From a virus (lineage: Duplodnaviria > Caudoviricetes), in IMG/VR virus record IMGVR_UViG_3300010368_000012, positions 1 through 63,866 of that record: 63,866 nt of DNA; one strand, given 5' to 3'. Position 1 is the stretch's first letter; every line of letters starts with the position of its first letter. This document shows positions 1-63,866 of this stretch, piece after piece. The notes under the pieces are model-generated. The model saw only the letters and a list, made by a program, of their open reading frames with translations, was not told where the DNA came from and did no database searches. The translations under genes were made by a program, and so were the position numbers.

Positions 1-123
1 CACTTCACTTGGACAGTCCCGCCCAGTTCTTCTGATAATTACACAGTTTACGTTGAAAATGACAGCGATGGCAATACAGTTCTCGATACCTTTACAGTTA
101 TAACCACAGGTTCTGGATTTTAA
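1..123 (+). CDS. 3' end of a gene entering the window (probable virion protein)
   Basis: Frame +1 is open from base 1 (HFTWTVPPSSSDNYTVYVENDSDGNTVLDTFTVITTGSGF) to TAA at 121-123; beta-rich, S/T-rich sequence. Confidence 0.55.
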   Translation, partial: HFTWTVPPSSSDNYTVYVENDSDGNTVLDTFTVITTGSGF

Positions 124-167
124 CTAATACTACTAAATATTAAACATTAAACTTTTGGAGAATTACT

Positions 168-629
168 ATGAATGAATTAAAATCAGTAGAATTTAACGTA
201 TTATCAATCAATGTTGATAAGGCTGTGGCAAGAGTTAAATTCACAAACCCTTATAAATTATCTGATGAGGATGAAATCAACATCGATCATGAACGTGATG
301 TTGCCATTCCATTAGTGGAAGGTGTTGCCGATGTTGATGCCTTTAATAGTATTTTGGATCAGTTAGCAAATGCTCAATCCAATAAAATGATGTTGTCATT
401 GGAAAAAAGTAAATTAAATAAATCAACGGCCTTTGCTGATCTGTTGAAAAAACACAAAGATGTCGAAATCAAAACAGATGCTGATGATATTCAAGCTTCA
501 CCTGATGAAGAAATGATGGAACCAGTAGATGTGTTGCCGGTAGAACCAGAACCTACTACAAAACTTGTCCCATCAAAAACCACACCACCAAAAAAGACAG
601 CTGTCAAGAATCCTAAGACATCAATTTGA
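168..629 (+). CDS. hypothetical late protein
   Basis: GGAG RBS; CTAAATA late-promoter-like motif at 133-139; 153-aa ORF. Confidence 0.75.
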   Translation: MNELKSVEFNVLSINVDKAVARVKFTNPYKLSDEDEINIDHERDVAIPLVEGVADVDAFNSILDQLANAQSNKMMLSLEKSKLNKSTAFADLLKKHKDVEIKTDADDIQASPDEEMMEPVDVLPVEPEPTTKLVPSKTTPPKKTAVKNPKTSI

Positions 630-1372
630 TGAAGACGGCAGTTAAATCGATGATCAGTGGACTTGCTAGAAGTATTGAAATTGAATTGTCTTCTAAGAAA
701 GTTGAAGTGAATAGAACATTTAATACTTCTGAAGTCATTGAATGGACAGTCACGACCGAAGACATGTGTGGTTGTGACATCACTCTTATTGATCATGGTC
801 ATAATCATTTTGGAATTGAATTGAAACCATTTGTTTATAACCAATGGGGTGATCCAGTATATTTTCCGAATAGGATGTATATTGATTCCGGCAATATGAT
901 TGAGGCATGGTTTAGACAGAACTTCATTTATGAAATATTTTATATAAAGAATTTCAGAACCATCACTCAGAATATTCCCAATGTTGCTAAGGACGTTGGG
1001 TTTGATGGTGTTTGTTTACCTTCTATGGTAAAGCATGGACAAGATGAACGTGGTATTGGTTTCATAGCAGAAACTATAGAATTCGAAGATATATTCAATG
1101 GTATCAAGAAGAAGATCAATGTAACTGTTAATGCCTTCCAAAGTAAAATTGTGATTTCATCTCAATGTGATGGACCTTGGGAAACTATATCCAAAGAAAA
1201 AGATGCAAAACGTGCACTCGCTAAATTCAAAAAAAGGATGCATCGATACATCGAACAATATAGTCCACAACCTAGATATTATCTAATGTTGTTGCAAAAC
1301 CCGAAGGCATTTGGTGAAAATGTTGAGGTTTTTCCGGTAATTCGCACTAAATTGAACGATGAATATAAATAA
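626..1372 (+). CDS. hypothetical protein
   Basis: 248-aa ORF overlapping the previous stop; ATG at 629 is the likely start. Confidence 0.75.
   Translation: MMKTAVKSMISGLARSIEIELSSKKVEVNRTFNTSEVIEWTVTTEDMCGCDITLIDHGHNHFGIELKPFVYNQWGDPVYFPNRMYIDSGNMIEAWFRQNFIYEIFYIKNFRTITQNIPNVAKDVGFDGVCLPSMVKHGQDERGIGFIAETIEFEDIFNGIKKKINVTVNAFQSKIVISSQCDGPWETISKEKDAKRALAKFKKRMHRYIEQYSPQPRYYLMLLQNPKAFGENVEVFPVIRTKLNDEYK
1364..1371 (+). promoter_or_regulatory. T4-type late promoter TATAAATA
   Basis: Exact T4 late consensus, 5 nt upstream of ATG 1377. Confidence 0.7.
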
Positions 1373-1376
1373 CACT

Positions 1377-1526
1377 ATGAATATACGGTCTTTACATGAC
1401 TGCTTAGCTGAAGTGGCCTCTGGTGGTGCAACCGCCGCAGGGTCTATTGCAGCTGTTACCACTCCGAAACGAGAGCGTTCCTCCGTTATCCGGCGTAGAA
1501 AAAGCACAAAACGTAAGACGGGATAG
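1377..1526 (+). CDS. small basic late protein carrying a copy of the major-capsid N-terminal motif (not in ORF track)
   Basis: MNIRSLHDCLAEVASGGATAAGSIAAVTTPKRERSSVIRRRKSTKRKTG*; directly after TATAAATA; E-x-ASGGATAAG-x-IAA also occurs in the major capsid protein. Confidence 0.75.
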   Translation: MNIRSLHDCLAEVASGGATAAGSIAAVTTPKRERSSVIRRRKSTKRKTG

Positions 1527-1563
1527 ATCATAGCAAATAAATACCAAACTATAGGAGATTATT

Positions 1564-2010
1564 ATGGTAGATTGGATTGATAACTATGTTGCTCTAGCAT
1601 TTCCCGGTAGCGTCGGTGGTGGCCCTGCTGTCGTTGATACAGTTGAACTAACTGTTACTGCTGCTGGTGATGCAACCGCAACAAACCCTGTAAAAGCTGC
1701 TGCTGATTTAGAAGCATACTTTGCAGAAGACGCTGCCGATCAGGCACGTCACAAACGTTTCTCTGACATTGTTGTATACTTTCAGCAATACGCACAGCCT
1801 ATTTCCATCACATCTGATGGCGACACAATCATCACACTCGGTTTCGAGCAAGGTGGAATGTGGGCTGACTCTACAGTCGGTGATCCGGGGTATGTCACTA
1901 AGACAAACCGTTCGAATGCTTATGAACTTGCACAGGCTTATCTTGCTGCTGACACCCACGGTGTTACTGCAATCTCTGTCAAGCTTAATGGCGTTACCCA
2001 AAGCTCGTAA
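1564..2010 (+). CDS. probable abundant virion structural protein
   Basis: AATAAATA at 1536-1543, strong AGGAG RBS, Ala/Thr/Gly-rich, followed by an intrinsic terminator. Confidence 0.65.
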   Translation: MVDWIDNYVALAFPGSVGGGPAVVDTVELTVTAAGDATATNPVKAAADLEAYFAEDAADQARHKRFSDIVVYFQQYAQPISITSDGDTIITLGFEQGGMWADSTVGDPGYVTKTNRSNAYELAQAYLAADTHGVTAISVKLNGVTQSS

Positions 2011-2031
2011 TCTTAATTGATTTAGAGAATG

Positions 2032-2066
2032 AAGAAGCCCGGTATGAGAGTACCGGGCTTCTTTTA
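2032..2066 (+). terminator. Rho-independent terminator
   Basis: AAGAAGCCCGGTA-tgagag-TACCGGGCTTCTT stem followed by T-run. Confidence 0.85.
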
Positions 2067-2087
2067 TACGTTATTAAAGTAATATAC

Positions 2088-2095
2088 TATAAATA
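2088..2095 (+). promoter_or_regulatory. T4-type late promoter TATAAATA
   Basis: Exact consensus 7 nt before ATG 2103. Confidence 0.7.
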
Positions 2096-2102
2096 GTAGA
2101 CT

Positions 2103-2690
2103 ATGATATATGAGATTGTACAAAAGGCGTGGGAAAGAATAGCTACAGAGCAGGTTGTTGAATTCAAACAGCGTGTTCCTAGTCTAATATCTTTAGACAC
2201 GATCAGTTTATCAAAAGAAGCTGAAGACGATAATCATTGTATTGTCGTTTTTAATGACATTGGTAAAGCAGTTCAAGACGCAACTGATATACCGCTTTTG
2301 AAAGCAACCATCAAAAAATGGTTACAACAAATAGCATTCGTTCGTATTCAACGTTCAGACAACACATCATTTATTATTGAATTATCAGATTTCCGTCCTC
2401 GCCGTGTCAGCGAAGCGGTTGTAAAAGTATTTGTTCGTAAGAATAATACATTAGTGCCAGCAATGAAATGTTTAGGTGGGCCTAAGAATGGCCAACGAAC
2501 AAAAGACGTTGCCACATGTATGGAACCACCATCTTTCGCACGACGCACTGCTAGAAAGATTTCTGCTAGAAAAAATAAAGCTTCTATCTCAAAGAAGCGA
2601 ACCAAGACCAAATTAACAAATATTATCGGAACCCGGCGTTTGAAAAAAGCAAACGACCGGTTAAAAAAAGCCCGTGGAGGAAAATTCTAA
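2103..2690 (+). CDS. late protein with very basic C-terminus (possible head/core DNA-binding protein)
   Basis: 195-aa ORF; K/R-rich tail; late promoter upstream. Confidence 0.65.
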   Translation: MIYEIVQKAWERIATEQVVEFKQRVPSLISLDTISLSKEAEDDNHCIVVFNDIGKAVQDATDIPLLKATIKKWLQQIAFVRIQRSDNTSFIIELSDFRPRRVSEAVVKVFVRKNNTLVPAMKCLGGPKNGQRTKDVATCMEPPSFARRTARKISARKNKASISKKRTKTKLTNIIGTRRLKKANDRLKKARGGKF

Positions 2691-3373
2691 TGACCGAGAA
2701 AGTTAGCCCGACGATGATGCAACTTCAATCACGTCAAAAAATGAAAGAAGGCCATAAGTCGTTGAAACGTCAGATCGCCGATATTACCGGTGAAAAAAGA
2801 TCAGCGTATCAAGTCATGACCGAAGCCATGGGCCATGTTTCACACAACACACCAATGTCTGAAATATTATCAGGCGCGGCACAAGATATGAGTACTCAAG
2901 CAGCACAAGATATGTTGTTCGGAAATAGTGCATCCAATCCAATTGCTGCATTAGCTGAACATCAATCACGTAACGCACCATATTCTGGTTCTGGTACTCA
3001 AGCTTATGTACATGGTGATTGGCAACTTCAAACCATTCTCAAAGAAACAGCAATCGGTAAAGAGATTGAACGCTATCGAGTTACACATGGTCCAACGGGT
3101 CAGAAGATTGAATACACATTCCGTCATCCGAAGGTTGCCCAATTGGTTGCCGCAGCACTAAACGAAAGCAATAATACTAATGATCCAAGGGTTGGACGCA
3201 TTCTTGATTATTGTCGTAAAGAAGAATCAATCATGTTGGAAGCCAAGCAAATGGTGAAGCATTTTAAAGGTCTTGACCCGGCCAATACTAAGCGTCGTGG
3301 CATCCTTAGAACACAGATTGAAGAGAAGAAATTAATGCTTGAAGGTGTTCGCGCCAAGTTAGGCATTCTTTAA
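2690..3373 (+). CDS. hypothetical late protein
   Basis: 227-aa ORF; TAATG coupling; GGAGG RBS. Confidence 0.75.
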   Translation: MTEKVSPTMMQLQSRQKMKEGHKSLKRQIADITGEKRSAYQVMTEAMGHVSHNTPMSEILSGAAQDMSTQAAQDMLFGNSASNPIAALAEHQSRNAPYSGSGTQAYVHGDWQLQTILKETAIGKEIERYRVTHGPTGQKIEYTFRHPKVAQLVAAALNESNNTNDPRVGRILDYCRKEESIMLEAKQMVKHFKGLDPANTKRRGILRTQIEEKKLMLEGVRAKLGIL

Positions 3374-3395
3374 GGTCACGGTTATCTAGTATTGT

Positions 3396-3403
3396 TATAA
3401 ATA
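3396..3403 (+). promoter_or_regulatory. T4-type late promoter TATAAATA
   Basis: Exact consensus in the intergenic gap upstream of GGAG RBS and ATG 3429. Confidence 0.7.
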
Positions 3404-3428
3404 CTATTAAGTATATGGAGCAGTTTGC

Positions 3429-4580
3429 ATGTTTTTTAACGCGGTCATTCAACAAGAACCCTTAGAGCGGTATCGTATTCTAGAAACAAAACTAGAAGCG
3501 ATGGGCCGTAATATCAATAAATTTAGAACAAAGTCCACACCGATTCTAAAAGAAACAATCAGTGTATTGGAAAATCGTATCGCCAATAAACGATTCGACA
3601 CCGGCTTCATGGATTTCATGGAAGACGATTCATACGTTAAAGATATCTATACACGTGATGCTCTTTCATGTTTGCTGGAATTTAAATCAGGTCGGGATAG
3701 TTCAGTCGTTCTTATTCCGGGTATGACTTATTATTTCGCGATTTGTGAAGGCACACCGAAACGTGTTGTTGGTAAGAGATGCTTTTATATATCTGAATCC
3801 AAAGCATATTGGGCACCAGTCAATGAAGATGTTCGTGTCCTGAAGGCAATGGAAGTTATGCAATGGGGCAATGATGACCAATTTAGAAAAGTGTATTTCG
3901 AATTGGCTGATGGTCGATTGTTTGAATCCACTACCGAACTGATGTTGGAACATATTACTGAGTCTAGTAATAAAGCCTTGAACCAAATTGCCGCATATTG
4001 CGACACAATTTGGGAAGGTGCATGGCCTTGGAGTGTCACCGCACCAATGAAACTTAAAACCGCTATTAAGGAGAATACCACTATGACTAAAAGAAATGTT
4101 CAAGAGTTCCGTAAAGAATTTACATCTTTGGTCCGTAAACTGAATGAAGGTGAAATCGAACGATCCGCTGTTATTACTAAAATGCAAGGCTATATTGAAG
4201 ACATCGATAACATGTTGGAAAAACTTGGTCGTGTTGCTGGTAATCTTCTAACTGACGTTAGAGAAACAGTTCGTACCGAATTCGGTGATACTGCTGCAAC
4301 CGATATTGAAGACTTGGTTCAACAGCACATCAAGGCCGCTGCTGATGAATTAGCAAAACTCAAAACATCATGGACCGAAAAACTAGAGACACTTCTTAAC
4401 GGTGGCCAAGGTGATCAAGAACCAGATGAATTCGATGCTGATCCCGAAGCCGGTATGGGTGATGATATGGGTGATGAAGGTGAATTCGATGATCCTGAAA
4501 TGATGGGTGACGAAGACCTTATGGGTGATCCCGATCTAGGTGACGATATGGATGATGAAGACGAGCGAGACAAAAAATAA
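3429..4580 (+). CDS. hypothetical late protein with helical and acidic C-terminus (possible prohead core component)
   Basis: 383-aa ORF; D/E/M/G-rich tail; several [IL]-x-E motifs. Confidence 0.65.
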   Translation: MFFNAVIQQEPLERYRILETKLEAMGRNINKFRTKSTPILKETISVLENRIANKRFDTGFMDFMEDDSYVKDIYTRDALSCLLEFKSGRDSSVVLIPGMTYYFAICEGTPKRVVGKRCFYISESKAYWAPVNEDVRVLKAMEVMQWGNDDQFRKVYFELADGRLFESTTELMLEHITESSNKALNQIAAYCDTIWEGAWPWSVTAPMKLKTAIKENTTMTKRNVQEFRKEFTSLVRKLNEGEIERSAVITKMQGYIEDIDNMLEKLGRVAGNLLTDVRETVRTEFGDTAATDIEDLVQQHIKAAADELAKLKTSWTEKLETLLNGGQGDQEPDEFDADPEAGMGDDMGDEGEFDDPEMMGDEDLMGDPDLGDDMDDEDERDKK

Positions 4581-4927
4581 TGTCAGGTTTTTATACAGCA
4601 GCTGAAGCCGCAAAGATTTCAAATAATAGAACATCCGTAAATCTTGAAATCAACAAGATTGAAGAAGCTGTTATGACCGCTGCTGCCGCTGGCGCTCGTG
4701 AAATCATCGTTGGTCCTTCTTCATCACCACCAATCGTTTCCGGCTTCACCGCATCGGCAGTTCATTATAATGCATATGCTGACCCGCTTAATAACCAAAC
4801 GGATGCCCATCTTGTGGCCAGAGCACAAATGAATGAAGTCATTGGTCATTTTCAGCAGATGAATTATACAGTCAGACGATCACAGTATCAAAGCACTGAG
4901 ACTTTCAACTGGACGATTAAGTGGTAA
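4580..4927 (+). CDS. hypothetical (probable virion) protein
   Basis: 115-aa ORF; TAATG coupling within the late operon. Confidence 0.7.
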   Translation: MSGFYTAAEAAKISNNRTSVNLEINKIEEAVMTAAAAGAREIIVGPSSSPPIVSGFTASAVHYNAYADPLNNQTDAHLVARAQMNEVIGHFQQMNYTVRRSQYQSTETFNWTIKW

Positions 4928-4928
4928 T

Positions 4929-5426
4929 ATGAAACTTCAACAATTATTCGATGATGATGGCCGTTTAGAAACTAGAACCGTTGATGATCCAGACCAAGGA
5001 TCAATGGCAACCGGTGATGACTTTCCGTCGAATGGTGAAGAAAATCCAGATGGTGAAGAAAATCCTAACGGTGATTCCTTTCAAGATGGTTTCGATGATG
5101 GAACCGAAGAGAATCAACCAGATTTCGGTGATGTCGAAGAACCAGATGCACCGGTTGTAGATGATCAACTGTGGTCACAGGTGTCATCAAATGATTACGT
5201 TACTGACTTTGAACACTCCGCAAACCAATCTATTCACCCTCGTGTCATCGCCGCACTCGATGCACCTAACTTGAAGAAGCTTCAAGGTCGCATAGAAGAT
5301 ATGATATCAAGACACGAAATGGATAAAGGAAAAGTTGGGTTATACAATGACACAACATATAAATACTTGACTTCCTTACAAAGTTTCGTTTTGCAGGTTC
5401 TGGAAACAAAAACAGAAAAATCATAA
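4929..5426 (+). CDS. acidic late protein with MKLQQLF N-terminus
   Basis: 165-aa ORF; N-terminus resembles the MKL/MRL leaders in the 37.6-46 kb cluster. Confidence 0.7.
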   Translation: MKLQQLFDDDGRLETRTVDDPDQGSMATGDDFPSNGEENPDGEENPNGDSFQDGFDDGTEENQPDFGDVEEPDAPVVDDQLWSQVSSNDYVTDFEHSANQSIHPRVIAALDAPNLKKLQGRIEDMISRHEMDKGKVGLYNDTTYKYLTSLQSFVLQVLETKTEKS

Positions 5427-5495
5427 AAACCCGTTGTCATCTGAGTGAGATTGTCATATCTACCATTTGTAACGATTGATTAAAGAGGTTTCCCT

Positions 5496-6647
5496 ATGGG
5501 TCGAACTACAGAAGAAGCAACCGGCATTGATCCTAAAAATGCGTCCATGTGGGCGGTTGCTGGTGATGCATATTTTCCTTGTGAAAAAACAGACGAAAAA
5601 CTTCCACCCGGTCAATATACCATTGAATTTTCTCAACAACGCGGTATCTATTTTAAGAAGACCCGCGTCGTTCTGGATGGTCTTATTGAATTACCAGATG
5701 CTGATTCTGATAAAGTTATTAAACATATCGAACACTTCTGGAAACGTGGTCCCGTATATAAAGAAATGAACGTGCTCCATAAACGTGGTGTTCTTCTTTG
5801 GGGTCCACCGGGTTCTGGTAAAACTACCACTGTTCAGCAATTATCAAAAAGCATCATCGAACAGGGTGGTATTTCCGTATACGTTAAAGACCCGGAACTA
5901 TCAGCACAGGGTCTTGATATTCTTCGTAAAATCGAAGCAACACGGCCTATCGTTGTTATGATGGAAGATATCGATGCAATGACAGGCGGTCGTCACGATT
6001 CAGAAAGCCAACTATTGGCATTACTGGATGGTGAGATGCAGATTGAAAATGTTGTATTCGTTGCAACAACCAATTATCCCGAACGCCTTGATAAACGTTT
6101 GGCAAACCGTCCATCACGTTTTGATGTGGTTCATAAAATCGATATGCCATCGGCAGCAGCACGTCGCACTTATTTGAAAGCTCGTGCACCTTCCAAGCTT
6201 ATTGATAAAGAATACCCATCTGATACTGGTGCTGAAAAAGCAAAACGTACCGTGACTGATATTGAGAACTTGGACAAAAAACTGATCACAGTTAATGGCC
6301 AACTTACCAAACATCAAGACGATTTGGAATCATTGAAAACCAATGAACCAGTTGATGCAGTTGCGATTGCTAGAATTGAAGCCCGGATAAAACAGGGTGA
6401 AAAAGAAGCAAAGACAATTCAAAGTAAACTCGATGAATTGGATGAAGCACTTAATGTAGTTCAGGAGAATAAAATCTACCTTGATTACATTGTTGAAGAA
6501 ACCAAGGGCTTCTCTATTGCTCACCTTAAGGAATTGATCTTGTCTCTACATGTATATGAGATTGATTTCAAAACTGCACATAGACGTTTGTCCAAAATGC
6601 AAAGCACGGATATTTCTTCAACATCCGCAGCGGAAACCAATATCTAA
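5496..6647 (+). CDS. classical AAA+ ATPase with coiled-coil insertion
   Basis: Walker A GPPGSGKT, Walker B VMMEDID, SRH ATTNYPERLDKRLANRPSRFD; GAGG RBS. Confidence 0.9.
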   Translation: MGRTTEEATGIDPKNASMWAVAGDAYFPCEKTDEKLPPGQYTIEFSQQRGIYFKKTRVVLDGLIELPDADSDKVIKHIEHFWKRGPVYKEMNVLHKRGVLLWGPPGSGKTTTVQQLSKSIIEQGGISVYVKDPELSAQGLDILRKIEATRPIVVMMEDIDAMTGGRHDSESQLLALLDGEMQIENVVFVATTNYPERLDKRLANRPSRFDVVHKIDMPSAAARRTYLKARAPSKLIDKEYPSDTGAEKAKRTVTDIENLDKKLITVNGQLTKHQDDLESLKTNEPVDAVAIARIEARIKQGEKEAKTIQSKLDELDEALNVVQENKIYLDYIVEETKGFSIAHLKELILSLHVYEIDFKTAHRRLSKMQSTDISSTSAAETNI

Positions 6648-6661
6648 TAAACGTCACATCG

Positions 6662-6689
6662 TTGACATAGAGAAGACCGGTGCTATAAT
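6662..6689 (+). promoter_or_regulatory. sigma70-type early promoter
   Basis: TTGACA-16-TATAAT with extended -10 TGc. Confidence 0.75.
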
Positions 6690-6704
6690 GGCATCGGTCT
6701 TTTT
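6673..6704 (+). terminator. Rho-independent terminator overlapping the promoter
   Basis: AAGACCGGTGC-tataatg-GCATCGGTCTT plus T-run, after the AAA gene. Confidence 0.7.
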
Positions 6705-6715
6705 GTGGTGATATT

Positions 6716-7027
6716 ATGAACAATCCATATGATGAACAAACATCTATAGAGCGGTTTAAACAAATACGTAAGAGATTAGATTACATAGATCGTGATGTGC
6801 ATCATGATAATAGATACCTGTATGTTAATTTACTCCACACAGAGAGAATGAATAAAACCATGGGATGGCAACCGCGAGCGCCAAAACCAGTTAAGGTCGA
6901 ACCAGTGGTGCCTGAATTATCACCAGAAGACCAAATGACAAAAAATATTAACTCACTGCGTGTTGTGAGAATCGGTGGTTTCGTTTCGGCAGTGATTTAT
7001 ACTATAATGGTTATATTGATCTTATAG
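6716..7027 (+). CDS. hypothetical protein with C-terminal transmembrane helix
   Basis: 103-aa ORF; hydrophobic C-terminus. Confidence 0.65.
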   Translation: MNNPYDEQTSIERFKQIRKRLDYIDRDVHHDNRYLYVNLLHTERMNKTMGWQPRAPKPVKVEPVVPELSPEDQMTKNINSLRVVRIGGFVSAVIYTIMVILIL

Positions 7028-7036
7028 GAGAAAGTC

Positions 7037-7228
7037 ATGTCTCAAACACGCGTCGAAGAATCATTGACAGCTTTTAAAACAAAAACCACGGGTCTTACTG
7101 TTGAGGAACGTGATGCGGCAGTAGTTGATGAAGTTTGTCGAATGACATCTAGTCAATTGTCGGCAGCTTATATTTATATTACAGGGTTGACAGAAGACGG
7201 AAGACGTAATATCATAAAACTTCTTTAG
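7037..7228 (+). CDS. hypothetical protein
   Basis: 63-aa ORF with AGGAG RBS. Confidence 0.7.
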   Translation: MSQTRVEESLTAFKTKTTGLTVEERDAAVVDEVCRMTSSQLSAAYIYITGLTEDGRRNIIKLL

Positions 7229-7255
7229 AGCTAACTTTAACCGGGTCACAATCTT

Positions 7256-8011
7256 ATGCCTAAAAGTATGGATGATAGTACCGTAAAACTTCCGGCTATT
7301 ATGGCTAAGAGTGGGTTTCGTGAAGGTCTAGTGGCCGCTGGTATCATTGGTGCTCCAATTGCTGCCATCGGTTTGATCTTACCACCACCATTCAGTTTCG
7401 TGTTCTTGGGTGGCGGTGCCCTCATTGGTGTCGGTCTGGGTGTCGTATCGAGCATGAAGATCGAGAAAGCCAAGAACGAATGGCGTGTTGCTAATGGATT
7501 GATCACTCATCCCGACACAGTAGACGCCACAGTGGTGGAAACAGCTCCACGGGTGCCAATGCACACGCGGGCTATAATGAACGCTACAGAGGCTGTGACG
7601 GCGCTAAGTGGTTTGAAGTATGATAATACGAGTGTGGGTCCACATGTCCGTAAGATCAATTCTCTTCTTACCAGCATGATTGAAGATGTTACCGATAATC
7701 ATATTGAAGATATGACGGTGATGGATTTCATGTTGACGCAAATCCCACAATATAAAACAGCGGTTCAAAGCTATATCAAACTACGGGTTCGTATTCTTCG
7801 TACCGAGACAGAAACCCGTCATGCCGAAATCACGAATCTGGACAACAAAATAATTCGGTTTCTTGAAAAGGTTGAGATTCATGTTGATTCGATTAAGTCA
7901 CAAGCCATTGAACAAGATGAAAAGAAATTATCTATTGACTTAGTTGTTATGGACCGTATGATAGATACAGTAGCCACCGGTATCAGACAACGCGTGAGAA
8001 ACGAGCAATGA
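7256..8011 (+). CDS. XpaC-like membrane-anchored helical protein
   Basis: Two N-terminal TM helices, helical C-domain ending LSIDLVVMD; immediately upstream of TelA as in bacterial xpaC-yaaN operons. Confidence 0.55.
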   Translation: MPKSMDDSTVKLPAIMAKSGFREGLVAAGIIGAPIAAIGLILPPPFSFVFLGGGALIGVGLGVVSSMKIEKAKNEWRVANGLITHPDTVDATVVETAPRVPMHTRAIMNATEAVTALSGLKYDNTSVGPHVRKINSLLTSMIEDVTDNHIEDMTVMDFMLTQIPQYKTAVQSYIKLRVRILRTETETRHAEITNLDNKIIRFLEKVEIHVDSIKSQAIEQDEKKLSIDLVVMDRMIDTVATGIRQRVRNEQ

Positions 8012-9405
8012 GTTCGAAATTTAAAATTAAAGCTAAAAAGAATGTTGGTGGGTTTTATAGTAAAAATCATCCACCGCAACCCGAATCTCACGAAGATACA
8101 ATCGCACAAGAAACCCAACACTTGGAAAACATTATGCAAAATCATCAAATTCCAGATACAGCACGTGGCGTTGTTGCTATCAAGGTTCCACAAAATCCAA
8201 GTGCATTGATGAGTCATCAGCTAAACGAGGATGACAAAACCACGGTAGCTAAATTGCGATCTACCTTTGATGCAACAGACATCACGGGTGTCATGGGCTT
8301 TGGTACGAATGCACAACAACGCATTGGTGCCGTTGCTGACCGTTTGCTTTCTGGTGTGAAGTCACGTGATCTTACCTTGATCAAGGATGATCTGACACAA
8401 TTGGTTCAGACGGCCCAAGGTTATGATATCGATGATACTCGTAATTGGTTTGAACGATGGGTTGTTCGCAAACCACTCGACACTATGAAGAATTTTGTTG
8501 ATAGCTTCGGTGATGTTGAAGATCAAATCAATACCGTTGCTGGCAAACTTATGGAACACCGAACCGCTTTGATGGTTTCATCGGAAAGTTTGGATGATCT
8601 GTATACAACCACGCTTACGCTTTATAAAGAATTCTACTTGCTCATTGTTGCGCTTGAAGAAGAAATCGAAGTAAAGCAAACTGAAATTGATACTCTTACT
8701 GAAGAGATGAAAGAACATCCTGACGATCCCGGTTATCCACATATGTTGGAAAGCCTTGCACGTCAACGTGATGCAATGGAACGCCAGAAAGAAACCTTGC
8801 ATCAGACGCAGACCTTGGCGGCTCAAGATTTGCCAACGCTTGCCAACATGAAGGATGTTGATCTTCAGTTGATGAATAAAATCCAACAGGCGATCACACA
8901 TATGATCCCTCTTTGGAAAAAGAAGTTGGCTATGATTGTTGAAGCATCTAAATCACAAGATGCTATCTCGGTTATGGATGTTGTTTCTGGATTTACTGAT
9001 ACACTCATCACTGAGGGTGCTGTTAAAATCCGTGACATGACCAAGCAAGGTCGTGACCATGTTGAAAAGGCACTGACTTCACAAGAAGCATTGAAGAAGG
9101 TGAACGAGATTATTGTTCAAATGACCATGGATACATTGGCCACCACGGAAGATAATCGTAAGCGACGTGCCACAGCTAGCGTTGAAATGAATGATATGCA
9201 GCTGAAGCTTACTCAGACCATCATGGATGCTCGTAACCGTGCAATCCGGGGCGAACTAACTAATAGTGCCAATCGCCTCGCCTTGGGTGATAAGCGGGCA
9301 CAGAAGGCTAATGTTGAGGGCTTCCTGACGGCTAAACCTGCTGGTCCGGTATCAGAACCGGTTAATGAAGCAGATCGCAATTATAGTATGTCACCGTCTG
9401 CATAG
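8008..9405 (+). CDS. telA: TelA/KlaA (YaaN) toxic anion resistance family protein
   Basis: FGTNAQQRIGAVADRLLSGVKSRDL, VEDQINTVAGKL and MIPLWK motifs typical of TelA; coiled-coil. Confidence 0.75.
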   Translation: MSSKFKIKAKKNVGGFYSKNHPPQPESHEDTIAQETQHLENIMQNHQIPDTARGVVAIKVPQNPSALMSHQLNEDDKTTVAKLRSTFDATDITGVMGFGTNAQQRIGAVADRLLSGVKSRDLTLIKDDLTQLVQTAQGYDIDDTRNWFERWVVRKPLDTMKNFVDSFGDVEDQINTVAGKLMEHRTALMVSSESLDDLYTTTLTLYKEFYLLIVALEEEIEVKQTEIDTLTEEMKEHPDDPGYPHMLESLARQRDAMERQKETLHQTQTLAAQDLPTLANMKDVDLQLMNKIQQAITHMIPLWKKKLAMIVEASKSQDAISVMDVVSGFTDTLITEGAVKIRDMTKQGRDHVEKALTSQEALKKVNEIIVQMTMDTLATTEDNRKRRATASVEMNDMQLKLTQTIMDARNRAIRGELTNSANRLALGDKRAQKANVEGFLTAKPAGPVSEPVNEADRNYSMSPSA

Positions 9406-9437
9406 AAAAAGGGCCGGGGAAACGAATCCCCGGCCCA
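9405..9437 (-). terminator. Rho-independent terminator after the major capsid gene (possibly bidirectional)
   Basis: GGGCCGGGGA-aacgaa-TCCCCGGCCC stem; A-run on + strand gives a U-tract on - strand; lies between convergent genes. Confidence 0.85.
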
Positions 9438-9467
9438 ATTCTTGGCCTTCAAAAGTCCAACCTTAGC

Positions 9468-10688
9468 TTAGAGGAAGGTAAGGTTTGCAGCGTTAATACC
9501 GACTAGACCGTAGTAGTCAGCAGCATTACCGAGCGAAGTGGACTTATTGGTAAGAGCAACAACCGCATAACGCGACATGAAGCTAACCGTTGGTTCGAAG
9601 GTATTAGGGTCCATTACGACATCCGTACTCATGAGTGGGATGTATGGGCAGTAATAAACACCGGCATCAACTTCTGATCCCTTGTAGCCAACAAGAACTG
9701 GTGTGGAAGTCTGTGCGAATGTATCACAGTAGACTTTCATGGCACCGTTAAGAGTACCAACCAATTTAACGTTGACCGGGCCTTCAAAGTCGCCTTCAGT
9801 TGTTCTAGCGAACGCAGAAGTCTTTGCAGACTGAAGGATCGTTAGTGCATCTGGGGAAACGACGACGAAGTTACCAACACCAAGGCGAGTACGTGCGCCA
9901 ATGTTGTTAGCTTCACGACCGATAAGGATCGCAAGATTAGCGAACTCATCACCAACAAACGTTGCATTACCAGAGATTTTGGTCTGGTCGAACGTGTTGT
10001 CTGCGGTAGCCGCAGGTGGAAGAGCACGTAGGGTGCGAAGAAGCTCTTGGTCGATTTCCAATACCATGTGCTGCGCAATTGCGGCCATGATTTCGGACTC
10101 AAGATCAACACCGTGTTGGGTTGAAGCGTCTTGCGTTGCTTCAATGGTCCAGCGTGCGCTCATCTTACGAGGCTTGGCTTCAACCTGTTCCTTGACGATT
10201 TCGACAGAAACAGCATTACCCGGCATACCTTCTAGAGCAGCAGTATTAGAAGCTGCACCCGGATTGCCAGAGTTTTCATTACCAGAATAAGCTACAGCAA
10301 CATCATTTACATGACGTGGTGCGAACATTTCCTGACCTGCATACGCGCCACCGGCAGTATTTGCATACTTAACACGAAGCGAGTGGATTTGACCGAAAGG
10401 ACCAGTCAGAGGCTGAACACCAACGATTTCGTTAGCGATAACACCCGGAAGGACGCGACGGATCAATGGAAGAACAACTTGGTTCAACGCAGCGATATTA
10501 CCTGCTGCTGTTGCGCCGCCTGATGCGTTCTCCATAAGCATGGCATTGCCACGCATAGCTGACATAAACTTGCCAGATTCACGAAGCACATTATCAAGGC
10601 AAACATTCATGACACTTGACTGTTGATCGTTCAGTCCATCGGTCATTGCTTCTTTAATGAGCTTCCATTTATTTTCTACATTACGCAT
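9468..10688 (-). CDS. major capsid protein (T4 gp23-like)
   Basis: LPLIRRVLPGVIANEIVGVQPLTGP, RKMSARWTIEATQD, YYCPYIPL, FMSRYA motifs; gene order. Confidence 0.95.
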   Translation of the reverse strand: MRNVENKWKLIKEAMTDGLNDQQSSVMNVCLDNVLRESGKFMSAMRGNAMLMENASGGATAAGNIAALNQVVLPLIRRVLPGVIANEIVGVQPLTGPFGQIHSLRVKYANTAGGAYAGQEMFAPRHVNDVAVAYSGNENSGNPGAASNTAALEGMPGNAVSVEIVKEQVEAKPRKMSARWTIEATQDASTQHGVDLESEIMAAIAQHMVLEIDQELLRTLRALPPAATADNTFDQTKISGNATFVGDEFANLAILIGREANNIGARTRLGVGNFVVVSPDALTILQSAKTSAFARTTEGDFEGPVNVKLVGTLNGAMKVYCDTFAQTSTPVLVGYKGSEVDAGVYYCPYIPLMSTDVVMDPNTFEPTVSFMSRYAVVALTNKSTSLGNAADYYGLVGINAANLTFL

Positions 10689-10717
10689 TTTAATAATCTC
10701 CTAATAATATGCGATGA

Positions 10718-11800
10718 TTAACGAGGTAGTTTCGCACGAAGGTTCACGATGTCTTGATCGATATCTTCGTCTTTTACGTTCTCATTTTCAAAAACGGCTT
10801 GTCTTGAGCCAGTGCGAAGTGATCCTAACGGGCCGCGCTGGGCCTTCTTAGCTTCGCTGATACGGGTGCGATTACGAGAAGCGCTTTCCGTGACGTGGGG
10901 AAGATACTTTTTGAAAGTAGTTTCAAGCTTTTCAGCTGGAACACCTTCTAGAAGTTCCTTCATTTGTGTCTTTGCAGTACCTTGCAATGGACGCAAAAGA
11001 TTACCCATCTTGCGAACACGAATGGTGTTCTCGGTTAATCTTTCGAGTTTCTTAGAAATCACTTCATTGCTCTCGGCAAGTTTAGTGAGTTTCTTAGCAG
11101 AAGCAGCTTCGACTGTTTTACGAGCCTTTTCTGATTCCTGTAGTTTGGTCTTCAGTGAGTCGAGAATAGAGTCACGGCTGAAGTGTGATGCTTCAAATTC
11201 AGAAGCAAATGCCTCAAACATTTTGCGACCAAAGTTATTCTGGCGAGCCTTGACAATATCTGCCTTATACGCTTCCATAATAGTCTTCAGTTGCTTACGA
11301 GTAAGATGCTCTAGGACTTTCGCCATTTTCTTAACGAGCATTGTCTTATCAGACGCAAGCGATGCACGACCTTCCTTCATTAACTTAACGTGTTGTGCAC
11401 GCTGAAGTTTGAAGTCCTCAACCAATTCGCCAATTTCGCGTTTGATCACTGTGCGGTTAGCAGTTTCAAGCATCTTGACAGTTGCTTTAACTTTCTGAAC
11501 TGCACGTTGATCTGCTTCAGTAACAGCTTTAACAGCCTTTACTTTAGCAACGTGTAGGCGATCAACATCTTGTTTGAATTCGGTAAGATGAGCTGTAATA
11601 GCTTCACGTGCCATCTTGTCCAAAGCTTCTAATAGTCTCGAACGGTCAACTTTATACTGTTCTGCAAGTTCTTCACGAGCTTCATTACGAGCTTGTTCTT
11701 GAGCTTCTGCAATTACAGTTTTAAAAGTTTCACGCAGTTCGACTTTAGTATCTTCAGTAAGAAGGTCCGAATTCAAAAGCTGATCTAGAAATTTTTCCAT
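10718..11800 (-). CDS. prohead core scaffold protein (T4 gp22-like)
   Basis: Long coiled-coil; FGRKMFEAFASEF; lies between protease and capsid genes. Confidence 0.85.
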   Translation of the reverse strand: MEKFLDQLLNSDLLTEDTKVELRETFKTVIAEAQEQARNEAREELAEQYKVDRSRLLEALDKMAREAITAHLTEFKQDVDRLHVAKVKAVKAVTEADQRAVQKVKATVKMLETANRTVIKREIGELVEDFKLQRAQHVKLMKEGRASLASDKTMLVKKMAKVLEHLTRKQLKTIMEAYKADIVKARQNNFGRKMFEAFASEFEASHFSRDSILDSLKTKLQESEKARKTVEAASAKKLTKLAESNEVISKKLERLTENTIRVRKMGNLLRPLQGTAKTQMKELLEGVPAEKLETTFKKYLPHVTESASRNRTRISEAKKAQRGPLGSLRTGSRQAVFENENVKDEDIDQDIVNLRAKLPR

Positions 11801-11811
11801 GGTTTTAAGTC

Positions 11812-12438
11812 CTATAGCTTTAATTCATGTTTCATAAAGCCAAGTATACCTTCTCTAAGATATACTTGAGCTTTGGGGTCTTGCCGAACCATCTCGGCAA
11901 GTTTCAATACTTCATGCCCTCGTTTGGAGGACTGAAGACTTTCAACAATCGGACGTGGATATGCATCCGGTGCCGAAGGGTTTGCAACAACGTCAATAGT
12001 GATGATTTCAAAATCACTGACAACTCCATTGCTATCAACATTTCCTGAACCACGAGAAGAAACTCCCATCTTCATTCCATGTTTAATAAGTCCAGTGATA
12101 ATTTCACCAAGACCAAAAGGCATAATTTCGAATTTGGCATGACCATCCGCACCATCCATCCAGATATCCTTGATCAAGTGAGAAACACGAGCCAAGTCTA
12201 ATCCAAGATTATCAGGATGATCACATTCACCGGGAATAGGACCATCTTTATTAATGCGGCCTTTCATTTGATTGACCGCATTAATAATCTCGTCTTTCGG
12301 ATACATACGACCGTTACGGTTCTTAACATCGCCTTGAATAGCGGTGCCGCTTAGAATAATAGCCTTACCGGTCCCTTCCATCAGTTCGACGGAAGCAATC
12401 TCTGGCATTATTGTTTCAACAAGAACAGAACGGGTCAT
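11812..12438 (-). CDS. prohead protease (T4 gp21-like)
   Basis: NRNGRMYP, GECDHP, VSH, GVSSRGSG, DVVANPSAPDAYP motifs; start set at MTRSVLVE. Confidence 0.95.
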   Translation of the reverse strand: MTRSVLVETIMPEIASVELMEGTGKAIILSGTAIQGDVKNRNGRMYPKDEIINAVNQMKGRINKDGPIPGECDHPDNLGLDLARVSHLIKDIWMDGADGHAKFEIMPFGLGEIITGLIKHGMKMGVSSRGSGNVDSNGVVSDFEIITIDVVANPSAPDAYPRPIVESLQSSKRGHEVLKLAEMVRQDPKAQVYLREGILGFMKHELKL

Positions 12439-12439
12439 C

Positions 12440-13180
12440 TTAGTATTCGTTATCCACACCAAGTTCTTCTTCTTCGTCATCACCATCGGTTTTGACTAAT
12501 TTAGCAAGTGCTTCATCAAGTCCATCGATGTTTAGATCAGCGAATTCGTCATCTTCATCTGGATCAAGTTCATCACCAGCTTCTAGATCGTCATCATCAC
12601 CAAGGTCTTCATCGCCAAGGTCAGCTTCTGGATCAGCGTCGTCTTCATCGTCATCACCGAATTCCGGCAAATCAATATCAACGTCTTCGTCATCACCAAG
12701 ATCATCATCACCTTCTTCAGAACCTTCATCGCCAAACTCAGTTTCTGGATCAAACTCATCACCATCGTCATCACCAAGTTCTTCATCTTCGTCATCTTGA
12801 AGTTGTTCGCGCTCGATACCGTCTTGGGCATCGTCGATAGGATCAATTTGTGAATCACCAAACTCATCGTCTCCGGCTTCATCTTCGTCACCAAAAAGCA
12901 TTTCACCACCGGCTTCATCTTCGTCATCGATGATTTCATCTGATTCTGGATCAAACTCAGTTTCATCATCTTGAAGAAGATCGTCGATGCCTTCAGCTTC
13001 ATAAAGTCCAAGTTCTTCAGCAACTTCTCTTGCTAAAGCGATTGTAGAACGTGTAAACTCTTCACTAATTTCTTGTGCTAGTGCTTTACGTACACCAGAG
13101 TTCTGAGAAGACTCTGAAAGTTGAATGTATTTTTCAACTGTGCGAATAATATTTTCGCTAAATGCAGATTTTTTAGCCAT
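12440..13180 (-). CDS. highly acidic prohead core protein (gp67/gp68 position)
   Basis: D/E-rich 246 aa; located between portal and protease; GGAG RBS. Confidence 0.7.
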   Translation of the reverse strand: MAKKSAFSENIIRTVEKYIQLSESSQNSGVRKALAQEISEEFTRSTIALAREVAEELGLYEAEGIDDLLQDDETEFDPESDEIIDDEDEAGGEMLFGDEDEAGDDEFGDSQIDPIDDAQDGIEREQLQDDEDEELGDDDGDEFDPETEFGDEGSEEGDDDLGDDEDVDIDLPEFGDDDEDDADPEADLGDEDLGDDDDLEAGDELDPDEDDEFADLNIDGLDEALAKLVKTDGDDEEEELGVDNEY

Positions 13181-13284
13181 AATAGCTACTCCAATTTTTC
13201 TAGGTCGAACCTATATCGACACAAGTAGTTATCGGTGAGTTATAATAACCCCCGGTTTTGATTGATTTTTTGCAGTTTTCTTTA

Positions 13285-15435
13285 CTAGAAGCCGCCAAAG
13301 CCACTATCTTGGGCCGAAGGACCATAGATTGTAGACAGCATATAAAGGCGTTTAACTAGTGATTTGCGGTTCTGTTCGCGTTCAAGACGAAGTTTTCTGA
13401 TGTGGGCCATTGAAACTATTACAGTTCCTTCGCCTTCCTCACCGGTTGAACCAAACAGACCATCATTATCAATAGGCTCTTTGTCATCAGCTTGTTTAGG
13501 AACAGCAATCAAGTCTTCTGGATCAATATCAATTTCATCTTCTGTGATGAGTTTTCTATTCATATTCTTCAAATATCTAACCATATTTTCTTTAAGACTC
13601 TCTGTATCACCTTCTGCATATTGAATAGACTTCATGGCTTCAGTTAATACCTTGCCATCACGCTTGAAGCTTTCGAAACCAGACTGACCACCTTGCGGTC
13701 CACCCATTCCACCATAAGCGCCACCACCCATTTGTTGACCGCCCGGTTGATTACCCATTCCGCCACCCATTCCTTGATCGCCGAATTCACCAAACTCTCC
13801 GTCCATGCCTTGATCCATGCCCATGCCACCATCAAAGCCGCCGCCCATTCCCAAGCCACCCATACCAACGCCCATGCCACCAAGTTCATTTTCTTGGTCA
13901 TACTGTCTAGCAACAGCAGACATGTTTTCTTCCATGAATAGATGTTCGTTTTCTAGAATGTCATCTTCAGACATACTTCCGAAATGCTTCATGATGAAAC
14001 GTTTAGCAAAGAATGGAAATTGTGATGCAGAACTCATGATGTTTAGACGTTCTTCATTGAGTGAAGATTCTCTATACTCTGCAAAAGACATTGGTTCGAT
14101 GAATTTTAGTTCAAAGATACCACTATCGATTTGAATACCACGGAAATCCAAATATAGTTTGAACTCATTATCAATTCCATTATCATTCATATCCTGAATG
14201 CGTTCACACATCTTGGCGAACTGGCCTTCTTGGAGATATGCTGTTCCAACACGTCCATCGTTAAAGAGGGAACCGCCATCTTCTGGTCCAGCCATATATG
14301 AATTTGGAACACCAAGACCTTTATTCATCTTGTTGTTGAAGTGGGTTAATGGTCCTTCGTTGGTCCATGCTTGGCCTTCAAGGGTTTCAACCTTTGTACC
14401 ACGACCATCAGATGTGACTGTTAAGAACAGGTCATCCATTTGTGAAATTGGATTGTAAACAGAATCAACAGAGTCTTGACCACCGTGTGCTGATGGAATT
14501 CTTTTTTGCATTAATTCGTTTTTGACTTTGCGTGTATATGACTCAGACTTGTCAGGACGCATCTTACCAACGTCAATATAAAAGACGCGGCGTGAAGGTG
14601 CACGTTGGATTCTGTGAATGACTTCGGCTTCTTCAAGTAGGGAACGTGCTTTATAATCTTTGAAGATACGTTCAAGCATCGAGTCACCGAACGGCCAGAT
14701 ATCATTGTTCTGACCATTACCACCAACATCAAGACCTTCACTCATTGAAAGGTGAATGATGTGTTTCTTCTCAATAATACCTGAATATGATTTACCCTTA
14801 TCCTGTTGACCACCAGCACGACGACCGGATTGATACATGGATACTTGTGGGGAAGCATCGGTGACTTCCATCATGTTTGGATATTTGCGACGAAGATCAG
14901 TTAAGTGATATGCTTGGATTTCTTGTGTTTCGTCATCAACATAAACACCCGTAACGTTTCTTGGGCTTAATGGATGAAGGGTGAACTTGTCATCACGGAT
15001 GAAAAAGAAGTCACCGTATTTGATAATATTACGAATGGTTCTGAATGCTAAGTTATCCCAGTCACATTGTTTGTTCCAAATCTTAAGCATACTGAATAGA
15101 ACTTCAGTATCTTCATGAGAGATGGTGTCATCTTCTACAACGATTTGGAATGGTGTTTTTGATTTTGAATCTTTTTGAGTACAATGTTCGGCAATAATAT
15201 CTAGTGCTCTATGGATATCTGAATCCATATCCATGGCATCATATACATCATATCTTTGAATACGATCCCTACGACCACCGTAGAAGACTTGGTTTAGTAC
15301 TGAGAAATTAAAGTTTTCAGCATCAAGTTTATTATTCCAATCAAGCGGGGTCTGAACCATTGCGCCCATACGGCGGTTAGCTTGGTTTAGTTTTGCTTTG
15401 TTTGGTGAAGGTAAATGAGATTTAAACGATGGCAT
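13285..15435 (-). CDS. portal protein (T4 gp20-like) with long C-terminal extension
   Basis: YDAMDMDSDIHRALDIIAE, IHRIQRAPSRRVFYIDVG, GRGTKVETLEG motifs. Confidence 0.95.
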   Translation of the reverse strand: MPSFKSHLPSPNKAKLNQANRRMGAMVQTPLDWNNKLDAENFNFSVLNQVFYGGRRDRIQRYDVYDAMDMDSDIHRALDIIAEHCTQKDSKSKTPFQIVVEDDTISHEDTEVLFSMLKIWNKQCDWDNLAFRTIRNIIKYGDFFFIRDDKFTLHPLSPRNVTGVYVDDETQEIQAYHLTDLRRKYPNMMEVTDASPQVSMYQSGRRAGGQQDKGKSYSGIIEKKHIIHLSMSEGLDVGGNGQNNDIWPFGDSMLERIFKDYKARSLLEEAEVIHRIQRAPSRRVFYIDVGKMRPDKSESYTRKVKNELMQKRIPSAHGGQDSVDSVYNPISQMDDLFLTVTSDGRGTKVETLEGQAWTNEGPLTHFNNKMNKGLGVPNSYMAGPEDGGSLFNDGRVGTAYLQEGQFAKMCERIQDMNDNGIDNEFKLYLDFRGIQIDSGIFELKFIEPMSFAEYRESSLNEERLNIMSSASQFPFFAKRFIMKHFGSMSEDDILENEHLFMEENMSAVARQYDQENELGGMGVGMGGLGMGGGFDGGMGMDQGMDGEFGEFGDQGMGGGMGNQPGGQQMGGGAYGGMGGPQGGQSGFESFKRDGKVLTEAMKSIQYAEGDTESLKENMVRYLKNMNRKLITEDEIDIDPEDLIAVPKQADDKEPIDNDGLFGSTGEEGEGTVIVSMAHIRKLRLEREQNRKSLVKRLYMLSTIYGPSAQDSGFGGF

Positions 15436-15442
15436 CCAATAT

Positions 15443-15483
15443 TATTCCTCGATCAACATCTATTTACAGTTGATCGAGGAATA
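15443..15483 (-). promoter_or_regulatory. 15-bp perfect hairpin with late promoter in the loop and portal RBS in the 3' arm
   Basis: Minus strand: TATTCCTCGATCAAC-tgTAAATAgat-GTTGATCGAGGAATA, 7 nt before the portal ATG. Confidence 0.75.
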
Positions 15484-15484
15484 T

Positions 15485-18001
15485 TTATGTTTCGCGTACC
15501 GGACTATCATCATAGGTACGAACCCGACCGTTCGCTTCAATATTACTTAAGCGGCGATTACCAGAACCTCGTTGCTCGTTGCCTTCTTGGTGTAGACGAT
15601 TGCCTTCTTCAATTGCTGCCAGCACAATATGATTACCGGGACCAGCTTGAAAACCACTATTAATAATATCTGGGTCTAATGATATACTGCCTGTTGCCGC
15701 TCTAGCACGTCTAACATTACCAAGGTCACGGTTAATTGCAGCTGATTCTGTTGATATGATTTCTGCTGCTACAGGAGTCATATCAGCATTATTTCGGAAC
15801 ATGTCATCGATAAAATTCCTTGGAAAATTAACAATATCATTTTTTAAGTTTGTAAACCACTCCCCAATACCATCGAACCACTCCCCAACACAATCAACAG
15901 CATCGGTAATACGGTTTTTTGCCCATCCGAGTCCATCAGTAAGCCATGGTCCATCGAATGCGGCTAATATATTGGTGAAAAATGCTTGTGCTTTTCTCGT
16001 AAGCCAACCATCGAATAATGCATCAATACCAAACCATATTCCCGCCAACACACCTGCAATAACAGCTGGTATGCCAGCAAAAAAGATGGCACCAGCTACC
16101 AATAATCCCTTTGCTATCATTGTAAGAAGAGAGCCGCCAATTTGCGTCCAATCGAGGTCGCCCCAATTACTCACGAGACTAAATGCATCTGTTAGAATAC
16201 TAACAATACCACCAAGCAATACGGTTACTCTAAGAATACCAGCCGCCATTCCTGCAATACGCGCGGTGCCAGTCATAGCTTCACCAGCAGCGGCGACACC
16301 GGGGCCGAACCCCCTCGCACCAAACCCTGCTAACCTATTTGTTAACCCTCGAAATTTGCCAAAAAAACCAAGTTGAGCAAGTGTATTCGCGTGAACTGCG
16401 GCCTCTAATGACAATAATCCCGCCGCCAGCGATCCTACGTGTGTTAAAAATCCAGCAAGAGGAGCATCACCGTCTAGCCAACCCTTAAACCTATTTAAAA
16501 GACGGTTTATATATTGTTCATGTGCCGGTCTGGCATCCCGTTCCCGTTGGGCGGCTTCTAACCCATTCAATCTAGATGCCATATTATCATCATTTGCAAG
16601 CATAGGAACACTGTTCATTGCATCTAAGTCAAGTCTCCCGATGAAGCGTCTGACTATTGCATCGGCGTCCGTTGTATAACGGGCGATTTCCATCATATCA
16701 TTGATAGCTGGTCCCAACTGTGCCATACTAGCGGCATTATTATCCTGAAATGGCACCGCTGCTCCACCGGGTCCAGCGGCCACACCTTGTTGAACTAGTT
16801 CAAGTGTCTCTGGACTCATGGCACCAATACTGGTCATGACTCTATCTAATGTACTTGCTTGTTCCGAAGTCATAAGACCACGAGCAACTAATTCGGTTGT
16901 AGAACTTCTACCAGCTGCATTGAGTGTTCTGAGTTCTTTTAAACTTAGACCTGATAAATTCGAAAGTTCAGTCAAAGTTATATATTGACTTCTAGCATAA
17001 TCACGAACCTGTTCAGAATTTAATCGGTCGGTGATACCTTGGGCAACCAGAGTATTATAAATCCCATTTAAGTAATCGTGTTGCTCTTGTGTAGACATGG
17101 TGGCATACATATCGCTACCGCCTATCCAATTGACATTGTTCTGTAGCTCCCTCATTGCTGCCGAATATTCACCAACCGTTCCCCCAAAATACGTAAATGC
17201 TCTACCGCCCGCCGTCAAATCATCTGTTAGAGAGCGAATAGTTTCAGTAAAGGATAAACGACTAAGGGTGAAATCGTGTACCAAACTTTCCGTAAAGGTT
17301 GTAAGATTTCTAGATGAAGCTTCCATCGAGTCTTCGAAACGTTTACTAAATCCATCTAACCCGTGTTTCCCAGTAAAAAACTTGGTATACCCGGTTATGA
17401 AAGTTCTGATCATACCCTGCAATTCACCAACGATATATTCATTGGCGGTTCGATTGCTATCATCCCATATTGAGGATAGTTGTTCTTTGAATTTATCAAA
17501 GTTACCTGTAATATTGGCAACGTCTTCCGAACGAAGACGAGAATCGGCGAAGCTATTTCGTTTACCGCCGCCTTCACCGCCACCGCCGCCACCGCCGCCA
17601 CCGCCTTCACCGCCACCGCCTTCACCGCCACCGCCGCGTCCACCTAATCCGCCACTTTGCGCAATATGTTGACCAATGGTTTTACCCAAAAGTAATATCT
17701 GCTCCGGTTCGAATACTAATTGTACACCATCAGTTGATTTTTTATCATCCGCAAGCGTCTTCAACATCTTTTCGATAGCGGTTGTTGTATTTGTCAACGC
17801 AGCGGCGGCATCCGCCAATAGTACATTCGGATCGGCTGATTTATTAGGAGCACCATTGTTTAGCGAGGATTTGCCACCCGCCACCGCCTTGGTAATAGCA
17901 TCAAGACCACCCGATATAGTTTCGAGTATCTTTTTGTTCTCTACCCGCGATTCATTGATCGCGTTTATAAAGTCTCGTAAGTCTTGATCTGAAATAGCCA
18001 T
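15485..18001 (-). CDS. tape-measure-like tail protein
   Basis: 838 aa, helical, Ala/Gly-rich, hydrophobic segments and W/F-periodic region in the C-half; downstream of a frameshifting chaperone; AATAAATA 5 nt upstream. Confidence 0.65.
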   Translation of the reverse strand: MAISDQDLRDFINAINESRVENKKILETISGGLDAITKAVAGGKSSLNNGAPNKSADPNVLLADAAAALTNTTTAIEKMLKTLADDKKSTDGVQLVFEPEQILLLGKTIGQHIAQSGGLGGRGGGGEGGGGEGGGGGGGGGGEGGGKRNSFADSRLRSEDVANITGNFDKFKEQLSSIWDDSNRTANEYIVGELQGMIRTFITGYTKFFTGKHGLDGFSKRFEDSMEASSRNLTTFTESLVHDFTLSRLSFTETIRSLTDDLTAGGRAFTYFGGTVGEYSAAMRELQNNVNWIGGSDMYATMSTQEQHDYLNGIYNTLVAQGITDRLNSEQVRDYARSQYITLTELSNLSGLSLKELRTLNAAGRSSTTELVARGLMTSEQASTLDRVMTSIGAMSPETLELVQQGVAAGPGGAAVPFQDNNAASMAQLGPAINDMMEIARYTTDADAIVRRFIGRLDLDAMNSVPMLANDDNMASRLNGLEAAQRERDARPAHEQYINRLLNRFKGWLDGDAPLAGFLTHVGSLAAGLLSLEAAVHANTLAQLGFFGKFRGLTNRLAGFGARGFGPGVAAAGEAMTGTARIAGMAAGILRVTVLLGGIVSILTDAFSLVSNWGDLDWTQIGGSLLTMIAKGLLVAGAIFFAGIPAVIAGVLAGIWFGIDALFDGWLTRKAQAFFTNILAAFDGPWLTDGLGWAKNRITDAVDCVGEWFDGIGEWFTNLKNDIVNFPRNFIDDMFRNNADMTPVAAEIISTESAAINRDLGNVRRARAATGSISLDPDIINSGFQAGPGNHIVLAAIEEGNRLHQEGNEQRGSGNRRLSNIEANGRVRTYDDSPVRET
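17562..17652. repeat. low-complexity (GGY)n Gly-codon repeat
   Basis: Tandem ccgcca/ccgcct units encoding GGGGEGGGGEGGGGGG. Confidence 0.8.
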
Positions 18002-18016
18002 ACGTTTATTTATTTG

Positions 18017-18208
18017 CTATTTCGCGTCCGTTGCTTTCGATGAACGACGAACCTTGACAATCACTGGTCGATTGTCACAATTCGCTACATTCGTTTCTTT
18101 AACAGTTGGTTCATCAGTGGACTTTACGGGTTTATCCATACCAGAAATATGAAACACCAATTTCAATATAAGTACGGAAATAACCGTTAATAAAAACCCA
18201 ACACTCAT
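18017..18208 (-). CDS. small protein with N-terminal TM helix
   Basis: 63-aa ORF; ATGA overlap with the end of the frameshift ORF. Confidence 0.65.
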   Translation of the reverse strand: MSVGFLLTVISVLILKLVFHISGMDKPVKSTDEPTVKETNVANCDNRPVIVKVRRSSKATDAK

Positions 18209-18441
18209 GTCTTGCCGCCTTTCATGGCATCGCCTTTAGCTTTGAGATATCTAACAAGCGCCTTTTGAACAACATAAACTTCTGCTGGTGGCATTTGCTT
18301 CAACTCATTATAAGTAATACCGCCTTTTGATATTATAGCGATTTCAGCAAAAGAGTCAACTAGTTTATCAGTTTCCTTTTTCGCCTTCTTTATTATATCA
18401 AATATGTCTTTAGTTGATCTGGCCTCTCTCAGCCTTGAATA
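18205..18441 (-). CDS. -1 frame extension of the gp26-like gene (gp51-like / lambda gpT-like chaperone domain)
   Basis: 79-codon open frame YSRLREARSTKDIFDII...GGITYNELKQMPPAEVYVV...GGKT* with no start codon near its 5' end; begins at slippery T TTT TTT (18441-18447). Confidence 0.75.
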   Translation of the reverse strand, partial: YSRLREARSTKDIFDIIKKAKKETDKLVDSFAEIAIISKGGITYNELKQMPPAEVYVVQKALVRYLKAKGDAMKGGKT

Positions 18442-19358
18442 AAAAAACGTGTGGGGTCTTGAACCACATTAATCCCTTCGTTAGAGTGACCGCAATCAGG
18501 ACAAACATAAGTGACGGTTCCGGGTTTGATATACGGTTCGGTTAACTCGGTCAGTTTATCTTGGATTATTTCAATCCAACTAGATTTAAGTGTTTCTAAC
18601 CATGGCGTGATATGTTCTCTGGCTTTAACCGTAACAGAACCATCAGATGTCGTTACACCCAATATACTCGAAATCAAAATAGCGATACGAACTGTTTTAT
18701 AATTATCTAGACTTGCTTCATTCAATTCCATCTTCTTTTCTTCAGATATATCATCAAATCGTTTCATTGCTTCCATGATCTTATTCTGATTAACACCAAC
18801 CTTCATGGTTTCAATGATGTCTCTATATAGAGCAGGCCGCAATAGAACCAATTGACCGTTCGGTAATTCAATTCTCCAATCATCGGTGGAGTCAATCATC
18901 GGATATGTGTTCATTAGCTCTTGAATGTTTATTTCCATATCATTCTTAGCATCACATTTAGCATATACAACATCATCACCCTCACCGGTCATACGGGCCT
19001 TCTCGTCAGGATTATTACAAGTAAGCGTGACCTTCATCTTGTCACCATACGAAGCCAAGCGACCGGCAAGCATCAACATGTCAATATCATAAGAACATAA
19101 TTCAGCTGGTTTCAAAATAGCTGGTGCAACGGTCTTGGCCATTTTGGTGGATGCCTTACCAGACATGATGGCAAACGGGTTATTATAATGAACTTCTTCC
19201 CACATACTGAATGCATGTGCTTCCAATTCATTCGGGTCTGTACCTTCCTCAAACATATCATCATCATAAAACAAACCACGTGTCGGTAAGGTAACTGTAA
19301 TGTGTGGATAATTTTCTACATCAGCTAATAGCGGATTGGCTTCAGTCTTCTTAGACAT
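18429..19358 (-). CDS. baseplate hub / tail assembly protein (T4 gp26-like)
   Basis: LPTRGLFY, DIDMLMLAGRLASYG, CxxC motifs, DPTRFF end; GGAG RBS before MSKKTEANPLL; TTAAATA at 19388-19394. Confidence 0.8.
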   Translation of the reverse strand: MSKKTEANPLLADVENYPHITVTLPTRGLFYDDDMFEEGTDPNELEAHAFSMWEEVHYNNPFAIMSGKASTKMAKTVAPAILKPAELCSYDIDMLMLAGRLASYGDKMKVTLTCNNPDEKARMTGEGDDVVYAKCDAKNDMEINIQELMNTYPMIDSTDDWRIELPNGQLVLLRPALYRDIIETMKVGVNQNKIMEAMKRFDDISEEKKMELNEASLDNYKTVRIAILISSILGVTTSDGSVTVKAREHITPWLETLKSSWIEIIQDKLTELTEPYIKPGTVTYVCPDCGHSNEGINVVQDPTRFFIQG

Positions 19359-19424
19359 GCAATAACTCCAAAGATATGCGTTCAAGGTATTTAACGCAGA
19401 TTATTCACCATCGTATATGATTTT

Positions 19425-19452
19425 GTGCGCATAAAAAATATAAACTGCGCAC
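19425..19452. repeat. inverted repeat of TGCGCA boxes (candidate operator)
   Basis: GTGCGCA-14 nt-TGCGCAC in the divergent intergenic region upstream of an HTH gene. Confidence 0.45.
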
Positions 19453-19500
19453 GAATGTCCTATTATGAATATGTAAGCAACTTTCTAAAGGAGATTAAAA

Positions 19501-19740
19501 GTGGCTAAGTCAACTATCAACACCGTTCCTCAACGGATTCTATCTGAACTAAACATCGCTCGTGGCCGTGGCCGCACCTGTCAGGAAATCGTTTCACGTT
19601 ACGACCTCAACCGTGGTTCCGTTTCTACCCGTCTGTCCGAACTCGTGGCAAACGGAATGATCGTGGAAAATACGACACGCGAAAATACCCGTGGTACACC
19701 TGTTACGGTATATACACTTCCGGTATACGCTACCGTATAA
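19501..19740 (+). CDS. winged helix-turn-helix DNA-binding protein
   Basis: TCQEIVSRYDLNRGSVSTRLSELVANGMI followed by a beta wing; AAGGAG RBS, GTG start. Confidence 0.85.
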   Translation: MAKSTINTVPQRILSELNIARGRGRTCQEIVSRYDLNRGSVSTRLSELVANGMIVENTTRENTRGTPVTVYTLPVYATV

Positions 19741-19770
19741 ACATATCCTTTTAATTTAGACGACATCAAA

Positions 19771-19809
19771 AAGAGGAACCTTGACAATCGTTGGGGTTCC
19801 TCTTATTTT
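19771..19809 (+). terminator. terminator-like hairpin containing a sigma70 -35 box
   Basis: AAGAGGAACC/GGTTCCTCTT stem; TTGACA (19781-19786) in the loop; TATTTT 17 nt later. Confidence 0.6.
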
Positions 19810-19829
19810 ATTTGAATAGGAGAAAATAT

Positions 19830-20045
19830 ATGTTTTGGGATTATGTCATTTACGGACTAATTGTGTTTATTATGGCGTTTTATGTTTTGTTTTCAACGCC
19901 GCGCTTATATAAAGCCGCTCAAAAGAAATTCGGTGCTACCGAATTGGCTAAAACCTATCCGTCATATAATGTATTCGCAAACTTAATGGCGTGGCGTAGA
20001 CTTATTGCAGCATTGATAATTCTGGGATTGACATTTCTTTTATAA
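19830..20045 (+). CDS. small two-TM membrane protein
   Basis: AGGAG RBS before MFWDY; two hydrophobic segments. Confidence 0.7.
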   Translation: MFWDYVIYGLIVFIMAFYVLFSTPRLYKAAQKKFGATELAKTYPSYNVFANLMAWRRLIAALIILGLTFLL

Positions 20046-20060
20046 CCATATAATAGTAAT

Positions 20061-20132
20061 GGTAGACGGCCCGTAGCTTAACACGGTGAAAAGCGCACGT
20101 ATGATGCATCTGCAAGTGGTGCCGGGTCTATC
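20061..20132 (+). pseudogene. possible degenerate tRNA or tRNA-like RNA
   Basis: GGCCCG-TA-GCTT-AACACGGTGAA-AAGC resembles an acceptor strand plus D-arm and can pair with CGGGTC; no TTC T-loop and no CCA. Confidence 0.35.
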
Positions 20133-20149
20133 AATCGGGAGAGAATATT

Positions 20150-20374
20150 ATGAGTGAAGAGAAAAAGACCATCTTTGTTATTTGTGCACCTGATAACAAA
20201 CCATGGGAAGACACTGTGTCGTTTTCTCGTGATCAAACAGTTTCCATCTTCCTGCATAAGTTTGGTGCGGATGCATGGAAGGTTCTTATTCCACATCATC
20301 TCCATTATGGTCTGATGACCGCTTATGAAAAAGTTGGTTTCAGTGTCAAAGAAATGTCCATCGTTGACGAATAA
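20150..20374 (+). CDS. hypothetical protein
   Basis: 74-aa ORF; GGGAG RBS. Confidence 0.7.
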   Translation: MSEEKKTIFVICAPDNKPWEDTVSFSRDQTVSIFLHKFGADAWKVLIPHHLHYGLMTAYEKVGFSVKEMSIVDE

Positions 20375-20408
20375 TGTCATATGATATGATCATCTAGGGA
20401 GATGATAC

Positions 20409-20774
20409 ATGACCAAAGCTGTTTATGAAACAACGATCACATACCAAAACAAAGACTTTCTTTTCCGTTATAATGTAGGCCACACTAATATTGAAATCAC
20501 CGAAGAAGAAGAAGAACGAGTCTTCGATGAAATCCGGGTGCATCTCTTTAATTCGGACAGTCAAGAAAAAGTAAATCAATGGTCGGTGAATGGTAATGGA
20601 TATCTTCGTGCCAATCTAACCCGATTGGCGAGATTGGACTTGCTTGATAGAACCACTGGACTTTCTCCAAATCTTCAGGCACTATTGGGTTCGATGATCA
20701 CTAGTGCCTTACCAATCTATATCGAACGCGAAGAACAATTTCATCGTCAGCGACAGTATGATGTGATAGGATAG
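20409..20774 (+). CDS. hypothetical protein
   Basis: 121-aa ORF; GGGAG RBS. Confidence 0.7.
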   Translation: MTKAVYETTITYQNKDFLFRYNVGHTNIEITEEEEERVFDEIRVHLFNSDSQEKVNQWSVNGNGYLRANLTRLARLDLLDRTTGLSPNLQALLGSMITSALPIYIEREEQFHRQRQYDVIG

Positions 20775-20777
20775 AAC

Positions 20778-21065
20778 ATGATTTCACACGATAGTGATAA
20801 AGTCGTATGTGGACTCAATCTTCTTTACACGGGGAACAACAAAGCATATATTAGCTACATGGAAGAAGCGGACTTTACCGTTGTTCCATCTGCAAGATAC
20901 AGGATGATAAAACGTTGTCCTGATCTTTGTTGGTCTGGGTATCTATTCAATGTGATGTTCAATCGTATTGAAGATGGTAAGGAAATGGCGAAGAAGTTCG
21001 AGATAAAACTTCATCATTGTAGTATCATTGATGGCCGGATAGTTTTCGGCGATGAAATAGGATAA
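20778..21065 (+). CDS. hypothetical protein
   Basis: 95-aa ORF; AGGA RBS. Confidence 0.65.
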   Translation: MISHDSDKVVCGLNLLYTGNNKAYISYMEEADFTVVPSARYRMIKRCPDLCWSGYLFNVMFNRIEDGKEMAKKFEIKLHHCSIIDGRIVFGDEIG

Positions 21066-21075
21066 GTAAAGGTAT

Positions 21076-21150
21076 ACCCTCGTAGCTCAGCGGAAGAGCA
21101 TCGGATTTCTACTCCGAGTGTCGGGAGTTCGATTCTCTCCGAGGGTGCCA
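21076..21150 (+). tRNA. tRNA-Arg (anticodon TCT)
   Basis: ACCCTCG/CGAGGGT acceptor stem, GCTC/GAGC D-stem with A20, TCGGA-TTTCTAC-TCCGA anticodon arm, GTTCGA T-loop, encoded CCA. Confidence 0.92.
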
Positions 21151-21167
21151 TTTCTTTAGAGGTTGTT

Positions 21168-21338
21168 ATGACCAGCAAACGAAGCAACAAGCGTGCCGCA
21201 CGTAAGAAAGCATTACGTAATACGATCAGTAGCCGTGTAACACATATCCCAATGAATATGGCCAAACATGGTTATGGTCGTGGTCCACGTCGATTAAAAC
21301 GAACACCAGAAAGTATTTCCAATGGGCAGCTGGAATGA
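21168..21338 (+). CDS. small Arg/Lys-rich protein (not in ORF track)
   Basis: GAGG RBS; MTSKRSNKRAARKKALRN...NGQLE*, 56 aa. Confidence 0.55.
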   Translation: MTSKRSNKRAARKKALRNTISSRVTHIPMNMAKHGYGRGPRRLKRTPESISNGQLE

Positions 21339-22287
21339 AACTTGCGCCGTATCTAATATAGGTATCGGAGAGGGTGATAAGACTGTAACCGTATTGGTTA
21401 ATACATCACCAAATAGCAAATCCAATATTTTACATGGTGGCCGCTATCATAATATGTTTGGTCTACCATTTCTAACGACCTATAAAGATTGCGGTGATTT
21501 CGAAGCTGACGCGGATCAACCTGCTTTTGATGTTACACTGGGTGAACTTAAAAAGCTTCTGGTCCCTATCGAGCAGGGTGAAAACGAGTATCACGATATT
21601 CCCGTGAACATCGGACTTATGACCGAATCATACATGTGGGATGTTCTTCGTGAACAGCGCTTGTTTATCAAATGTGATATGACCGGGAAGACGGTGCAGG
21701 TTGAAGCCCTTAATATCCGGCGCGATGTTTGGGATCACATCTTTAATGAATTCACCATCAGCACCAGCTTTGATCGTCAATCATATGTGCAAATGGGATT
21801 TGAAGAATATTTGATTAATGTTATCAAAGAATATGAAGACAAAATTCTTAAAACATATAATCAGTTTGCGGCAACAAATGCATTTTCCAAGGCAACGATT
21901 GCTGAAACTATTGATTATCCATCAATGAATCAAGACTGCCTTGAATATACGATGGCGATGTCAATGAGTGACATGGGTATCTATATGCGAGAATGTTATG
22001 GATACGGATCATGCTTCCGGCCAATGGATCACATTGCAGCTTGTGTCCGGTCCAAAGAATATACAAAGATCAATATTTTTCTACGTATGACAATGATGGG
22101 CGTTTGGTTACACTCATACTTGACTTATAATAATCGACAAATTACCACTGCCGGGTATTCAGGACAAATGGTTCGAACCAAATCAATCCGTGCACACGCA
22201 AACATGCTGCTATCAGTATGTGATGCACTTGATGAAGAGCGCCGCCTTGAATGTGAAGAATGGGGCGACGATTACAACGAAGAATAA
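21322..22287 (+). CDS. hypothetical phage protein
   Basis: 321-aa ORF starting MGSWNETCAVSN. Confidence 0.8.
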   Translation: MGSWNETCAVSNIGIGEGDKTVTVLVNTSPNSKSNILHGGRYHNMFGLPFLTTYKDCGDFEADADQPAFDVTLGELKKLLVPIEQGENEYHDIPVNIGLMTESYMWDVLREQRLFIKCDMTGKTVQVEALNIRRDVWDHIFNEFTISTSFDRQSYVQMGFEEYLINVIKEYEDKILKTYNQFAATNAFSKATIAETIDYPSMNQDCLEYTMAMSMSDMGIYMRECYGYGSCFRPMDHIAACVRSKEYTKINIFLRMTMMGVWLHSYLTYNNRQITTAGYSGQMVRTKSIRAHANMLLSVCDALDEERRLECEEWGDDYNEE

Positions 22288-22364
22288 GGCTCCGTATCTC
22301 AACTGGATAGAGAATTCGCCTTCTAAGCGAAATGTTGCGTGTTCGAGTCACGCCGGAGTCACCA
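22288..22364 (+). tRNA. tRNA-Arg (anticodon TCT), second divergent copy
   Basis: GGCTCCG/CGGAGTC acceptor stem, TTCGC-CTTCTAA-GCGAA anticodon arm, GTTCGA T-loop, encoded CCA. Confidence 0.92.
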
Positions 22365-22365
22365 T

Positions 22366-22394
22366 TTGACAGTATTGCATTAAACTGTTATCAA
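22366..22394 (+). promoter_or_regulatory. sigma70-type promoter
   Basis: TTGACA-17-TATCAA with TG extension. Confidence 0.5.
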
Positions 22395-22414
22395 TATCGA
22401 AAGAGAGGTTTACC

Positions 22415-22960
22415 ATGTTCAAAATTAAAAATTCCCGTGACAGACTTAAAGAACACTTTGTGTTTCGTCTGGATGAAGCATCAAACAAAGCCCTTCCACC
22501 TTCCACAATCGAAGCGATGGCCGAATCCCTCGTGCTTCTGTCGCCTGATACAATGGCATTGACGCACGAATATATGGTAACAGAAGCACCACCATTGGAT
22601 GATTCACTGAAGACCGATGGTGACCTTGGTATTTTTTCAACGGTCAATCTTTCTCTATTGCGAGAAAGAACTGAAAAGTTCGGACGTGCCGCTGAAAAGG
22701 GCATCGGGCTTGGCCTTAATGCTTTTCGTGGTGCCATTTCCACCGCTAAGGATAGCTATCACGCGGCCCGTGTTTCCAATAGCGATGAACTTCTTGAAGC
22801 AACAATCACTCTCATCGATAAGAACAATAATCAATTCGATATCGTACCAGAGTCTAAGATGATTGATGATATCGCTAATACAATGAATCTACCCAACAAA
22901 TGGGCGAAGGTCATCTATTTCAAAGCGATGGCGACCACAGCTTCACGCAGCAAGTCGTAA
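22415..22960 (+). CDS. hypothetical protein
   Basis: 181-aa ORF; GAGG RBS. Confidence 0.75.
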   Translation: MFKIKNSRDRLKEHFVFRLDEASNKALPPSTIEAMAESLVLLSPDTMALTHEYMVTEAPPLDDSLKTDGDLGIFSTVNLSLLRERTEKFGRAAEKGIGLGLNAFRGAISTAKDSYHAARVSNSDELLEATITLIDKNNNQFDIVPESKMIDDIANTMNLPNKWAKVIYFKAMATTASRSKS

Positions 22961-23200
22961 TTTTTGTCGGTGCCCGATGTGAAATAGCATCGGGTGCCGG
23001 TCAAACATCTGATCAAAGCCTTTTATGTTCTGATCCCATTTATTAAGATCAAACATAAACTGAGAACCGATGAGCACGACCACCGGAAAATAAATCCCAT
23101 GGTCGTGCAATCGGTCTAATGCGTCAAAGATGGTTGAACCAGTCTTAGGTGTAACGAGCATATGATATCCATAGGGTGACCTACAGCTATCATATGACAA
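22943..23200 (-). CDS. hypothetical protein
   Basis: 85-aa ORF overlapping the end of the phosphoesterase gene. Confidence 0.55.
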   Translation of the reverse strand: MSYDSCRSPYGYHMLVTPKTGSTIFDALDRLHDHGIYFPVVVLIGSQFMFDLNKWDQNIKGFDQMFDRHPMLFHIGHRQKLRLAA

Positions 23201-23963
23201 TTAGCAGCGGTTCAAAGGGTGGCTGTTTCGTTGAAACCCGTTCACCCGGATATCCAAGCTGACGGCTCACTACACGTGTGTGACCAAGTTCGAAGTCCAC
23301 ATCCCAATGCGTGTGACCAAAGGCCCACAGCAGCGGTCCATCTTCGGTGATCTGATCATCCCACTCGTTACAGAAAGCACCATTCAACGGACTACCAATG
23401 AATTCTGGTGCAACACATAACTTCGATGGTGCATGGTGAGTTAGAACCACACAATCATCCCGACCGGCCTTGGCGATTTCAGAAAAGATGAATTCCTTTT
23501 CTTCAGCATTCATTTCTGCGGCTTGTTCAGGTGAGAACAATCCCTCGTCAGTATGAATAACCCGGTGATCATTGATGCCGGTTTTTGCTGCCGCCATGGC
23601 TATGACCTTGGGAACCGTTGTGTTGATTTCATAATCAGTCCACAGGGTTGCACCAATGAACGTGACTCCACCAATTTTCACAGTACCCTTATCGAGAAGA
23701 ATGATTCCAAACTCTTCGGCAAGCTCATGAATATTTTCATTCATAACCGCAAAGTTATGTTTGTAGTATTCATGGTTACCAATGATGTAGATGACTTCCC
23801 GACCTTCTTTGGCATCCTTCACCTTCTTCATCATGTGAAGAGGATCAGTGCCATTGCCAATATCACCGAGAAAGACGACAACATCAGCATCGCCATAATC
23901 GATTTCAGGAAACCATTGCTTCCATATTTCCATATGGAGGTCAGATACAATTGCAAGTAACAT
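23190..23963 (-). CDS. calcineurin-like metallophosphoesterase
   Basis: SDLH, LGD, GNHE, THH, FGHTH motifs. Confidence 0.92.
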   Translation of the reverse strand: MLLAIVSDLHMEIWKQWFPEIDYGDADVVVFLGDIGNGTDPLHMMKKVKDAKEGREVIYIIGNHEYYKHNFAVMNENIHELAEEFGIILLDKGTVKIGGVTFIGATLWTDYEINTTVPKVIAMAAAKTGINDHRVIHTDEGLFSPEQAAEMNAEEKEFIFSEIAKAGRDDCVVLTHHAPSKLCVAPEFIGSPLNGAFCNEWDDQITEDGPLLWAFGHTHWDVDFELGHTRVVSRQLGYPGERVSTKQPPFEPLLIVI

Positions 23964-23964
23964 C

Positions 23965-24456
23965 TTATTTCTTCTTCAGGTAAACGTTAACGTCATAATT
24001 ATATTCCGTCTCACCATTATTATATGAGTTCTTCCATGAGGATGCAAGGGAAAACATATCTTCTTGTAATGGTGGGAAGAATACATCGCCACCAATATCT
24101 CTATGGATTTCAGTGATATAAAGTTTATCAGCCAATGGGAGATATTGAGCATAAAGATCAGCACCACCAATGATGAAGATTTCACCCATTGACGCCAATT
24201 CTCTAATTCGATTGGGTTCACTGAGTTGAATAACATTTGGATACAAACGCTCAACGGTTCGAGTCATAACCACATTGATTCGATCAGCCAATGGTTTACA
24301 TCCCATGGATTCAAAAGTCTTACGACCCATGACCACGGTTTTACCAACGGTCAATGTCTTGAAGAATTTCAAATCATCTGGAATATACCAAGGGATTGTT
24401 CCGTCTTTTCCGATTGCTCTATTTGAATCATGAGCAACGATCATACTAATTGTCAT
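23965..24456 (-). CDS. folA: dihydrofolate reductase
   Basis: IGKDGTIPW..DLKFFK, VMGRKTFES, IIGGADLY, GDVFFP. Confidence 0.95.
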   Translation of the reverse strand: MTISMIVAHDSNRAIGKDGTIPWYIPDDLKFFKTLTVGKTVVMGRKTFESMGCKPLADRINVVMTRTVERLYPNVIQLSEPNRIRELASMGEIFIIGGADLYAQYLPLADKLYITEIHRDIGGDVFFPPLQEDMFSLASSWKNSYNNGETEYNYDVNVYLKKK

Positions 24457-24477
24457 TTGATTTACTTTCCGGTTGAC

Positions 24478-25347
24478 TTATACGGCGATGATGCCTTTTA
24501 GTGCTGGTTCTGATATATAGTTATCCAATGTGAAGTGCTCGATCTTCATATCATCCCAATCCAAATCCTTTACGACAGGATCAATTACAAGTTTGGGTGC
24601 TGGAAACATGCGGCGGCGATGGGTTTGAGTATCCACAGCATCCAAATGATTTACATACAAATGAGCATCGCCCAATGTGTGATGTAAAATGCCCGGTTCC
24701 AAATCAACCTTCAATGCAATGATCGATAGCAACAATGCATATGAAGCAATATTGAATGGCACGCCTAAGAATGTATCCGCACTACGTTGATACAATTGGC
24801 AATCCAAATATTTGTTTTGTCTAACATAGAACTGAACAAATGCATGGCAAGGTGGCAAAGCCATGTCATGACGCATACCGGGATTCCATGCACATACAAT
24901 ATGTCGCCTATCGTTTCGATTTTCTTTTAGACCGGTGACGAGTTGTTCAATTTGATCAACACTGCCCGCTAACGATGGATCACCATCATCCCAATCAACC
25001 CTTGGGAAATTACGCCACTGATAACCATAGACAGGACCAAGGTCACCATTCTCATCAGCCCATTCATCCCAAATATGAATGTTGTCATCCTGTAGTGATT
25101 TGATATTGGTTTCACCACGCAAGAACCACAGTAGTTCACCAACAATGCCTTTCCAATATATTTTCTTTGAAGTCAATATAGGGAAAGAGTAATTCAAATC
25201 ATACTGACAATGAGAATGGAATATCGATAATGTATCAGTACCAGTACGAGATGTCTTAATCTCACCTTCTTCTAAGATGCGATACAGAAGATCGAAATAC
25301 TGACGTTCATTCGCATATGGATATTCTGATTCTGGTAAGTTAGACAT
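24478..25347 (-). CDS. thyA: thymidylate synthase (ThyA type)
   Basis: ELLWFL, GPVYGYQWR, MALPPCH, YQRSADTFLGVPFNIASY, GDAHLYVNH. Confidence 0.97.
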   Translation of the reverse strand: MSNLPESEYPYANERQYFDLLYRILEEGEIKTSRTGTDTLSIFHSHCQYDLNYSFPILTSKKIYWKGIVGELLWFLRGETNIKSLQDDNIHIWDEWADENGDLGPVYGYQWRNFPRVDWDDGDPSLAGSVDQIEQLVTGLKENRNDRRHIVCAWNPGMRHDMALPPCHAFVQFYVRQNKYLDCQLYQRSADTFLGVPFNIASYALLLSIIALKVDLEPGILHHTLGDAHLYVNHLDAVDTQTHRRRMFPAPKLVIDPVVKDLDWDDMKIEHFTLDNYISEPALKGIIAV

Positions 25348-25357
25348 ACTGACTCTC

Positions 25358-25885
25358 TTATTTGATTATCTTGGGTTGATCGGGTGAGAAGTTCTCAGGA
25401 AGGATCAAGCCCGGTTTGATAAGTTTCTTTGTGGTTGGGGTGACTGCAATCTTGTTGACGAACTCTTGTGCAGCGTTACCCATAGCGGAAATAAAGCTGG
25501 GTGCTTTACCTTCACGAATAGCAACCTTGGCATCGACATCGGACGAATTCAAAATAGTCACTTCTATGTCTTTGGTTTTATTACCTTCTTGAAGCAGGGT
25601 GTATATCCAATCGTTCTCACGTTGGATGTAACACGAGTGCTGGAAGATATCACCACCGACATAAATCATGGCTACGAAGAGCATCTGATTGATTTCTAAG
25701 TTGAATTCAAACGGGTCTTCTGAATCATCGGGGGTTTTGTATTCACCGATGACCTTGATCAACTCTGGATATTCATCAACTCTCACATATGCGTAAGAAC
25801 CCTTGCGCTCTACAACCAGAGCCAAGGCGTGTGCCAATGAAGTCTTTATACCGTTATCATCGGTAAAGGTTACATCATAAATCAT
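25358..25885 (-). CDS. hypothetical protein
   Basis: 175-aa ORF within the operon. Confidence 0.75.
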   Translation of the reverse strand: MIYDVTFTDDNGIKTSLAHALALVVERKGSYAYVRVDEYPELIKVIGEYKTPDDSEDPFEFNLEINQMLFVAMIYVGGDIFQHSCYIQRENDWIYTLLQEGNKTKDIEVTILNSSDVDAKVAIREGKAPSFISAMGNAAQEFVNKIAVTPTTKKLIKPGLILPENFSPDQPKIIK

Positions 25886-26165
25886 TTAGTTCTTCCTTAG
25901 TGATCATTTTGATTTCTGTAATTTCATACCCATCGTCTTGTGATGAGAGAAGAACCTGAAGACCGCCACCATGATATGGAATAACCAAGAGTATGGTTTC
26001 ATCTTCACTGGTATGAATGAAAACACTATCGCCTTCATCCAAATTATATATTTCGTCTTCGGTTGCATATGCAGCTGGTAATTCGAAGGTCGTATCCTTA
26101 CCTATTTTCAAGGTGGCGCGGCGACCTACAGCAACAACCGTAGCTTTTTGAAATTTGATATTCAT
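25875..26165 (-). CDS. hypothetical protein
   Basis: 96-aa ORF within the operon. Confidence 0.7.
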   Translation of the reverse strand: MNIKFQKATVVAVGRRATLKIGKDTTFELPAAYATEDEIYNLDEGDSVFIHTSEDETILLVIPYHGGGLQVLLSSQDDGYEITEIKMITKEELNDL

Positions 26166-26166
26166 A

Positions 26167-26763
26167 TCAGCTTCCTAACATTAATCGATGTTGAAACGGT
26201 GGTTCAGATAATGTCTCAACCAGTTTCATGATCTTGTGTGCACGATCTTCAGGTGAACCAGCACCAACCGTTAATACCTTCTTCCACAAATCCAATTTAT
26301 GAAGTTCGGCAAACATGAGATTATCCATAAGGTTTTGAAATACTGGATTACCGTATCGAACATCATCACCAACTGGTGCAAAGGTGATGGGGAAATAACA
26401 AATGAAATCATATTGTCTCATATTCTCTTTAATCAGCTTGCGCTTTTCCATGAACATGGGGTGATCCATTGCTTCATAACAACGAACCTGCTGATAACAA
26501 AAATTATCAAGTATGGTACGATCAGAAAGAAATCCTCTGTCACATTTATTTTCGGCTTCAACCCGAACAGCATATATATCTTCTTGCAACCGAAGCTTGT
26601 CTTGGAATGTCATCGTCTCTTGATCAACTTCGGTGATGTTCCATTTGTTATAAACAGATCGGGTATTTGATGGCAGCACGGGTATATCAGGATACATTTC
26701 TGATAAGATGTTGAGCGTTGTTGTTTTGCCAGTGCCGCCAGCACCCGTGAAACCAATTTTCAT
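26167..26763 (-). CDS. P-loop nucleotide kinase (NadR/AAA_28-like)
   Basis: N-terminal GAGGTGKTT and FLSDRTILD motifs. Confidence 0.8.
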   Translation of the reverse strand: MKIGFTGAGGTGKTTTLNILSEMYPDIPVLPSNTRSVYNKWNITEVDQETMTFQDKLRLQEDIYAVRVEAENKCDRGFLSDRTILDNFCYQQVRCYEAMDHPMFMEKRKLIKENMRQYDFICYFPITFAPVGDDVRYGNPVFQNLMDNLMFAELHKLDLWKKVLTVGAGSPEDRAHKIMKLVETLSEPPFQHRLMLGS

Positions 26764-27296
26764 TTCTTTTTCTTCTTTCCGCCAGCTTTAGTCAAAAGCT
26801 CATTCAATTTATCTTCCTGATTGATCAAATGACCAGCCAAGGCAATTCCCAATGCGTCACTATGGTCATCAGAGACAAACATAACGGATGGGTATTTCTC
26901 ACTAAGGTGGGTTGAGATGCGTTCTTTATCACTGCCACCATACCCAATGGATTTTAATTTCCACTCAGTGACTATTATAGGATAAAATTTGATATTGTTC
27001 TTCGCACAGATGGCTTCAGTTACATATCGAAGGTAACCATACGAGTGACCAGCAAGCGTGCTTACGTGTCGCCTAACATCTTCCATGATAACGAAATCAG
27101 GTTCAGACTCAGGGATTTTAACCTCAAGCCAATCCATGACATCCAACCACTTCTTTCCGCGTGGAATACCGCGTTTTTCCTGTTGAACCTTCGTTGGGAA
27201 ATTAAATTTATTGACGCCACCATCAATATAGGTAGCATCTTCTAAGATTGTCCAACCGAAAGAACCAGCAGGGTCTAAACCAAGTATACGTGTCAT
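26760..27296 (-). CDS. RuvC-like Holliday junction resolvase
   Basis: ILGLDP, VIMED, EWK..G.G.SDK, DDHSDALGIA acidic tetrad. Confidence 0.85.
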   Translation of the reverse strand: MTRILGLDPAGSFGWTILEDATYIDGGVNKFNFPTKVQQEKRGIPRGKKWLDVMDWLEVKIPESEPDFVIMEDVRRHVSTLAGHSYGYLRYVTEAICAKNNIKFYPIIVTEWKLKSIGYGGSDKERISTHLSEKYPSVMFVSDDHSDALGIALAGHLINQEDKLNELLTKAGGKKKKK

Positions 27297-27322
27297 CCAT
27301 ATACTTAGAACAGAACTGAGTA

Positions 27323-28021
27323 TTATTTCACGGCTGTTGTGGTTGTCATCGAATAGTCACCAACTACAGCTGTACTCATACCAGAATTCCCATACCATAC
27401 ACCGCGCCCGGAATATGGTACTGGTGGTTTCTTGTTTAGGTCTTCTAAAATCTTACCCCAATTCCTTTTGGATATATAATCGTCTTCTACTGTTGAATCG
27501 GTTTTCCATGCCTTCATATCAATGTTGGAAAACAATACATTAACCATCACCATATCATTCTTGCTTTCAAACCAGAAACGATCCGAATGATACCAAACCT
27601 TACCCTTACAAGTGAAATATATATGTAACCAAAGCTTCTTAACATTGTCAGCGATATCACTATTAGTGATATTCAACATGTTTTGTTCAAATGCTATATT
27701 ACCAGCAACTGACAATGGGGTTTTATTGGCTTGATCATTGAAATCATCAGCATCATCCCATAATTTTTCCGGTAGATCACGAAATTCGGGTGTCTCAATG
27801 AACTCTGCAAACCGTGTAGCCATGTCACTATCAGTGAAAGCTACCAATTCGGGATCAACTCGAACAAATTTACCATCACCACCAGTGTTGAACCAACCGA
27901 GTGCTTCCAATTGTGCCCGATGATTTCCGGTGGGGAATGCAACAAAATACCAAGCCACGCTCTTGTTACCTTCATCCAGTAACTCAGTGGTTATTCTCGC
28001 GTGTCCATTGTCGATGATCAT
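27323..28021 (-). CDS. hypothetical protein
   Basis: 232-aa ORF; GGAG RBS. Confidence 0.75.
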   Translation of the reverse strand: MIIDNGHARITTELLDEGNKSVAWYFVAFPTGNHRAQLEALGWFNTGGDGKFVRVDPELVAFTDSDMATRFAEFIETPEFRDLPEKLWDDADDFNDQANKTPLSVAGNIAFEQNMLNITNSDIADNVKKLWLHIYFTCKGKVWYHSDRFWFESKNDMVMVNVLFSNIDMKAWKTDSTVEDDYISKRNWGKILEDLNKKPPVPYSGRGVWYGNSGMSTAVVGDYSMTTTTAVK

Positions 28022-28127
28022 AAAACATTCTCCATTATATTGACTACAAGCATATCATATGATATTTATAACGCTATTGACATTCGTTTCTTATCCCTAT
28101 AGGTATTACATACGAAAGGAGCACAAC

Positions 28128-28316
28128 ATGAGAAAAATTACATATCGCACCAAAGCATCATTGCTTATGGCTGAAGCCGTTGACCATTTGTCTCGTGGTG
28201 ATTCCAATCACGATGTGTTAGCGTTCGCCTGTATAACAAAAGCCGCTGACACTATCAAGGCAATTACAATGATTGAGAAACCGGCCAAAAAACTGGACAA
28301 ACGAGTATCACTCTAG
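28128..28316 (+). CDS. hypothetical protein
   Basis: AAGGAG RBS before MRKITY; TTGACA at 28077. Confidence 0.7.
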   Translation: MRKITYRTKASLLMAEAVDHLSRGDSNHDVLAFACITKAADTIKAITMIEKPAKKLDKRVSL

Positions 28317-29326
28317 TGTTCAAGACCTTGAATAATATATTCAAATCGGATTCAAAAACTGGCCAAAAAACTGGCCAATCTAATGTCGATCCGGTGTTGG
28401 AAGTTTTGAATGTTGCTCAACGTGATATCGATAAGGCTGTTCGTGAACACGTTGATAAGATCAATGATGTTCTAGGCACTCTTTCAGATTATGCGAAACG
28501 CTTGCATCGCGATCCTGAAAACGAAAATTTCAAAAAACCGTGCCCGGAATTGATTCATTTTCAGAAATTGCCGATCATCGTGAATGAATCAATGAGACAG
28601 TCCATCTTGGACGAGTTGGGTAATCTGGTTCTTCCCAGTCTTGCTGATTATTGTGCGGATGAATTTGAATTACAAATTGAAATCAAGCGATGTGAAAAAC
28701 TGATTGATGTGGTGGTCGTGCTACCAACTAACTATGGTTTGTTTGATTCGCGGGAAACATTAACCTATTCAGCACATAAAAATCTTGGAACGTATAACAA
28801 GACAAAAGATTCTATTGTTAATACTCAGGGTCTAAAAGTATTACGTCAATTTTATACCGACAATCATGGTCTTATAACCCAGTTACATAAGGATGGGGTC
28901 GGGTCTGGAATAGATGTAAATTTATTGGATACCAACGGTGGTTCACAGTGGACACATCCGGTGACAAGCCCATATCCGGTGACAAGCCCATATAAAGATA
29001 TACCAGAAAAGTTTTCGCATCTGTTGGATCACATATTATATGGGAGGAATATCGATTTTGATATGCGGGTGACCCAACAAGGGCGGAGAGGGCTGATGAT
29101 GACCTTTGTAGTACAAGGGGAAGAGAATTATCCCAGCAATGTTTTCAATGTGATATTAAGATACCCAAATGATCCAATACATTGTAAAAAAGAATTTATA
29201 AAATTGGTTCAAGAGCTTAAGTTTGTTAATTCAAATAGATTGTTTATGAATGACCAATTAATGCATTATATTAACATGGTATTCAAACATAACAGTTTCG
29301 ATAGCCGTCTTGGCGTTTTTATCTAA
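28316..29326 (+). CDS. hypothetical protein
   Basis: 336-aa ORF, GTG start overlapping the previous stop. Confidence 0.7.
   Translation: MFKTLNNIFKSDSKTGQKTGQSNVDPVLEVLNVAQRDIDKAVREHVDKINDVLGTLSDYAKRLHRDPENENFKKPCPELIHFQKLPIIVNESMRQSILDELGNLVLPSLADYCADEFELQIEIKRCEKLIDVVVVLPTNYGLFDSRETLTYSAHKNLGTYNKTKDSIVNTQGLKVLRQFYTDNHGLITQLHKDGVGSGIDVNLLDTNGGSQWTHPVTSPYPVTSPYKDIPEKFSHLLDHILYGRNIDFDMRVTQQGRRGLMMTFVVQGEENYPSNVFNVILRYPNDPIHCKKEFIKLVQELKFVNSNRLFMNDQLMHYINMVFKHNSFDSRLGVFI
28956..28991 (+). repeat. 18-bp perfect tandem duplication in frame (PVTSPY x2)
   Basis: ATCCGGTGACAAGCCCAT twice. Confidence 0.85.
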
Positions 29327-29337
29327 GGGAGAAAATA

Positions 29338-29670
29338 ATGATATGTTCATACAGGTCCACTACTAACGAAAATATTCAATTGACCCTCAATGATGATGGC
29401 AAACTTGTCATTCTCAATGAACAGGACGAATTGGAAACGATTGGTCATATCACAGAAGACGATATTCTTATCCGTGGTATCACTCGGTTCATCAATACTG
29501 CAATCATCGAGGGATGTAGTATTACTTCCCAATACGAAACTAATATGAATCGTATTATCGATAATCTTGATGGAGCTGGCGTCGTTCTTGATTATAATAC
29601 TGATACCAATGAAGTCTCACACAATGGAACTGTGGTTCAGTTAGACAAATTCATAAAAACATTTCAATAG
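29338..29670 (+). CDS. hypothetical protein
   Basis: 110-aa ORF; GGGAG RBS. Confidence 0.7.
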   Translation: MICSYRSTTNENIQLTLNDDGKLVILNEQDELETIGHITEDDILIRGITRFINTAIIEGCSITSQYETNMNRIIDNLDGAGVVLDYNTDTNEVSHNGTVVQLDKFIKTFQ

Positions 29671-29684
29671 TTCTGTTTTTATAG

Positions 29685-29731
29685 TTGACAATAATAACTC
29701 TCCCGTGTAAGTTGATTTTAACACGGGAGAG
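29685..29731 (+). promoter_or_regulatory. sigma70 promoter embedded in an RBS-sequestering hairpin
   Basis: TTGACA-17-TAAGTT; CTCTCCCGTGT/ACACGGGAGAG 11-bp stem whose 3' arm holds the RBS of gene 29738. Confidence 0.65.
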
Positions 29732-29737
29732 AACACT

Positions 29738-30973
29738 ATGAAGATCGCGGCAATCACTGATACCAACGTCATCATCCACATTCCTACTTCGCGCTTTGGT
29801 GGCTTCGTTAAGAAGATCACCGCTATGGCTAAGAAGGCCAACAAGTGGGGCGTCACTCCTACTCGCTATCTCGATCTGGGTCTGTACCCTGTTGAAGTGG
29901 TTGAGCGTCATGAAAACTGTTCGGTTCCCCGGATGGTTGAATGTCACCGTGTTCAAATCTTCAATGAAATTCCACGCATCAATGGTTGGACTCTGGCCGC
30001 CAAGTTGGATGACCGTGATGGCGATGGTGTTCCTGTTCCTACCCTTATCAAAGACATGCAGTCTGATGAACTGCTGGCACTGATCGAACATGCTGATCTG
30101 AAGACGTGCGAACATTGTTCTACGCGTCGTCGTCGCAAGCTGTCCTACATTCTTCAAAACGAATCGGGCGAGTACAAGCAGGTTGGTTCTACCTGTCTGC
30201 AAGATTTCCTCGGTGAAACGAATGTTCGCGCCTTCGATCTTTGGTTCGGTGATGAACTGACCTTGGAAGATATCAATTATCTTTCCGGTGAATTATATTG
30301 TCATGATTTCACTTTCCCTCTGGAAAACATCATTGCAGAAACCATTTCCGAAATTGAACTTACGGGTCAATATGTTTCCGCTGCTGTTGCCAGTGAAAAT
30401 CAAGACCTGATGATGTATGGTGAACCGTACAATACTAATGGTCTTGTTTCGACCGGTAATGCAGTTTCGGCAAACATCTATGGTATCGGGCTTTCCAAGC
30501 GGACTTCTGCTCATCAAGAAAAAGCCAAGGTCATCCGTGCTTGGTTCATGGATTTCATGAAGACCCCTCGTTACGATGCTCATAATGAGTGGATGTTCAA
30601 ACTTGGTCAGATTTTTTCCAAGAAAGAAACATCTTCGCAAATCGGTCTTGTGGCTTCACTGGTTTCATTGTATAATCGTGAAACGAAAGTGGTCACTGAA
30701 AACAATTCAGTGTTCGTTGGTCTGATTAGTGATCGGTTAGTGTTCACGCTTACTCTTCTGCGTAAGACTGAACGCACCACCGAATGGGGCACAAGCACAA
30801 TCTTCTTTGCTGAAGATGCCAATGGTAACCACATCAATATGACGACCACAACCTGCATCGATTGGAATGTTGGTGAAACGAAATCTTATAAGGCAACTGT
30901 GAAATCTCATGAAGATCATCCGAAGTTTGGTAAGTCCACATGGGTGTTCCGCGCAAAGGAAGTACGATCATGA
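29738..30973 (+). CDS. early protein with Zn-finger-like motif and probable C-terminal OB-fold
   Basis: CEHC..RRRR...VGSTC motif; beta-rich C-terminus (YKATVKSH..GKSTWVFR). Confidence 0.7.
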   Translation: MKIAAITDTNVIIHIPTSRFGGFVKKITAMAKKANKWGVTPTRYLDLGLYPVEVVERHENCSVPRMVECHRVQIFNEIPRINGWTLAAKLDDRDGDGVPVPTLIKDMQSDELLALIEHADLKTCEHCSTRRRRKLSYILQNESGEYKQVGSTCLQDFLGETNVRAFDLWFGDELTLEDINYLSGELYCHDFTFPLENIIAETISEIELTGQYVSAAVASENQDLMMYGEPYNTNGLVSTGNAVSANIYGIGLSKRTSAHQEKAKVIRAWFMDFMKTPRYDAHNEWMFKLGQIFSKKETSSQIGLVASLVSLYNRETKVVTENNSVFVGLISDRLVFTLTLLRKTERTTEWGTSTIFFAEDANGNHINMTTTTCIDWNVGETKSYKATVKSHEDHPKFGKSTWVFRAKEVRS

Positions 30974-31167
30974 CACAATATACTGATCCAGCCACCAAGA
31001 AACTAATTCGCGATCATGCTGAAATTATCCGTATTCGTGGTGATGACCTAACCGAACCAAAGGTAACGTTGTGTACTATTGATATCAGTATGGATCGTGC
31101 CATGCATGCAGCTGAACGAATTGTATATGAGATGAAGCGAGGAAACATCGATGGCCTCCGTTCATAA
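30970..31167 (+). CDS. hypothetical protein
   Basis: ATGA overlap; MTQYTDP start. Confidence 0.65.
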   Translation: MTQYTDPATKKLIRDHAEIIRIRGDDLTEPKVTLCTIDISMDRAMHAAERIVYEMKRGNIDGLRS

Positions 31168-31696
31168 AACTGTTTATGATGCTATGGCGCGTTATCCATC
31201 ATTGTATCCATCACTGTCTGCTTACTATCGATGGATATTTTTTGATGGTAGTAGTGGAATGGAATGGGTTGACGGTGAACTGGTCTGGACCGGCTATGAT
31301 TACGGGGAAGAAGTAATTCCATTTGCTGGTTATCGCGTTCCTCCACAAAACATACATGAGCTTCGGATTAATAACACACTGGACGCGGTAGGCGACCATT
31401 TTGAATTCGTAATAACGGATTCTATCTCGTTCCATCATTTCGATCTTCGTCTTTCACTTGAAACCAATCCGGGTTTCAATGTGCCCGATGATATCACGGA
31501 TGATTGGAAATCTGCTGTCAACAGAGCATTGAATGCTATCCATCCATATTTCTATCAACAATTACGTCCAGCATATACAGAAGAAGAAAAAGCAGCTTTC
31601 ATTGCACGTGCAAATGAACTGCAACACAAAATGTATCCGCATCTGGCAGATAACATCGCGGCACTGATGAAAATGGGTAAAGCAGCAAAATCATGA
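31151..31696 (+). CDS. hypothetical protein
   Basis: 181-aa ORF; GAGG RBS. Confidence 0.75.
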   Translation: MASVHKTVYDAMARYPSLYPSLSAYYRWIFFDGSSGMEWVDGELVWTGYDYGEEVIPFAGYRVPPQNIHELRINNTLDAVGDHFEFVITDSISFHHFDLRLSLETNPGFNVPDDITDDWKSAVNRALNAIHPYFYQQLRPAYTEEEKAAFIARANELQHKMYPHLADNIAALMKMGKAAKS

Positions 31697-32514
31697 TTGA
31701 AGAAATGATCAATGCGGTGATGTTTAAGATTGGGAGCAAATACCCAACCGTGGCGATATGGGGTGATCCCATTGATCCAGTCATTGCATTGGAAATCATT
31801 CGAAGAACCGATAGAACATCTTATGGAATGATTACAACACCCGATGTCGATTTCACTTCTGATCTTCTTTTGCTCATGCATGGAGATGATTGCAAACGGC
31901 GAAAAGTGCACGGAAGAGTGCATTCAAACGCACTACAGGCAGCTGAAATCGCAGCAGGTGAGACTTTTAGAAATCTTGAAGGGCTAGATTATTTCCTTCA
32001 AGACGTAATTGCCAAACAGGATGACCTTGATACAAGCCGGTGGATCAAACCAGACGGTTCCATATTTTTGATAACATCATTTGGTAAATGGGCCGACTGT
32101 GATGAGATTGAAGATGAGTTAACTATATTGGTTGAAGCTTTCCCCGAACTCAAAATGAATGTTTGCTTTTGGGATAGCCATATACTTAAATTGGCTGATA
32201 ATAAATTCAACGAGGAACCAATTGGTGGATGGATCGTTGATCATGGTGAATGGCATCGTCAAAACTATAAATTAAGTGATATTCCACCTGAACAATTACT
32301 AAAAACCACTCGGGACTCTATCTATGGTGCAAATCCATATCATCCTCAAGCCCATCCCACACCCATGTGGTCCATAGCAGAACTTGATGCGATGTGGGGC
32401 TGTCATTATGCGCGAAGCCGTGCTAAATACACAGAGACATACAACGATTATATCAAAAAATATGTTGAACGGATTAAACCATGCAACTTGAACCCGAAGT
32501 ACAAGAATCAATAG
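31693..32514 (+). CDS. hypothetical protein
   Basis: 273-aa ORF; ATGA overlap. Confidence 0.75.
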   Translation: MIEEMINAVMFKIGSKYPTVAIWGDPIDPVIALEIIRRTDRTSYGMITTPDVDFTSDLLLLMHGDDCKRRKVHGRVHSNALQAAEIAAGETFRNLEGLDYFLQDVIAKQDDLDTSRWIKPDGSIFLITSFGKWADCDEIEDELTILVEAFPELKMNVCFWDSHILKLADNKFNEEPIGGWIVDHGEWHRQNYKLSDIPPEQLLKTTRDSIYGANPYHPQAHPTPMWSIAELDAMWGCHYARSRAKYTETYNDYIKKYVERIKPCNLNPKYKNQ

Positions 32515-33113
32515 ATGCACTCGTAGAAGGGTTCGTTGGTTTGCCTTCACCCGAATTGAATGAATTGGTGGTTACCAGTTATTCTGAAAAGAACCGCCAC
32601 TATCACACTGTTCATCATTTGGACTGGTTATATAAAGTCGCCATCAAATGGAAGAAGGCTCTATTCACGGATGAAGAATGGAAAATCCTTTGTGGTGCTA
32701 TTCTGTTTCATGATATCATATACAACGCGAAACGCGAAGATAATGAAAAGCAATCAGCTACCATCGCTCGCACATGGATCAATAATAATCTGACCGGTTA
32801 TGGAATCATTCTTCGTAATGTGGAACGATTGATACTTGATATGGACGAACCGGGGGTAAGCTTTCTAAACGATTTCTTCCAAGATATCGATATGAGTATT
32901 CTCGGTGGTGCTGGAAGCCTTTACCCAGAATACCAAGAAGCAGTAAGAAAAGAATACTCAACCGCCTTCACACCAGAACAATACAACATGGGGCGTAAAT
33001 CATTTCTTGTTAAACTACTTCGGCGTAAAAGTATTTTCCGAACCAATATATTCTTTCTGGAATTGGAACAAAACGCCATCCGTAATATTGCCGCTGAGAT
33101 TGCGAGTCTATAA
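32481..33113 (+). CDS. HD-superfamily metal-dependent phosphohydrolase
   Basis: RHYHTVHHL, LFHDIIY, DNEKQSA, DIDMSILG, VRKEY motifs. Confidence 0.85.
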   Translation: MQLEPEVQESIDALVEGFVGLPSPELNELVVTSYSEKNRHYHTVHHLDWLYKVAIKWKKALFTDEEWKILCGAILFHDIIYNAKREDNEKQSATIARTWINNNLTGYGIILRNVERLILDMDEPGVSFLNDFFQDIDMSILGGAGSLYPEYQEAVRKEYSTAFTPEQYNMGRKSFLVKLLRRKSIFRTNIFFLELEQNAIRNIAAEIASL

Positions 33114-33115
33114 AT

Positions 33116-33499
33116 ATGAGTATGTCAAACGAAATTGAACAAGAAGAACCGGCACTTGAAGAAGATTATTTCTATTTCATTACACCAACCGGCACGGCAA
33201 CTGATGTAGATATCAGAAGACGTGCACGCCGCATGTTTAATACCTTTTATAACATTGATCAAATCGTAGAACATGTTCTCAAAGTCATGCCACCACATAT
33301 CAAACAGGTTTTGGTGCAAGTCGATTTTGATCAACTCCATCCAATGGTGATCTTCCTATTGATGTCTATGAGTTCTGCTTATGGTATCAATGAAGAGAAA
33401 TATCCATATCTCGTGAATGATTCCATCGAAGATACATTCGGATTGATCATGAAACGAATGAAAGATTCTATCATCCCTGATCCCAAGAAATATGTTTAA
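33116..33499 (+). CDS. hypothetical protein
   Basis: 127-aa ORF. Confidence 0.7.
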   Translation: MSMSNEIEQEEPALEEDYFYFITPTGTATDVDIRRRARRMFNTFYNIDQIVEHVLKVMPPHIKQVLVQVDFDQLHPMVIFLLMSMSSAYGINEEKYPYLVNDSIEDTFGLIMKRMKDSIIPDPKKYV

Positions 33500-33505
33500 T
33501 CACGG

Positions 33506-33534
33506 TTGACAATATATTGAAAACATGGTATGAT
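33506..33534 (+). promoter_or_regulatory. sigma70-type early promoter
   Basis: TTGACA-17-TATGAT with TGg extension. Confidence 0.75.
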
Positions 33535-33555
33535 CCCCGTGAGGAGAATTATGCT

Positions 33556-34332
33556 ATGCCCGTAATGTATCAAAATTGGATTGAACGATCTGACCTACAG
33601 CGTAATGCTAGATCAGATCGATATTATCTATTTGGTGATAATTTGCGGCGTGTCGGGATGGGTGGACAAGCCAAGTCCATGCGTGGTGAACCCAATGCTA
33701 TTGGTATTGCGACCAAGAATGGTCCTAGTATGCATATTAATGATATGTGGGTTGAACGCACACCGGCTGACGCCAAACGTTTCATATCTCTTCTTGAAGC
33801 TGATCTTGAACAGGCCGAAGATTTACTTGAAGCCCATAAAGAGATTGTTATTCCGACCGATGGTCTTGGAACCGGTTTCAGTAAACTTCCAGAGAATGCA
33901 CCTATCACCAATGAATGGTTGACCAATCTATTGTTTACCGACTGGCCTAAATCATATGGTACTCATGTATCCTCAAATTATCAGGATCATCTGCCATCAC
34001 CGTTTGGCGCTAATCGAATATTGATTGTCACATCACCGGTCTTTCGACCCCATACTTCATGGAAATCATCTACAATCTGTGGCACCGTTATTGCAGTTCA
34101 GGGTCGTGCTGTTATTGAATATAGTAATAGAGAATTACTGACTGGTGATTTGGATGAGTGGACGCATGATCCTTTCCCTACAAGTGTTGGTTTCTGGGTA
34201 GGTGAAGCCTATAATCACCCGTACAAATGTGATACAGGTGGTGTTCAAATTAAGAACTGGCGTCCAGCCACTATTTCTGATTTCCAAAACATGGATGTCG
34301 CTGTACCGGATGTGTATATAAAACAGCCATGA
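33556..34332 (+). CDS. conserved phage protein (FGDN...GGQA family), function unknown
   Basis: YLFGDNLRRVGMGGQAKSMRGEPNAIGIATK motif; GAGGAG RBS supports start at 33556. Confidence 0.7.
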   Translation: MPVMYQNWIERSDLQRNARSDRYYLFGDNLRRVGMGGQAKSMRGEPNAIGIATKNGPSMHINDMWVERTPADAKRFISLLEADLEQAEDLLEAHKEIVIPTDGLGTGFSKLPENAPITNEWLTNLLFTDWPKSYGTHVSSNYQDHLPSPFGANRILIVTSPVFRPHTSWKSSTICGTVIAVQGRAVIEYSNRELLTGDLDEWTHDPFPTSVGFWVGEAYNHPYKCDTGGVQIKNWRPATISDFQNMDVAVPDVYIKQP

Positions 34333-34496
34333 GAGAATTATCACCACATCAAGCCCTTCGGTTAGCCGAACGTCGAGCAGCGAAACTTCTTGACTTGATC
34401 AAGGAGATACAGCAACTTGGTGAAGACAAATATGACGCACCGGAATGGTCTGATGTTACGGATGTCATCGAACGTGGAATGCGGAGAATAAAATAA
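34329..34496 (+). CDS. small hypothetical protein (not in ORF track)
   Basis: MRELSPHQALRLAERR...MRRIK*, 55 aa; ATGA and TAATG overlaps with both neighbours. Confidence 0.7.
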   Translation: MRELSPHQALRLAERRAAKLLDLIKEIQQLGEDKYDAPEWSDVTDVIERGMRRIK

Positions 34497-35110
34497 TGGG
34501 ATCACGTATCTGTAAAATGATTGGCTACGGAATGCCCGTAGGTCTATTCAATTTTCACTTCCAGCCCGACCATCGCGAAACCGGTGATCGCCAAGATACC
34601 CTTGATGACATATTGATTGCTTATGATAAACAAGCCGGTGATCCTCTACGTCAAGATATTTTAGACGAGCTTCAGGCTACCGGCCATAGCCATCCCAATA
34701 TTCGACCACGAAATCACCCCGAAACGCCCGGTAAAATGGCTGACTTGTATCAGTTTATTGGTGGTGAAAATAAAACGCACGTCTTGTTTATTCCGATGCT
34801 TGGATGTCATTGGGGCCGATATGATGATGATATAGATTATGTTGAAGAAACCTTCACTGATCCTGATCGCGAGACTGTTGTTATTGAAAGAGAGTATGGT
34901 TTTTATCCATGGGGGAATTCCATACGTGATGCAGTAACCAATGTTCCCGTCCAATGGGATCATACTCATCGGTCTATTGATGGCAAACGACCATCCACTA
35001 TTGTACCAGATGTACCGGACGTATTGCGATACTGGTTGATGGCGACAGGCGTTATGAATAAAAATGGCATTGATGCTCTTCGTCCAATGTATGCAAAGTG
35101 GTGGTCGTAA
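34496..35110 (+). CDS. hypothetical protein
   Basis: 204-aa ORF; coupled on both sides. Confidence 0.75.
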   Translation: MGSRICKMIGYGMPVGLFNFHFQPDHRETGDRQDTLDDILIAYDKQAGDPLRQDILDELQATGHSHPNIRPRNHPETPGKMADLYQFIGGENKTHVLFIPMLGCHWGRYDDDIDYVEETFTDPDRETVVIEREYGFYPWGNSIRDAVTNVPVQWDHTHRSIDGKRPSTIVPDVPDVLRYWLMATGVMNKNGIDALRPMYAKWWS

Positions 35111-36132
35111 TGTTGAATTGTGCAAAACGTGCTTATGATTTCAATAATGTATTGTTGCAACCTTCAGCAACAAGTAAAATCAATTCGCGTAAAGAAGTTG
35201 ATCTTGGTGTGCCTAGCCTAAGCGGCGGTGTTCCTATCATCGCGGCCAATATGAAAAATATTGGTAACTTCCAAATGGCCGCACAATTACAAAAACACAA
35301 AGTGTATACTGCTATTCAAAAATCATTCACACTCGGTGAATGGGATGAGGCCGAAGAAAAATATAACATCGATTACAACTTCATCATTCCAACTGTTGGT
35401 GCTGATGCCGAAAGTATTAATCGATTTCTGAATATCTATTCGGCATATGCTGATGTATTACGATGGGTATGCTTTGATGTTGCTAATGGTCATACAGAAG
35501 AAAACATTCTGATTGCCAAGAAACTCAAAGATCAGTTGCCCGACCATGTTCAATTCATCTACGGAAACGTTGCCAATCCGTTTGTGATGAATTTCATGGA
35601 CGATTATGATTTCCATCCACACTTTATCAAGATCGGTATCGGCTCTGGTTCAGTTTGCACAACTCGATTGAAGACAGGTGTAGGTGTTCCACAAGCAACG
35701 CTTATTGATAATTTTGAATCCATCCAAAGAAAATCATCATGGCATCCGGGCATCATTTCTGATGGTGGTTGTAGAACGCCTGCTGATTTAGTAAAATCGT
35801 TTGTTCTCGGTGCCGACATGGTAATGATTGGTGGCATGCTGGCCTTCCATGAAGAGGGCCGTGAGACTGGTGGTGGTTCGGATGGTGACAGAATGTTCCA
35901 TTACGGAAACTCATCCGAAAAAGCTAATGGGTATGATCCTACGAAATCATACCGGGCAGTTGAAGGTAAGGTCGTATCCCATTCTGCCAAACCAAGCGTC
36001 AATGCTACAATGACCGATATACTGGGTGGCATTCGTTCGGCTTGTACATATCTCAATTGTCCAACCATTTCTGATCTGGGTAATCGTAGAAGTCAGATCA
36101 TGATCGTTGATAAAGTGGCGGATAACTACTGA
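35110..36132 (+). CDS. guaC: GMP reductase (IMPDH/GMPR family)
   Basis: IIAANM, DVANGH, KIGIGSGSVCTTR, ISDGGC, YRAVEGK, GGIRSACTY; no CBS domains. Confidence 0.85.
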   Translation: MLNCAKRAYDFNNVLLQPSATSKINSRKEVDLGVPSLSGGVPIIAANMKNIGNFQMAAQLQKHKVYTAIQKSFTLGEWDEAEEKYNIDYNFIIPTVGADAESINRFLNIYSAYADVLRWVCFDVANGHTEENILIAKKLKDQLPDHVQFIYGNVANPFVMNFMDDYDFHPHFIKIGIGSGSVCTTRLKTGVGVPQATLIDNFESIQRKSSWHPGIISDGGCRTPADLVKSFVLGADMVMIGGMLAFHEEGRETGGGSDGDRMFHYGNSSEKANGYDPTKSYRAVEGKVVSHSAKPSVNATMTDILGGIRSACTYLNCPTISDLGNRRSQIMIVDKVADNY

Positions 36133-36446
36133 TGTCCTTTCTTGATGATTATTACGAAGAATGTATCTCGAATGCTTTAGAAGATGAAGGCATTAAAGCT
36201 ACTCGCCAACAGATTGAAAATGTTGCTGGTGCCGTTGCTGGTGCTCGTGAAAACGAGGGCATGGTTACCGGACACGACTGCATTCCAAATCCTCTTGAAT
36301 CTACAATACGCGAGAACGAACAAGCATATCAATCCGAAATAAAAATGATTGAGACGCTACAAGATAAGCGTCTAAAGGAACTCCAATGGGAAATCCGGCG
36401 TTTGAACGGCATTATATACAACCTGCAACAACAGACCGGCAATTGA
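36132..36446 (+). CDS. hypothetical protein with C-terminal coiled coil
   Basis: 104-aa ORF; TGATG coupling. Confidence 0.7.
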   Translation: MSFLDDYYEECISNALEDEGIKATRQQIENVAGAVAGARENEGMVTGHDCIPNPLESTIRENEQAYQSEIKMIETLQDKRLKELQWEIRRLNGIIYNLQQQTGN

Positions 36447-36463
36447 ATATAAGAGGATATCTT

Positions 36464-36751
36464 ATGGTTAACACTGATAATATAATGACGGTGGCAGAAC
36501 TTATTGCCCAACTACAAGAATGTGATCCTGATGCTTATGTTATCACGGCCAGTGATAGTGAAGGCAACGTGTTCTCTCCTGTCTCGACCACGTTTGGTGA
36601 TGGTGTATATGTAGCCGAATCATCTATCCGTGGTGAAGTATGGGCCGGAAGAAAACTAACCCAAGACTTGAAGGATGCAGGCTTTGACGAAGAAGATTGC
36701 TATGACGAACCCGATGGACTCGACTGCATTGTCCTCTACCCAACCAATTAA
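36464..36751 (+). CDS. hypothetical protein
   Basis: GAGG RBS before MVNTDN; MTVAELIAQLQ..D.DA.V..SDSEGN motif common in small phage proteins. Confidence 0.7.
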   Translation: MVNTDNIMTVAELIAQLQECDPDAYVITASDSEGNVFSPVSTTFGDGVYVAESSIRGEVWAGRKLTQDLKDAGFDEEDCYDEPDGLDCIVLYPTN

Positions 36752-37364
36752 ACTGAACCTGAACGATGTGGGTATTCCATGCCCGTATTGCGAAAGCGAA
36801 ACCTTCGCTGGGTTTGTTAAAGGTAAACAGATATCACCATATTCATGTCTACAGTGTGATGCCGTTGAAATTGGTATGACGGATGAAGACCGGGGTATGT
36901 CTAAACGTGAACTCGAAACGGGTTGGTGGGAACCGGGTCGTGAATTACCCGAAACATCTGATGATGAAAAACACATCAATCATTATTTCAAAGAGAACAG
37001 CGAAACAGTGACAAGTTATCTGTTTTCTGAGAAGATGCAAAACAGTACTTTTATAATGAAACCCGGCACGATTTATAGAGATAAGTTAAGCTATTACAAT
37101 AATCATAAACACCAATATAGTAATCAGACACAAACCAGCAATACGGGTGCTGCTTCCGACTTAGACGAAGCAATGTACGAAGCTCGTCAAAAGCTTCCGT
37201 ATAATGAATTATACATATTAACTAATCTGGTTAAGCGCCTCATTACACTGTCCGCGAGCAATTATCATAGATCAGATAGTCCCTATTCTGGTGCCTTCTT
37301 GGCTAGAACGCGCATCATAACACAGGAAGTTGCTAAAGAATTTACACAATCACGCAATTATTAG
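36702..37364 (+). CDS. hypothetical protein with Zn-ribbon (CPYC...CLQC)
   Basis: Open frame; start uncertain. Confidence 0.6.
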   Translation: MTNPMDSTALSSTQPIKLNLNDVGIPCPYCESETFAGFVKGKQISPYSCLQCDAVEIGMTDEDRGMSKRELETGWWEPGRELPETSDDEKHINHYFKENSETVTSYLFSEKMQNSTFIMKPGTIYRDKLSYYNNHKHQYSNQTQTSNTGAASDLDEAMYEARQKLPYNELYILTNLVKRLITLSASNYHRSDSPYSGAFLARTRIITQEVAKEFTQSRNY

Positions 37365-37408
37365 TCTTCTTGTCTAAATAGATGCTGATTTAAACCAATG
37401 GGATAACT

Positions 37409-37591
37409 ATGATCGAATCTGAGTTACGTGAATTTGTTATAGACGAACTACAAACGTTCGTTGATGAAAAACTAAGTGATATCGATTATTGGGTAGAAAG
37501 ATTTGAAGAAGGTGATCTAACACGTGATGATTTTGAAATCATGCGTGATGAGATTTTTCCTTACTCTCAAATACTCCTAGTCACCGAGTAA
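37409..37591 (+). CDS. small acidic hypothetical protein
   Basis: 60-aa ORF; CTAAATA at 37374-37380. Confidence 0.6.
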   Translation: MIESELREFVIDELQTFVDEKLSDIDYWVERFEEGDLTRDDFEIMRDEIFPYSQILLVTE

Positions 37592-38464
37592 TCTCTTACA
37601 TACATCCTTGAATAGAGAATGAGATAACGTCTTGGCCATCCCGTGATGTAACGGTGATGGCCAATCGTTGTATGAACACCATTCAAACCCATCAACTTCC
37701 CAGTTCTCAGAAACATTGGGTTCAATCTCTGTTTCTATGATGGCGATGAATGTTGTGTATTTGAATTTGTCCGGTATCACATTCTCATGAACTAATATCA
37801 TATCTTTGATTTCAAGATGCATTCGGGTTTCTTCATGGGCTTCACGTACAGCGCCTTGTAACGGGCTTTCGTTACTATCTATAGCACCGCCCCATGTTCC
37901 CCATGTTCGTGGCTCTAGCACGGCCTCAGAGCGAAGGGATAGGCAGAACCGCTTGGTTGTCGTACAGAAGAATAGCACACCAGCACCTTCTTTACCCCAA
38001 TATCCAGTTTTGTTTAATTGTCTGGCATGATCTTCATCAGATTCGGTTATTGGAATTGGTTCCAATCGACCAAAGGTTTTTGAAGCCATATCTTTAAACT
38101 TGGCCATAGCATCATTATTACCACGAATACCAATCACACCATTATCATGATCGATACAACGATAGAGATTATATCTAGAAGACCATTCTCCATTAATCAA
38201 TGCTTCTCTATTAACACCAATAAAGAATTCACAACCGTTTCTTAATGTCTCAACCCAATCCAGACCAGCACCGACTGCCACGGTGCCATGATAATAATAC
38301 CATGCTGATGCTATAAACCATTCCCCGTTCAAGTATACACCGCGCCATCCACTCCTATCATTGAGTATACCGGCTGCTTCGCCGCGAGATACTTTAGCTA
38401 GAATTGGTGTTTTTTTATTGTGGCACTCTATCTTCTTTGATTCTATTAATCTATCAAACTTCAT
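37577..38464 (-). CDS. two-domain protein with C-terminal Nudix hydrolase; putative internal head protein
   Basis: Nudix box GAIDSNESPLQGAVREAHEET; MKFDRLIE leader; internal PITE site between domains. Confidence 0.8.
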   Translation of the reverse strand: MKFDRLIESKKIECHNKKTPILAKVSRGEAAGILNDRSGWRGVYLNGEWFIASAWYYYHGTVAVGAGLDWVETLRNGCEFFIGVNREALINGEWSSRYNLYRCIDHDNGVIGIRGNNDAMAKFKDMASKTFGRLEPIPITESDEDHARQLNKTGYWGKEGAGVLFFCTTTKRFCLSLRSEAVLEPRTWGTWGGAIDSNESPLQGAVREAHEETRMHLEIKDMILVHENVIPDKFKYTTFIAIIETEIEPNVSENWEVDGFEWCSYNDWPSPLHHGMAKTLSHSLFKDVCKRLLGD

Positions 38465-38798
38465 AATGACCACCCGCTTTTAACCATTCTTGTGATGGTG
38501 TATCACCGGAACCGTAATAATTACCACTGAGCCACCATTCCCATACACTAGAATCACCCATTTTTTTCATCACGGCGGGTCCATCAGTTCTATGGATGTT
38601 ACCGTTCCACCACCAAGTATCAAATCGTCCGTTGGGTAATTGGGACGCTGGACCATCAACCCGGTGTTTTTTACCATGTCTAAACCATCTCAAGGTTCCA
38701 TCATGTTGAACAATAGCGGGTCCATCAATTCTATGAAGATCACCGTTTTTATCATAATAAAAAACATTTACCTTCTGGACGACTTCTTTAAGCTTCAT
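38454..38798 (-). CDS. HRxDGPA-repeat protein
   Basis: Three repeats; MKLKEVVQ start; PSQEWLKAGGHYEV end. Confidence 0.8.
   Translation of the reverse strand: MKLKEVVQKVNVFYYDKNGDLHRIDGPAIVQHDGTLRWFRHGKKHRVDGPASQLPNGRFDTWWWNGNIHRTDGPAVMKKMGDSSVWEWWLSGNYYGSGDTPSQEWLKAGGHYEV
38461..38505 (-). repeat. ~45-bp gene-junction cassette, copy 1
   Basis: ACACCATCACAAGAATGGTTAAAAGCGGGTGGTCATTATGA; related copies at 42035, 43067, 44987. Confidence 0.8.
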
Positions 38799-38922
38799 AA
38801 CGATCCCCTGCATCTATCTGTGCCGGTCCATCAGGATTATGTAACCTTCCTTCTGGATCATAATAATAGATGTTGAGAAACCTATCACCACTTTCAGTTA
38901 TATAATGGTGTAATGGTTTCAT
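38788..38922 (-). CDS. 44-aa single-repeat HxxDGPA mini-gene or deletion remnant (not in ORF track)
   Basis: MKPLHHYITESGDRFLNIYYYDPEGRLHNPDGPAQIDAGDRYEA*; coupled to both neighbours. Confidence 0.7.
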   Translation of the reverse strand: MKPLHHYITESGDRFLNIYYYDPEGRLHNPDGPAQIDAGDRYEA

Positions 38923-40016
38923 CGTGGCATATCAATTATAGCTTTTTCAATTTGGCGATTATATTTATATGCAAACATTTTAGGAAGAACAAGTGGATCA
39001 ACGACTGGATCATCTGTAGCATCACGTAATTCGGAATCCATTGGTTCACCGTTGGTATCAAATCCCCATTGATGTCTCAACGAATCAGACAACTCTTCAA
39101 TCTCTTCTTCGTATTCATCACCTTCATCACCGCTATAATAATCTAGTGCCGCTGCTCTGAAAAACTCGTCAGAATGAGATTCATCGCGATAATACAATAA
39201 CCATTTCTCATTAGTAGCTTTTCGTAAAGAGATTATCAAATAAGCATCCGGCATCTCACCACGGGTTTTATAATCATCAAACATGTGCTTGCCGTTATTC
39301 TTAGCAGCAACACACCAACGTGTTCTCTTACCAAAATACGCCATGGCTTCATACGTATTGATTTCTGTTATAGACTCATCATCATCATCATAAATCAATT
39401 CAGCATCACCAGTTTCATAGAACCCATCTCGTATAGCCTTGTCATTATGTTTGTTACTCATACCAGAACCAGTATAATCTTCATATATAGCAACAGCTTC
39501 ACCAAAATTTTCCAATTGATAAAAATCCATTCTACCCAAATCTTGACACAATGTGATTAATTTCATTGCCTCTAATACTTTTGTCCGATCAATACCTTGA
39601 TTAACATATACATCATCTGGATTTTCTAACTCCTTCTTCACCTTAGCAAAGAACTTTGTCTTAACAGCTTCAATGTATACTGGTAATGCATCAGCAATAC
39701 GGGTTTGAACATCCTGTAATTTAAACATGTAACGAGGGTAGGCAGTATTCCGATCACTGACATAAGTTTTGATCAACCATAATACATATTTGTCATTAGG
39801 GGTTGGATCAACTTTTTTGAAAATAACCAACACTTTTGCTATTGCACCGAGTAGGATCGAACCCTTTAGGTCTTCTGGTTTATAAGAAGTGAAATTAGCA
39901 CCAGTTAACCACTTCATGTCACCATTAGCTATCAGCTTATCAACAATAGCTTTACCATAGTTCTCTAATGTCTTAGGACCATCGATCTTCTCAACAATAA
40001 TATCAGAAAGTCTCAT
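38919..40016 (-). CDS. putative internal head protein
   Basis: MRLSDIIVE leader; DPTPNDKYVLWL and GKRTRWCVA motifs; 365 aa. Confidence 0.7.
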   Translation of the reverse strand: MRLSDIIVEKIDGPKTLENYGKAIVDKLIANGDMKWLTGANFTSYKPEDLKGSILLGAIAKVLVIFKKVDPTPNDKYVLWLIKTYVSDRNTAYPRYMFKLQDVQTRIADALPVYIEAVKTKFFAKVKKELENPDDVYVNQGIDRTKVLEAMKLITLCQDLGRMDFYQLENFGEAVAIYEDYTGSGMSNKHNDKAIRDGFYETGDAELIYDDDDESITEINTYEAMAYFGKRTRWCVAAKNNGKHMFDDYKTRGEMPDAYLIISLRKATNEKWLLYYRDESHSDEFFRAAALDYYSGDEGDEYEEEIEELSDSLRHQWGFDTNGEPMDSELRDATDDPVVDPLVLPKMFAYKYNRQIEKAIIDMPR

Positions 40017-40471
40017 CGTAAAACATCACCCTCTTGTAATTCATTAAACGCTAATGTTAATTGATTATGTGCAATGTATGTAACTGATAAAGGTCCAAAA
40101 GTTCTAATCAGTGGTTGCATAAAATTGCGCATCTCGGTTTGATCATCTGTTTCAATTTCAATCACTTCTAACAACCAACCCGATACTGTTTTGAATATGA
40201 CCTTATTACCATGATCCATTGCATCGAGTTCATTCATGGTTGGTCCGAATATGAACAACACATTAGCTCTATTACCGGTTGCTGTCATTATGTTCCCATG
40301 GTAATATGTGAGAGCATCACCAATATCAATACCCTTCGCATCAGAGACTCCACGAATACCAGCAGGCCATGTTGTCATAATGAACGGCACATTGGTTTTA
40401 CGAATACCGGACAGAATATAACCGCGAGTTGTTTCAATTCGCTTTGCTTCAAATAATGCTTCTAATTTCAT
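40013..40471 (-). CDS. putative internal head protein
   Basis: MKLEALFE leader; ATGA coupling. Confidence 0.7.
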   Translation of the reverse strand: MKLEALFEAKRIETTRGYILSGIRKTNVPFIMTTWPAGIRGVSDAKGIDIGDALTYYHGNIMTATGNRANVLFIFGPTMNELDAMDHGNKVIFKTVSGWLLEVIEIETDDQTEMRNFMQPLIRTFGPLSVTYIAHNQLTLAFNELQEGDVLR

Positions 40472-41277
40472 GATGTATACCTCGGGTCATTTACTAACTC
40501 ATCAGACTTCTTATCAAATTCATTCAAAATATTGTCATGCACCGCTTTGACTTCTTCATCTGTTGCACGTTCATCTAATCCGCATTTTAATGTAAGGATG
40601 TGTTCGCGTGTCAGTTCATTGAATTTAAAACGCACACGTCTTTGTACAGCAAGTAAAATACTATTTCTATGACCTTTACCCATGTAACCATTGTCAATAA
40701 AATCATTGACACGTAATACAAGTTGTTGAAAGGTTAATAGTCTATAGTTTGTAGGTAGCTTGCCCGGAGTATATGTACTAATAACCATTTCTAATAATTC
40801 GGAATGAAGTCTTATTATAAAACTGTCACTCACTCCTTCATCCAAAGCAGTGGCACCCAATGGTGTTCCCTTGAACCACCACGATTTAATAACACCGAGT
40901 GTGCCATCGGTTTTAATGTGAAATCTAAGTAGTGCAGGATGAGTTTCAGAATGATATGTCATAGAATTATGGAACGAGGCCCGTGTATTCGGTGAAATCC
41001 AACCCATTTTAATAATAGTTCCATCGTCTTTTTTAACTTCAATCAAGGTGGGCAAATCACCCCAACCATCTAAATTGCGATCAAATATTATTCGATTGTT
41101 ACCAGTACCGTATTGCAATCGGTCTTGAGTGTTATACCAGCCTTCAGTATAACCGGGGTTCAATATGATTTTATGCTTACGTGCCCATTCATCAGTTCCA
41201 TCATAGGTTCTGACAATAGCTAGAGCTTGCGCGTAATTAGACTTGTTTGATTCGGTTATGATATGTTTTAATCGCAT
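40468..41277 (-). CDS. putative internal head protein with degenerate repeat
   Basis: MRLKHIITE leader; YHSETHPA degenerate repeat. Confidence 0.7.
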   Translation of the reverse strand: MRLKHIITESNKSNYAQALAIVRTYDGTDEWARKHKIILNPGYTEGWYNTQDRLQYGTGNNRIIFDRNLDGWGDLPTLIEVKKDDGTIIKMGWISPNTRASFHNSMTYHSETHPALLRFHIKTDGTLGVIKSWWFKGTPLGATALDEGVSDSFIIRLHSELLEMVISTYTPGKLPTNYRLLTFQQLVLRVNDFIDNGYMGKGHRNSILLAVQRRVRFKFNELTREHILTLKCGLDERATDEEVKAVHDNILNEFDKKSDELVNDPRYTS

Positions 41278-42038
41278 CAGTCACCCCATTTAGGATATTT
41301 AGAGGCAGCTTCTTTAAACCCTTCAGGTGGTTCCATGTCTAATGAAAACACATGGTTGTATATCGTGTATTCTCCTAGTTCCTTGCCATCCAAATACCAT
41401 GCAAGGCCATCCGGTTTACCGCTTTCATCATAATCAATATGGGCTGGTCCAGTTGTTCTATGAAGGTGACTATTGTTATAATAAGCTGTTCTTCTAATAT
41501 TACCGTTCTCCCAGTATGTTTCTAAAGCAGGGCCATCTTCTCTATGTAAAAAGCCACCGTGGCCAACTGGTCCAAGTTTTGCATATCTGTTTAATACTTT
41601 ACCATTTCTTTGATACTCAATCATTGAATACCATTTTTCCTGTGGTTTATATTCTCCCAAAATCATCCAAGTTTGTTCTCTTATTTGTGAACGATCATTA
41701 TCAAACCATGATGTGAAAGCGGGTCCGTTTTCTCTATGGGTTTGATAATGATTACTCCAACGTTCACAATGCGCATTAGGGGTTGTTCCTATTTGTGCAG
41801 GGCCATCTTCTCTATGAAGTTCTCCGTTTTGCATATAAGTTATTACTTCGCCGCCCATAGTACGTTTTTCTATTTTGGCAGGCCCGTTATCATTATGGCG
41901 AATACCATGAATATACCAACTGATTTCATTTTTTGTTATAATAGCTGGACCATCGGGATTATGATAATCTTCGTTCTCATCAAACCAATATTCTTTGAAG
42001 CCGCGATACTTCCATTCTGCGATATCTTTAAGCTTCAT
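41277..42038 (-). CDS. HRxDGPA-repeat protein
   Basis: About six repeats; MKLKDIAE leader. Confidence 0.8.
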   Translation of the reverse strand: MKLKDIAEWKYRGFKEYWFDENEDYHNPDGPAIITKNEISWYIHGIRHNDNGPAKIEKRTMGGEVITYMQNGELHREDGPAQIGTTPNAHCERWSNHYQTHRENGPAFTSWFDNDRSQIREQTWMILGEYKPQEKWYSMIEYQRNGKVLNRYAKLGPVGHGGFLHREDGPALETYWENGNIRRTAYYNNSHLHRTTGPAHIDYDESGKPDGLAWYLDGKELGEYTIYNHVFSLDMEPPEGFKEAASKYPKWGD

Positions 42039-42636
42039 AATGACCACCCATGTCTAACCATTCTTGTGGCGGTGTATCATTAACGCCAAAATTGCGACCA
42101 CGCCAATACCAAATAAAATTACCATCATGCCAAATAATAGCAGGCCCATCTTCTCTATGAAGTTGTCCGTTATACCACCATTCTTTAGTACCATTAGATT
42201 TAATATAAGCAGGTCCACCTACACGATTTAGTTCCCCATGATTATACCAAGCTTTAGTACCATCCTTCCAAGACAATGCAGGACCACCTTGTCTATGGCG
42301 TAATCCTTCATAGAACCATTCTTCACCGCCATCACTCCATATGATTGCAGGCCCATCTGTACGATGCTTTTGATCTTTGATAAACCACTCTTGGGTTCCA
42401 TCATAATCAATGCGTGCTGGACCATCTTCACGATGTTTTTTATTACGGTGATACCACACCTTAGTGCCGTCAGCTTCTATACGAGCGGGTCCATCATCTC
42501 TATGACGCCAACCATTATAATACCAATCTTCAGAACCATCAGCCATAATCACGGCAGGACCATCTGTACGATGCTTCTTACCAATCTTGTTATAATAATA
42601 GATGTTGAATCGTTGAACGACTTCGGTAAGCTTCAT
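42028..42636 (-). CDS. HRxDGPA-repeat protein
   Basis: Seven 23-aa repeats; MKLTEVVQRFNIYYY start; PPQEWLDMGGHYEA end. Confidence 0.85.
   Translation of the reverse strand: MKLTEVVQRFNIYYYNKIGKKHRTDGPAVIMADGSEDWYYNGWRHRDDGPARIEADGTKVWYHRNKKHREDGPARIDYDGTQEWFIKDQKHRTDGPAIIWSDGGEEWFYEGLRHRQGGPALSWKDGTKAWYNHGELNRVGGPAYIKSNGTKEWWYNGQLHREDGPAIIWHDGNFIWYWRGRNFGVNDTPPQEWLDMGGHYEA
42035..42079 (-). repeat. ~45-bp gene-junction cassette, copy 2
   Basis: ACACCGCCACAAGAATGGTTAGACATGGGTGGTCATTATGA. Confidence 0.8.
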
Positions 42637-43070
42637 CCCATGCCGTCCGCTTCTAATTTATCCAATAGATCATGTAATCTTTGTTTGTCTGCTTTAATAA
42701 CTTCTCTAAAATGGTTCTTAAGGTATTTGATAATTCTGGGGGTCATATATCCATTCTTATCAAGAGCATCTATAGCATCATCCATTACTTCAACGCGTTG
42801 TGGATCACGTACATGTTTTTTATAATCAGTAATTTGACCCCATTTCTTTTTATGATATCTGTACAAAGCCGCCGTAAATGAGAACATCACCGCGCCCAAA
42901 TCCCTTGATGGTATCATATCATATGCTATCAAACCACCATCAATATAATAAGCACTAGTATTGTTGCCATGATGTATAGCGGCAGGACCATCTAAACGAT
43001 GCTTCTCGCCTTCTTTGTTAAACCATATTTCACTTATGAATCTTCGGTCCATTACTTCTTTAAGTTTCAT
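42633..43070 (-). CDS. single HRxDGPA repeat plus helical domain
   Basis: MKLKEVMD leader; KHRLDGPA. Confidence 0.75.
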   Translation of the reverse strand: MKLKEVMDRRFISEIWFNKEGEKHRLDGPAAIHHGNNTSAYYIDGGLIAYDMIPSRDLGAVMFSFTAALYRYHKKKWGQITDYKKHVRDPQRVEVMDDAIDALDKNGYMTPRIIKYLKNHFREVIKADKQRLHDLLDKLEADGMG

Positions 43071-43902
43071 AATGACCACCTGCATCTAACCATTCTTGGG
43101 ACGGCGTGTCTGATGGTCCTGTAATTTTGTCATCAATACCCCAAAACTTTAATACAGTGCGGTGTACTTTGATGACCAAACACGGTCCATCTAATCGACT
43201 AATCATACGACCTTGTACCCATACGGATAAACTTTCTTCTTTATCCGTTCCAGCTAGACTCGTTCTATCAATAATAATCGATGGTAGATTATTACCACGA
43301 CGCGGTGAATAAGACCCGACTACGGCTTCATCCTTCCATACTCGTGTTCGATATGATGAATAAGGTTGGCGATATGGTGAGTACTCATTTAAATATCGTG
43401 ATAGATTCATTTGCTTCAATCTCGTGGAAATCAGACCGGTCAACGTGGAAACACTATCATTGAAACTTAGTCCATTATCCCTATATATAACAGGCGTGAT
43501 AGAGTCACCGTTCTCTCGTCGGTTCAATACCATTTTACCCGTCTTTGTTTCCCGCCATATTTCTTTATTACCTTCTGGGTTACCTACAATTTCACCATTC
43601 ATAAACCATGTCTCTTTATCAATAAGTTTTCTAGGTAGACCATAATTAGAAATAGTGGCGCGGTGTATACTTGCTGGCCCCTCGATCACGTCACGGTGCA
43701 GTTGACCATGGTCCATCCATGTTGTGACATGCTTGGTTATAATAGCAGGACCATCAGAACGATGTTCTTCACCATCCTTATCAAAATATGTTATTTCTTT
43801 TATTGGGCGACCATCAGACATAGTTCCGCGTTCTTTCTGATAATAAGCGAACTCTTTATCAGCATCTTCTTTGGTGTAAGGTTTTAAATTACTAAGCTTC
43901 AT
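43060..43902 (-). CDS. degenerate HRxDGPA-repeat protein
   Basis: HRSDGPA, HRDVIEGPA, SRLDGPC; PSQEWLDAGGHYET end. Confidence 0.75.
   Translation of the reverse strand: MKLSNLKPYTKEDADKEFAYYQKERGTMSDGRPIKEITYFDKDGEEHRSDGPAIITKHVTTWMDHGQLHRDVIEGPASIHRATISNYGLPRKLIDKETWFMNGEIVGNPEGNKEIWRETKTGKMVLNRRENGDSITPVIYRDNGLSFNDSVSTLTGLISTRLKQMNLSRYLNEYSPYRQPYSSYRTRVWKDEAVVGSYSPRRGNNLPSIIIDRTSLAGTDKEESLSVWVQGRMISRLDGPCLVIKVHRTVLKFWGIDDKITGPSDTPSQEWLDAGGHYET
43067..43111 (-). repeat. ~45-bp gene-junction cassette, copy 3
   Basis: ACGCCGTCCCAAGAATGGTTAGATGCAGGTGGTCATTATGA. Confidence 0.8.
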
Positions 43903-44990
43903 CTATCTTCCCCAAACCATTCTTCAATATGTTTTTTCAACTTGGCACGATGTTCTTCATTATCATAACCAAGTTTGATCAGATTGTTTAATACATCCAT
44001 CACCTGTTGCTTGTTATATGGATGATAACGATCATGTGTTAGCCGCCACAAAAAATCGAGAGGTATTTTATTATTGGACATATCATTAAAATGATACTGA
44101 CCACCAAACTCACAAAAATACCCATTAACATACCATTGCGCCGTATATGATCCGAACCGTTTGTGTTCTATTACTGCTGGTCCATCCAATCGATGTTCTT
44201 CATCATTCGCATTATACCAACGATAATTGACAAATTGTCCTTCATCATTCTTTGCTTCTGATAAAGCAGCTTGTCTTTTCTCTAGTCTCTTAACATCTGC
44301 ATCACTTCGGTTAGTATTCTCGTGATCCAATGGATCAACATGATACACATCAACTATATTCAATTTGTTCAATGATTTGCTTAATACCAAATAACAGGTT
44401 TTATCAACAGCATTCTTTGCTTCTGATCCCCAACTGTTTTCGTAAATGAAACCATCATATTTAAATTCACTGAATAGTTCACCAGACGCAAACATCTTTT
44501 TAATATTAGAACGAGATACACCTTTTAGTTCCGGTAATAGATCATACAGAATGCCAGCTTTTTTAAGATGACGAAACAACTCTTGATAAGACCATTCAAC
44601 AATGTCAGATACTTTCAGTAATGGTCTTAGATCAAGGAAATGTAATCCGTTCGCATTAACCGCATAAAGATATGAATATTTGGTTTCACGTTTTGGACTG
44701 ATCATGTCTAATAGAAAACCACCAACCCCATCACGTTTTACTCTTTGATGCGTACCATCATGAAGATGCGAACCCCAATCAGATGATGATCCAATTGCTG
44801 TAAACCATGAAGCCAACGCGGCGTCTGATGCAAAATGAATTCCCAAGTTCTGAGAAGCTACAGATGATTTGAACGAAGTGAACTTATTGCGTGATCCATG
44901 GAAAAGCATACCCCTATGAGATGACGCCCACGCCTTGACTTCTTCTAATGGCTTTTCGTAAAGATGTTCGAATAGATTATTAAGCCTCAT
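43899..44990 (-). CDS. ADP-ribosyltransferase-like domain (ART-PolyVal type) fused to an HRxDGPA module
   Basis: LFHGS..F..F, LGIHFAS...A..F, YDGFIYEN..GSE...YLV motifs; MRLNNLFE leader; LSE site before the C-terminal HRLDGPA domain. Confidence 0.6.
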   Translation of the reverse strand: MRLNNLFEHLYEKPLEEVKAWASSHRGMLFHGSRNKFTSFKSSVASQNLGIHFASDAALASWFTAIGSSSDWGSHLHDGTHQRVKRDGVGGFLLDMISPKRETKYSYLYAVNANGLHFLDLRPLLKVSDIVEWSYQELFRHLKKAGILYDLLPELKGVSRSNIKKMFASGELFSEFKYDGFIYENSWGSEAKNAVDKTCYLVLSKSLNKLNIVDVYHVDPLDHENTNRSDADVKRLEKRQAALSEAKNDEGQFVNYRWYNANDEEHRLDGPAVIEHKRFGSYTAQWYVNGYFCEFGGQYHFNDMSNNKIPLDFLWRLTHDRYHPYNKQQVMDVLNNLIKLGYDNEEHRAKLKKHIEEWFGEDR

Positions 44991-45726
44991 AGTGACCACC
45001 TGCATCAAACCATTCTTGTGGCGGCGTGGCTTTGTCACCATAACAATGATATCTAAGCCACCATTCTACAGTGCCATCAGCTCTTACAGTAGCAGGACCA
45101 TCTTCTCTGTGCATCTGACCATGTTTAAACCAATATTGATTACCATCAGCTCTTACAGTAGCAGGACCATCTTCTCTGTGCATCTGATCATGTTTAAACC
45201 AATATTGATTACCATCGGAACTGATAACCGCTGGACCATCATCCCTATGATAACTCCCATTTTGATACCAAGCTTTAAACCCATCATATCTTATGATAGC
45301 TGGTCCATCATCTCTATGATGATTACCCTTACGCCACCATTCCTTAGTTCCATTGGCTTCTATAACAGCTGGTCCATCTTTTCTATCGCGCTGACCTTTT
45401 GTAAACCATTCCTTGGAACCATCTGGTTTTGTAATGGCAGGACCATTTTCTCTATGACGTATGTTTTCAAAATACCACTGTTCCGAACCATCAGCGCCTA
45501 TGAGGGCGGGTCCATCTATTCGATGCAGTCGGCCATGTTGATACCAACCATCACCACCACGTGTACCTGTGGTGGCAGGACCATCATCCCTATGAAGATC
45601 ACCATGAATATACCAAGCTTTATATCCAGTAGCGTCTACAACAGCCGGGCCATCAGATCGGTGACCACGATCTTTCTCATCATAATAATAGATGTTGAAT
45701 CGTTGAACGACTTCTTTAAGCTTCAT
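44980..45726 (-). CDS. HRxDGPA-repeat protein
   Basis: Nine 23-aa repeats; MKLKEVVQRFNIYYY start; PPQEWFDAGGHYEA end. Confidence 0.85.
   Translation of the reverse strand: MKLKEVVQRFNIYYYDEKDRGHRSDGPAVVDATGYKAWYIHGDLHRDDGPATTGTRGGDGWYQHGRLHRIDGPALIGADGSEQWYFENIRHRENGPAITKPDGSKEWFTKGQRDRKDGPAVIEANGTKEWWRKGNHHRDDGPAIIRYDGFKAWYQNGSYHRDDGPAVISSDGNQYWFKHDQMHREDGPATVRADGNQYWFKHGQMHREDGPATVRADGTVEWWLRYHCYGDKATPPQEWFDAGGHYEA
44987..45031 (-). repeat. ~45-bp gene-junction cassette, copy 4
   Basis: ACGCCGCCACAAGAATGGTTTGATGCAGGTGGTCACTATGA. Confidence 0.8.
45074..45216. repeat. near-perfect 69-bp tandem duplication (one protein repeat unit)
   Basis: Units start at 45074 and 45143 and differ at one base (HDQ vs HGQ). 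Confidence 0.9.
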
Positions 45727-46103
45727 GGCTCTTCCCTCACGGTTTTGCCATCAATACCAGTAGGATGTTGTGCGAAGTGTGACCATAGTGCTGGCAACCA
45801 TCCACCCGGCATCACACCAGCGGCAACAGTAGCTCTAAAACCATAACCCGGTCCTAAACACCATTGTGATCTTCCGTCATCACTTTTATCTATCTGTGCC
45901 GGTCCATCATAGCGGTGATAATGTGCTTGCCATAACCATGCTTCGAAATCCTTACGGATAACCGCAGGCCCATTGGGATTATGATGAAGACCATGGTCAA
46001 ACCATTCTTGGTCACCATTCGCCGAAATTTCGGCTGGTCCATCAGAACGATGCTGCTCGCCATCAGGGTCATAATAATAGATGCTATACTTTTGGTTCAT
46101 CAT
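45723..46103 (-). CDS. HRxDGPA-repeat protein with truncated W..HF...GIDG domain
   Basis: Three repeats; ends WLPALWSHF..GIDGKTVREEP. Confidence 0.75.
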   Translation of the reverse strand: MMNQKYSIYYYDPDGEQHRSDGPAEISANGDQEWFDHGLHHNPNGPAVIRKDFEAWLWQAHYHRYDGPAQIDKSDDGRSQWCLGPGYGFRATVAAGVMPGGWLPALWSHFAQHPTGIDGKTVREEP

Positions 46104-47119
46104 AATCTCCCAACAAACATAATATCAATTTTATTGATATTATGTTGTTGATTATCTTCGTCACCATAACCAAGATAAGCCAAATGATGTAATTGTTCTA
46201 ATACTTCTGCATGAGTATATGAATTCATTTTGAGTCTTCTGAAAAACGAACTCGGTACATTAGGTTTTGTCGTACCGGTGCTATGATCCAATCCACAAAA
46301 AGTATCACCAACCCACCACTGACATTCATATTTATTGGGTGTGACCATATGTATTTTAGCCGGTCCACCTATACGATGTACTTCACCATGTTGATTAAAG
46401 TATATAATACGGTGTTTAGCCCCATTGATTACCAATCCATCCAAATCAGTTTTAGCAGATTCATTAATAGGTTCTTTATAATGAATTGCCGCATCATAGA
46501 ACGCATCCACAACGCGCCAGAGTTCACCGGATAACATTGACTTTAGTTCTTCATCTTTATCCATGATCTTCCAAACAGCACGCGCCTTATCAGCCATACT
46601 TTGATCAATGTAATCTTTATCGGTTAATGATGTTAAGGCGCTATCCCGTGTAGTTACACCATCAATACCAATAGCATCAGGACCACCAAGTTTATTGAAG
46701 TGGAACCATAGAAGCGGTAACCATCTTCGTGGTAGATCGCCCGGATAATCAAATATTGGAGGGAAACCATGGATCGCCCAATTGTTTTCTTGATATGGCC
46801 CATCATAGCGATGTCGTTTAGCATCAAACCAATACTCTTCGGTCTGAGTTTCATGATCAATCTTTGCCGGTTTATTACCGTCACGATGTAGATGGCCGCC
46901 TAGATAATAAGCTTCCTGTGCAACATGGCCAGACGAATCATATTCAATGGTCGCAGGCTTATCACCGATGCGATGAACAACACCATGAACATAATAGGAT
47001 TCAAATATTTTCTTACCAGTGTGAGAACTATATAGAACGAAAGCCGGTCCACCTATACGATGCCGCTCATCATTCTTATTGAAATAAATTTCGCGAATAC
47101 CGTTATCATTCAATTCCAT
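46100..47119 (-). CDS. two-module HRxxGPA-repeat protein
   Basis: Four repeats plus W..HF..GIDG domain, INE site, then a second repeat/helical module; ATAAATA 5 nt upstream. Confidence 0.8.
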   Translation of the reverse strand: MELNDNGIREIYFNKNDERHRIGGPAFVLYSSHTGKKIFESYYVHGVVHRIGDKPATIEYDSSGHVAQEAYYLGGHLHRDGNKPAKIDHETQTEEYWFDAKRHRYDGPYQENNWAIHGFPPIFDYPGDLPRRWLPLLWFHFNKLGGPDAIGIDGVTTRDSALTSLTDKDYIDQSMADKARAVWKIMDKDEELKSMLSGELWRVVDAFYDAAIHYKEPINESAKTDLDGLVINGAKHRIIYFNQHGEVHRIGGPAKIHMVTPNKYECQWWVGDTFCGLDHSTGTTKPNVPSSFFRRLKMNSYTHAEVLEQLHHLAYLGYGDEDNQQHNINKIDIMFVGRL

Positions 47120-47123
47120 GGAT

Positions 47124-47717
47124 TTATTTATCCGTGGAACCTCTTAATCCTGATAATCTACCAGCACCCAACTTGATCATTGCGTCTACATACATGGTTT
47201 TAACCCAATTGGTTGAAATATCATTGTCCATTTCAAAGTATTCATCCATAAATTCCCAAGCACTATGCACATTGTCTTTGTTTAATTTGGGCAAATAGTT
47301 CTTATCCATCAGGACGGTTAAACAAGACTCTCGCGTAGTTACCTTATCAACCCCGATGCCATTATTATTGTGAAAATGAGTCCATATGAATGCTGGCCAT
47401 AAGGTTGGTGCTTTGTCTTCTGAGGAAGATTGCTCTGCGGGTCCAACATCGTGTAATGACCAAAAAACAAACGTCTCATTATTATTGGTTCGCATTATTG
47501 CAGGTCCATCATAACGATGATATTGACTTAACCACATATAGAAATATCCATCCTTGGTCAGTATAGCCGGTCCATCTTCTCTATGAGTAGCACCCTGCTT
47601 ATAATATTGTTCACGAACTATTTCACCATTGGTATCATACCAAATAGAAGCAGGCTTGCCGGTTCGGTGTTCTTCACCATGTTTATTAAAGTAATGTTCA
47701 GAATAGGCTATAGTCAT
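47124..47717 (-). CDS. HRxDGPA-repeat protein with WTHFH...GVD domain
   Basis: Three repeats; paralogue of 47714 and 46100. Confidence 0.8.
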   Translation of the reverse strand: MTIAYSEHYFNKHGEEHRTGKPASIWYDTNGEIVREQYYKQGATHREDGPAILTKDGYFYMWLSQYHRYDGPAIMRTNNNETFVFWSLHDVGPAEQSSSEDKAPTLWPAFIWTHFHNNNGIGVDKVTTRESCLTVLMDKNYLPKLNKDNVHSAWEFMDEYFEMDNDISTNWVKTMYVDAMIKLGAGRLSGLRGSTDK

Positions 47718-48292
47718 AATGTATCTGATACTCCTAAATCACGTTTGGTGTTAATATAAGCAGTATCAACTATTAATGCTTCTACATATTCGCGTGATGC
47801 AAACATTGAATCCAACGTATCCCAAACTTCATATATCGGATGTACTTCTTCTTCAGTATAATAGCCCTTCTTGATCAATGCAGCTAAACAAGTTTCACGG
47901 GTCATCTTACCATCAACCCCAATATCATTCATGTTATGGAAATGAGTCCATACCACTGCTAACCAATTGATAGGTGGTTTTTTAATTCTTGAAGATATAC
48001 GAAAATACGCAATATCATACAATGTCCAAAAAGTTTGGTGACCACTGGGTGTTGAATTATATGGACCATCATAACGATGACGCTGACCTAACCAATAATA
48101 ATAAGTTACGTCATCACTATCAAGTATCCCAGTTTCAATTACAGCTGGTCCATCGGTTCGGTGAAGTATACCGTCCTTGTGGTAAACTCGTTCAATTATA
48201 TCGTCATTCTTGTCATATACAATTTTGGCAGGACCATCACTACGATGTTTCCTGCCTTCTTTGTTGAAATATTGGACCGTATAACCAAGCAT
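47714..48292 (-). CDS. HRxDGPA-repeat protein with WTHFH...GVD domain
   Basis: Three repeats; TATAAATA 4 nt upstream. Confidence 0.8.
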   Translation of the reverse strand: MLGYTVQYFNKEGRKHRSDGPAKIVYDKNDDIIERVYHKDGILHRTDGPAVIETGILDSDDVTYYYWLGQRHRYDGPYNSTPSGHQTFWTLYDIAYFRISSRIKKPPINWLAVVWTHFHNMNDIGVDGKMTRETCLAALIKKGYYTEEEVHPIYEVWDTLDSMFASREYVEALIVDTAYINTKRDLGVSDTL

Positions 48293-48296
48293 CGGT

Positions 48297-48304
48297 TATT
48301 TATA
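48297..48304 (-). promoter_or_regulatory. T4-type late promoter TATAAATA heading the repeat-protein cluster
   Basis: TATTTATA on + strand. Confidence 0.7.
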
Positions 48305-48650
48305 GGTTATGTAATTTCCGTTTGGCCACATTGATACAATCGATCACCTTGTCCAAAGATGCTTGCGGCGACCCATGAACCGGATAAGCTTCAACAAAGC
48401 GCGTGAGTAGGCTCTGTGCGTCTGCAATGATGTCTTCAACGGACTTCTCGTTCTTGATTACACGTTCAATCCAGAGTTCACGAGAGTCTTCGAACATTGG
48501 AGAGTTCCATGTCTGCCAATTGACAGCAGAATCATCAAAAGCTTTGGCGACAAAATAGCCTAACTGTTTCTCAACACCATTGACTTTAATCATGCTCGGC
48601 CATCTATCAGAACCGATTAATACAATATTGTCTTTCATGATCATCTCCAA
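48300..48650 (-). CDS. hypothetical protein
   Basis: Open frame; GGAG RBS suggests the start is at MKDNIV. Confidence 0.7.
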   Translation of the reverse strand: MEMIMKDNIVLIGSDRWPSMIKVNGVEKQLGYFVAKAFDDSAVNWQTWNSPMFEDSRELWIERVIKNEKSVEDIIADAQSLLTRFVEAYPVHGSPQASLDKVIDCINVAKRKLHNL

Positions 48651-48663
48651 AGCTATCAGGTAA

Positions 48664-49068
48664 TTATACCGTAGCTTGGTAATGTTTCAGATGAAAGGCT
48701 TTTATAATAGGTGAAAGTTTTTTCTCAAAGTTGTCATAATATTCATCAGACTTTCTTTTTGAAACGAAAAAACAAATCGAATAATAACAATTATCTAACA
48801 CTTCGACATATATCCAATAATTATTTGATGGAAAATTTGGACCGGTCGTAGAAAACCAAGAAAACGAATCGTCGCGTTTATGAAATGCTACATTCTTCAT
48901 TATCTCATTTGGAAGCATATAATGTGGACCGACATCGGTTTGTGCTAGAGAGTGATCATACCATCTATCTACATTGGCCGAGTGCACTTCTTTGTATAGT
49001 TTATCACTCAGCTCTGCATAACGGACATTAAGGGATTGATAGTGTTGATCACAGATAGAACTAAGCAT
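48664..49068 (-). CDS. MxDxxxxxH array paralogue
   Basis: MLSSICDQH start; VLDNCYY hairpin; IIKAFH C-helix. Confidence 0.75.
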   Translation of the reverse strand: MLSSICDQHYQSLNVRYAELSDKLYKEVHSANVDRWYDHSLAQTDVGPHYMLPNEIMKNVAFHKRDDSFSWFSTTGPNFPSNNYWIYVEVLDNCYYSICFFVSKRKSDEYYDNFEKKLSPIIKAFHLKHYQATV

Positions 49069-49366
49069 CAATCTGTCCTTTATACTTTCTCCGTACTCTG
49101 TCAATTATCTTGGATATTGGTGCTCTCAATTTATTATCAACACCCTCTTGTGATATAATTGCAAACAATATATTGTCTCTCAAGATTAATAATGGTTGCC
49201 TATAGATGCACATTACCGAAAACTTAGATACGACCTTGCTATTATACATAACCATACGGGTTATACTACGATCTACATCCACTAACGAATTCTCAATTTC
49301 ATCAGTCATGTTAAGGTGAATCTGTTCTATTTTGGTTTGGTGTTCCGCAATCATTTGATCAATCAT
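49061..49366 (-). CDS. MxDxxxxxH array paralogue
   Basis: MIDQMIAEH start; 8-nt overlap. Confidence 0.75.
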   Translation of the reverse strand: MIDQMIAEHQTKIEQIHLNMTDEIENSLVDVDRSITRMVMYNSKVVSKFSVMCIYRQPLLILRDNILFAIISQEGVDNKLRAPISKIIDRVRRKYKGQIDA

Positions 49367-49778
49367 CTTGGCCTCGCGTATCGTAAAAGCGTTTGTGAGC
49401 CTCATCAACTATTGTAATAAGGGTTTGGGCCAGTCGATCATATCGATCATACTTTGATCCACCAAGGTCATTATTGACCGGGTTACCATATCGAATAATA
49501 TAAATAAGATGATCCCGTTTGGCAACGAACCACCAATCAATTCCATTTCTATCATTGGTGGTTAACCAGTTTTCACGATTGCCATCCGCATGTAGATCAA
49601 TAATAGGAGGAACAACCCACCAGTCTGGTATCTCATCATGCGCAAGAAGGCCAATTTCAGGTGCAAACCTATAGACAGTATCTGGCATACTAGGTACATG
49701 CGTTTTTACAAATTGAACCCACTTGGATATGTGATAAGCAATTTGATCATCATGATCTTGTAACATAGCATCAATCAT
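49359..49778 (-). CDS. MxDxxxxxH array paralogue
   Basis: MIDAMLQDH start; IVDEAHKRFY end. Confidence 0.75.
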   Translation of the reverse strand: MIDAMLQDHDDQIAYHISKWVQFVKTHVPSMPDTVYRFAPEIGLLAHDEIPDWWVVPPIIDLHADGNRENWLTTNDRNGIDWWFVAKRDHLIYIIRYGNPVNNDLGGSKYDRYDRLAQTLITIVDEAHKRFYDTRGQDD

Positions 49779-50190
49779 GGTGTGCCCAACCATAAGCCTG
49801 ATGGTATCCTTTATGAACCTCGATAATCAATTCCTTGATACGATTGATCATCTCGGTTCTTGAAATACTATACTTTAGAATATGCTCATATGCAACCTTG
49901 TAATATACCCCATCATGAACCATGTGTATTATAGTTTTGTTACCTTCGGAATCAATTGTACCATTGCCACCATTCATACATTCATACAATAGCGCGGCAT
50001 TACCAGAATCATTACCAGAGAATGGGGTTATCCATACGCCGGGGAAAGATTCATAATACGATCCTTTGTGGGTATGTTGCTCTCTCAATGTCACCATCAT
50101 TTCACGCAAACATTTTTTCAATAATCTACGTGCATCTGTATAAACCAAACGTACATCATCTATATGTTGATCCATCATTGCATCAAACAT
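49771..50190 (-). CDS. MxDxxxxxH array paralogue
   Basis: MFDAMMDQH start; VHDGVYY; IIEVHKGY. Confidence 0.75.
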   Translation of the reverse strand: MFDAMMDQHIDDVRLVYTDARRLLKKCLREMMVTLREQHTHKGSYYESFPGVWITPFSGNDSGNAALLYECMNGGNGTIDSEGNKTIIHMVHDGVYYKVAYEHILKYSISRTEMINRIKELIIEVHKGYHQAYGWAHHD

Positions 50191-50611
50191 CACAGTGATT
50201 CTTTTTATGGTATTCAATGATGTGCTTACATATCATCCGGGTATGTTCGCGTGCCGGTTCAGGAATGGTATAAGGATGATCATATCGAACATGATAGCAT
50301 ATACCATCAATCATCAAATAGATTGCAAGCTCTTTTGCGAAAACCTGAATAGACCCTGTGTGTCCTTCAATGTCTCGTCTGTTACTGAATACATTATACA
50401 ATGATCTTACATAATCACCATGTTGTACTGATGGTTTTATTTGCACTATTGGTAAAGTGCTCATTATCCGATCACCGACCGCGCGCCAGCTATAAGTGGC
50501 ATCAGCGTCCGATGATGACAGTCTTGTGATTAACAATTGTAATTGAGCAGAACTATCCAGATATTTTTGTTCTACCATTTTAAGATGGTGATCAAGCATT
50601 AAGGAAATCAT
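50183..50611 (-). CDS. MxDxxxxxH array paralogue
   Basis: MISLMLDHH start; MIDGICY; IIEYHKK. Confidence 0.75.
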   Translation of the reverse strand: MISLMLDHHLKMVEQKYLDSSAQLQLLITRLSSSDADATYSWRAVGDRIMSTLPIVQIKPSVQHGDYVRSLYNVFSNRRDIEGHTGSIQVFAKELAIYLMIDGICYHVRYDHPYTIPEPAREHTRMICKHIIEYHKKNHCDV

Positions 50612-51077
50612 AATACATCTCCTTTTGAATAAGATCAATCCGAGTTGCAATAATTGTAGCCAAATTGCATAACATAACATCCAATGGCATTACTCCTAAG
50701 TTCAATTCAATAACCACATGATATCTCAGACCCTCCAATTCAAAGACGAAATTTAATCTACAACGATTATTCAAAATTCCAATACTACCATCAAACCCAT
50801 CTAATGAATAACGCCGTTCCCCTTGAGTTCGCATAAACAGGTGATAATACGGAGGCGGCCAGAAGGGTTCATCTCTGAGCGCATGAATAGTGACGTGTTG
50901 ACTTATAATATTACTACTAACATGTTGGAAAATATCAGGTGGATATACAACAGCTGTTTCAGTCGGAGTCCACCAACCATCAACGAGTAATGGTAAGGCT
51001 TGATAAATCTTCTTTGTGATGTCTCTGTAACGTTCACGCAATACCTCAGAATGTTCGTCAATGAGTTGATTAATCAT
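50592..51077 (-). CDS. MxDxxxxxH array paralogue
   Basis: MINQLIDEH start; ELEGLRY; close relative of 51070. Confidence 0.75.
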   Translation of the reverse strand: MINQLIDEHSEVLRERYRDITKKIYQALPLLVDGWWTPTETAVVYPPDIFQHVSSNIISQHVTIHALRDEPFWPPPYYHLFMRTQGERRYSLDGFDGSIGILNNRCRLNFVFELEGLRYHVVIELNLGVMPLDVMLCNLATIIATRIDLIQKEMYYDFLNA

Positions 51078-51525
51078 AGTAAGAAAACTCTCGCACCATC
51101 TGATCAACTCGTTTAGTGATATCCATACCCAAATCGTACCAGCTTTCACCTAAATCCAAATTGTGATTAAGATCGATATTAATACGCAGACCATCTACGT
51201 TCATTCGTATTATTAGGTTCTTTGCGTCTGTTAATGCAATAATCCCTTGGAAATCGTGAAGGTTCTTCACAATTGATTCTGGGTCATGATAATAACATAA
51301 TGGGTGCGGTTCATTCCTAAGTGCCGTCACATAGGTAGTATGACATATTCTATATCTCTGAGGGGTGATATCTAACCAACCGCGAAATGAAGGGATATAA
51401 ATGATGGGGTCACCGCCCCACCATTTATCTATTACTCTTGGTACATCCCGTTTGATAATACCACGCAATTGATCATAACGGTTATTCAGTTTGGTAATAT
51501 GTGATTCAATCAATTGATCAATCAT
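51070..51525 (-). CDS. MxDxxxxxH array paralogue
   Basis: MIDQLIESH start; NVDGLRI. Confidence 0.75.
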   Translation of the reverse strand: MIDQLIESHITKLNNRYDQLRGIIKRDVPRVIDKWWGGDPIIYIPSFRGWLDITPQRYRICHTTYVTALRNEPHPLCYYHDPESIVKNLHDFQGIIALTDAKNLIIRMNVDGLRINIDLNHNLDLGESWYDLGMDITKRVDQMVREFSYYD

Positions 51526-51794
51526 GAGAACGAGCGTTCGCTTCGCCGTGTTAGAATCGCTTTATCAATAATCGTTTTAATCTCTTCCAGAGCGTCGATT
51601 GGATTATTGTTAGGATAGGTGGCTAAAACGTCACCAAGCTTCTGGTTGGCCTTCAGTAAGCTTTGTAGAGATGTTTCTTCAGGATAGTAGATAGCTTCTG
51701 CGATCTGACTAAAATGTGGGGATTCTTTCAACGGACATGCGTTCTCGCAAGCTGTCCAATCCGGTTGGGCTTGTTTGCACTTGGGGCACTTCAT
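51522..51794 (-). CDS. unrelated Cys-rich (Zn-finger-like) protein inserted in the array
   Basis: GGAG RBS before MKCPKC...C...CP. Confidence 0.65.
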   Translation of the reverse strand: MKCPKCKQAQPDWTACENACPLKESPHFSQIAEAIYYPEETSLQSLLKANQKLGDVLATYPNNNPIDALEEIKTIIDKAILTRRSERSFS

Positions 51795-52167
51795 CACAGA
51801 CTCCATCAGGGTTTGCGGATTGATCGAGAATACCTTTTTCAATCATACACAGTTTATCAAACCGATCAATAAAATAGTCACGATTTTCAGGTGACATGCA
51901 ATCAGGCGTTCTGATTGAAAAGGTTAAACCACGATGGATCACATAGATTTGAAGATACCGTTTCGCTACATCAGTGAAATGATAAATTGAACGATCATCG
52001 TGTTTAATCGTAATAGTGGCGGCTCTCATATTAGCACGATTGAATTCACCATTGAACACCTTGACGTGCTTAGAATGCAAACCAATAGCTTCTTCAAGGC
52101 GACCCGTTGAATGCATCAATGCTTCGCCTCTAGCTGCCTTGTGTCCTGCAATCATTTCTTTAATCAT
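51709..52167 (-). CDS. MxDxxxxxH array paralogue
   Basis: MIKEMIAGH start; IHRGLTF; tail runs into the next gene. Confidence 0.7.
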   Translation of the reverse strand: MIKEMIAGHKAARGEALMHSTGRLEEAIGLHSKHVKVFNGEFNRANMRAATITIKHDDRSIYHFTDVAKRYLQIYVIHRGLTFSIRTPDCMSPENRDYFIDRFDKLCMIEKGILDQSANPDGVCDEVPQVQTSPTGLDSLRERMSVERIPTF

Positions 52168-52354
52168 GTCATCACAACCGCTTTATATTTTTTCAAATAT
52201 TCTTTAGCATACTCAGTGTAATCAATCAACCATTCAGTAAAATCATCGATATCACCTTTAGTATCATATTTGAACCTGATACCTTTATGACGAAGCCAGA
52301 TAGAGGGGGATTGTCGCTCCCAATAATACCAAACTTGGCTATAGCATCATACAT
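52164..52354 (-). pseudogene. internally deleted, frameshifted array paralogue
   Basis: MYDAIAK start, then in another frame ...IWLRHKGIRFKY...FTEWLIDY...VVMT*; length 191 nt is not a multiple of 3. Confidence 0.7.
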
Positions 52355-52736
52355 GTTGTGTTCTCGATGTTTCAAATTCTTCTAACCAGTTAATGAACGC
52401 GGTTAAAATGTTTTCTTCAGATTCTATGAAGTCGAATTGATGTAATTTGATTGCACGTCCTTTATACATCGCCATATAATATGTAGGCATACGATTAGGT
52501 GATTTCTCACCGTATTCTTTCATAAAAGATTTACCACCAAACTCAACAGTGGTACTTACATAATCTGGCATAATCACCTTAGACAATATACGTCTGAGTG
52601 TGACATCATGAACGGGAACATGTTGTAGTAAAACCTCAACACCATCAATGGTTATAACCGAACCAAACTCTTCCACTTCGAGTCGAAATGTCTCAAAACA
52701 CTTTTTTAGATGATCATCAATAATGGTTTTCAACAT
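52347..52736 (-). CDS. MxDxxxxxH array paralogue
   Basis: MLKTIIDDH start; MYKGRAI; AFINWL. Confidence 0.75.
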   Translation of the reverse strand: MLKTIIDDHLKKCFETFRLEVEEFGSVITIDGVEVLLQHVPVHDVTLRRILSKVIMPDYVSTTVEFGGKSFMKEYGEKSPNRMPTYYMAMYKGRAIKLHQFDFIESEENILTAFINWLEEFETSRTQHV

Positions 52737-53071
52737 GGTATGTTACCTGTATGTTCTAATATCCAATCAACCATAACATTATAGGCTTCTTCATTGGTTG
52801 CAATTGATAATGGAATGAGTAACCAATAACCAACACCCTTGTATGTGGCTTCATAATATTTGGGTGCCATACCAACAGCCTTGGAGAACTGTACGCCTCT
52901 TATTAGTGGCCCACGAAGGTTGGGATTCCAATTTAATGCCCATCGAGCCAATCGTGATCCACTGACCACGGTAGAATATGTTCCGAGTTCGAATCTCCGG
53001 GCGGCTCGAATATGTGCTACAACGGTCGCATTACATTCATCTTCGTGCTGTTTAATGATTGCGTCAAACAT
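52730..53071 (-). CDS. MxDxxxxxH array paralogue
   Basis: MFDAIIKQH start; TYKGVGY; MVDWIL. Confidence 0.75.
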   Translation of the reverse strand: MFDAIIKQHEDECNATVVAHIRAARRFELGTYSTVVSGSRLARWALNWNPNLRGPLIRGVQFSKAVGMAPKYYEATYKGVGYWLLIPLSIATNEEAYNVMVDWILEHTGNIPC

Positions 53072-53152
53072 GGTTTTTGATTATCCAGTCAACGAATGCA
53101 GGTATGGTGCTAGGTTCTGATCTAAATGATATTGAATCATCTCATTTATCAT
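53064..53152 (-). pseudogene. array paralogue reduced to its N- and C-terminal motifs
   Basis: MINEMIQYHLDQN... joined out of frame to ...PAFVDWIIKNHV*. Confidence 0.7.
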
Positions 53153-53483
53153 TTGCTTTAACCCAGTCGATGCACCCATCAATCATGGTGTCTACAGTAG
53201 CAGCACGACCAGCTACATGAAACTCATATAATCGCCCTCTATACCATAACCGAAATCGTAGAATACCGGCATTGCCGTATTTGTCGTGTAATCGGGATAG
53301 GTAGCCACCTTGTTCAATTAGAACGCCGTTGTGTTCTGTGGGCCAATCCGGTTTAACTAAACAACGAAGACGATCAATATCAACATAACTATCATTGAAG
53401 GTTAACCCGGTATTATTGCGCCATGATTTGGTTACAAAATTATGACACATTTTGTCATGTTGTTTTATAATATCGCTAAACAT
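53142..53483 (-). CDS. MxDxxxxxH array paralogue
   Basis: MFSDIIKQH start; WYRGRLY; CIDWVK. Confidence 0.75.
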   Translation of the reverse strand: MFSDIIKQHDKMCHNFVTKSWRNNTGLTFNDSYVDIDRLRCLVKPDWPTEHNGVLIEQGGYLSRLHDKYGNAGILRFRLWYRGRLYEFHVAGRAATVDTMIDGCIDWVKANDK

Positions 53484-53913
53484 CGTTCCACATTTTTCTA
53501 TGCAGTTTCATTGCTCGCTGTGAAAACAATCCGGGTAAGCGGCGCTCGTTGTCTCTTTCTTCTGCTCTAAAATATCCAGTATATAACAAACCTTCTATAG
53601 TAAGACTGACATAAAATCTATATATCATTTTATTAGAAAATCCGCTAATCCGTTTCGTCACCGAGATAGATACAACACCATCACGTGTGTTGATCGTTTG
53701 GTAATCTGGAACTCTTTCACCAAATGAATCATATACATGTTTGATACTATCGTGTGGTAACCCCGGATCACGTTCGATTCGTATCTTCGTCGAACGCATT
53801 GAATTTCTTGCTTCAAACGTAGTTGATTCAAAGTGATCCTCCATCTTTGCGGCAATAGATCGCAACCGCGCGTTACTGTCGTCAATATGAGCATCAATCA
53901 TACTACGAATCAT
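53476..53913 (-). CDS. MxDxxxxxH array paralogue
   Basis: MIRSMIDAH start; TIEGLLY. Confidence 0.75.
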   Translation of the reverse strand: MIRSMIDAHIDDSNARLRSIAAKMEDHFESTTFEARNSMRSTKIRIERDPGLPHDSIKHVYDSFGERVPDYQTINTRDGVVSISVTKRISGFSNKMIYRFYVSLTIEGLLYTGYFRAEERDNERRLPGLFSQRAMKLHRKMWNDV

Positions 53914-54310
53914 AACACCTACGTGCCTCTATCACTGCTTGCTCTAATGTATCTATCGGTTTTGTGTAGGGTGCTGGCGGCATTTGCTTGGCAAAGAGTC
54001 TACCACGCGTTATCATTTCCATATCATTGTGCTTGATACAAAACACAATGCACGACTTTCTATAACGATCTTCGGGGATGTAATTATAATATATCACAAA
54101 CTTCGGTAGTGTGCGGTTGTGATCAAAATCCCAAACAGCGGTTTGTGGTTTAACATCGCGATCACCATAGTTGATAAATTCGCTTTTTAAGCTTAAACCA
54201 TTCAGGTAAAACTCCTGACCCAAGCTGAAACTATCACGCAATGAGTTTCGATAAGCAGTGAAACGATTGGTTAAGATAACATCAAGCATGTCATAAAAAG
54301 CATCAAACAT
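53903..54310 (-). CDS. array paralogue, MFDAFY subfamily
   Basis: MFDAFYDM start; EARRCYDS end. Confidence 0.75.
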   Translation of the reverse strand: MFDAFYDMLDVILTNRFTAYRNSLRDSFSLGQEFYLNGLSLKSEFINYGDRDVKPQTAVWDFDHNRTLPKFVIYYNYIPEDRYRKSCIVFCIKHNDMEMITRGRLFAKQMPPAPYTKPIDTLEQAVIEARRCYDS

Positions 54311-54713
54311 CATAGCACCTACGAGCTTCAATTACCACTAATTCTAATACGGATAATCCCTTATTCATCATTGTAGCGTGTGGTGGAAATTGCATTATAT
54401 AAAGTTTACCGCGTGTTAACATATTCATATCATCATGTTTGATACAGAATTCAATATACGCCTTGTTATTAAGGTCTTCGGGAATGTAATCATAATAGAT
54501 CGTGAACTTTGGTACTCTGTAACTGTAATCATAGTACTCATAATAACCCGCAGCAGTTTGTGGTGGATCATTTGGATTGTCATTGAATTCACCCGATAGC
54601 CCACTCAGGTAAAAATCTAGATCAAATTCGACCCCATCATTAAAAGACCTTATATATGCGAGGCGGCGTTTGTCACGTTTTCCGTTGAGCATGTCATAGA
54701 AGGCATCAAACAT
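54303..54713 (-). CDS. array paralogue, MFDAFY subfamily
   Basis: MFDAFYDM start; EARRCYDV end. Confidence 0.75.
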   Translation of the reverse strand: MFDAFYDMLNGKRDKRRLAYIRSFNDGVEFDLDFYLSGLSGEFNDNPNDPPQTAAGYYEYYDYSYRVPKFTIYYDYIPEDLNNKAYIEFCIKHDDMNMLTRGKLYIMQFPPHATMMNKGLSVLELVVIEARRCYDV

Positions 54714-55119
54714 CATAACATCTTCGGGCTTCAAGTGTGGCTAATTCTAAGATATCGATACCACGCGAAAAAGTCTGTTCACCATATTCGATCAACATCG
54801 TCATGGTTCCGGTTGTAGCCCGATTAGTATCTACCTCTTTGATGAAGAAATCAATGGCTTTGATATTATGCGTGGTGATGTGGTGTGTTTCGTAATAGAT
54901 AACCGCACCATCTATCTCTCGTTTATGAGGATAAAGCTTACCGTTTAAATATCGGCGCTCGGGGGCAAAACTTATGGACCTGCCTCCCCAGAATGTGTGA
55001 TTAAAATCACGCAAACTTGTTGAAAGGTTGCTCCGTATCTCTGCCTTGAACACATCTTGAAACAGTTTGATTCGTCTGTCTGTATCAAAGACTTTCATTT
55101 CATAGAAGGCATCAAACAT
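54706..55119 (-). CDS. array paralogue, MFDAFY subfamily
   Basis: MFDAFYEM start; EARRCYDV end. Confidence 0.75.
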   Translation of the reverse strand: MFDAFYEMKVFDTDRRIKLFQDVFKAEIRSNLSTSLRDFNHTFWGGRSISFAPERRYLNGKLYPHKREIDGAVIYYETHHITTHNIKAIDFFIKEVDTNRATTGTMTMLIEYGEQTFSRGIDILELATLEARRCYDV

Positions 55120-55528
55120 TATCGTAACACTTTCGTGCTTCGTTCATAGCCTCTGTCAGTACGTCAAGAAGGCGTGACTCCACTGAGATACCCATAACAC
55201 CATCAGCCATGGCGATGCGTCCTGTTGTCACCATAGCACTATCACACTGGGTAATGAAGAATGATAGCATATATGGATGACCTTCACGCCAATCCGCCAC
55301 ATTATAATAGATCACAGCGTCTTTGATCTTTCGCTGTTTTTTGTAATTTTGGCTTAATAGAAAACTGAAGCTTCCATCGGCGTCGATGAGTGCAATACGT
55401 TCCTTGTATTCGACAGAACTCACAGTGACACTATAATTGAATTTGATAACATCACGGAAACCGTAGATATAATTCCGGCGTCTAGTTTCTGTCTCTCTAA
55501 ATTTCATTTCATAGAAAGCATTAAACAT
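55112..55528 (-). CDS. array paralogue, MFDAFY subfamily
   Basis: MFNAFYEM start; EARKCYDNV end. Confidence 0.75.
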   Translation of the reverse strand: MFNAFYEMKFRETETRRRNYIYGFRDVIKFNYSVTVSSVEYKERIALIDADGSFSFLLSQNYKKQRKIKDAVIYYNVADWREGHPYMLSFFITQCDSAMVTTGRIAMADGVMGISVESRLLDVLTEAMNEARKCYDNV

Positions 55529-55865
55529 AATCATCAACCGATTTAATAATAGTATCGAGATACGGTATTATAAGTGTTTCTTCATCCTCGTGGCTATTTG
55601 AGAAAAATGACATACTGAATTGAAAATTATTATACCAGACTCTGATACGAATCAAAGTGTCCAACTTATTACTCGATATATAAAACAATCCCTTGTATTC
55701 ATCCGCCACATATGCATCCGATGCTGTGAATTCACATGAGGTCACCATTACGCCGGATACTTGGTTATTAACATCACAAAGCTTAACGCGAATGACATCT
55801 CTAACGTATACCATGGTTCTCTCGTGAACGATCCCGTGGTGATTATGTATCATATCATTGATCAT
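55521..55865 (-). CDS. MxDxxxxxH array paralogue
   Basis: MINDMIHNH start; LDTIIKSVDDY end. Confidence 0.75.
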   Translation of the reverse strand: MINDMIHNHHGIVHERTMVYVRDVIRVKLCDVNNQVSGVMVTSCEFTASDAYVADEYKGLFYISSNKLDTLIRIRVWYNNFQFSMSFFSNSHEDEETLIIPYLDTIIKSVDDYV

Positions 55866-56214
55866 AATATTCATCCATTGTCTGGATTATTATATCAAAG
55901 AGTTTAATCAAAACTGGATTCATGCCGCTTCGATTGAAGCAGGACTCGGTACGACAAACGAATGATGTACCCATGTATCCGATATAGATATAGGTTTCAT
56001 CTCGGTATTTGATTTTATACAATAGGTTTTTATGGCGCTCAACTGGGTATTCATATGGAATTAACCATGGCACCGCGAAGTATCTGAAATCGGTTATTCT
56101 GAGATTCAAATCACGGAAGTTCTGATAGAATATTTTTTCTAATTTAGAATGAAGAAAATTATCCAACCGCCCACGTGACAGGTCTTGGTGTTGTTTGATC
56201 ATGGCTTCAAGCAT
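55855..56214 (-). CDS. MxDxxxxxH array paralogue
   Basis: MLEAMIKQH start; GYMGTSF; FDIIIQTMDEY. Confidence 0.75.
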   Translation of the reverse strand: MLEAMIKQHQDLSRGRLDNFLHSKLEKIFYQNFRDLNLRITDFRYFAVPWLIPYEYPVERHKNLLYKIKYRDETYIYIGYMGTSFVCRTESCFNRSGMNPVLIKLFDIIIQTMDEYYDQ

Positions 56215-56240
56215 AATATTCATTCCACACGTGAGTGTGT

Positions 56241-56269
56241 ATGATATACTAATTATCGGAAGAAGTCAA
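56241..56269 (-). promoter_or_regulatory. sigma70-type early promoter inside the array
   Basis: TTGACT-17-TATCAT on - strand. Confidence 0.7.
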
Positions 56270-56310
56270 TGGAAACAGAGCATCAATTATTTGTTTAATG
56301 TCATCAAGCA

Positions 56311-56676
56311 TCAGATTGTTCCTCCGTATGGATACAGTTCATCTATACCCTGTTTGATGATGCTAAGGGTTTCTGTAAATTCTGTTATGCTTTGAAAACC
56401 ACGTGTACTGCCTATCATCACTATGCCGCGATATGATAATTTAAAACCATCACAACCACCAGTTTTATATTCAGAAGTACGGTTATATTTGATACCAAAC
56501 ATGGTTTGATATTGTGGTGGCATACTAGAAACAAAATAGGCTTCATCTTCAGCCACGCATGTGATTATACGTATTCCATACTGATTATAATCACCAACAT
56601 GAAACAATTCAGTGATACGGTTATGAGCCGTATTGTCAGATAATACCGAATGCTTATGGATCATTGCTTCTAACAC
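56311..56676 (-). CDS. MxDxxxxxH array paralogue
   Basis: GTG start MLEAMIHKH; SYRGIVM; LSIIKQGIDEL. Confidence 0.75.
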   Translation of the reverse strand: MLEAMIHKHSVLSDNTAHNRITELFHVGDYNQYGIRIITCVAEDEAYFVSSMPPQYQTMFGIKYNRTSEYKTGGCDGFKLSYRGIVMIGSTRGFQSITEFTETLSIIKQGIDELYPYGGTI

Positions 56677-56677
56677 A

Positions 56678-57076
56678 TCAATCCACCGCTTCTATATACT
56701 TGTCGTAATAGATCAGAGATTGTTTAGCGAACCGGTGAAGAAACACGTGAAAGTCTATACCAATCGAATCATTGATAACAATGAACCGGCTCTCAAAAGA
56801 AATACCATTGATGTTCAGGAACATGATCATTCTAAAATTGGATGTGCCGGGTTCATCCTTAACCGTGTACTTGATCATTTTTCCTTTGATACGTATCATG
56901 TCCCATTCGAATGCTTTAACTGCCGCACTCTCGTTATTAGAAAGGCTCGAATATCCGACCGTTGTGTAACCACGAGTAATATCTTTATAATAAGGATCAC
57001 TCAATAGAAAAGCGCGGGTTTCGAGTTTAGCAGTATGGTGTTCGGTGATATATTCAATCGATTGATTTATGTTCAT
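56678..57076 (-). CDS. array paralogue (extended N-terminus)
   Basis: SIEYITEHH; NINGISF. Confidence 0.7.
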   Translation of the reverse strand: MNINQSIEYITEHHTAKLETRAFLLSDPYYKDITRGYTTVGYSSLSNNESAAVKAFEWDMIRIKGKMIKYTVKDEPGTSNFRMIMFLNINGISFESRFIVINDSIGIDFHVFLHRFAKQSLIYYDKYIEAVD

Positions 57077-57500
57077 CTAATCGTTCCATACCCATTTTAT
57101 TGGTCAGTTTCATAATACCGGAAAACAACCGAGTATTCTTTCTAACAAATTCATATTCATTCGTACATGAACCACACTCTATTTCTACAAAGTATTCTAT
57201 ACCATGTAGTAAGATAATCATAGTGATAAAATTACTGGTGGTGTGACCGTCCATACGCCATCCACACAGTACTATATGTACGGTGAACAAACCATAAGGA
57301 GTTCGAAATGGTTTTACGGGGTTCGGATCAAATGATACCGCTGGTAGTTTTTGCATTGAGTAATAATAGACAGTTCTGATCTTTTTGGGGAAAGCCTTTC
57401 GTAAAGCCTTATCATATCGTTTATAATATTCGGAACGCAGATAGGTTACTCTCTGTGAATGAGAACGCACCATATTACGTATCAATTGATTTGTGCTCAT
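57054..57500 (-). CDS. array paralogue (extended N-terminus)
   Basis: LIRNMVRSH; TPYG; LLHGIEY. Confidence 0.7.
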   Translation of the reverse strand: MSTNQLIRNMVRSHSQRVTYLRSEYYKRYDKALRKAFPKKIRTVYYYSMQKLPAVSFDPNPVKPFRTPYGLFTVHIVLCGWRMDGHTTSNFITMIILLHGIEYFVEIECGSCTNEYEFVRKNTRLFSGIMKLTNKMGMERLDEHKSID

Positions 57501-57523
57501 TTAATCTATCCATACTAAGAGCG

Positions 57524-57943
57524 TTAAACATGTTCGTTCATTCGTTTTCGATTGAACTCAATTATATACTCTAATATACCATTAATCAACCGACCATTTC
57601 TACCATAGTATACGCGTGTTGGTATACGAGTATAATTCGGTATTGTAATCTCATACACCATCCCATCCTTAAAAAAGGATATTACAATATAAAACCAATC
57701 ACCAACCATGGGGTTGCGAGCATGTAAGGTAATCTCACCATATTGGGTTGGATATTTGAATGGCGTGTACTGTCTCGGAATAAGACCATCAGCCTTGAAG
57801 ACCTTGACCTGTTCCACATCAGTGTAGGTCAACTTCAACACACTTTCCAAAACATAGGCATATCTGAGACGCTTAGTTCCACAGGACTGCTTATGTTTTT
57901 GCACCATTCCCGTTAACAGTGGATGTTTTGTATCAAACAACAT
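57524..57943 (-). CDS. array paralogue (extended N-terminus)
   Basis: LLTGMVQKH; TQYG; FKDGMVY; YIIEFN. Confidence 0.7.
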   Translation of the reverse strand: MLFDTKHPLLTGMVQKHKQSCGTKRLRYAYVLESVLKLTYTDVEQVKVFKADGLIPRQYTPFKYPTQYGEITLHARNPMVGDWFYIVISFFKDGMVYEITIPNYTRIPTRVYYGRNGRLINGILEYIIEFNRKRMNEHV

Positions 57944-58295
57944 TGAAGTATTTTCTATGCTTTTTATAAACTATTTCTGCCATAGTGTCTGAATACTCAT
58001 GATATCGATCAGGGTTTGTATCATATACATAAAGTGTGTAATGGACACCTTGTATTGACATACAATATAGAACGGCTTTTTTATTAATGTTAATCAACTG
58101 ATGAATTTCAACATCACCCCACTTGGTTGGTGATGTGATCGCCAGTGTTTTATGTTGTCGATGATACTCTTGAACCAATAATACGACCTCGACAGGATGG
58201 AATGTCCTATTCATCACATCTTCCAAGTCGTTTCGATAATGCATTGTGTTATATTGGCACCGTTCCCGGTGTTGTTCACATATTGCCGGGAACAT
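57933..58295 (-). CDS. MxDxxxxxH array paralogue
   Basis: MFPAICEQH start; TKWG; SIQGVHY; KKHRKYF. Confidence 0.75.
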   Translation of the reverse strand: MFPAICEQHRERCQYNTMHYRNDLEDVMNRTFHPVEVVLLVQEYHRQHKTLAITSPTKWGDVEIHQLININKKAVLYCMSIQGVHYTLYVYDTNPDRYHEYSDTMAEIVYKKHRKYFNVV

Positions 58296-58719
58296 ATCGA
58301 TGTCTCACAATTAAATCAGTGAAACGATAGGCTAACCGAGTGATGGTTGCCTCTTCTGTGATGCGAGTTGTCAATAGTAATCGATATAGTTCACCAGCAT
58401 AAGAGAAAGATAGTTCTTTCATCAATGATGAATCATTAGTACCTATATCAGAATAAACAATGACCGATCCATCCATTGTCATTACAACTCCATGCAGTTG
58501 ACTGCTCTTCGGACGGTGAGATTGTTCTGGTGTCCATACATCAACGAAACCAGTGTGGCTGACTTCGATATGAATGTCAGAATCTGACGGAAAGGCGTTT
58601 TTGGTCTTGAACCAATTGAATTTTTTATTCTTATCGAATGCTGCTGTGATTCGTTTACGACCTTCATACAGAAGATCGTGTTTATGGGCTTGTGCAATGG
58701 AATCAATTATTTGTTGCAT
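58276..58719 (-). CDS. array paralogue
   Basis: MQQIIDSIAQAH; SYAGELY; LAYRFTDLI. Confidence 0.7.
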   Translation of the reverse strand: MQQIIDSIAQAHKHDLLYEGRKRITAAFDKNKKFNWFKTKNAFPSDSDIHIEVSHTGFVDVWTPEQSHRPKSSQLHGVVMTMDGSVIVYSDIGTNDSSLMKELSFSYAGELYRLLLTTRITEEATITRLAYRFTDLIVRHRYVPGNM

Positions 58720-59128
58720 TGTATTGCCTGATAAACTGGTGCACGAAATCAGAGAAATGGGTAGCGGCGTTGGTAGCGGCAATGTATGAGAACTCGTGTC
58801 CATTCCCTCTATGAAGCAGGTATGATAACCCTTCGTGGATTATGAGCAAGCAGTCAACGCATCCACGTTTGAAATGATCACCATCATGAGTGATCATAGA
58901 GACGACGCCATAAGCCGTATGAGAGACGGCAACAAGACGCGTTCCAAATTTACTATCTTCATTAACAGATGTTCTAAACGAAGTTGGGGTGAAACTCATA
59001 ATTCGCACAGACGAAAAAACAGAAATACAATCAACCCATGTATATTTTCTGAATGCGTCTTCAAACATACGATCACGACGATTATACGCTTGTGTTTCAT
59101 GTTCTTTTATAATTTGATCAATCATCAT
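58703..59128 (-). CDS. MxDxxxxxH array paralogue
   Basis: MIDQIIKEH; TAYG; IHEGLSY. Confidence 0.75.
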   Translation of the reverse strand: MMIDQIIKEHETQAYNRRDRMFEDAFRKYTWVDCISVFSSVRIMSFTPTSFRTSVNEDSKFGTRLVAVSHTAYGVVSMITHDGDHFKRGCVDCLLIIHEGLSYLLHRGNGHEFSYIAATNAATHFSDFVHQFIRQYNATNN

Positions 59129-59520
59129 TTTACATTTTTGTTAAGCATATTAATGACCCGTTTGGCAATCGTGATAGCAGTCGATCCCTTCACGGCTCGA
59201 TTAAGTCTAACACCAATATGATAATCCTGAAAGGATATACTCATGAACCGGCTTATATTTAGATTACTATCTAAACTGATCCAGAAGCAACAATCCTCGT
59301 GACGATGATTGATCATATGATGGTGATCACGACCACGGAGTCTGTATTCTATCTTGTTATCGCTATCATAATTGGCTCGTTGAATGATCACACTAGCCAT
59401 TGGTATACCACCAACGCGAGTCCAATTACGATGGATCATTTCATGAATGAGCGCATACAATAGGTCTGTGTGTACATCCTGAGTGATCTGATAATGCTGT
59501 CTGGCGATTGCATCAAGCAT
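59125..59520 (-). CDS. MxDxxxxxH array paralogue
   Basis: MLDAIARQH start; IAKRVINML. Confidence 0.75.
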   Translation of the reverse strand: MLDAIARQHYQITQDVHTDLLYALIHEMIHRNWTRVGGIPMASVIIQRANYDSDNKIEYRLRGRDHHHMINHRHEDCCFWISLDSNLNISRFMSISFQDYHIGVRLNRAVKGSTAITIAKRVINMLNKNVK

Positions 59521-60007
59521 GGTCTTTGAAATCTTTGTTCAATTGAATAATGACATCAATAAACCGATTGGCCAACTTTTTGAGCACTGAGTATGATGTT
59601 AATGCATCTTTATAATAGAGGATGTAATGATAACCTTGGTAGACATATTCTATACCTTGTGCTATATGATAGTTCGCGTCATCCGTCACCATCATATAAG
59701 ACCGTGTAGGTCGTATGATGATCACCATTCCGTCATCCAACGTTAGAACATCATCTATTTGCTCATACATGAAAGATTTAGATACGGCGTGTGTTCGTTC
59801 GTTGTCAATATAGTTCCAAAGAGGATCAACCCGAGTAATATACACACATTCGGCTTGCCGTAAGCGATCAGGTGTTTTCAACCAATCGGAACACGACATC
59901 TTTTTGATTACATCGGTCGCATACTCTATGAAAGCTTTTCCCGTGATGCGACGATGAAGTTTAATATCAATGAAACTAGCCGGTATCATCTGAAGGCTCC
60001 TACTCAC
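59513..60007 (-). CDS. probable first, divergent array paralogue
   Basis: C-half VYQGYHY...LANRFIDVII matches 58276; N-terminal motif degenerate. Confidence 0.65.
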   Translation of the reverse strand: MSRSLQMIPASFIDIKLHRRITGKAFIEYATDVIKKMSCSDWLKTPDRLRQAECVYITRVDPLWNYIDNERTHAVSKSFMYEQIDDVLTLDDGMVIIIRPTRSYMMVTDDANYHIAQGIEYVYQGYHYILYYKDALTSYSVLKKLANRFIDVIIQLNKDFKDHA

Positions 60008-60015
60008 AATGTGGA

Positions 60016-60306
60016 TCAGTTATACCGGCTTTGAATAATATGATGTGCCACATCGAGTTCTTTTTTCAATTCTTCAATACGTTGTTTCATGGCAGCAACA
60101 ATGGATACTATCCATGAAACACCCACTGCGGAGAACGCCTTGTTAAAATGTTCGTCTTGTTCCACAGGCATAACCACATAGATGAAATCATGCATTACCG
60201 GGAAGATACCGGCTATTATATGAATCAAACCAAGCATCGCAATAAACCAAGCGAACCCTTTAACCCATCGTGGAGAAATATCACTAAAGTCTTTATCTTT
60301 AATCAT
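60016..60306 (-). CDS. two-TM membrane protein with C-terminal coiled coil
   Basis: 96-aa ORF; two hydrophobic segments. Confidence 0.7.
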   Translation of the reverse strand: MIKDKDFSDISPRWVKGFAWFIAMLGLIHIIAGIFPVMHDFIYVVMPVEQDEHFNKAFSAVGVSWIVSIVAAMKQRIEELKKELDVAHHIIQSRYN

Positions 60307-60761
60307 TGTTTCACCGTCACAATCAGTTTTTCGGGTTGAGGCACTTCATAATAGTTTTCCAACCATTGTTTGATCAAGTTTGAATAGAAGGAATAATCCT
60401 CATCGACTGGATGGGATAGATCATACATCAAGACATATGATTCAATCTTCTGCATGAAGGAAGCCAATAGGTTCCAATCTTCACGAACCATTTTAAATAC
60501 ATCGAGTTGAACCAGATCGATTCGTTTGGCAATTAGTTTGGTGATAAAGCGATCACAGATATTAGCTTCAGCTGTGCCTACTTGTTTAGACATACGTTTG
60601 GACACCACCATCATGTTGACCAACACTTTGGCATCACCATCATAGAGCACATGTGATTTATCATTCATACCAACGAAGATACGGTTTTCCCGAGTGGAGT
60701 AACCGTCTTCGCCTAGAAGTGCTATCACTTCTGGTTCATATGAATATTCATCATCAGACAT
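60303..60761 (-). CDS. hypothetical protein
   Basis: 152-aa ORF; coupled to neighbours. Confidence 0.7.
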   Translation of the reverse strand: MSDDEYSYEPEVIALLGEDGYSTRENRIFVGMNDKSHVLYDGDAKVLVNMMVVSKRMSKQVGTAEANICDRFITKLIAKRIDLVQLDVFKMVREDWNLLASFMQKIESYVLMYDLSHPVDEDYSFYSNLIKQWLENYYEVPQPEKLIVTVKQ

Positions 60762-61137
60762 TAGTTTTCACTTCATCAAAATCAGGTACAGCATATTTGT
60801 GTTTAAACTTTACACCATAACCACTATGTCTGTCAAGTAGTCGTTCAGCCATTTCTATATAGGTGTTATCAAATATATAAAGATCAGCATCTATTTTAAG
60901 AGCTGGCACTAATTGCTTAACGGATTTTATAAAGTTTTGCATACGGGTTGCATCGTAATAAAGAATGCGACCACCATGAGAGTGCCGATTAATAACTTTT
61001 GAATATCCGAAATCAATATGACTTTTGGCATATTGATTAAGCTTGGCAAGAAACGCATTCCAGCAACGGGGCGTTACTTTGAATATGGTTTTGCCGTTAT
61101 GATTACGGACAATATATGTTGCTTTTTTACGTACCAT
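60754..61137 (-). CDS. hypothetical protein
   Basis: 127-aa ORF. Confidence 0.7.
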   Translation of the reverse strand: MVRKKATYIVRNHNGKTIFKVTPRCWNAFLAKLNQYAKSHIDFGYSKVINRHSHGGRILYYDATRMQNFIKSVKQLVPALKIDADLYIFDNTYIEMAERLLDRHSGYGVKFKHKYAVPDFDEVKTNV

Positions 61138-61139
61138 GA

Positions 61140-61607
61140 TTAAACCGGACCCATATAAGGAGTATTGGTTGGGTGAAGATGAGGGATGGTCACCGAGTAG
61201 GTAACATGTGGTTGATGATTATCTAACCATTGGGTAGCCAAGTCCAATGCAGTCTCATCGGATCGTAATACAGAATCTACACCCAGAAAAATATAATGTT
61301 GTTGTATGATTATTGTCAGTCTATCCCATAAGGAATAATCAAACTCTCTTGATTCATAACTTCCACATAGATTATAATACATCAACGATTCGAGAGGATC
61401 GTATCTACATTCTTTCCTCACTCGAAACAAACCGCACACAATCGTTCTCAAAGCTTTGCGAACAGCTTGATCTTTTGTATATCTATTAATGACCAACAAC
61501 ATACGACAAAACGTAACATTGGTTGTCTTAACCAGTGTGGTTTTTGGCACCGTTGAATACACCGTGAGGGGATTCGATGCGACATCATTATTGAAAACGG
61601 ATTTCAT
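61140..61607 (-). CDS. hypothetical protein
   Basis: Start moved to MKSVFNN to avoid overlap with groES. Confidence 0.65.
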   Translation of the reverse strand: MKSVFNNDVASNPLTVYSTVPKTTLVKTTNVTFCRMLLVINRYTKDQAVRKALRTIVCGLFRVRKECRYDPLESLMYYNLCGSYESREFDYSLWDRLTIIIQQHYIFLGVDSVLRSDETALDLATQWLDNHQPHVTYSVTIPHLHPTNTPYMGPV

Positions 61608-61650
61608 CGGATGTCCCACATGAAGATCGCCCCACGCTGTAGCAGAGAGT

Positions 61651-61935
61651 TTACCCGAGCGCGACAATATCTTGTTCCAATACCAAGTAACATTCAGCAC
61701 CTTCGTATTGAACTTCGTTATCACCCCAGTTAGCAACGGTCACTCGATCCCCAACAGAGACACAAAGCGGCTGCTTGTTACCCTTCTTATCAATTGAACC
61801 GGTGCCTACAGCGATTACAGTGCCCGTCTGTGGCTTCTTTAGTTCACCTGACAAGATGATAAGTCCACTCGCAGAATGTGTCTGTGAAACGTCTGGTTTG
61901 ACCATTACTCGATCATGCAGTGGTTGAAATGTCAT
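61651..61935 (-). CDS. groES: co-chaperonin GroES
   Basis: FQPLHDRVMVK, SASGLII mobile loop, GTVIAVGTG, VGDRV, EQDIVA. Confidence 0.93.
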   Translation of the reverse strand: MTFQPLHDRVMVKPDVSQTHSASGLIILSGELKKPQTGTVIAVGTGSIDKKGNKQPLCVSVGDRVTVANWGDNEVQYEGAECYLVLEQDIVALG

Positions 61936-62243
61936 TTTTTAATCCTTTTCTCGATTTTGGTCCATTTGACTTGGACAAGGGTTTCGCTGCCATCATCATT
62001 ATCGTTAGACATTATTTTGTCCAGCATATAGTTTTGGCGAGCTTCAGCGGTTGCTTTACGTTTGTAATGTTCTTCAGATGTCCAATCCGGTGTGCCTTCA
62101 GCTGGATTGATATCATACATCATGAGAGCATATATATAATCACGTGGCCAGTATATGCTTACCACGAGGATTATAAGAATCGGTGTAGCGATAAGCCAAT
62201 ACCACATAACAGGAGGACTGACTACAAATTCCAAAAAGGTCAT
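61932..62243 (-). CDS. membrane-anchored hypothetical protein
   Basis: N-terminal TM helix; ATGA coupling. Confidence 0.7.
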   Translation of the reverse strand: MTFLEFVVSPPVMWYWLIATPILIILVVSIYWPRDYIYALMMYDINPAEGTPDWTSEEHYKRKATAEARQNYMLDKIMSNDNDDGSETLVQVKWTKIEKRIKK

Positions 62244-62593
62244 AACGATTTCTCCATATCATGTTCTTCAATGATATCGCCTTCACCATTCTCCATTCGT
62301 GCATACAAGATGTCACGACTAACAGTAAGCTTTCCGATATCGAAGTCGCGATGTTTCAAAAAATCAACTTTCTTACCTAGTTGATTGATCATCCATTTGC
62401 GGGCCGATGATTCATAGCTAAAACGTTTGATGCGTTTATATAATGGATTGTGATAATTTTTTTCATTTTGAACAATCACCACGAACCGATATTTGATTCT
62501 GTCCGCAAATAAGGGCCAAGACATTACCACGAAGAGTAGAAGTAATGGTGAAAAAATCATTACCACGGAGAATGCTTCTTGATCGGGGTTCAT
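62240..62593 (-). CDS. membrane-anchored hypothetical protein
   Basis: N-terminal TM helix; ATGA coupling. Confidence 0.7.
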   Translation of the reverse strand: MNPDQEAFSVVMIFSPLLLLFVVMSWPLFADRIKYRFVVIVQNEKNYHNPLYKRIKRFSYESSARKWMINQLGKKVDFLKHRDFDIGKLTVSRDILYARMENGEGDIIEEHDMEKSL

Positions 62594-62892
62594 TGCACAG
62601 CTCTCATATAATCGAGTAAGAGTTCTTTACCCTTATCAGTAACATAGTAATGATACATCACACGGGTGCTACTGAAATCATCATCGCGACCAAACAAATG
62701 GTATTTTTTCAATCGTTCAGCAATACCGTTTGGATCAATACGCATCAGAATATACCGATTACGATCCTCTGCGGTGTGCTGTGGTGAAAAACGATCACCA
62801 AGAGCATGCTTAAGCATCTTGAGTTCTTCAGGAAGAAGATATTTTTCTTTATTCTGTGACAACAGTTGTTCCTCCTGCGATTTCAGCAAGTT
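62590..62892 (-). CDS. hypothetical protein
   Basis: MLKHALG...RNRY motif; start uncertain. Confidence 0.6.
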   Translation of the reverse strand, partial: NLLKSQEEQLLSQNKEKYLLPEELKMLKHALGDRFSPQHTAEDRNRYILMRIDPNGIAERLKKYHLFGRDDDFSSTRVMYHYYVTDKGKELLLDYMRAVQ

Positions 62893-63064
62893 CATTGATA
62901 CCAGCCGCAACACACGCTATAGCGAACAATGCCAATACCAATCCAAATATCCCTACACCTATTCGCCAATTTTTCGATGCATCTTGTAACAAATACGCTA
63001 TAGAGAAAGCAGTGGTGATTAGGCCCATCCCTATCATGGCGACATAAAGCAATAAAAACATCAC
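62849..63064 (-). CDS. small two-TM membrane protein
   Basis: 71-aa hydrophobic ORF. Confidence 0.65.
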   Translation of the reverse strand: MMFLLLYVAMIGMGLITTAFSIAYLLQDASKNWRIGVGIFGLVLALFAIACVAAGINELAEIAGGTTVVTE

Positions 63065-63276
63065 GAGCCTCTATTGATTAGTATGACACCATATGTTCCT
63101 GCTATCATAGCAAACACACTAATCGCACACCAAGCAATCTTAATGAAAATACTTCTGACGTAACCGAACGGCGTATATCCATCATGGACACTAGTGACTA
63201 TTCCAACAGAGAACGAAAACGCGCCCCCTATCATTAGTATTACATATATGACTTTATATAATTCAACAGACATCAT
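63061..63276 (-). CDS. small two-TM membrane protein (paralogue of 63273)
   Basis: DGYTPFG loop between two TM helices. Confidence 0.7.
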   Translation of the reverse strand: MMSVELYKVIYVILMIGGAFSFSVGIVTSVHDGYTPFGYVRSIFIKIAWCAISVFAMIAGTYGVILINRGS

Positions 63277-63485
63277 GGAACCTGTTGGCATAAATTAATG
63301 CCCCATATAGATAAGGCTATCATGATAATACTACCTGAACCCCACATTCTTATAATAAGATAGTTTCTAATAGTACCGAAAGGCGTCCATCCGTCTTCAA
63401 CAAAGGTAATAATTGCAGCTACCAATGAGAATCCTCCCACAAACACCAGCACTATATAGGTTGAGAAATAGTTTTCCATTGACAT
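63273..63485 (-). CDS. small two-TM membrane protein
   Basis: DGWTPFG loop between two TM helices. Confidence 0.7.
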   Translation of the reverse strand: MSMENYFSTYIVLVFVGGFSLVAAIITFVEDGWTPFGTIRNYLIIRMWGSGSIIMIALSIWGINLCQQVP

Positions 63486-63508
63486 TGTGTCTGTCTCATA
63501 TTGTGTTC

Positions 63509-63542
63509 AGTGTTTTATAATATAAAACACTTGATGAGTCAA
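63509..63542 (-). promoter_or_regulatory. sigma70-type promoter embedded in a 23-bp palindrome
   Basis: TTGACT-17-TATAAA on - strand; AGTGTTTTATA-A-TATAAAACACT. Confidence 0.6.
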
Positions 63543-63545
63543 GCG

Positions 63546-63866
63546 TTATTCGAACCCAACCGATGTGATCCGGTTCTTTTTGGTTGTGATCATGATGCGG
63601 TCAGCATAATCAACCATTTCCTTACGGTGTGAGATAAGGAAGATGTTGCGTTTTCTAACCTGTGCCATCTCATAGAGGACAGCAACGGCACGTTCAGCAC
63701 CCGGACCATCCATACCGGAATCAAGACGTTCATCGATCCCGTAGAAATTGATGGGGAAGTTCATGCGTTCAAACAAATCACGGAATGCCCATGACAAGGC
63801 TACACCAACCCGTTCTTCTTCACCTGATGACATAACCGAGAACGAACCCTCTTGATCAAAGTCAAA
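63546..63866 (-). CDS. 3' end of Rad50/SbcC (T4 gp46-like) recombination ATPase
   Basis: ABC signature MSSGE, Walker B/D-loop IDERLDSGMD, H-loop ISHR; frame continues past the window edge. Confidence 0.9.
   Translation of the reverse strand, partial: FDFDQEGSFSVMSSGEEERVGVALSWAFRDLFERMNFPINFYGIDERLDSGMDGPGAERAVAVLYEMAQVRKRNIFLISHRKEMVDYADRIMITTKKNRITSVGFE

Follow-up and report, generated by a model that had tools for sequence, protein, structure and literature searches.

An old tandem array of 27 small, strongly diverged genes in a freshwater jumbo phage, a putative repertoire of binders

Most jumbophage genes are without known function, and tandem expansions are among the few clues to where selection acts. 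What, then, are the 27 small genes that stand side by side at positions 48664 to 60007 of the DNA analyzed here, a 63.9-kb genome fragment that we call the window? The source is a freshwater giant phage, a Rak2-related jumbophage with a T4-type core. Domain searches found Portal_T4 and Gp23 domains in the window, and the capsid protein is 56% identical to that of Asteriusvirus and other 350-kb phages and 93% identical to its homologue on IMG/VR contig G001, a relative of 335,552 bp with terminal repeats. Because of these T4-type portal and capsid domains, the presence of the same proteins on a 317,353-bp contig, and the size of G001, the genome that carries the array is that of a jumbo (>200 kb) phage. 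The array lies in an accessory ("hyperplastic") block, with a GroES-like gene on one side and a second array of MORN-variant-like paralogues (38454-48292) on the other; an AAA ATPase gene is also present in the window, and the head genes are ~35 kb away from the array.

The tandem array reported by an earlier, sequence-only reading is real: 27 intact, co-oriented genes of 101 to 161 aa lie on the minus strand and cover 95% of 48664-60007, an interval that also contains three decayed remnants and one inserted zinc-ribbon-like ORF. With a stop about every 16 codons in each frame, chance does not account for a tiling of 27 ORFs that are all 101 codons or longer. The genes mostly overlap, as had been noticed, with overlaps at 20 of the 26 junctions; at 11 of the array's junctions these take the 8-nt form ATGnnTGA/TAA/TAG, which constrains codon 2 (it must end in T) and codon 3 (D/E, N/K, or S/R), so the reservation made earlier, that the M-h-D start is partly forced, is justified for residues 2 and 3. 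The sigma70 promoters said to point into the array are not enriched there (70 sigma70-like sites, against 63.1 ± 7.3 in shuffles). Predicted pI values of the members span 4.8 to 9.7, in keeping with a diversity of protein surfaces.

In transcription order, the array begins with m27 (59513..59989, 158 aa, MIPASFIDIKLH), which is linked to m24 by blastp (2e-4) and ranked 1 of 628 decoys in a leave-group-out test. It is followed by m26 (59125..59520, 131 aa, MLDAIARQH), a member by N-terminal motif and architecture only, by m25 (58703..59125, 140 aa, MIDQIIKEH), and by m24 (58276..58719, 147 aa, MQQIIDSIAQAH), paired with m27. A group of three comprises m23 (57933..58295, 120 aa, MFPAICEQH), m22 (57524..57943, 139 aa), whose motif is preceded by a 9-residue leader (..LLTGMVQKH), and m21 (57054..57500, 148 aa, MSTNQLIRNMVRSH). 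Beyond m20 (56678..57076, 132 aa, MNINQSIEYITEHH), a member by architecture only, the GTG-initiated m19 (56311..56676, 121 aa, (M)LEAMIHKH) is paired with m18 (55855..56214, 119 aa, MLEAMIKQH). Between these two lies remnant 3 (56215..56310), an N-terminal stub only (MLDDIKQIIDALFPLTSSDN*) that overlaps the m19 stop and includes a TTGACT-17-TATCAT site. The next gene, m17 (55521..55865, 114 aa, MINDMIHNH), has a divergent allele patch at 55749-55848 that is seen in contigs of two other runs.

A group of four comes next: m16 (55112..55528, 138 aa, MFNAFYEM), m15 (54706..55119, 137 aa, MFDAFYEM), m14 (54303..54713, 136 aa, MFDAFYDM), and m13 (53903..54310, 135 aa, MFDAFYDM), of which m14 matches m13 at E 7e-35. 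Downstream, m12 (53476..53913, 145 aa, MIRSMIDAH) has a public variant with 7 of 7 substitutions inside residues 29-50, and m11 (53142..53483, 113 aa, MFSDIIKQH) is separated from m10 (52730..53071, 113 aa, MFDAIIKQH) by remnant 2 (53072..53141), in which the N-terminal stub MINEMIQYH.. and the C-terminal helix end ..VDWIIKNHV* are in different frames. After m09 (52347..52736, 129 aa, MLKTIIDDH), remnant 1 (52168..52346) likewise carries MYDAIAKFG.. and the C-terminal helix ..EWLIDYTEYAKEYLKKYK.. in different frames, and it has an ATGA overlap with m08 (51709..52167, 152 aa, MIKEMIAGH). The C-terminal tail of m08 is aberrant, ~40 aa long, and extends across the next ORF (51522..51806, also minus strand), an inserted nonmember of ~90 to 94 aa with a CxxC..C..C pattern and a weak Zn_ribbon_3 match (E 0.48); an amphipathic helix forms its C-terminal end, and it overlaps m07 by an ATGA. 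The array then runs through m07 (51070..51525, 151 aa, MIDQLIESH), with which jackhmmer recruits 6 members, m06 (50592..51077, 161 aa, MINQLIDEH), m05 (50183..50611, 142 aa, MISLMLDHH), m04 (49771..50190, 139 aa, MFDAMMDQH), m03 (49359..49778, 139 aa, MIDAMLQDH), which ranked 1 in the leave-group-out decoy test, and m02 (49061..49366, 101 aa, MIDQMIAEH), the shortest member, with a reduced middle. It closes with m01 (48664..49068, 134 aa, MLSSICDQH).

Two shared elements noted at the outset, the N-terminal motif and a late hairpin, are both well above background: the strict form M-h-x-x-h-h-x-x-H at residue 1 occurs in 18 of 27 members and in 0 of 223 natural control ORFs, and late-region G-x-x-[YF] in 23 of 27 and 43 of 223, respectively. 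In a MAFFT alignment, column occupancy is 23/27 for His9 (absent in m13-m16), 21/27 for a mid Pro, 22/27 for the hairpin Gly, and 15/27 for the hairpin Tyr. The mean pairwise identity of members is ~15%, and most pairs are invisible to BLAST. Neighbors are indeed most alike, the adjacent gene being the best partner for 14 of the 27 after removal of the first 12 aa (expected, 2.0; none of 5000 permutations reached 14), and four sequence groups take in 15 members. Homology outside the N-terminus can be established statistically for about half of the array but not for all 27: without the N-terminus, 10 of 27 fall within the top 1% of the 628 decoys in the leave-group-out test, and about half, including m13-m16, m19-m21, m24, and m26, yield no profile signal between groups when residues 1-12 are left out. 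Because of this, motif, position, and architecture carry the membership of the latter. The 27 genes are adjacent and co-oriented, and as a set they are paralogues of one family, although for about a third of them the assignment depends solely on motif and architecture.

A shared frame with a variable middle, proposed from the sequence, is borne out by the alignment and by an AlphaFold2 (AF2) model of m04, the sole window member modeled, which combines a long N-terminal helix, a variable segment, a beta-meander, and a C-terminal helix (H2-38, E51-56, E77-82, E85-92, E95-102, H111-133). The structural support for the frame thus comes from one window member, at moderate confidence (pLDDT 72.6, pTM 0.67). 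Length variation among the members is concentrated downstream of the N-helix in the alignment. The conserved ends, which had been taken as a docking scaffold, could equally be two helices that hold the fold together.

Neither sequence nor structure databases place the family. A profile search of 1.84 billion protein representatives returned only the array's own 27 proteins at E ≤ 0.001. Scans of all 27 members against Pfam, PHROGs, NCBIfam, and PADLOC gave no match at curated cutoffs, no family that matched more than one member, and no match to any anti-defense, immunity, or defense-related model, and solved structures gave no clear match to the family, in line with the first impression that it belongs to no known one. 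Nor was there a match in G001, G002-G005, or EJP2 at the level of these searches. Since only the array itself was found among the 1.84 billion representatives, the family is, as far as sequence can tell, restricted to one lineage.

Local tandem duplication gave rise to the genes, and internal deletion removes them. The birth-and-death history suggested earlier is supported by the similarity of neighbors, by the three deletion remnants, which had also been noticed, and by complete turnover of the syntenic array in a close relative. The process is slow and the array is old, because synonymous sites are saturated (pS 0.66-0.87 in all 8 pairs examined) even in the closest pair, m13-m14, for which dN is ~0.38 and dS ~1.85. 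The copies have been kept intact despite this saturation, that is, they have long been retained under constraint. Population contigs are mostly at least 99% identical, and there is therefore no sign of rapid ongoing diversification.

The close relative G001 carries a counterpart array at 22143-32316, with 26 genes of 116 to 158 aa, overlaps at 22 of 25 junctions, and the consensus MI.D.I... ...F..Y, in which M1 and E18 are invariant. The two arrays occupy the same slot, lie in the same direction with respect to their flanks, and agree in gene size, gene number, and 4/8/11-nt overlaps; the G001 genes also start M-I-x-D-x-I, end with an aromatic-rich C-helix, and have mid Pro and hairpin Gly-x-Tyr columns. 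An AF2 model of a G001 member (pLDDT 89.7; H2-32, (H40-44), E63-68, E74-80, E84-91, H97-111) has the same order of helices and strands as m04. However, the arrays match neither in DNA nor by HMM, jackhmmer searches from one recruit no member of the other, and hhalign gave a P of 0.026 with a rotation control that scored almost equally, so that homology is not demonstrable by sequence. The G001 family is the more coherent, 14 queries recruiting 20 to 23 of its 26 members, and its invariant residue is Glu18, where the window array has the conserved His9 instead.

The reading that we prefer, with a probability of roughly 0.4, is that the array is a repertoire of putative binders against variable host targets. 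The locus itself is a tandem expansion, old and confined to one lineage, of a single small alpha/beta family with 27 intact and 3 decayed copies, whose overlaps would permit coupled translation along a single long transcript of the minus strand. Each gene would encode a soluble intracellular protein with a common frame of a long N-helix, a 3- to 4-stranded meander, and a C-helix, and the segment between N-helix and meander would vary in length and sequence among members. As a germline repertoire, these proteins would act during infection on different variable host proteins (defense or toxin components, for example), which they would neutralize or redirect, and the polar residue on the N-helix (His9 here, Glu18 in G001) may mark a shared contact. 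In a more specific version, which we regard as doubtful, ~27 inherited binders of one small, previously unseen fold would join a fixed frame and a polar N-helix contact to a hypervariable segment that directs each copy to a different host defense or toxin protein, and the set would be replaced so quickly from one sister phage to the next that no orthology survives, although locus, copy number, and fold are kept. Such a set would be the phage equivalent of a receptor library encoded in the germline.

Four other readings bear on the same observations. The members might be adaptors or regulators that sit through their conserved helices on one hub, the shared partner of the earlier reading; candidates for the hub are virion structures, RNA polymerase, chaperones, and proteases of phage or host. 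The persistence of a polar residue among ~15% identical paralogues (His in 23/27 here, Glu18 in 26/26 in G001) and the GroES-like and AAA ATPase genes in the window are compatible with this, but m13-m16 lack His9, and in a small alpha/beta domain one would expect the terminal helices to form the core by packing against the sheet; we consider it unlikely. They might instead be internal proteins, packaged and ejected, with an N-terminus of ~9 residues as a virion-targeting peptide and bodies as cargo that disarms host nucleases, in the manner of T4 IPI-III. In favor are the T4-type head of the phage, the contrast between a conserved N-terminus and a variable body, and the 14 RCC1-like paralogues of EJP2, which share an MLPF[VA]RM.. 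N-terminus without overlap and so suggest that such tags are a recurrent feature of the arrays in this group of phages. Yet residues 2 and 3 are forced by the 8-nt overlap, the Pro, Gly-x-x-Tyr, and C-helix are conserved too, so that a tag alone does not describe the pattern, and the array lies in the accessory block, far from the head genes. The T4 prohead-protease motif, (L/I)-x-E, is unenriched in residues 4-25 (8/27 members, against 59/223 controls; Glu8 is found in 4/27), and on balance this reading is rather unlikely.

Tandem, hyperdiverged, small alpha/beta proteins would also be expected of a poly-immunity set, in which every antitoxin- or immunity-like member has its own target to neutralize, a polymorphic toxin or an effector of abortive infection, as in bacterial orphan immunity arrays. 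MORN_2 repeats occur in YwqK-type immunity proteins, and the neighboring array has MORN_2 matches; these are weak, however (E 0.035-0.053, below cutoff), none of the 27 members hit an Imm, SUKH, or antitoxin model in Pfam at E values up to 10, and no toxin gene is adjacent, which makes this idea improbable. An equally poor prospect is a nearly neutral genomic "accordion," duplicated filler for an enlarged capsid with no function per copy. Tandem duplication is proposed as a route of jumbophage genome growth in PMC5646251, and three copies have decayed; against this, 27 of 30 copies are intact despite saturated synonymous sites, the closest pair has a dN lower than its dS, the start/stop overlaps and the residues that define the fold are retained, and G001 has kept a comparable array.

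The locus is a clean test case: an orphan fold is present in 27 copies, all intact, old, and strongly diverged, and a parallel array of 26 copies occupies that slot in a sister phage. If the copies are binders with different targets, they would be a natural library for finding defense or toxin components in uncultured freshwater bacteria, as well as a small, evolvable protein scaffold; if they turn out to be cargo of the virion or adaptors on a hub, their conserved N-helix would amount to a new targeting signal. In both cases, neither family nor structure databases currently contain the family.

Among known systems, alpha-beta-alpha sandwiches of the Roadblock, longin, GAF, and IclR-effector types may be compared with the array fold. 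The T4 internal proteins IPI, IPII, and IPIII are small, with a conserved N-terminus of ~10 residues, highly variable bodies, an anti-defense role, and polymorphic loci. They resemble the array members as small accessory proteins of a T4-type phage with a conserved N-terminal segment and variable bodies, but they number few copies against 27, and in the array conservation exceeds a tag and the cleavage motif is unenriched. EJP2 (Asteriusvirus), which we take to be in the same genus as 121Q, has 14 tandem RCC1-like paralogues of 370 to 460 aa whose N-terminus is sharply conserved; these belong to a different family, and the A1 and A2 profiles found nothing in EJP2 except one match (E 0.03) within a 1013-aa ORF. 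Phage 121Q itself is in the phage group closest to the window by capsid protein. More than 30 similar genes in tandem are described for phage G and 121Q, with tandem duplication proposed as a genome-growth route in jumbophages (Hua et al. 2017, PMC5646251), and a ~35-copy zinc-ribbon expansion is described for phage G (Iyer et al. 2021, PMC7824862). Those arrays are likewise dozens of co-oriented tandem paralogues in a jumbo accessory region, read as tandem duplication, but their genes are described as "very similar" or as a recognizable zinc ribbon, whereas the window array has ~15% identity and no relatives. Jumbophages were thus already known to carry tandem arrays, and what the window array adds to this known type of locus is a new family.

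The array region, positions 48664-60007 of the window, is tiled on the minus strand by 27 ORFs of 101-161 aa that cover 95% of it, with ORF starts set at the shared N-terminal motif. We number them from m27 (59513-59989), the first in transcription order, to m01 (48664-49068), the last. A stop codon turns up roughly every 16 codons in each of the six frames, and so the tiling ORFs are real genes. Twenty of the 26 junctions overlap, 11 of them in an 8-nt form, ATGnnT-GA/AA/AG, which dictates that codon 2 is nnT and that codon 3 specifies D/E, N/K, or S/R. This explains exactly the M-h-[DENS] start described in the sequence-only reading, which had proposed some 27 consecutive, co-oriented, mostly overlapping small genes and had cautioned that the M-h-D part was partly forced by the overlap; both statements are borne out. 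The same reading held that the conserved histidine of the motif (His9) was not so forced, and indeed 18 of 27 members carry M-h-x-x-h-h-x-x-H, compared to 0 of 223 control ORFs. In the alignment, the His column is occupied in 23/27 members (it is absent only from m13-m16), a mid-protein Pro in 21/27, a hairpin Gly in 22/27, and the Tyr of that hairpin in 15/27, and the C-terminal helix shows periodic Ile/Leu and a late Tyr. The alignment supports the late hairpin and C-terminal helix that had been suggested for most members.

We read all 27 genes as one family; statistics demonstrate this for about half of them, and the remainder are placed by position, motif, and architecture. BLAST links are found chiefly between neighbors (m13-16, m6-7, m4-5, m18-19, m22-23, and m24-27). 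When residues 1-12 are cut, the adjacent gene is the best partner for 14/27 members, compared to 2.0 expected, a count reached by 0 of 5,000 permutations, in agreement with the earlier impression that neighbors are most alike. Jackhmmer searches with 753 decoys recruited none of the decoys and halted at four groups: {1,2,4,5,6,7}, {13-16}, {21-23}, and {24,27}. With residues 1-12 cut and the entire group excluded from training, the top 1% of a set of 628 decoys was reached by 10/27 members (0.3 expected) and the top 5% by 14/27 (1.4 expected); m13-16, m6-7, m19-21, m24, and m26 lay outside the top ranks in this test. A single HMM from all members performs poorly, with 11/27 first among 632 decoys in leave-one-out runs lacking residues 1-12. 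An AlphaFold2 (AF2) model of m04 (139 aa) built on the 27-row alignment reached a pLDDT of 72.6 and a pTM of 0.67, compared to a pLDDT of 0.47 for the Atlas single-sequence model, and therefore the alignment holds fold information.

Decayed copies sit in three intergenic gaps of the array, all on the minus strand. The one at 52168-52346 has a start (MYDAIAKFG..) in one frame and the C-terminal helix in another, that at 53072-53141 combines MINEMIQYH.. with the final 12 codons of a member, and that at 56215-56310 is an N-terminal stub only. These are the deletion remnants that had been noted and, together with the neighbor-biased similarity, they uphold the birth and death of copies. The best-conserved DNA pieces of the array are the junctions; for example, two junctions in the m13-16 group are 83% identical over 63 nt. 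Synonymous sites are saturated in all eight pairs tested (pS 0.66-0.87), and as a consequence dN/dS by region gives no readout. The closest pair has a dN of 0.38 and a dS of 1.85. The duplications are therefore old, and the copies have been preserved under constraint. A zinc-ribbon-like ORF (CxxC...C...C) is inserted within the array at 51522-51806 (minus strand), and m08, upstream of it, no longer ends at its usual stop and continues for about 40 codons into that ORF.

Variation among strains was interpreted only where contigs cover the stretch. In four runs, 148 of 159 contigs are at least 99% identical to it, and the array is near-invariant between samples apart from tightly clustered differences in m12 and m17. 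A public m12 variant has 7/7 of its substitutions in a 22-residue stretch, residues 29-50, directly after the N-helix. A divergent patch at 55749-55848 (m17 residues ~6-39) carries >30 substitutions in contigs of two different studies; since the depth there is just 2-2.3, we treat it only as a lead to a strain difference. Hypermutation of the kind produced by diversity-generating retroelements (DGR-like) was dropped as an explanation, because contigs of these four runs are mostly at least 99% identical and the sole DNA repeats are the gene junctions.

Among the products of the window, which is 63,866 bases long, are a portal protein of T4 type (Portal_T4, E 2e-71) and a major capsid protein (Gp23, E 4e-89). 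Identity of the latter to capsid proteins of isolated phages does not exceed 57%, its top matches being jumbo phages of 350-470 kb that include EJP2 and PBECO4 of Asteriusvirus, and it is 93% identical to that of G001, an IMG/VR contig of 335,552 bp with terminal repeats. A contig of 317,353 bp encodes letter-for-letter identical array proteins. The window is therefore a piece of an uncultured jumbo phage genome, and the stretch is present in DNA runs labeled aquatic or freshwater metagenome. The major capsid gene adjoins a gene for a TelA-like (toxic anion resistance) protein at 8008-9405 (plus strand; PF05816, E 6e-42). Two tRNA-Arg(TCT) genes lie on the plus strand at 21076-21150 and 22288-22364, 1.2 kb apart.

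G001 is collinear with the window, in inverted orientation, and has an array of its own in the same genomic slot. The region bounded by its GroES-like gene and its MORN-like genes has no DNA match to window positions 48000-61000 and no match at E<=1 to the profile of the window members (A1), which recovers 27/27 members and nothing else in the window. Even so, 26 co-oriented genes of 116-158 aa lie at G001:22143-32316, with 22/25 junctions overlapping by 1-14 nt, chiefly 4, 8, or 11 nt. Their products begin M-I-x-D-x-I, finish ..F-x-x-Y-[FYH].., and share an invariant M1 and Glu18 as well as Pro and Gly-x-Tyr columns. This family is coherent, since 14 of 26 queries recruit 20-23 members and zero decoys. 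An AF2 model of one member (pLDDT 89.7, pTM 0.82) follows m04 in the order of its elements: a long helix at the N terminus, then a spacer, a meander of three strands, and a C-terminal helix.

In HMM comparisons, the two arrays score equal to decoys. With hhalign, P is 0.026 and the score of 17.3 exceeds 60/60 column shuffles, with rotated controls reaching 16.6; we therefore treat sequence homology of the arrays as not established. Between the two phages, other accessory proteins share only 30-60% identity, and so it is plausible that the arrays are orthologues diverged beyond recognition, but an unrelated family may instead have come in as a replacement. A more distant genome with a capsid protein 55% identical (G002) has no run of six or more small co-oriented ORFs, and no such array is detectable in EJP2 with either profile. 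The sole large gap of the G001 array (360 nt) is occupied by an ORF (L037 3462-3749) resembling a 5'-truncated member remnant, with hairpin and C-helix (..ELKNWFEDYY..) retained. Between the array and the MORN-like genes, G001:32345-38267 (L037 12345-18267) carries a third paralogue family of ~232-272 aa, with N termini such as MRLRNIVE and MKSLKTYL; the window showed no counterpart of this family.

The statement that the genes belong to no recognized family stands. None of the 27 window members reached a curated cutoff in Pfam, PHROGs, NCBIfam, or PADLOC, nor did the 26 G001 members in Pfam or PHROGs, and in neither set was any family matched by two or more members. Against 1.84 billion representatives, A1 gave 27 matches at E<=0.001, made up of 21 sequences identical to members, 4 that are member genes called from a different start, and 2 variants that are nearly identical; word-indexed searches were concordant, and the G001 profile matched its own proteins only. 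Foldseek found nothing at E<=0.001 in PDB or BFVD, and profile searches of solved structures in PDB were empty, as were tblastn with m04 and DNA searches of a phage collection using the array or the head genes. In the ESM Atlas, m04 had no feature match, and the G001 member had matches of 0.79-0.82 only, under the trust level.

The sigma70 promoters that had been thought to point into the array are not supported, sigma70-like sites being at chance level. The T4 late-promoter word TATAAATA has 10 copies in the window versus 5.3 expected and none on the minus (coding) strand within the array; the absence carries little weight, and evidence of this strength falls short of assigning a temporal class. 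One copy at 48297-48304 (minus strand) lies just past the array and a 116-aa ORF (48300-48650), and the first MORN-like gene follows a few bases downstream of it. Directly downstream, 38454-48292 (minus strand) is a second tandem paralogue array of ~11 genes (119-380 aa) with repeated 'YFNK.G..HR..GPA' units; its MORN_2 matches are weak (E 0.035-0.053, under cutoff), and it matches three G001 genes at 38264-41476.

The array is most likely a lineage-specific tandem expansion in a plastic accessory part of the jumbo phage genome. The pI span of the members (4.8-9.7), their fixed frame with a variable segment, and the long retention of copies lead us to favor, with a probability of about 0.4, a repertoire of putative intracellular binders whose targets would be different host proteins. 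Among the rival readings, adaptors for a single hub seem unlikely, internal proteins delivered with the virion about equally so, and immunity-like proteins and near-neutral filler slightly more so, neither ahead of the other.

Tandem paralogue arrays of this sort are already on record in jumbo phages. For phage G and for 121Q, Hua et al. (PMC5646251) describe >30 similar genes; ~35 zinc-ribbon genes of phage G are described by Iyer et al. (PMC7824862), and a 2026 review (PMC13282480) makes the point again. In EJP2, we find 14 tandem RCC1-like genes of 368-460 aa (L090 22572-39573, record positions 318571-335572) with a sharply conserved N terminus, MLPF[VA]RM..YGN, and variable bodies; these genes do not overlap, and so their conserved N terminus is not an overlap artifact. 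Beyond these known arrays, the window array brings a new family, one that has diverged extremely with its packing conserved, and a parallel array in a sister phage.
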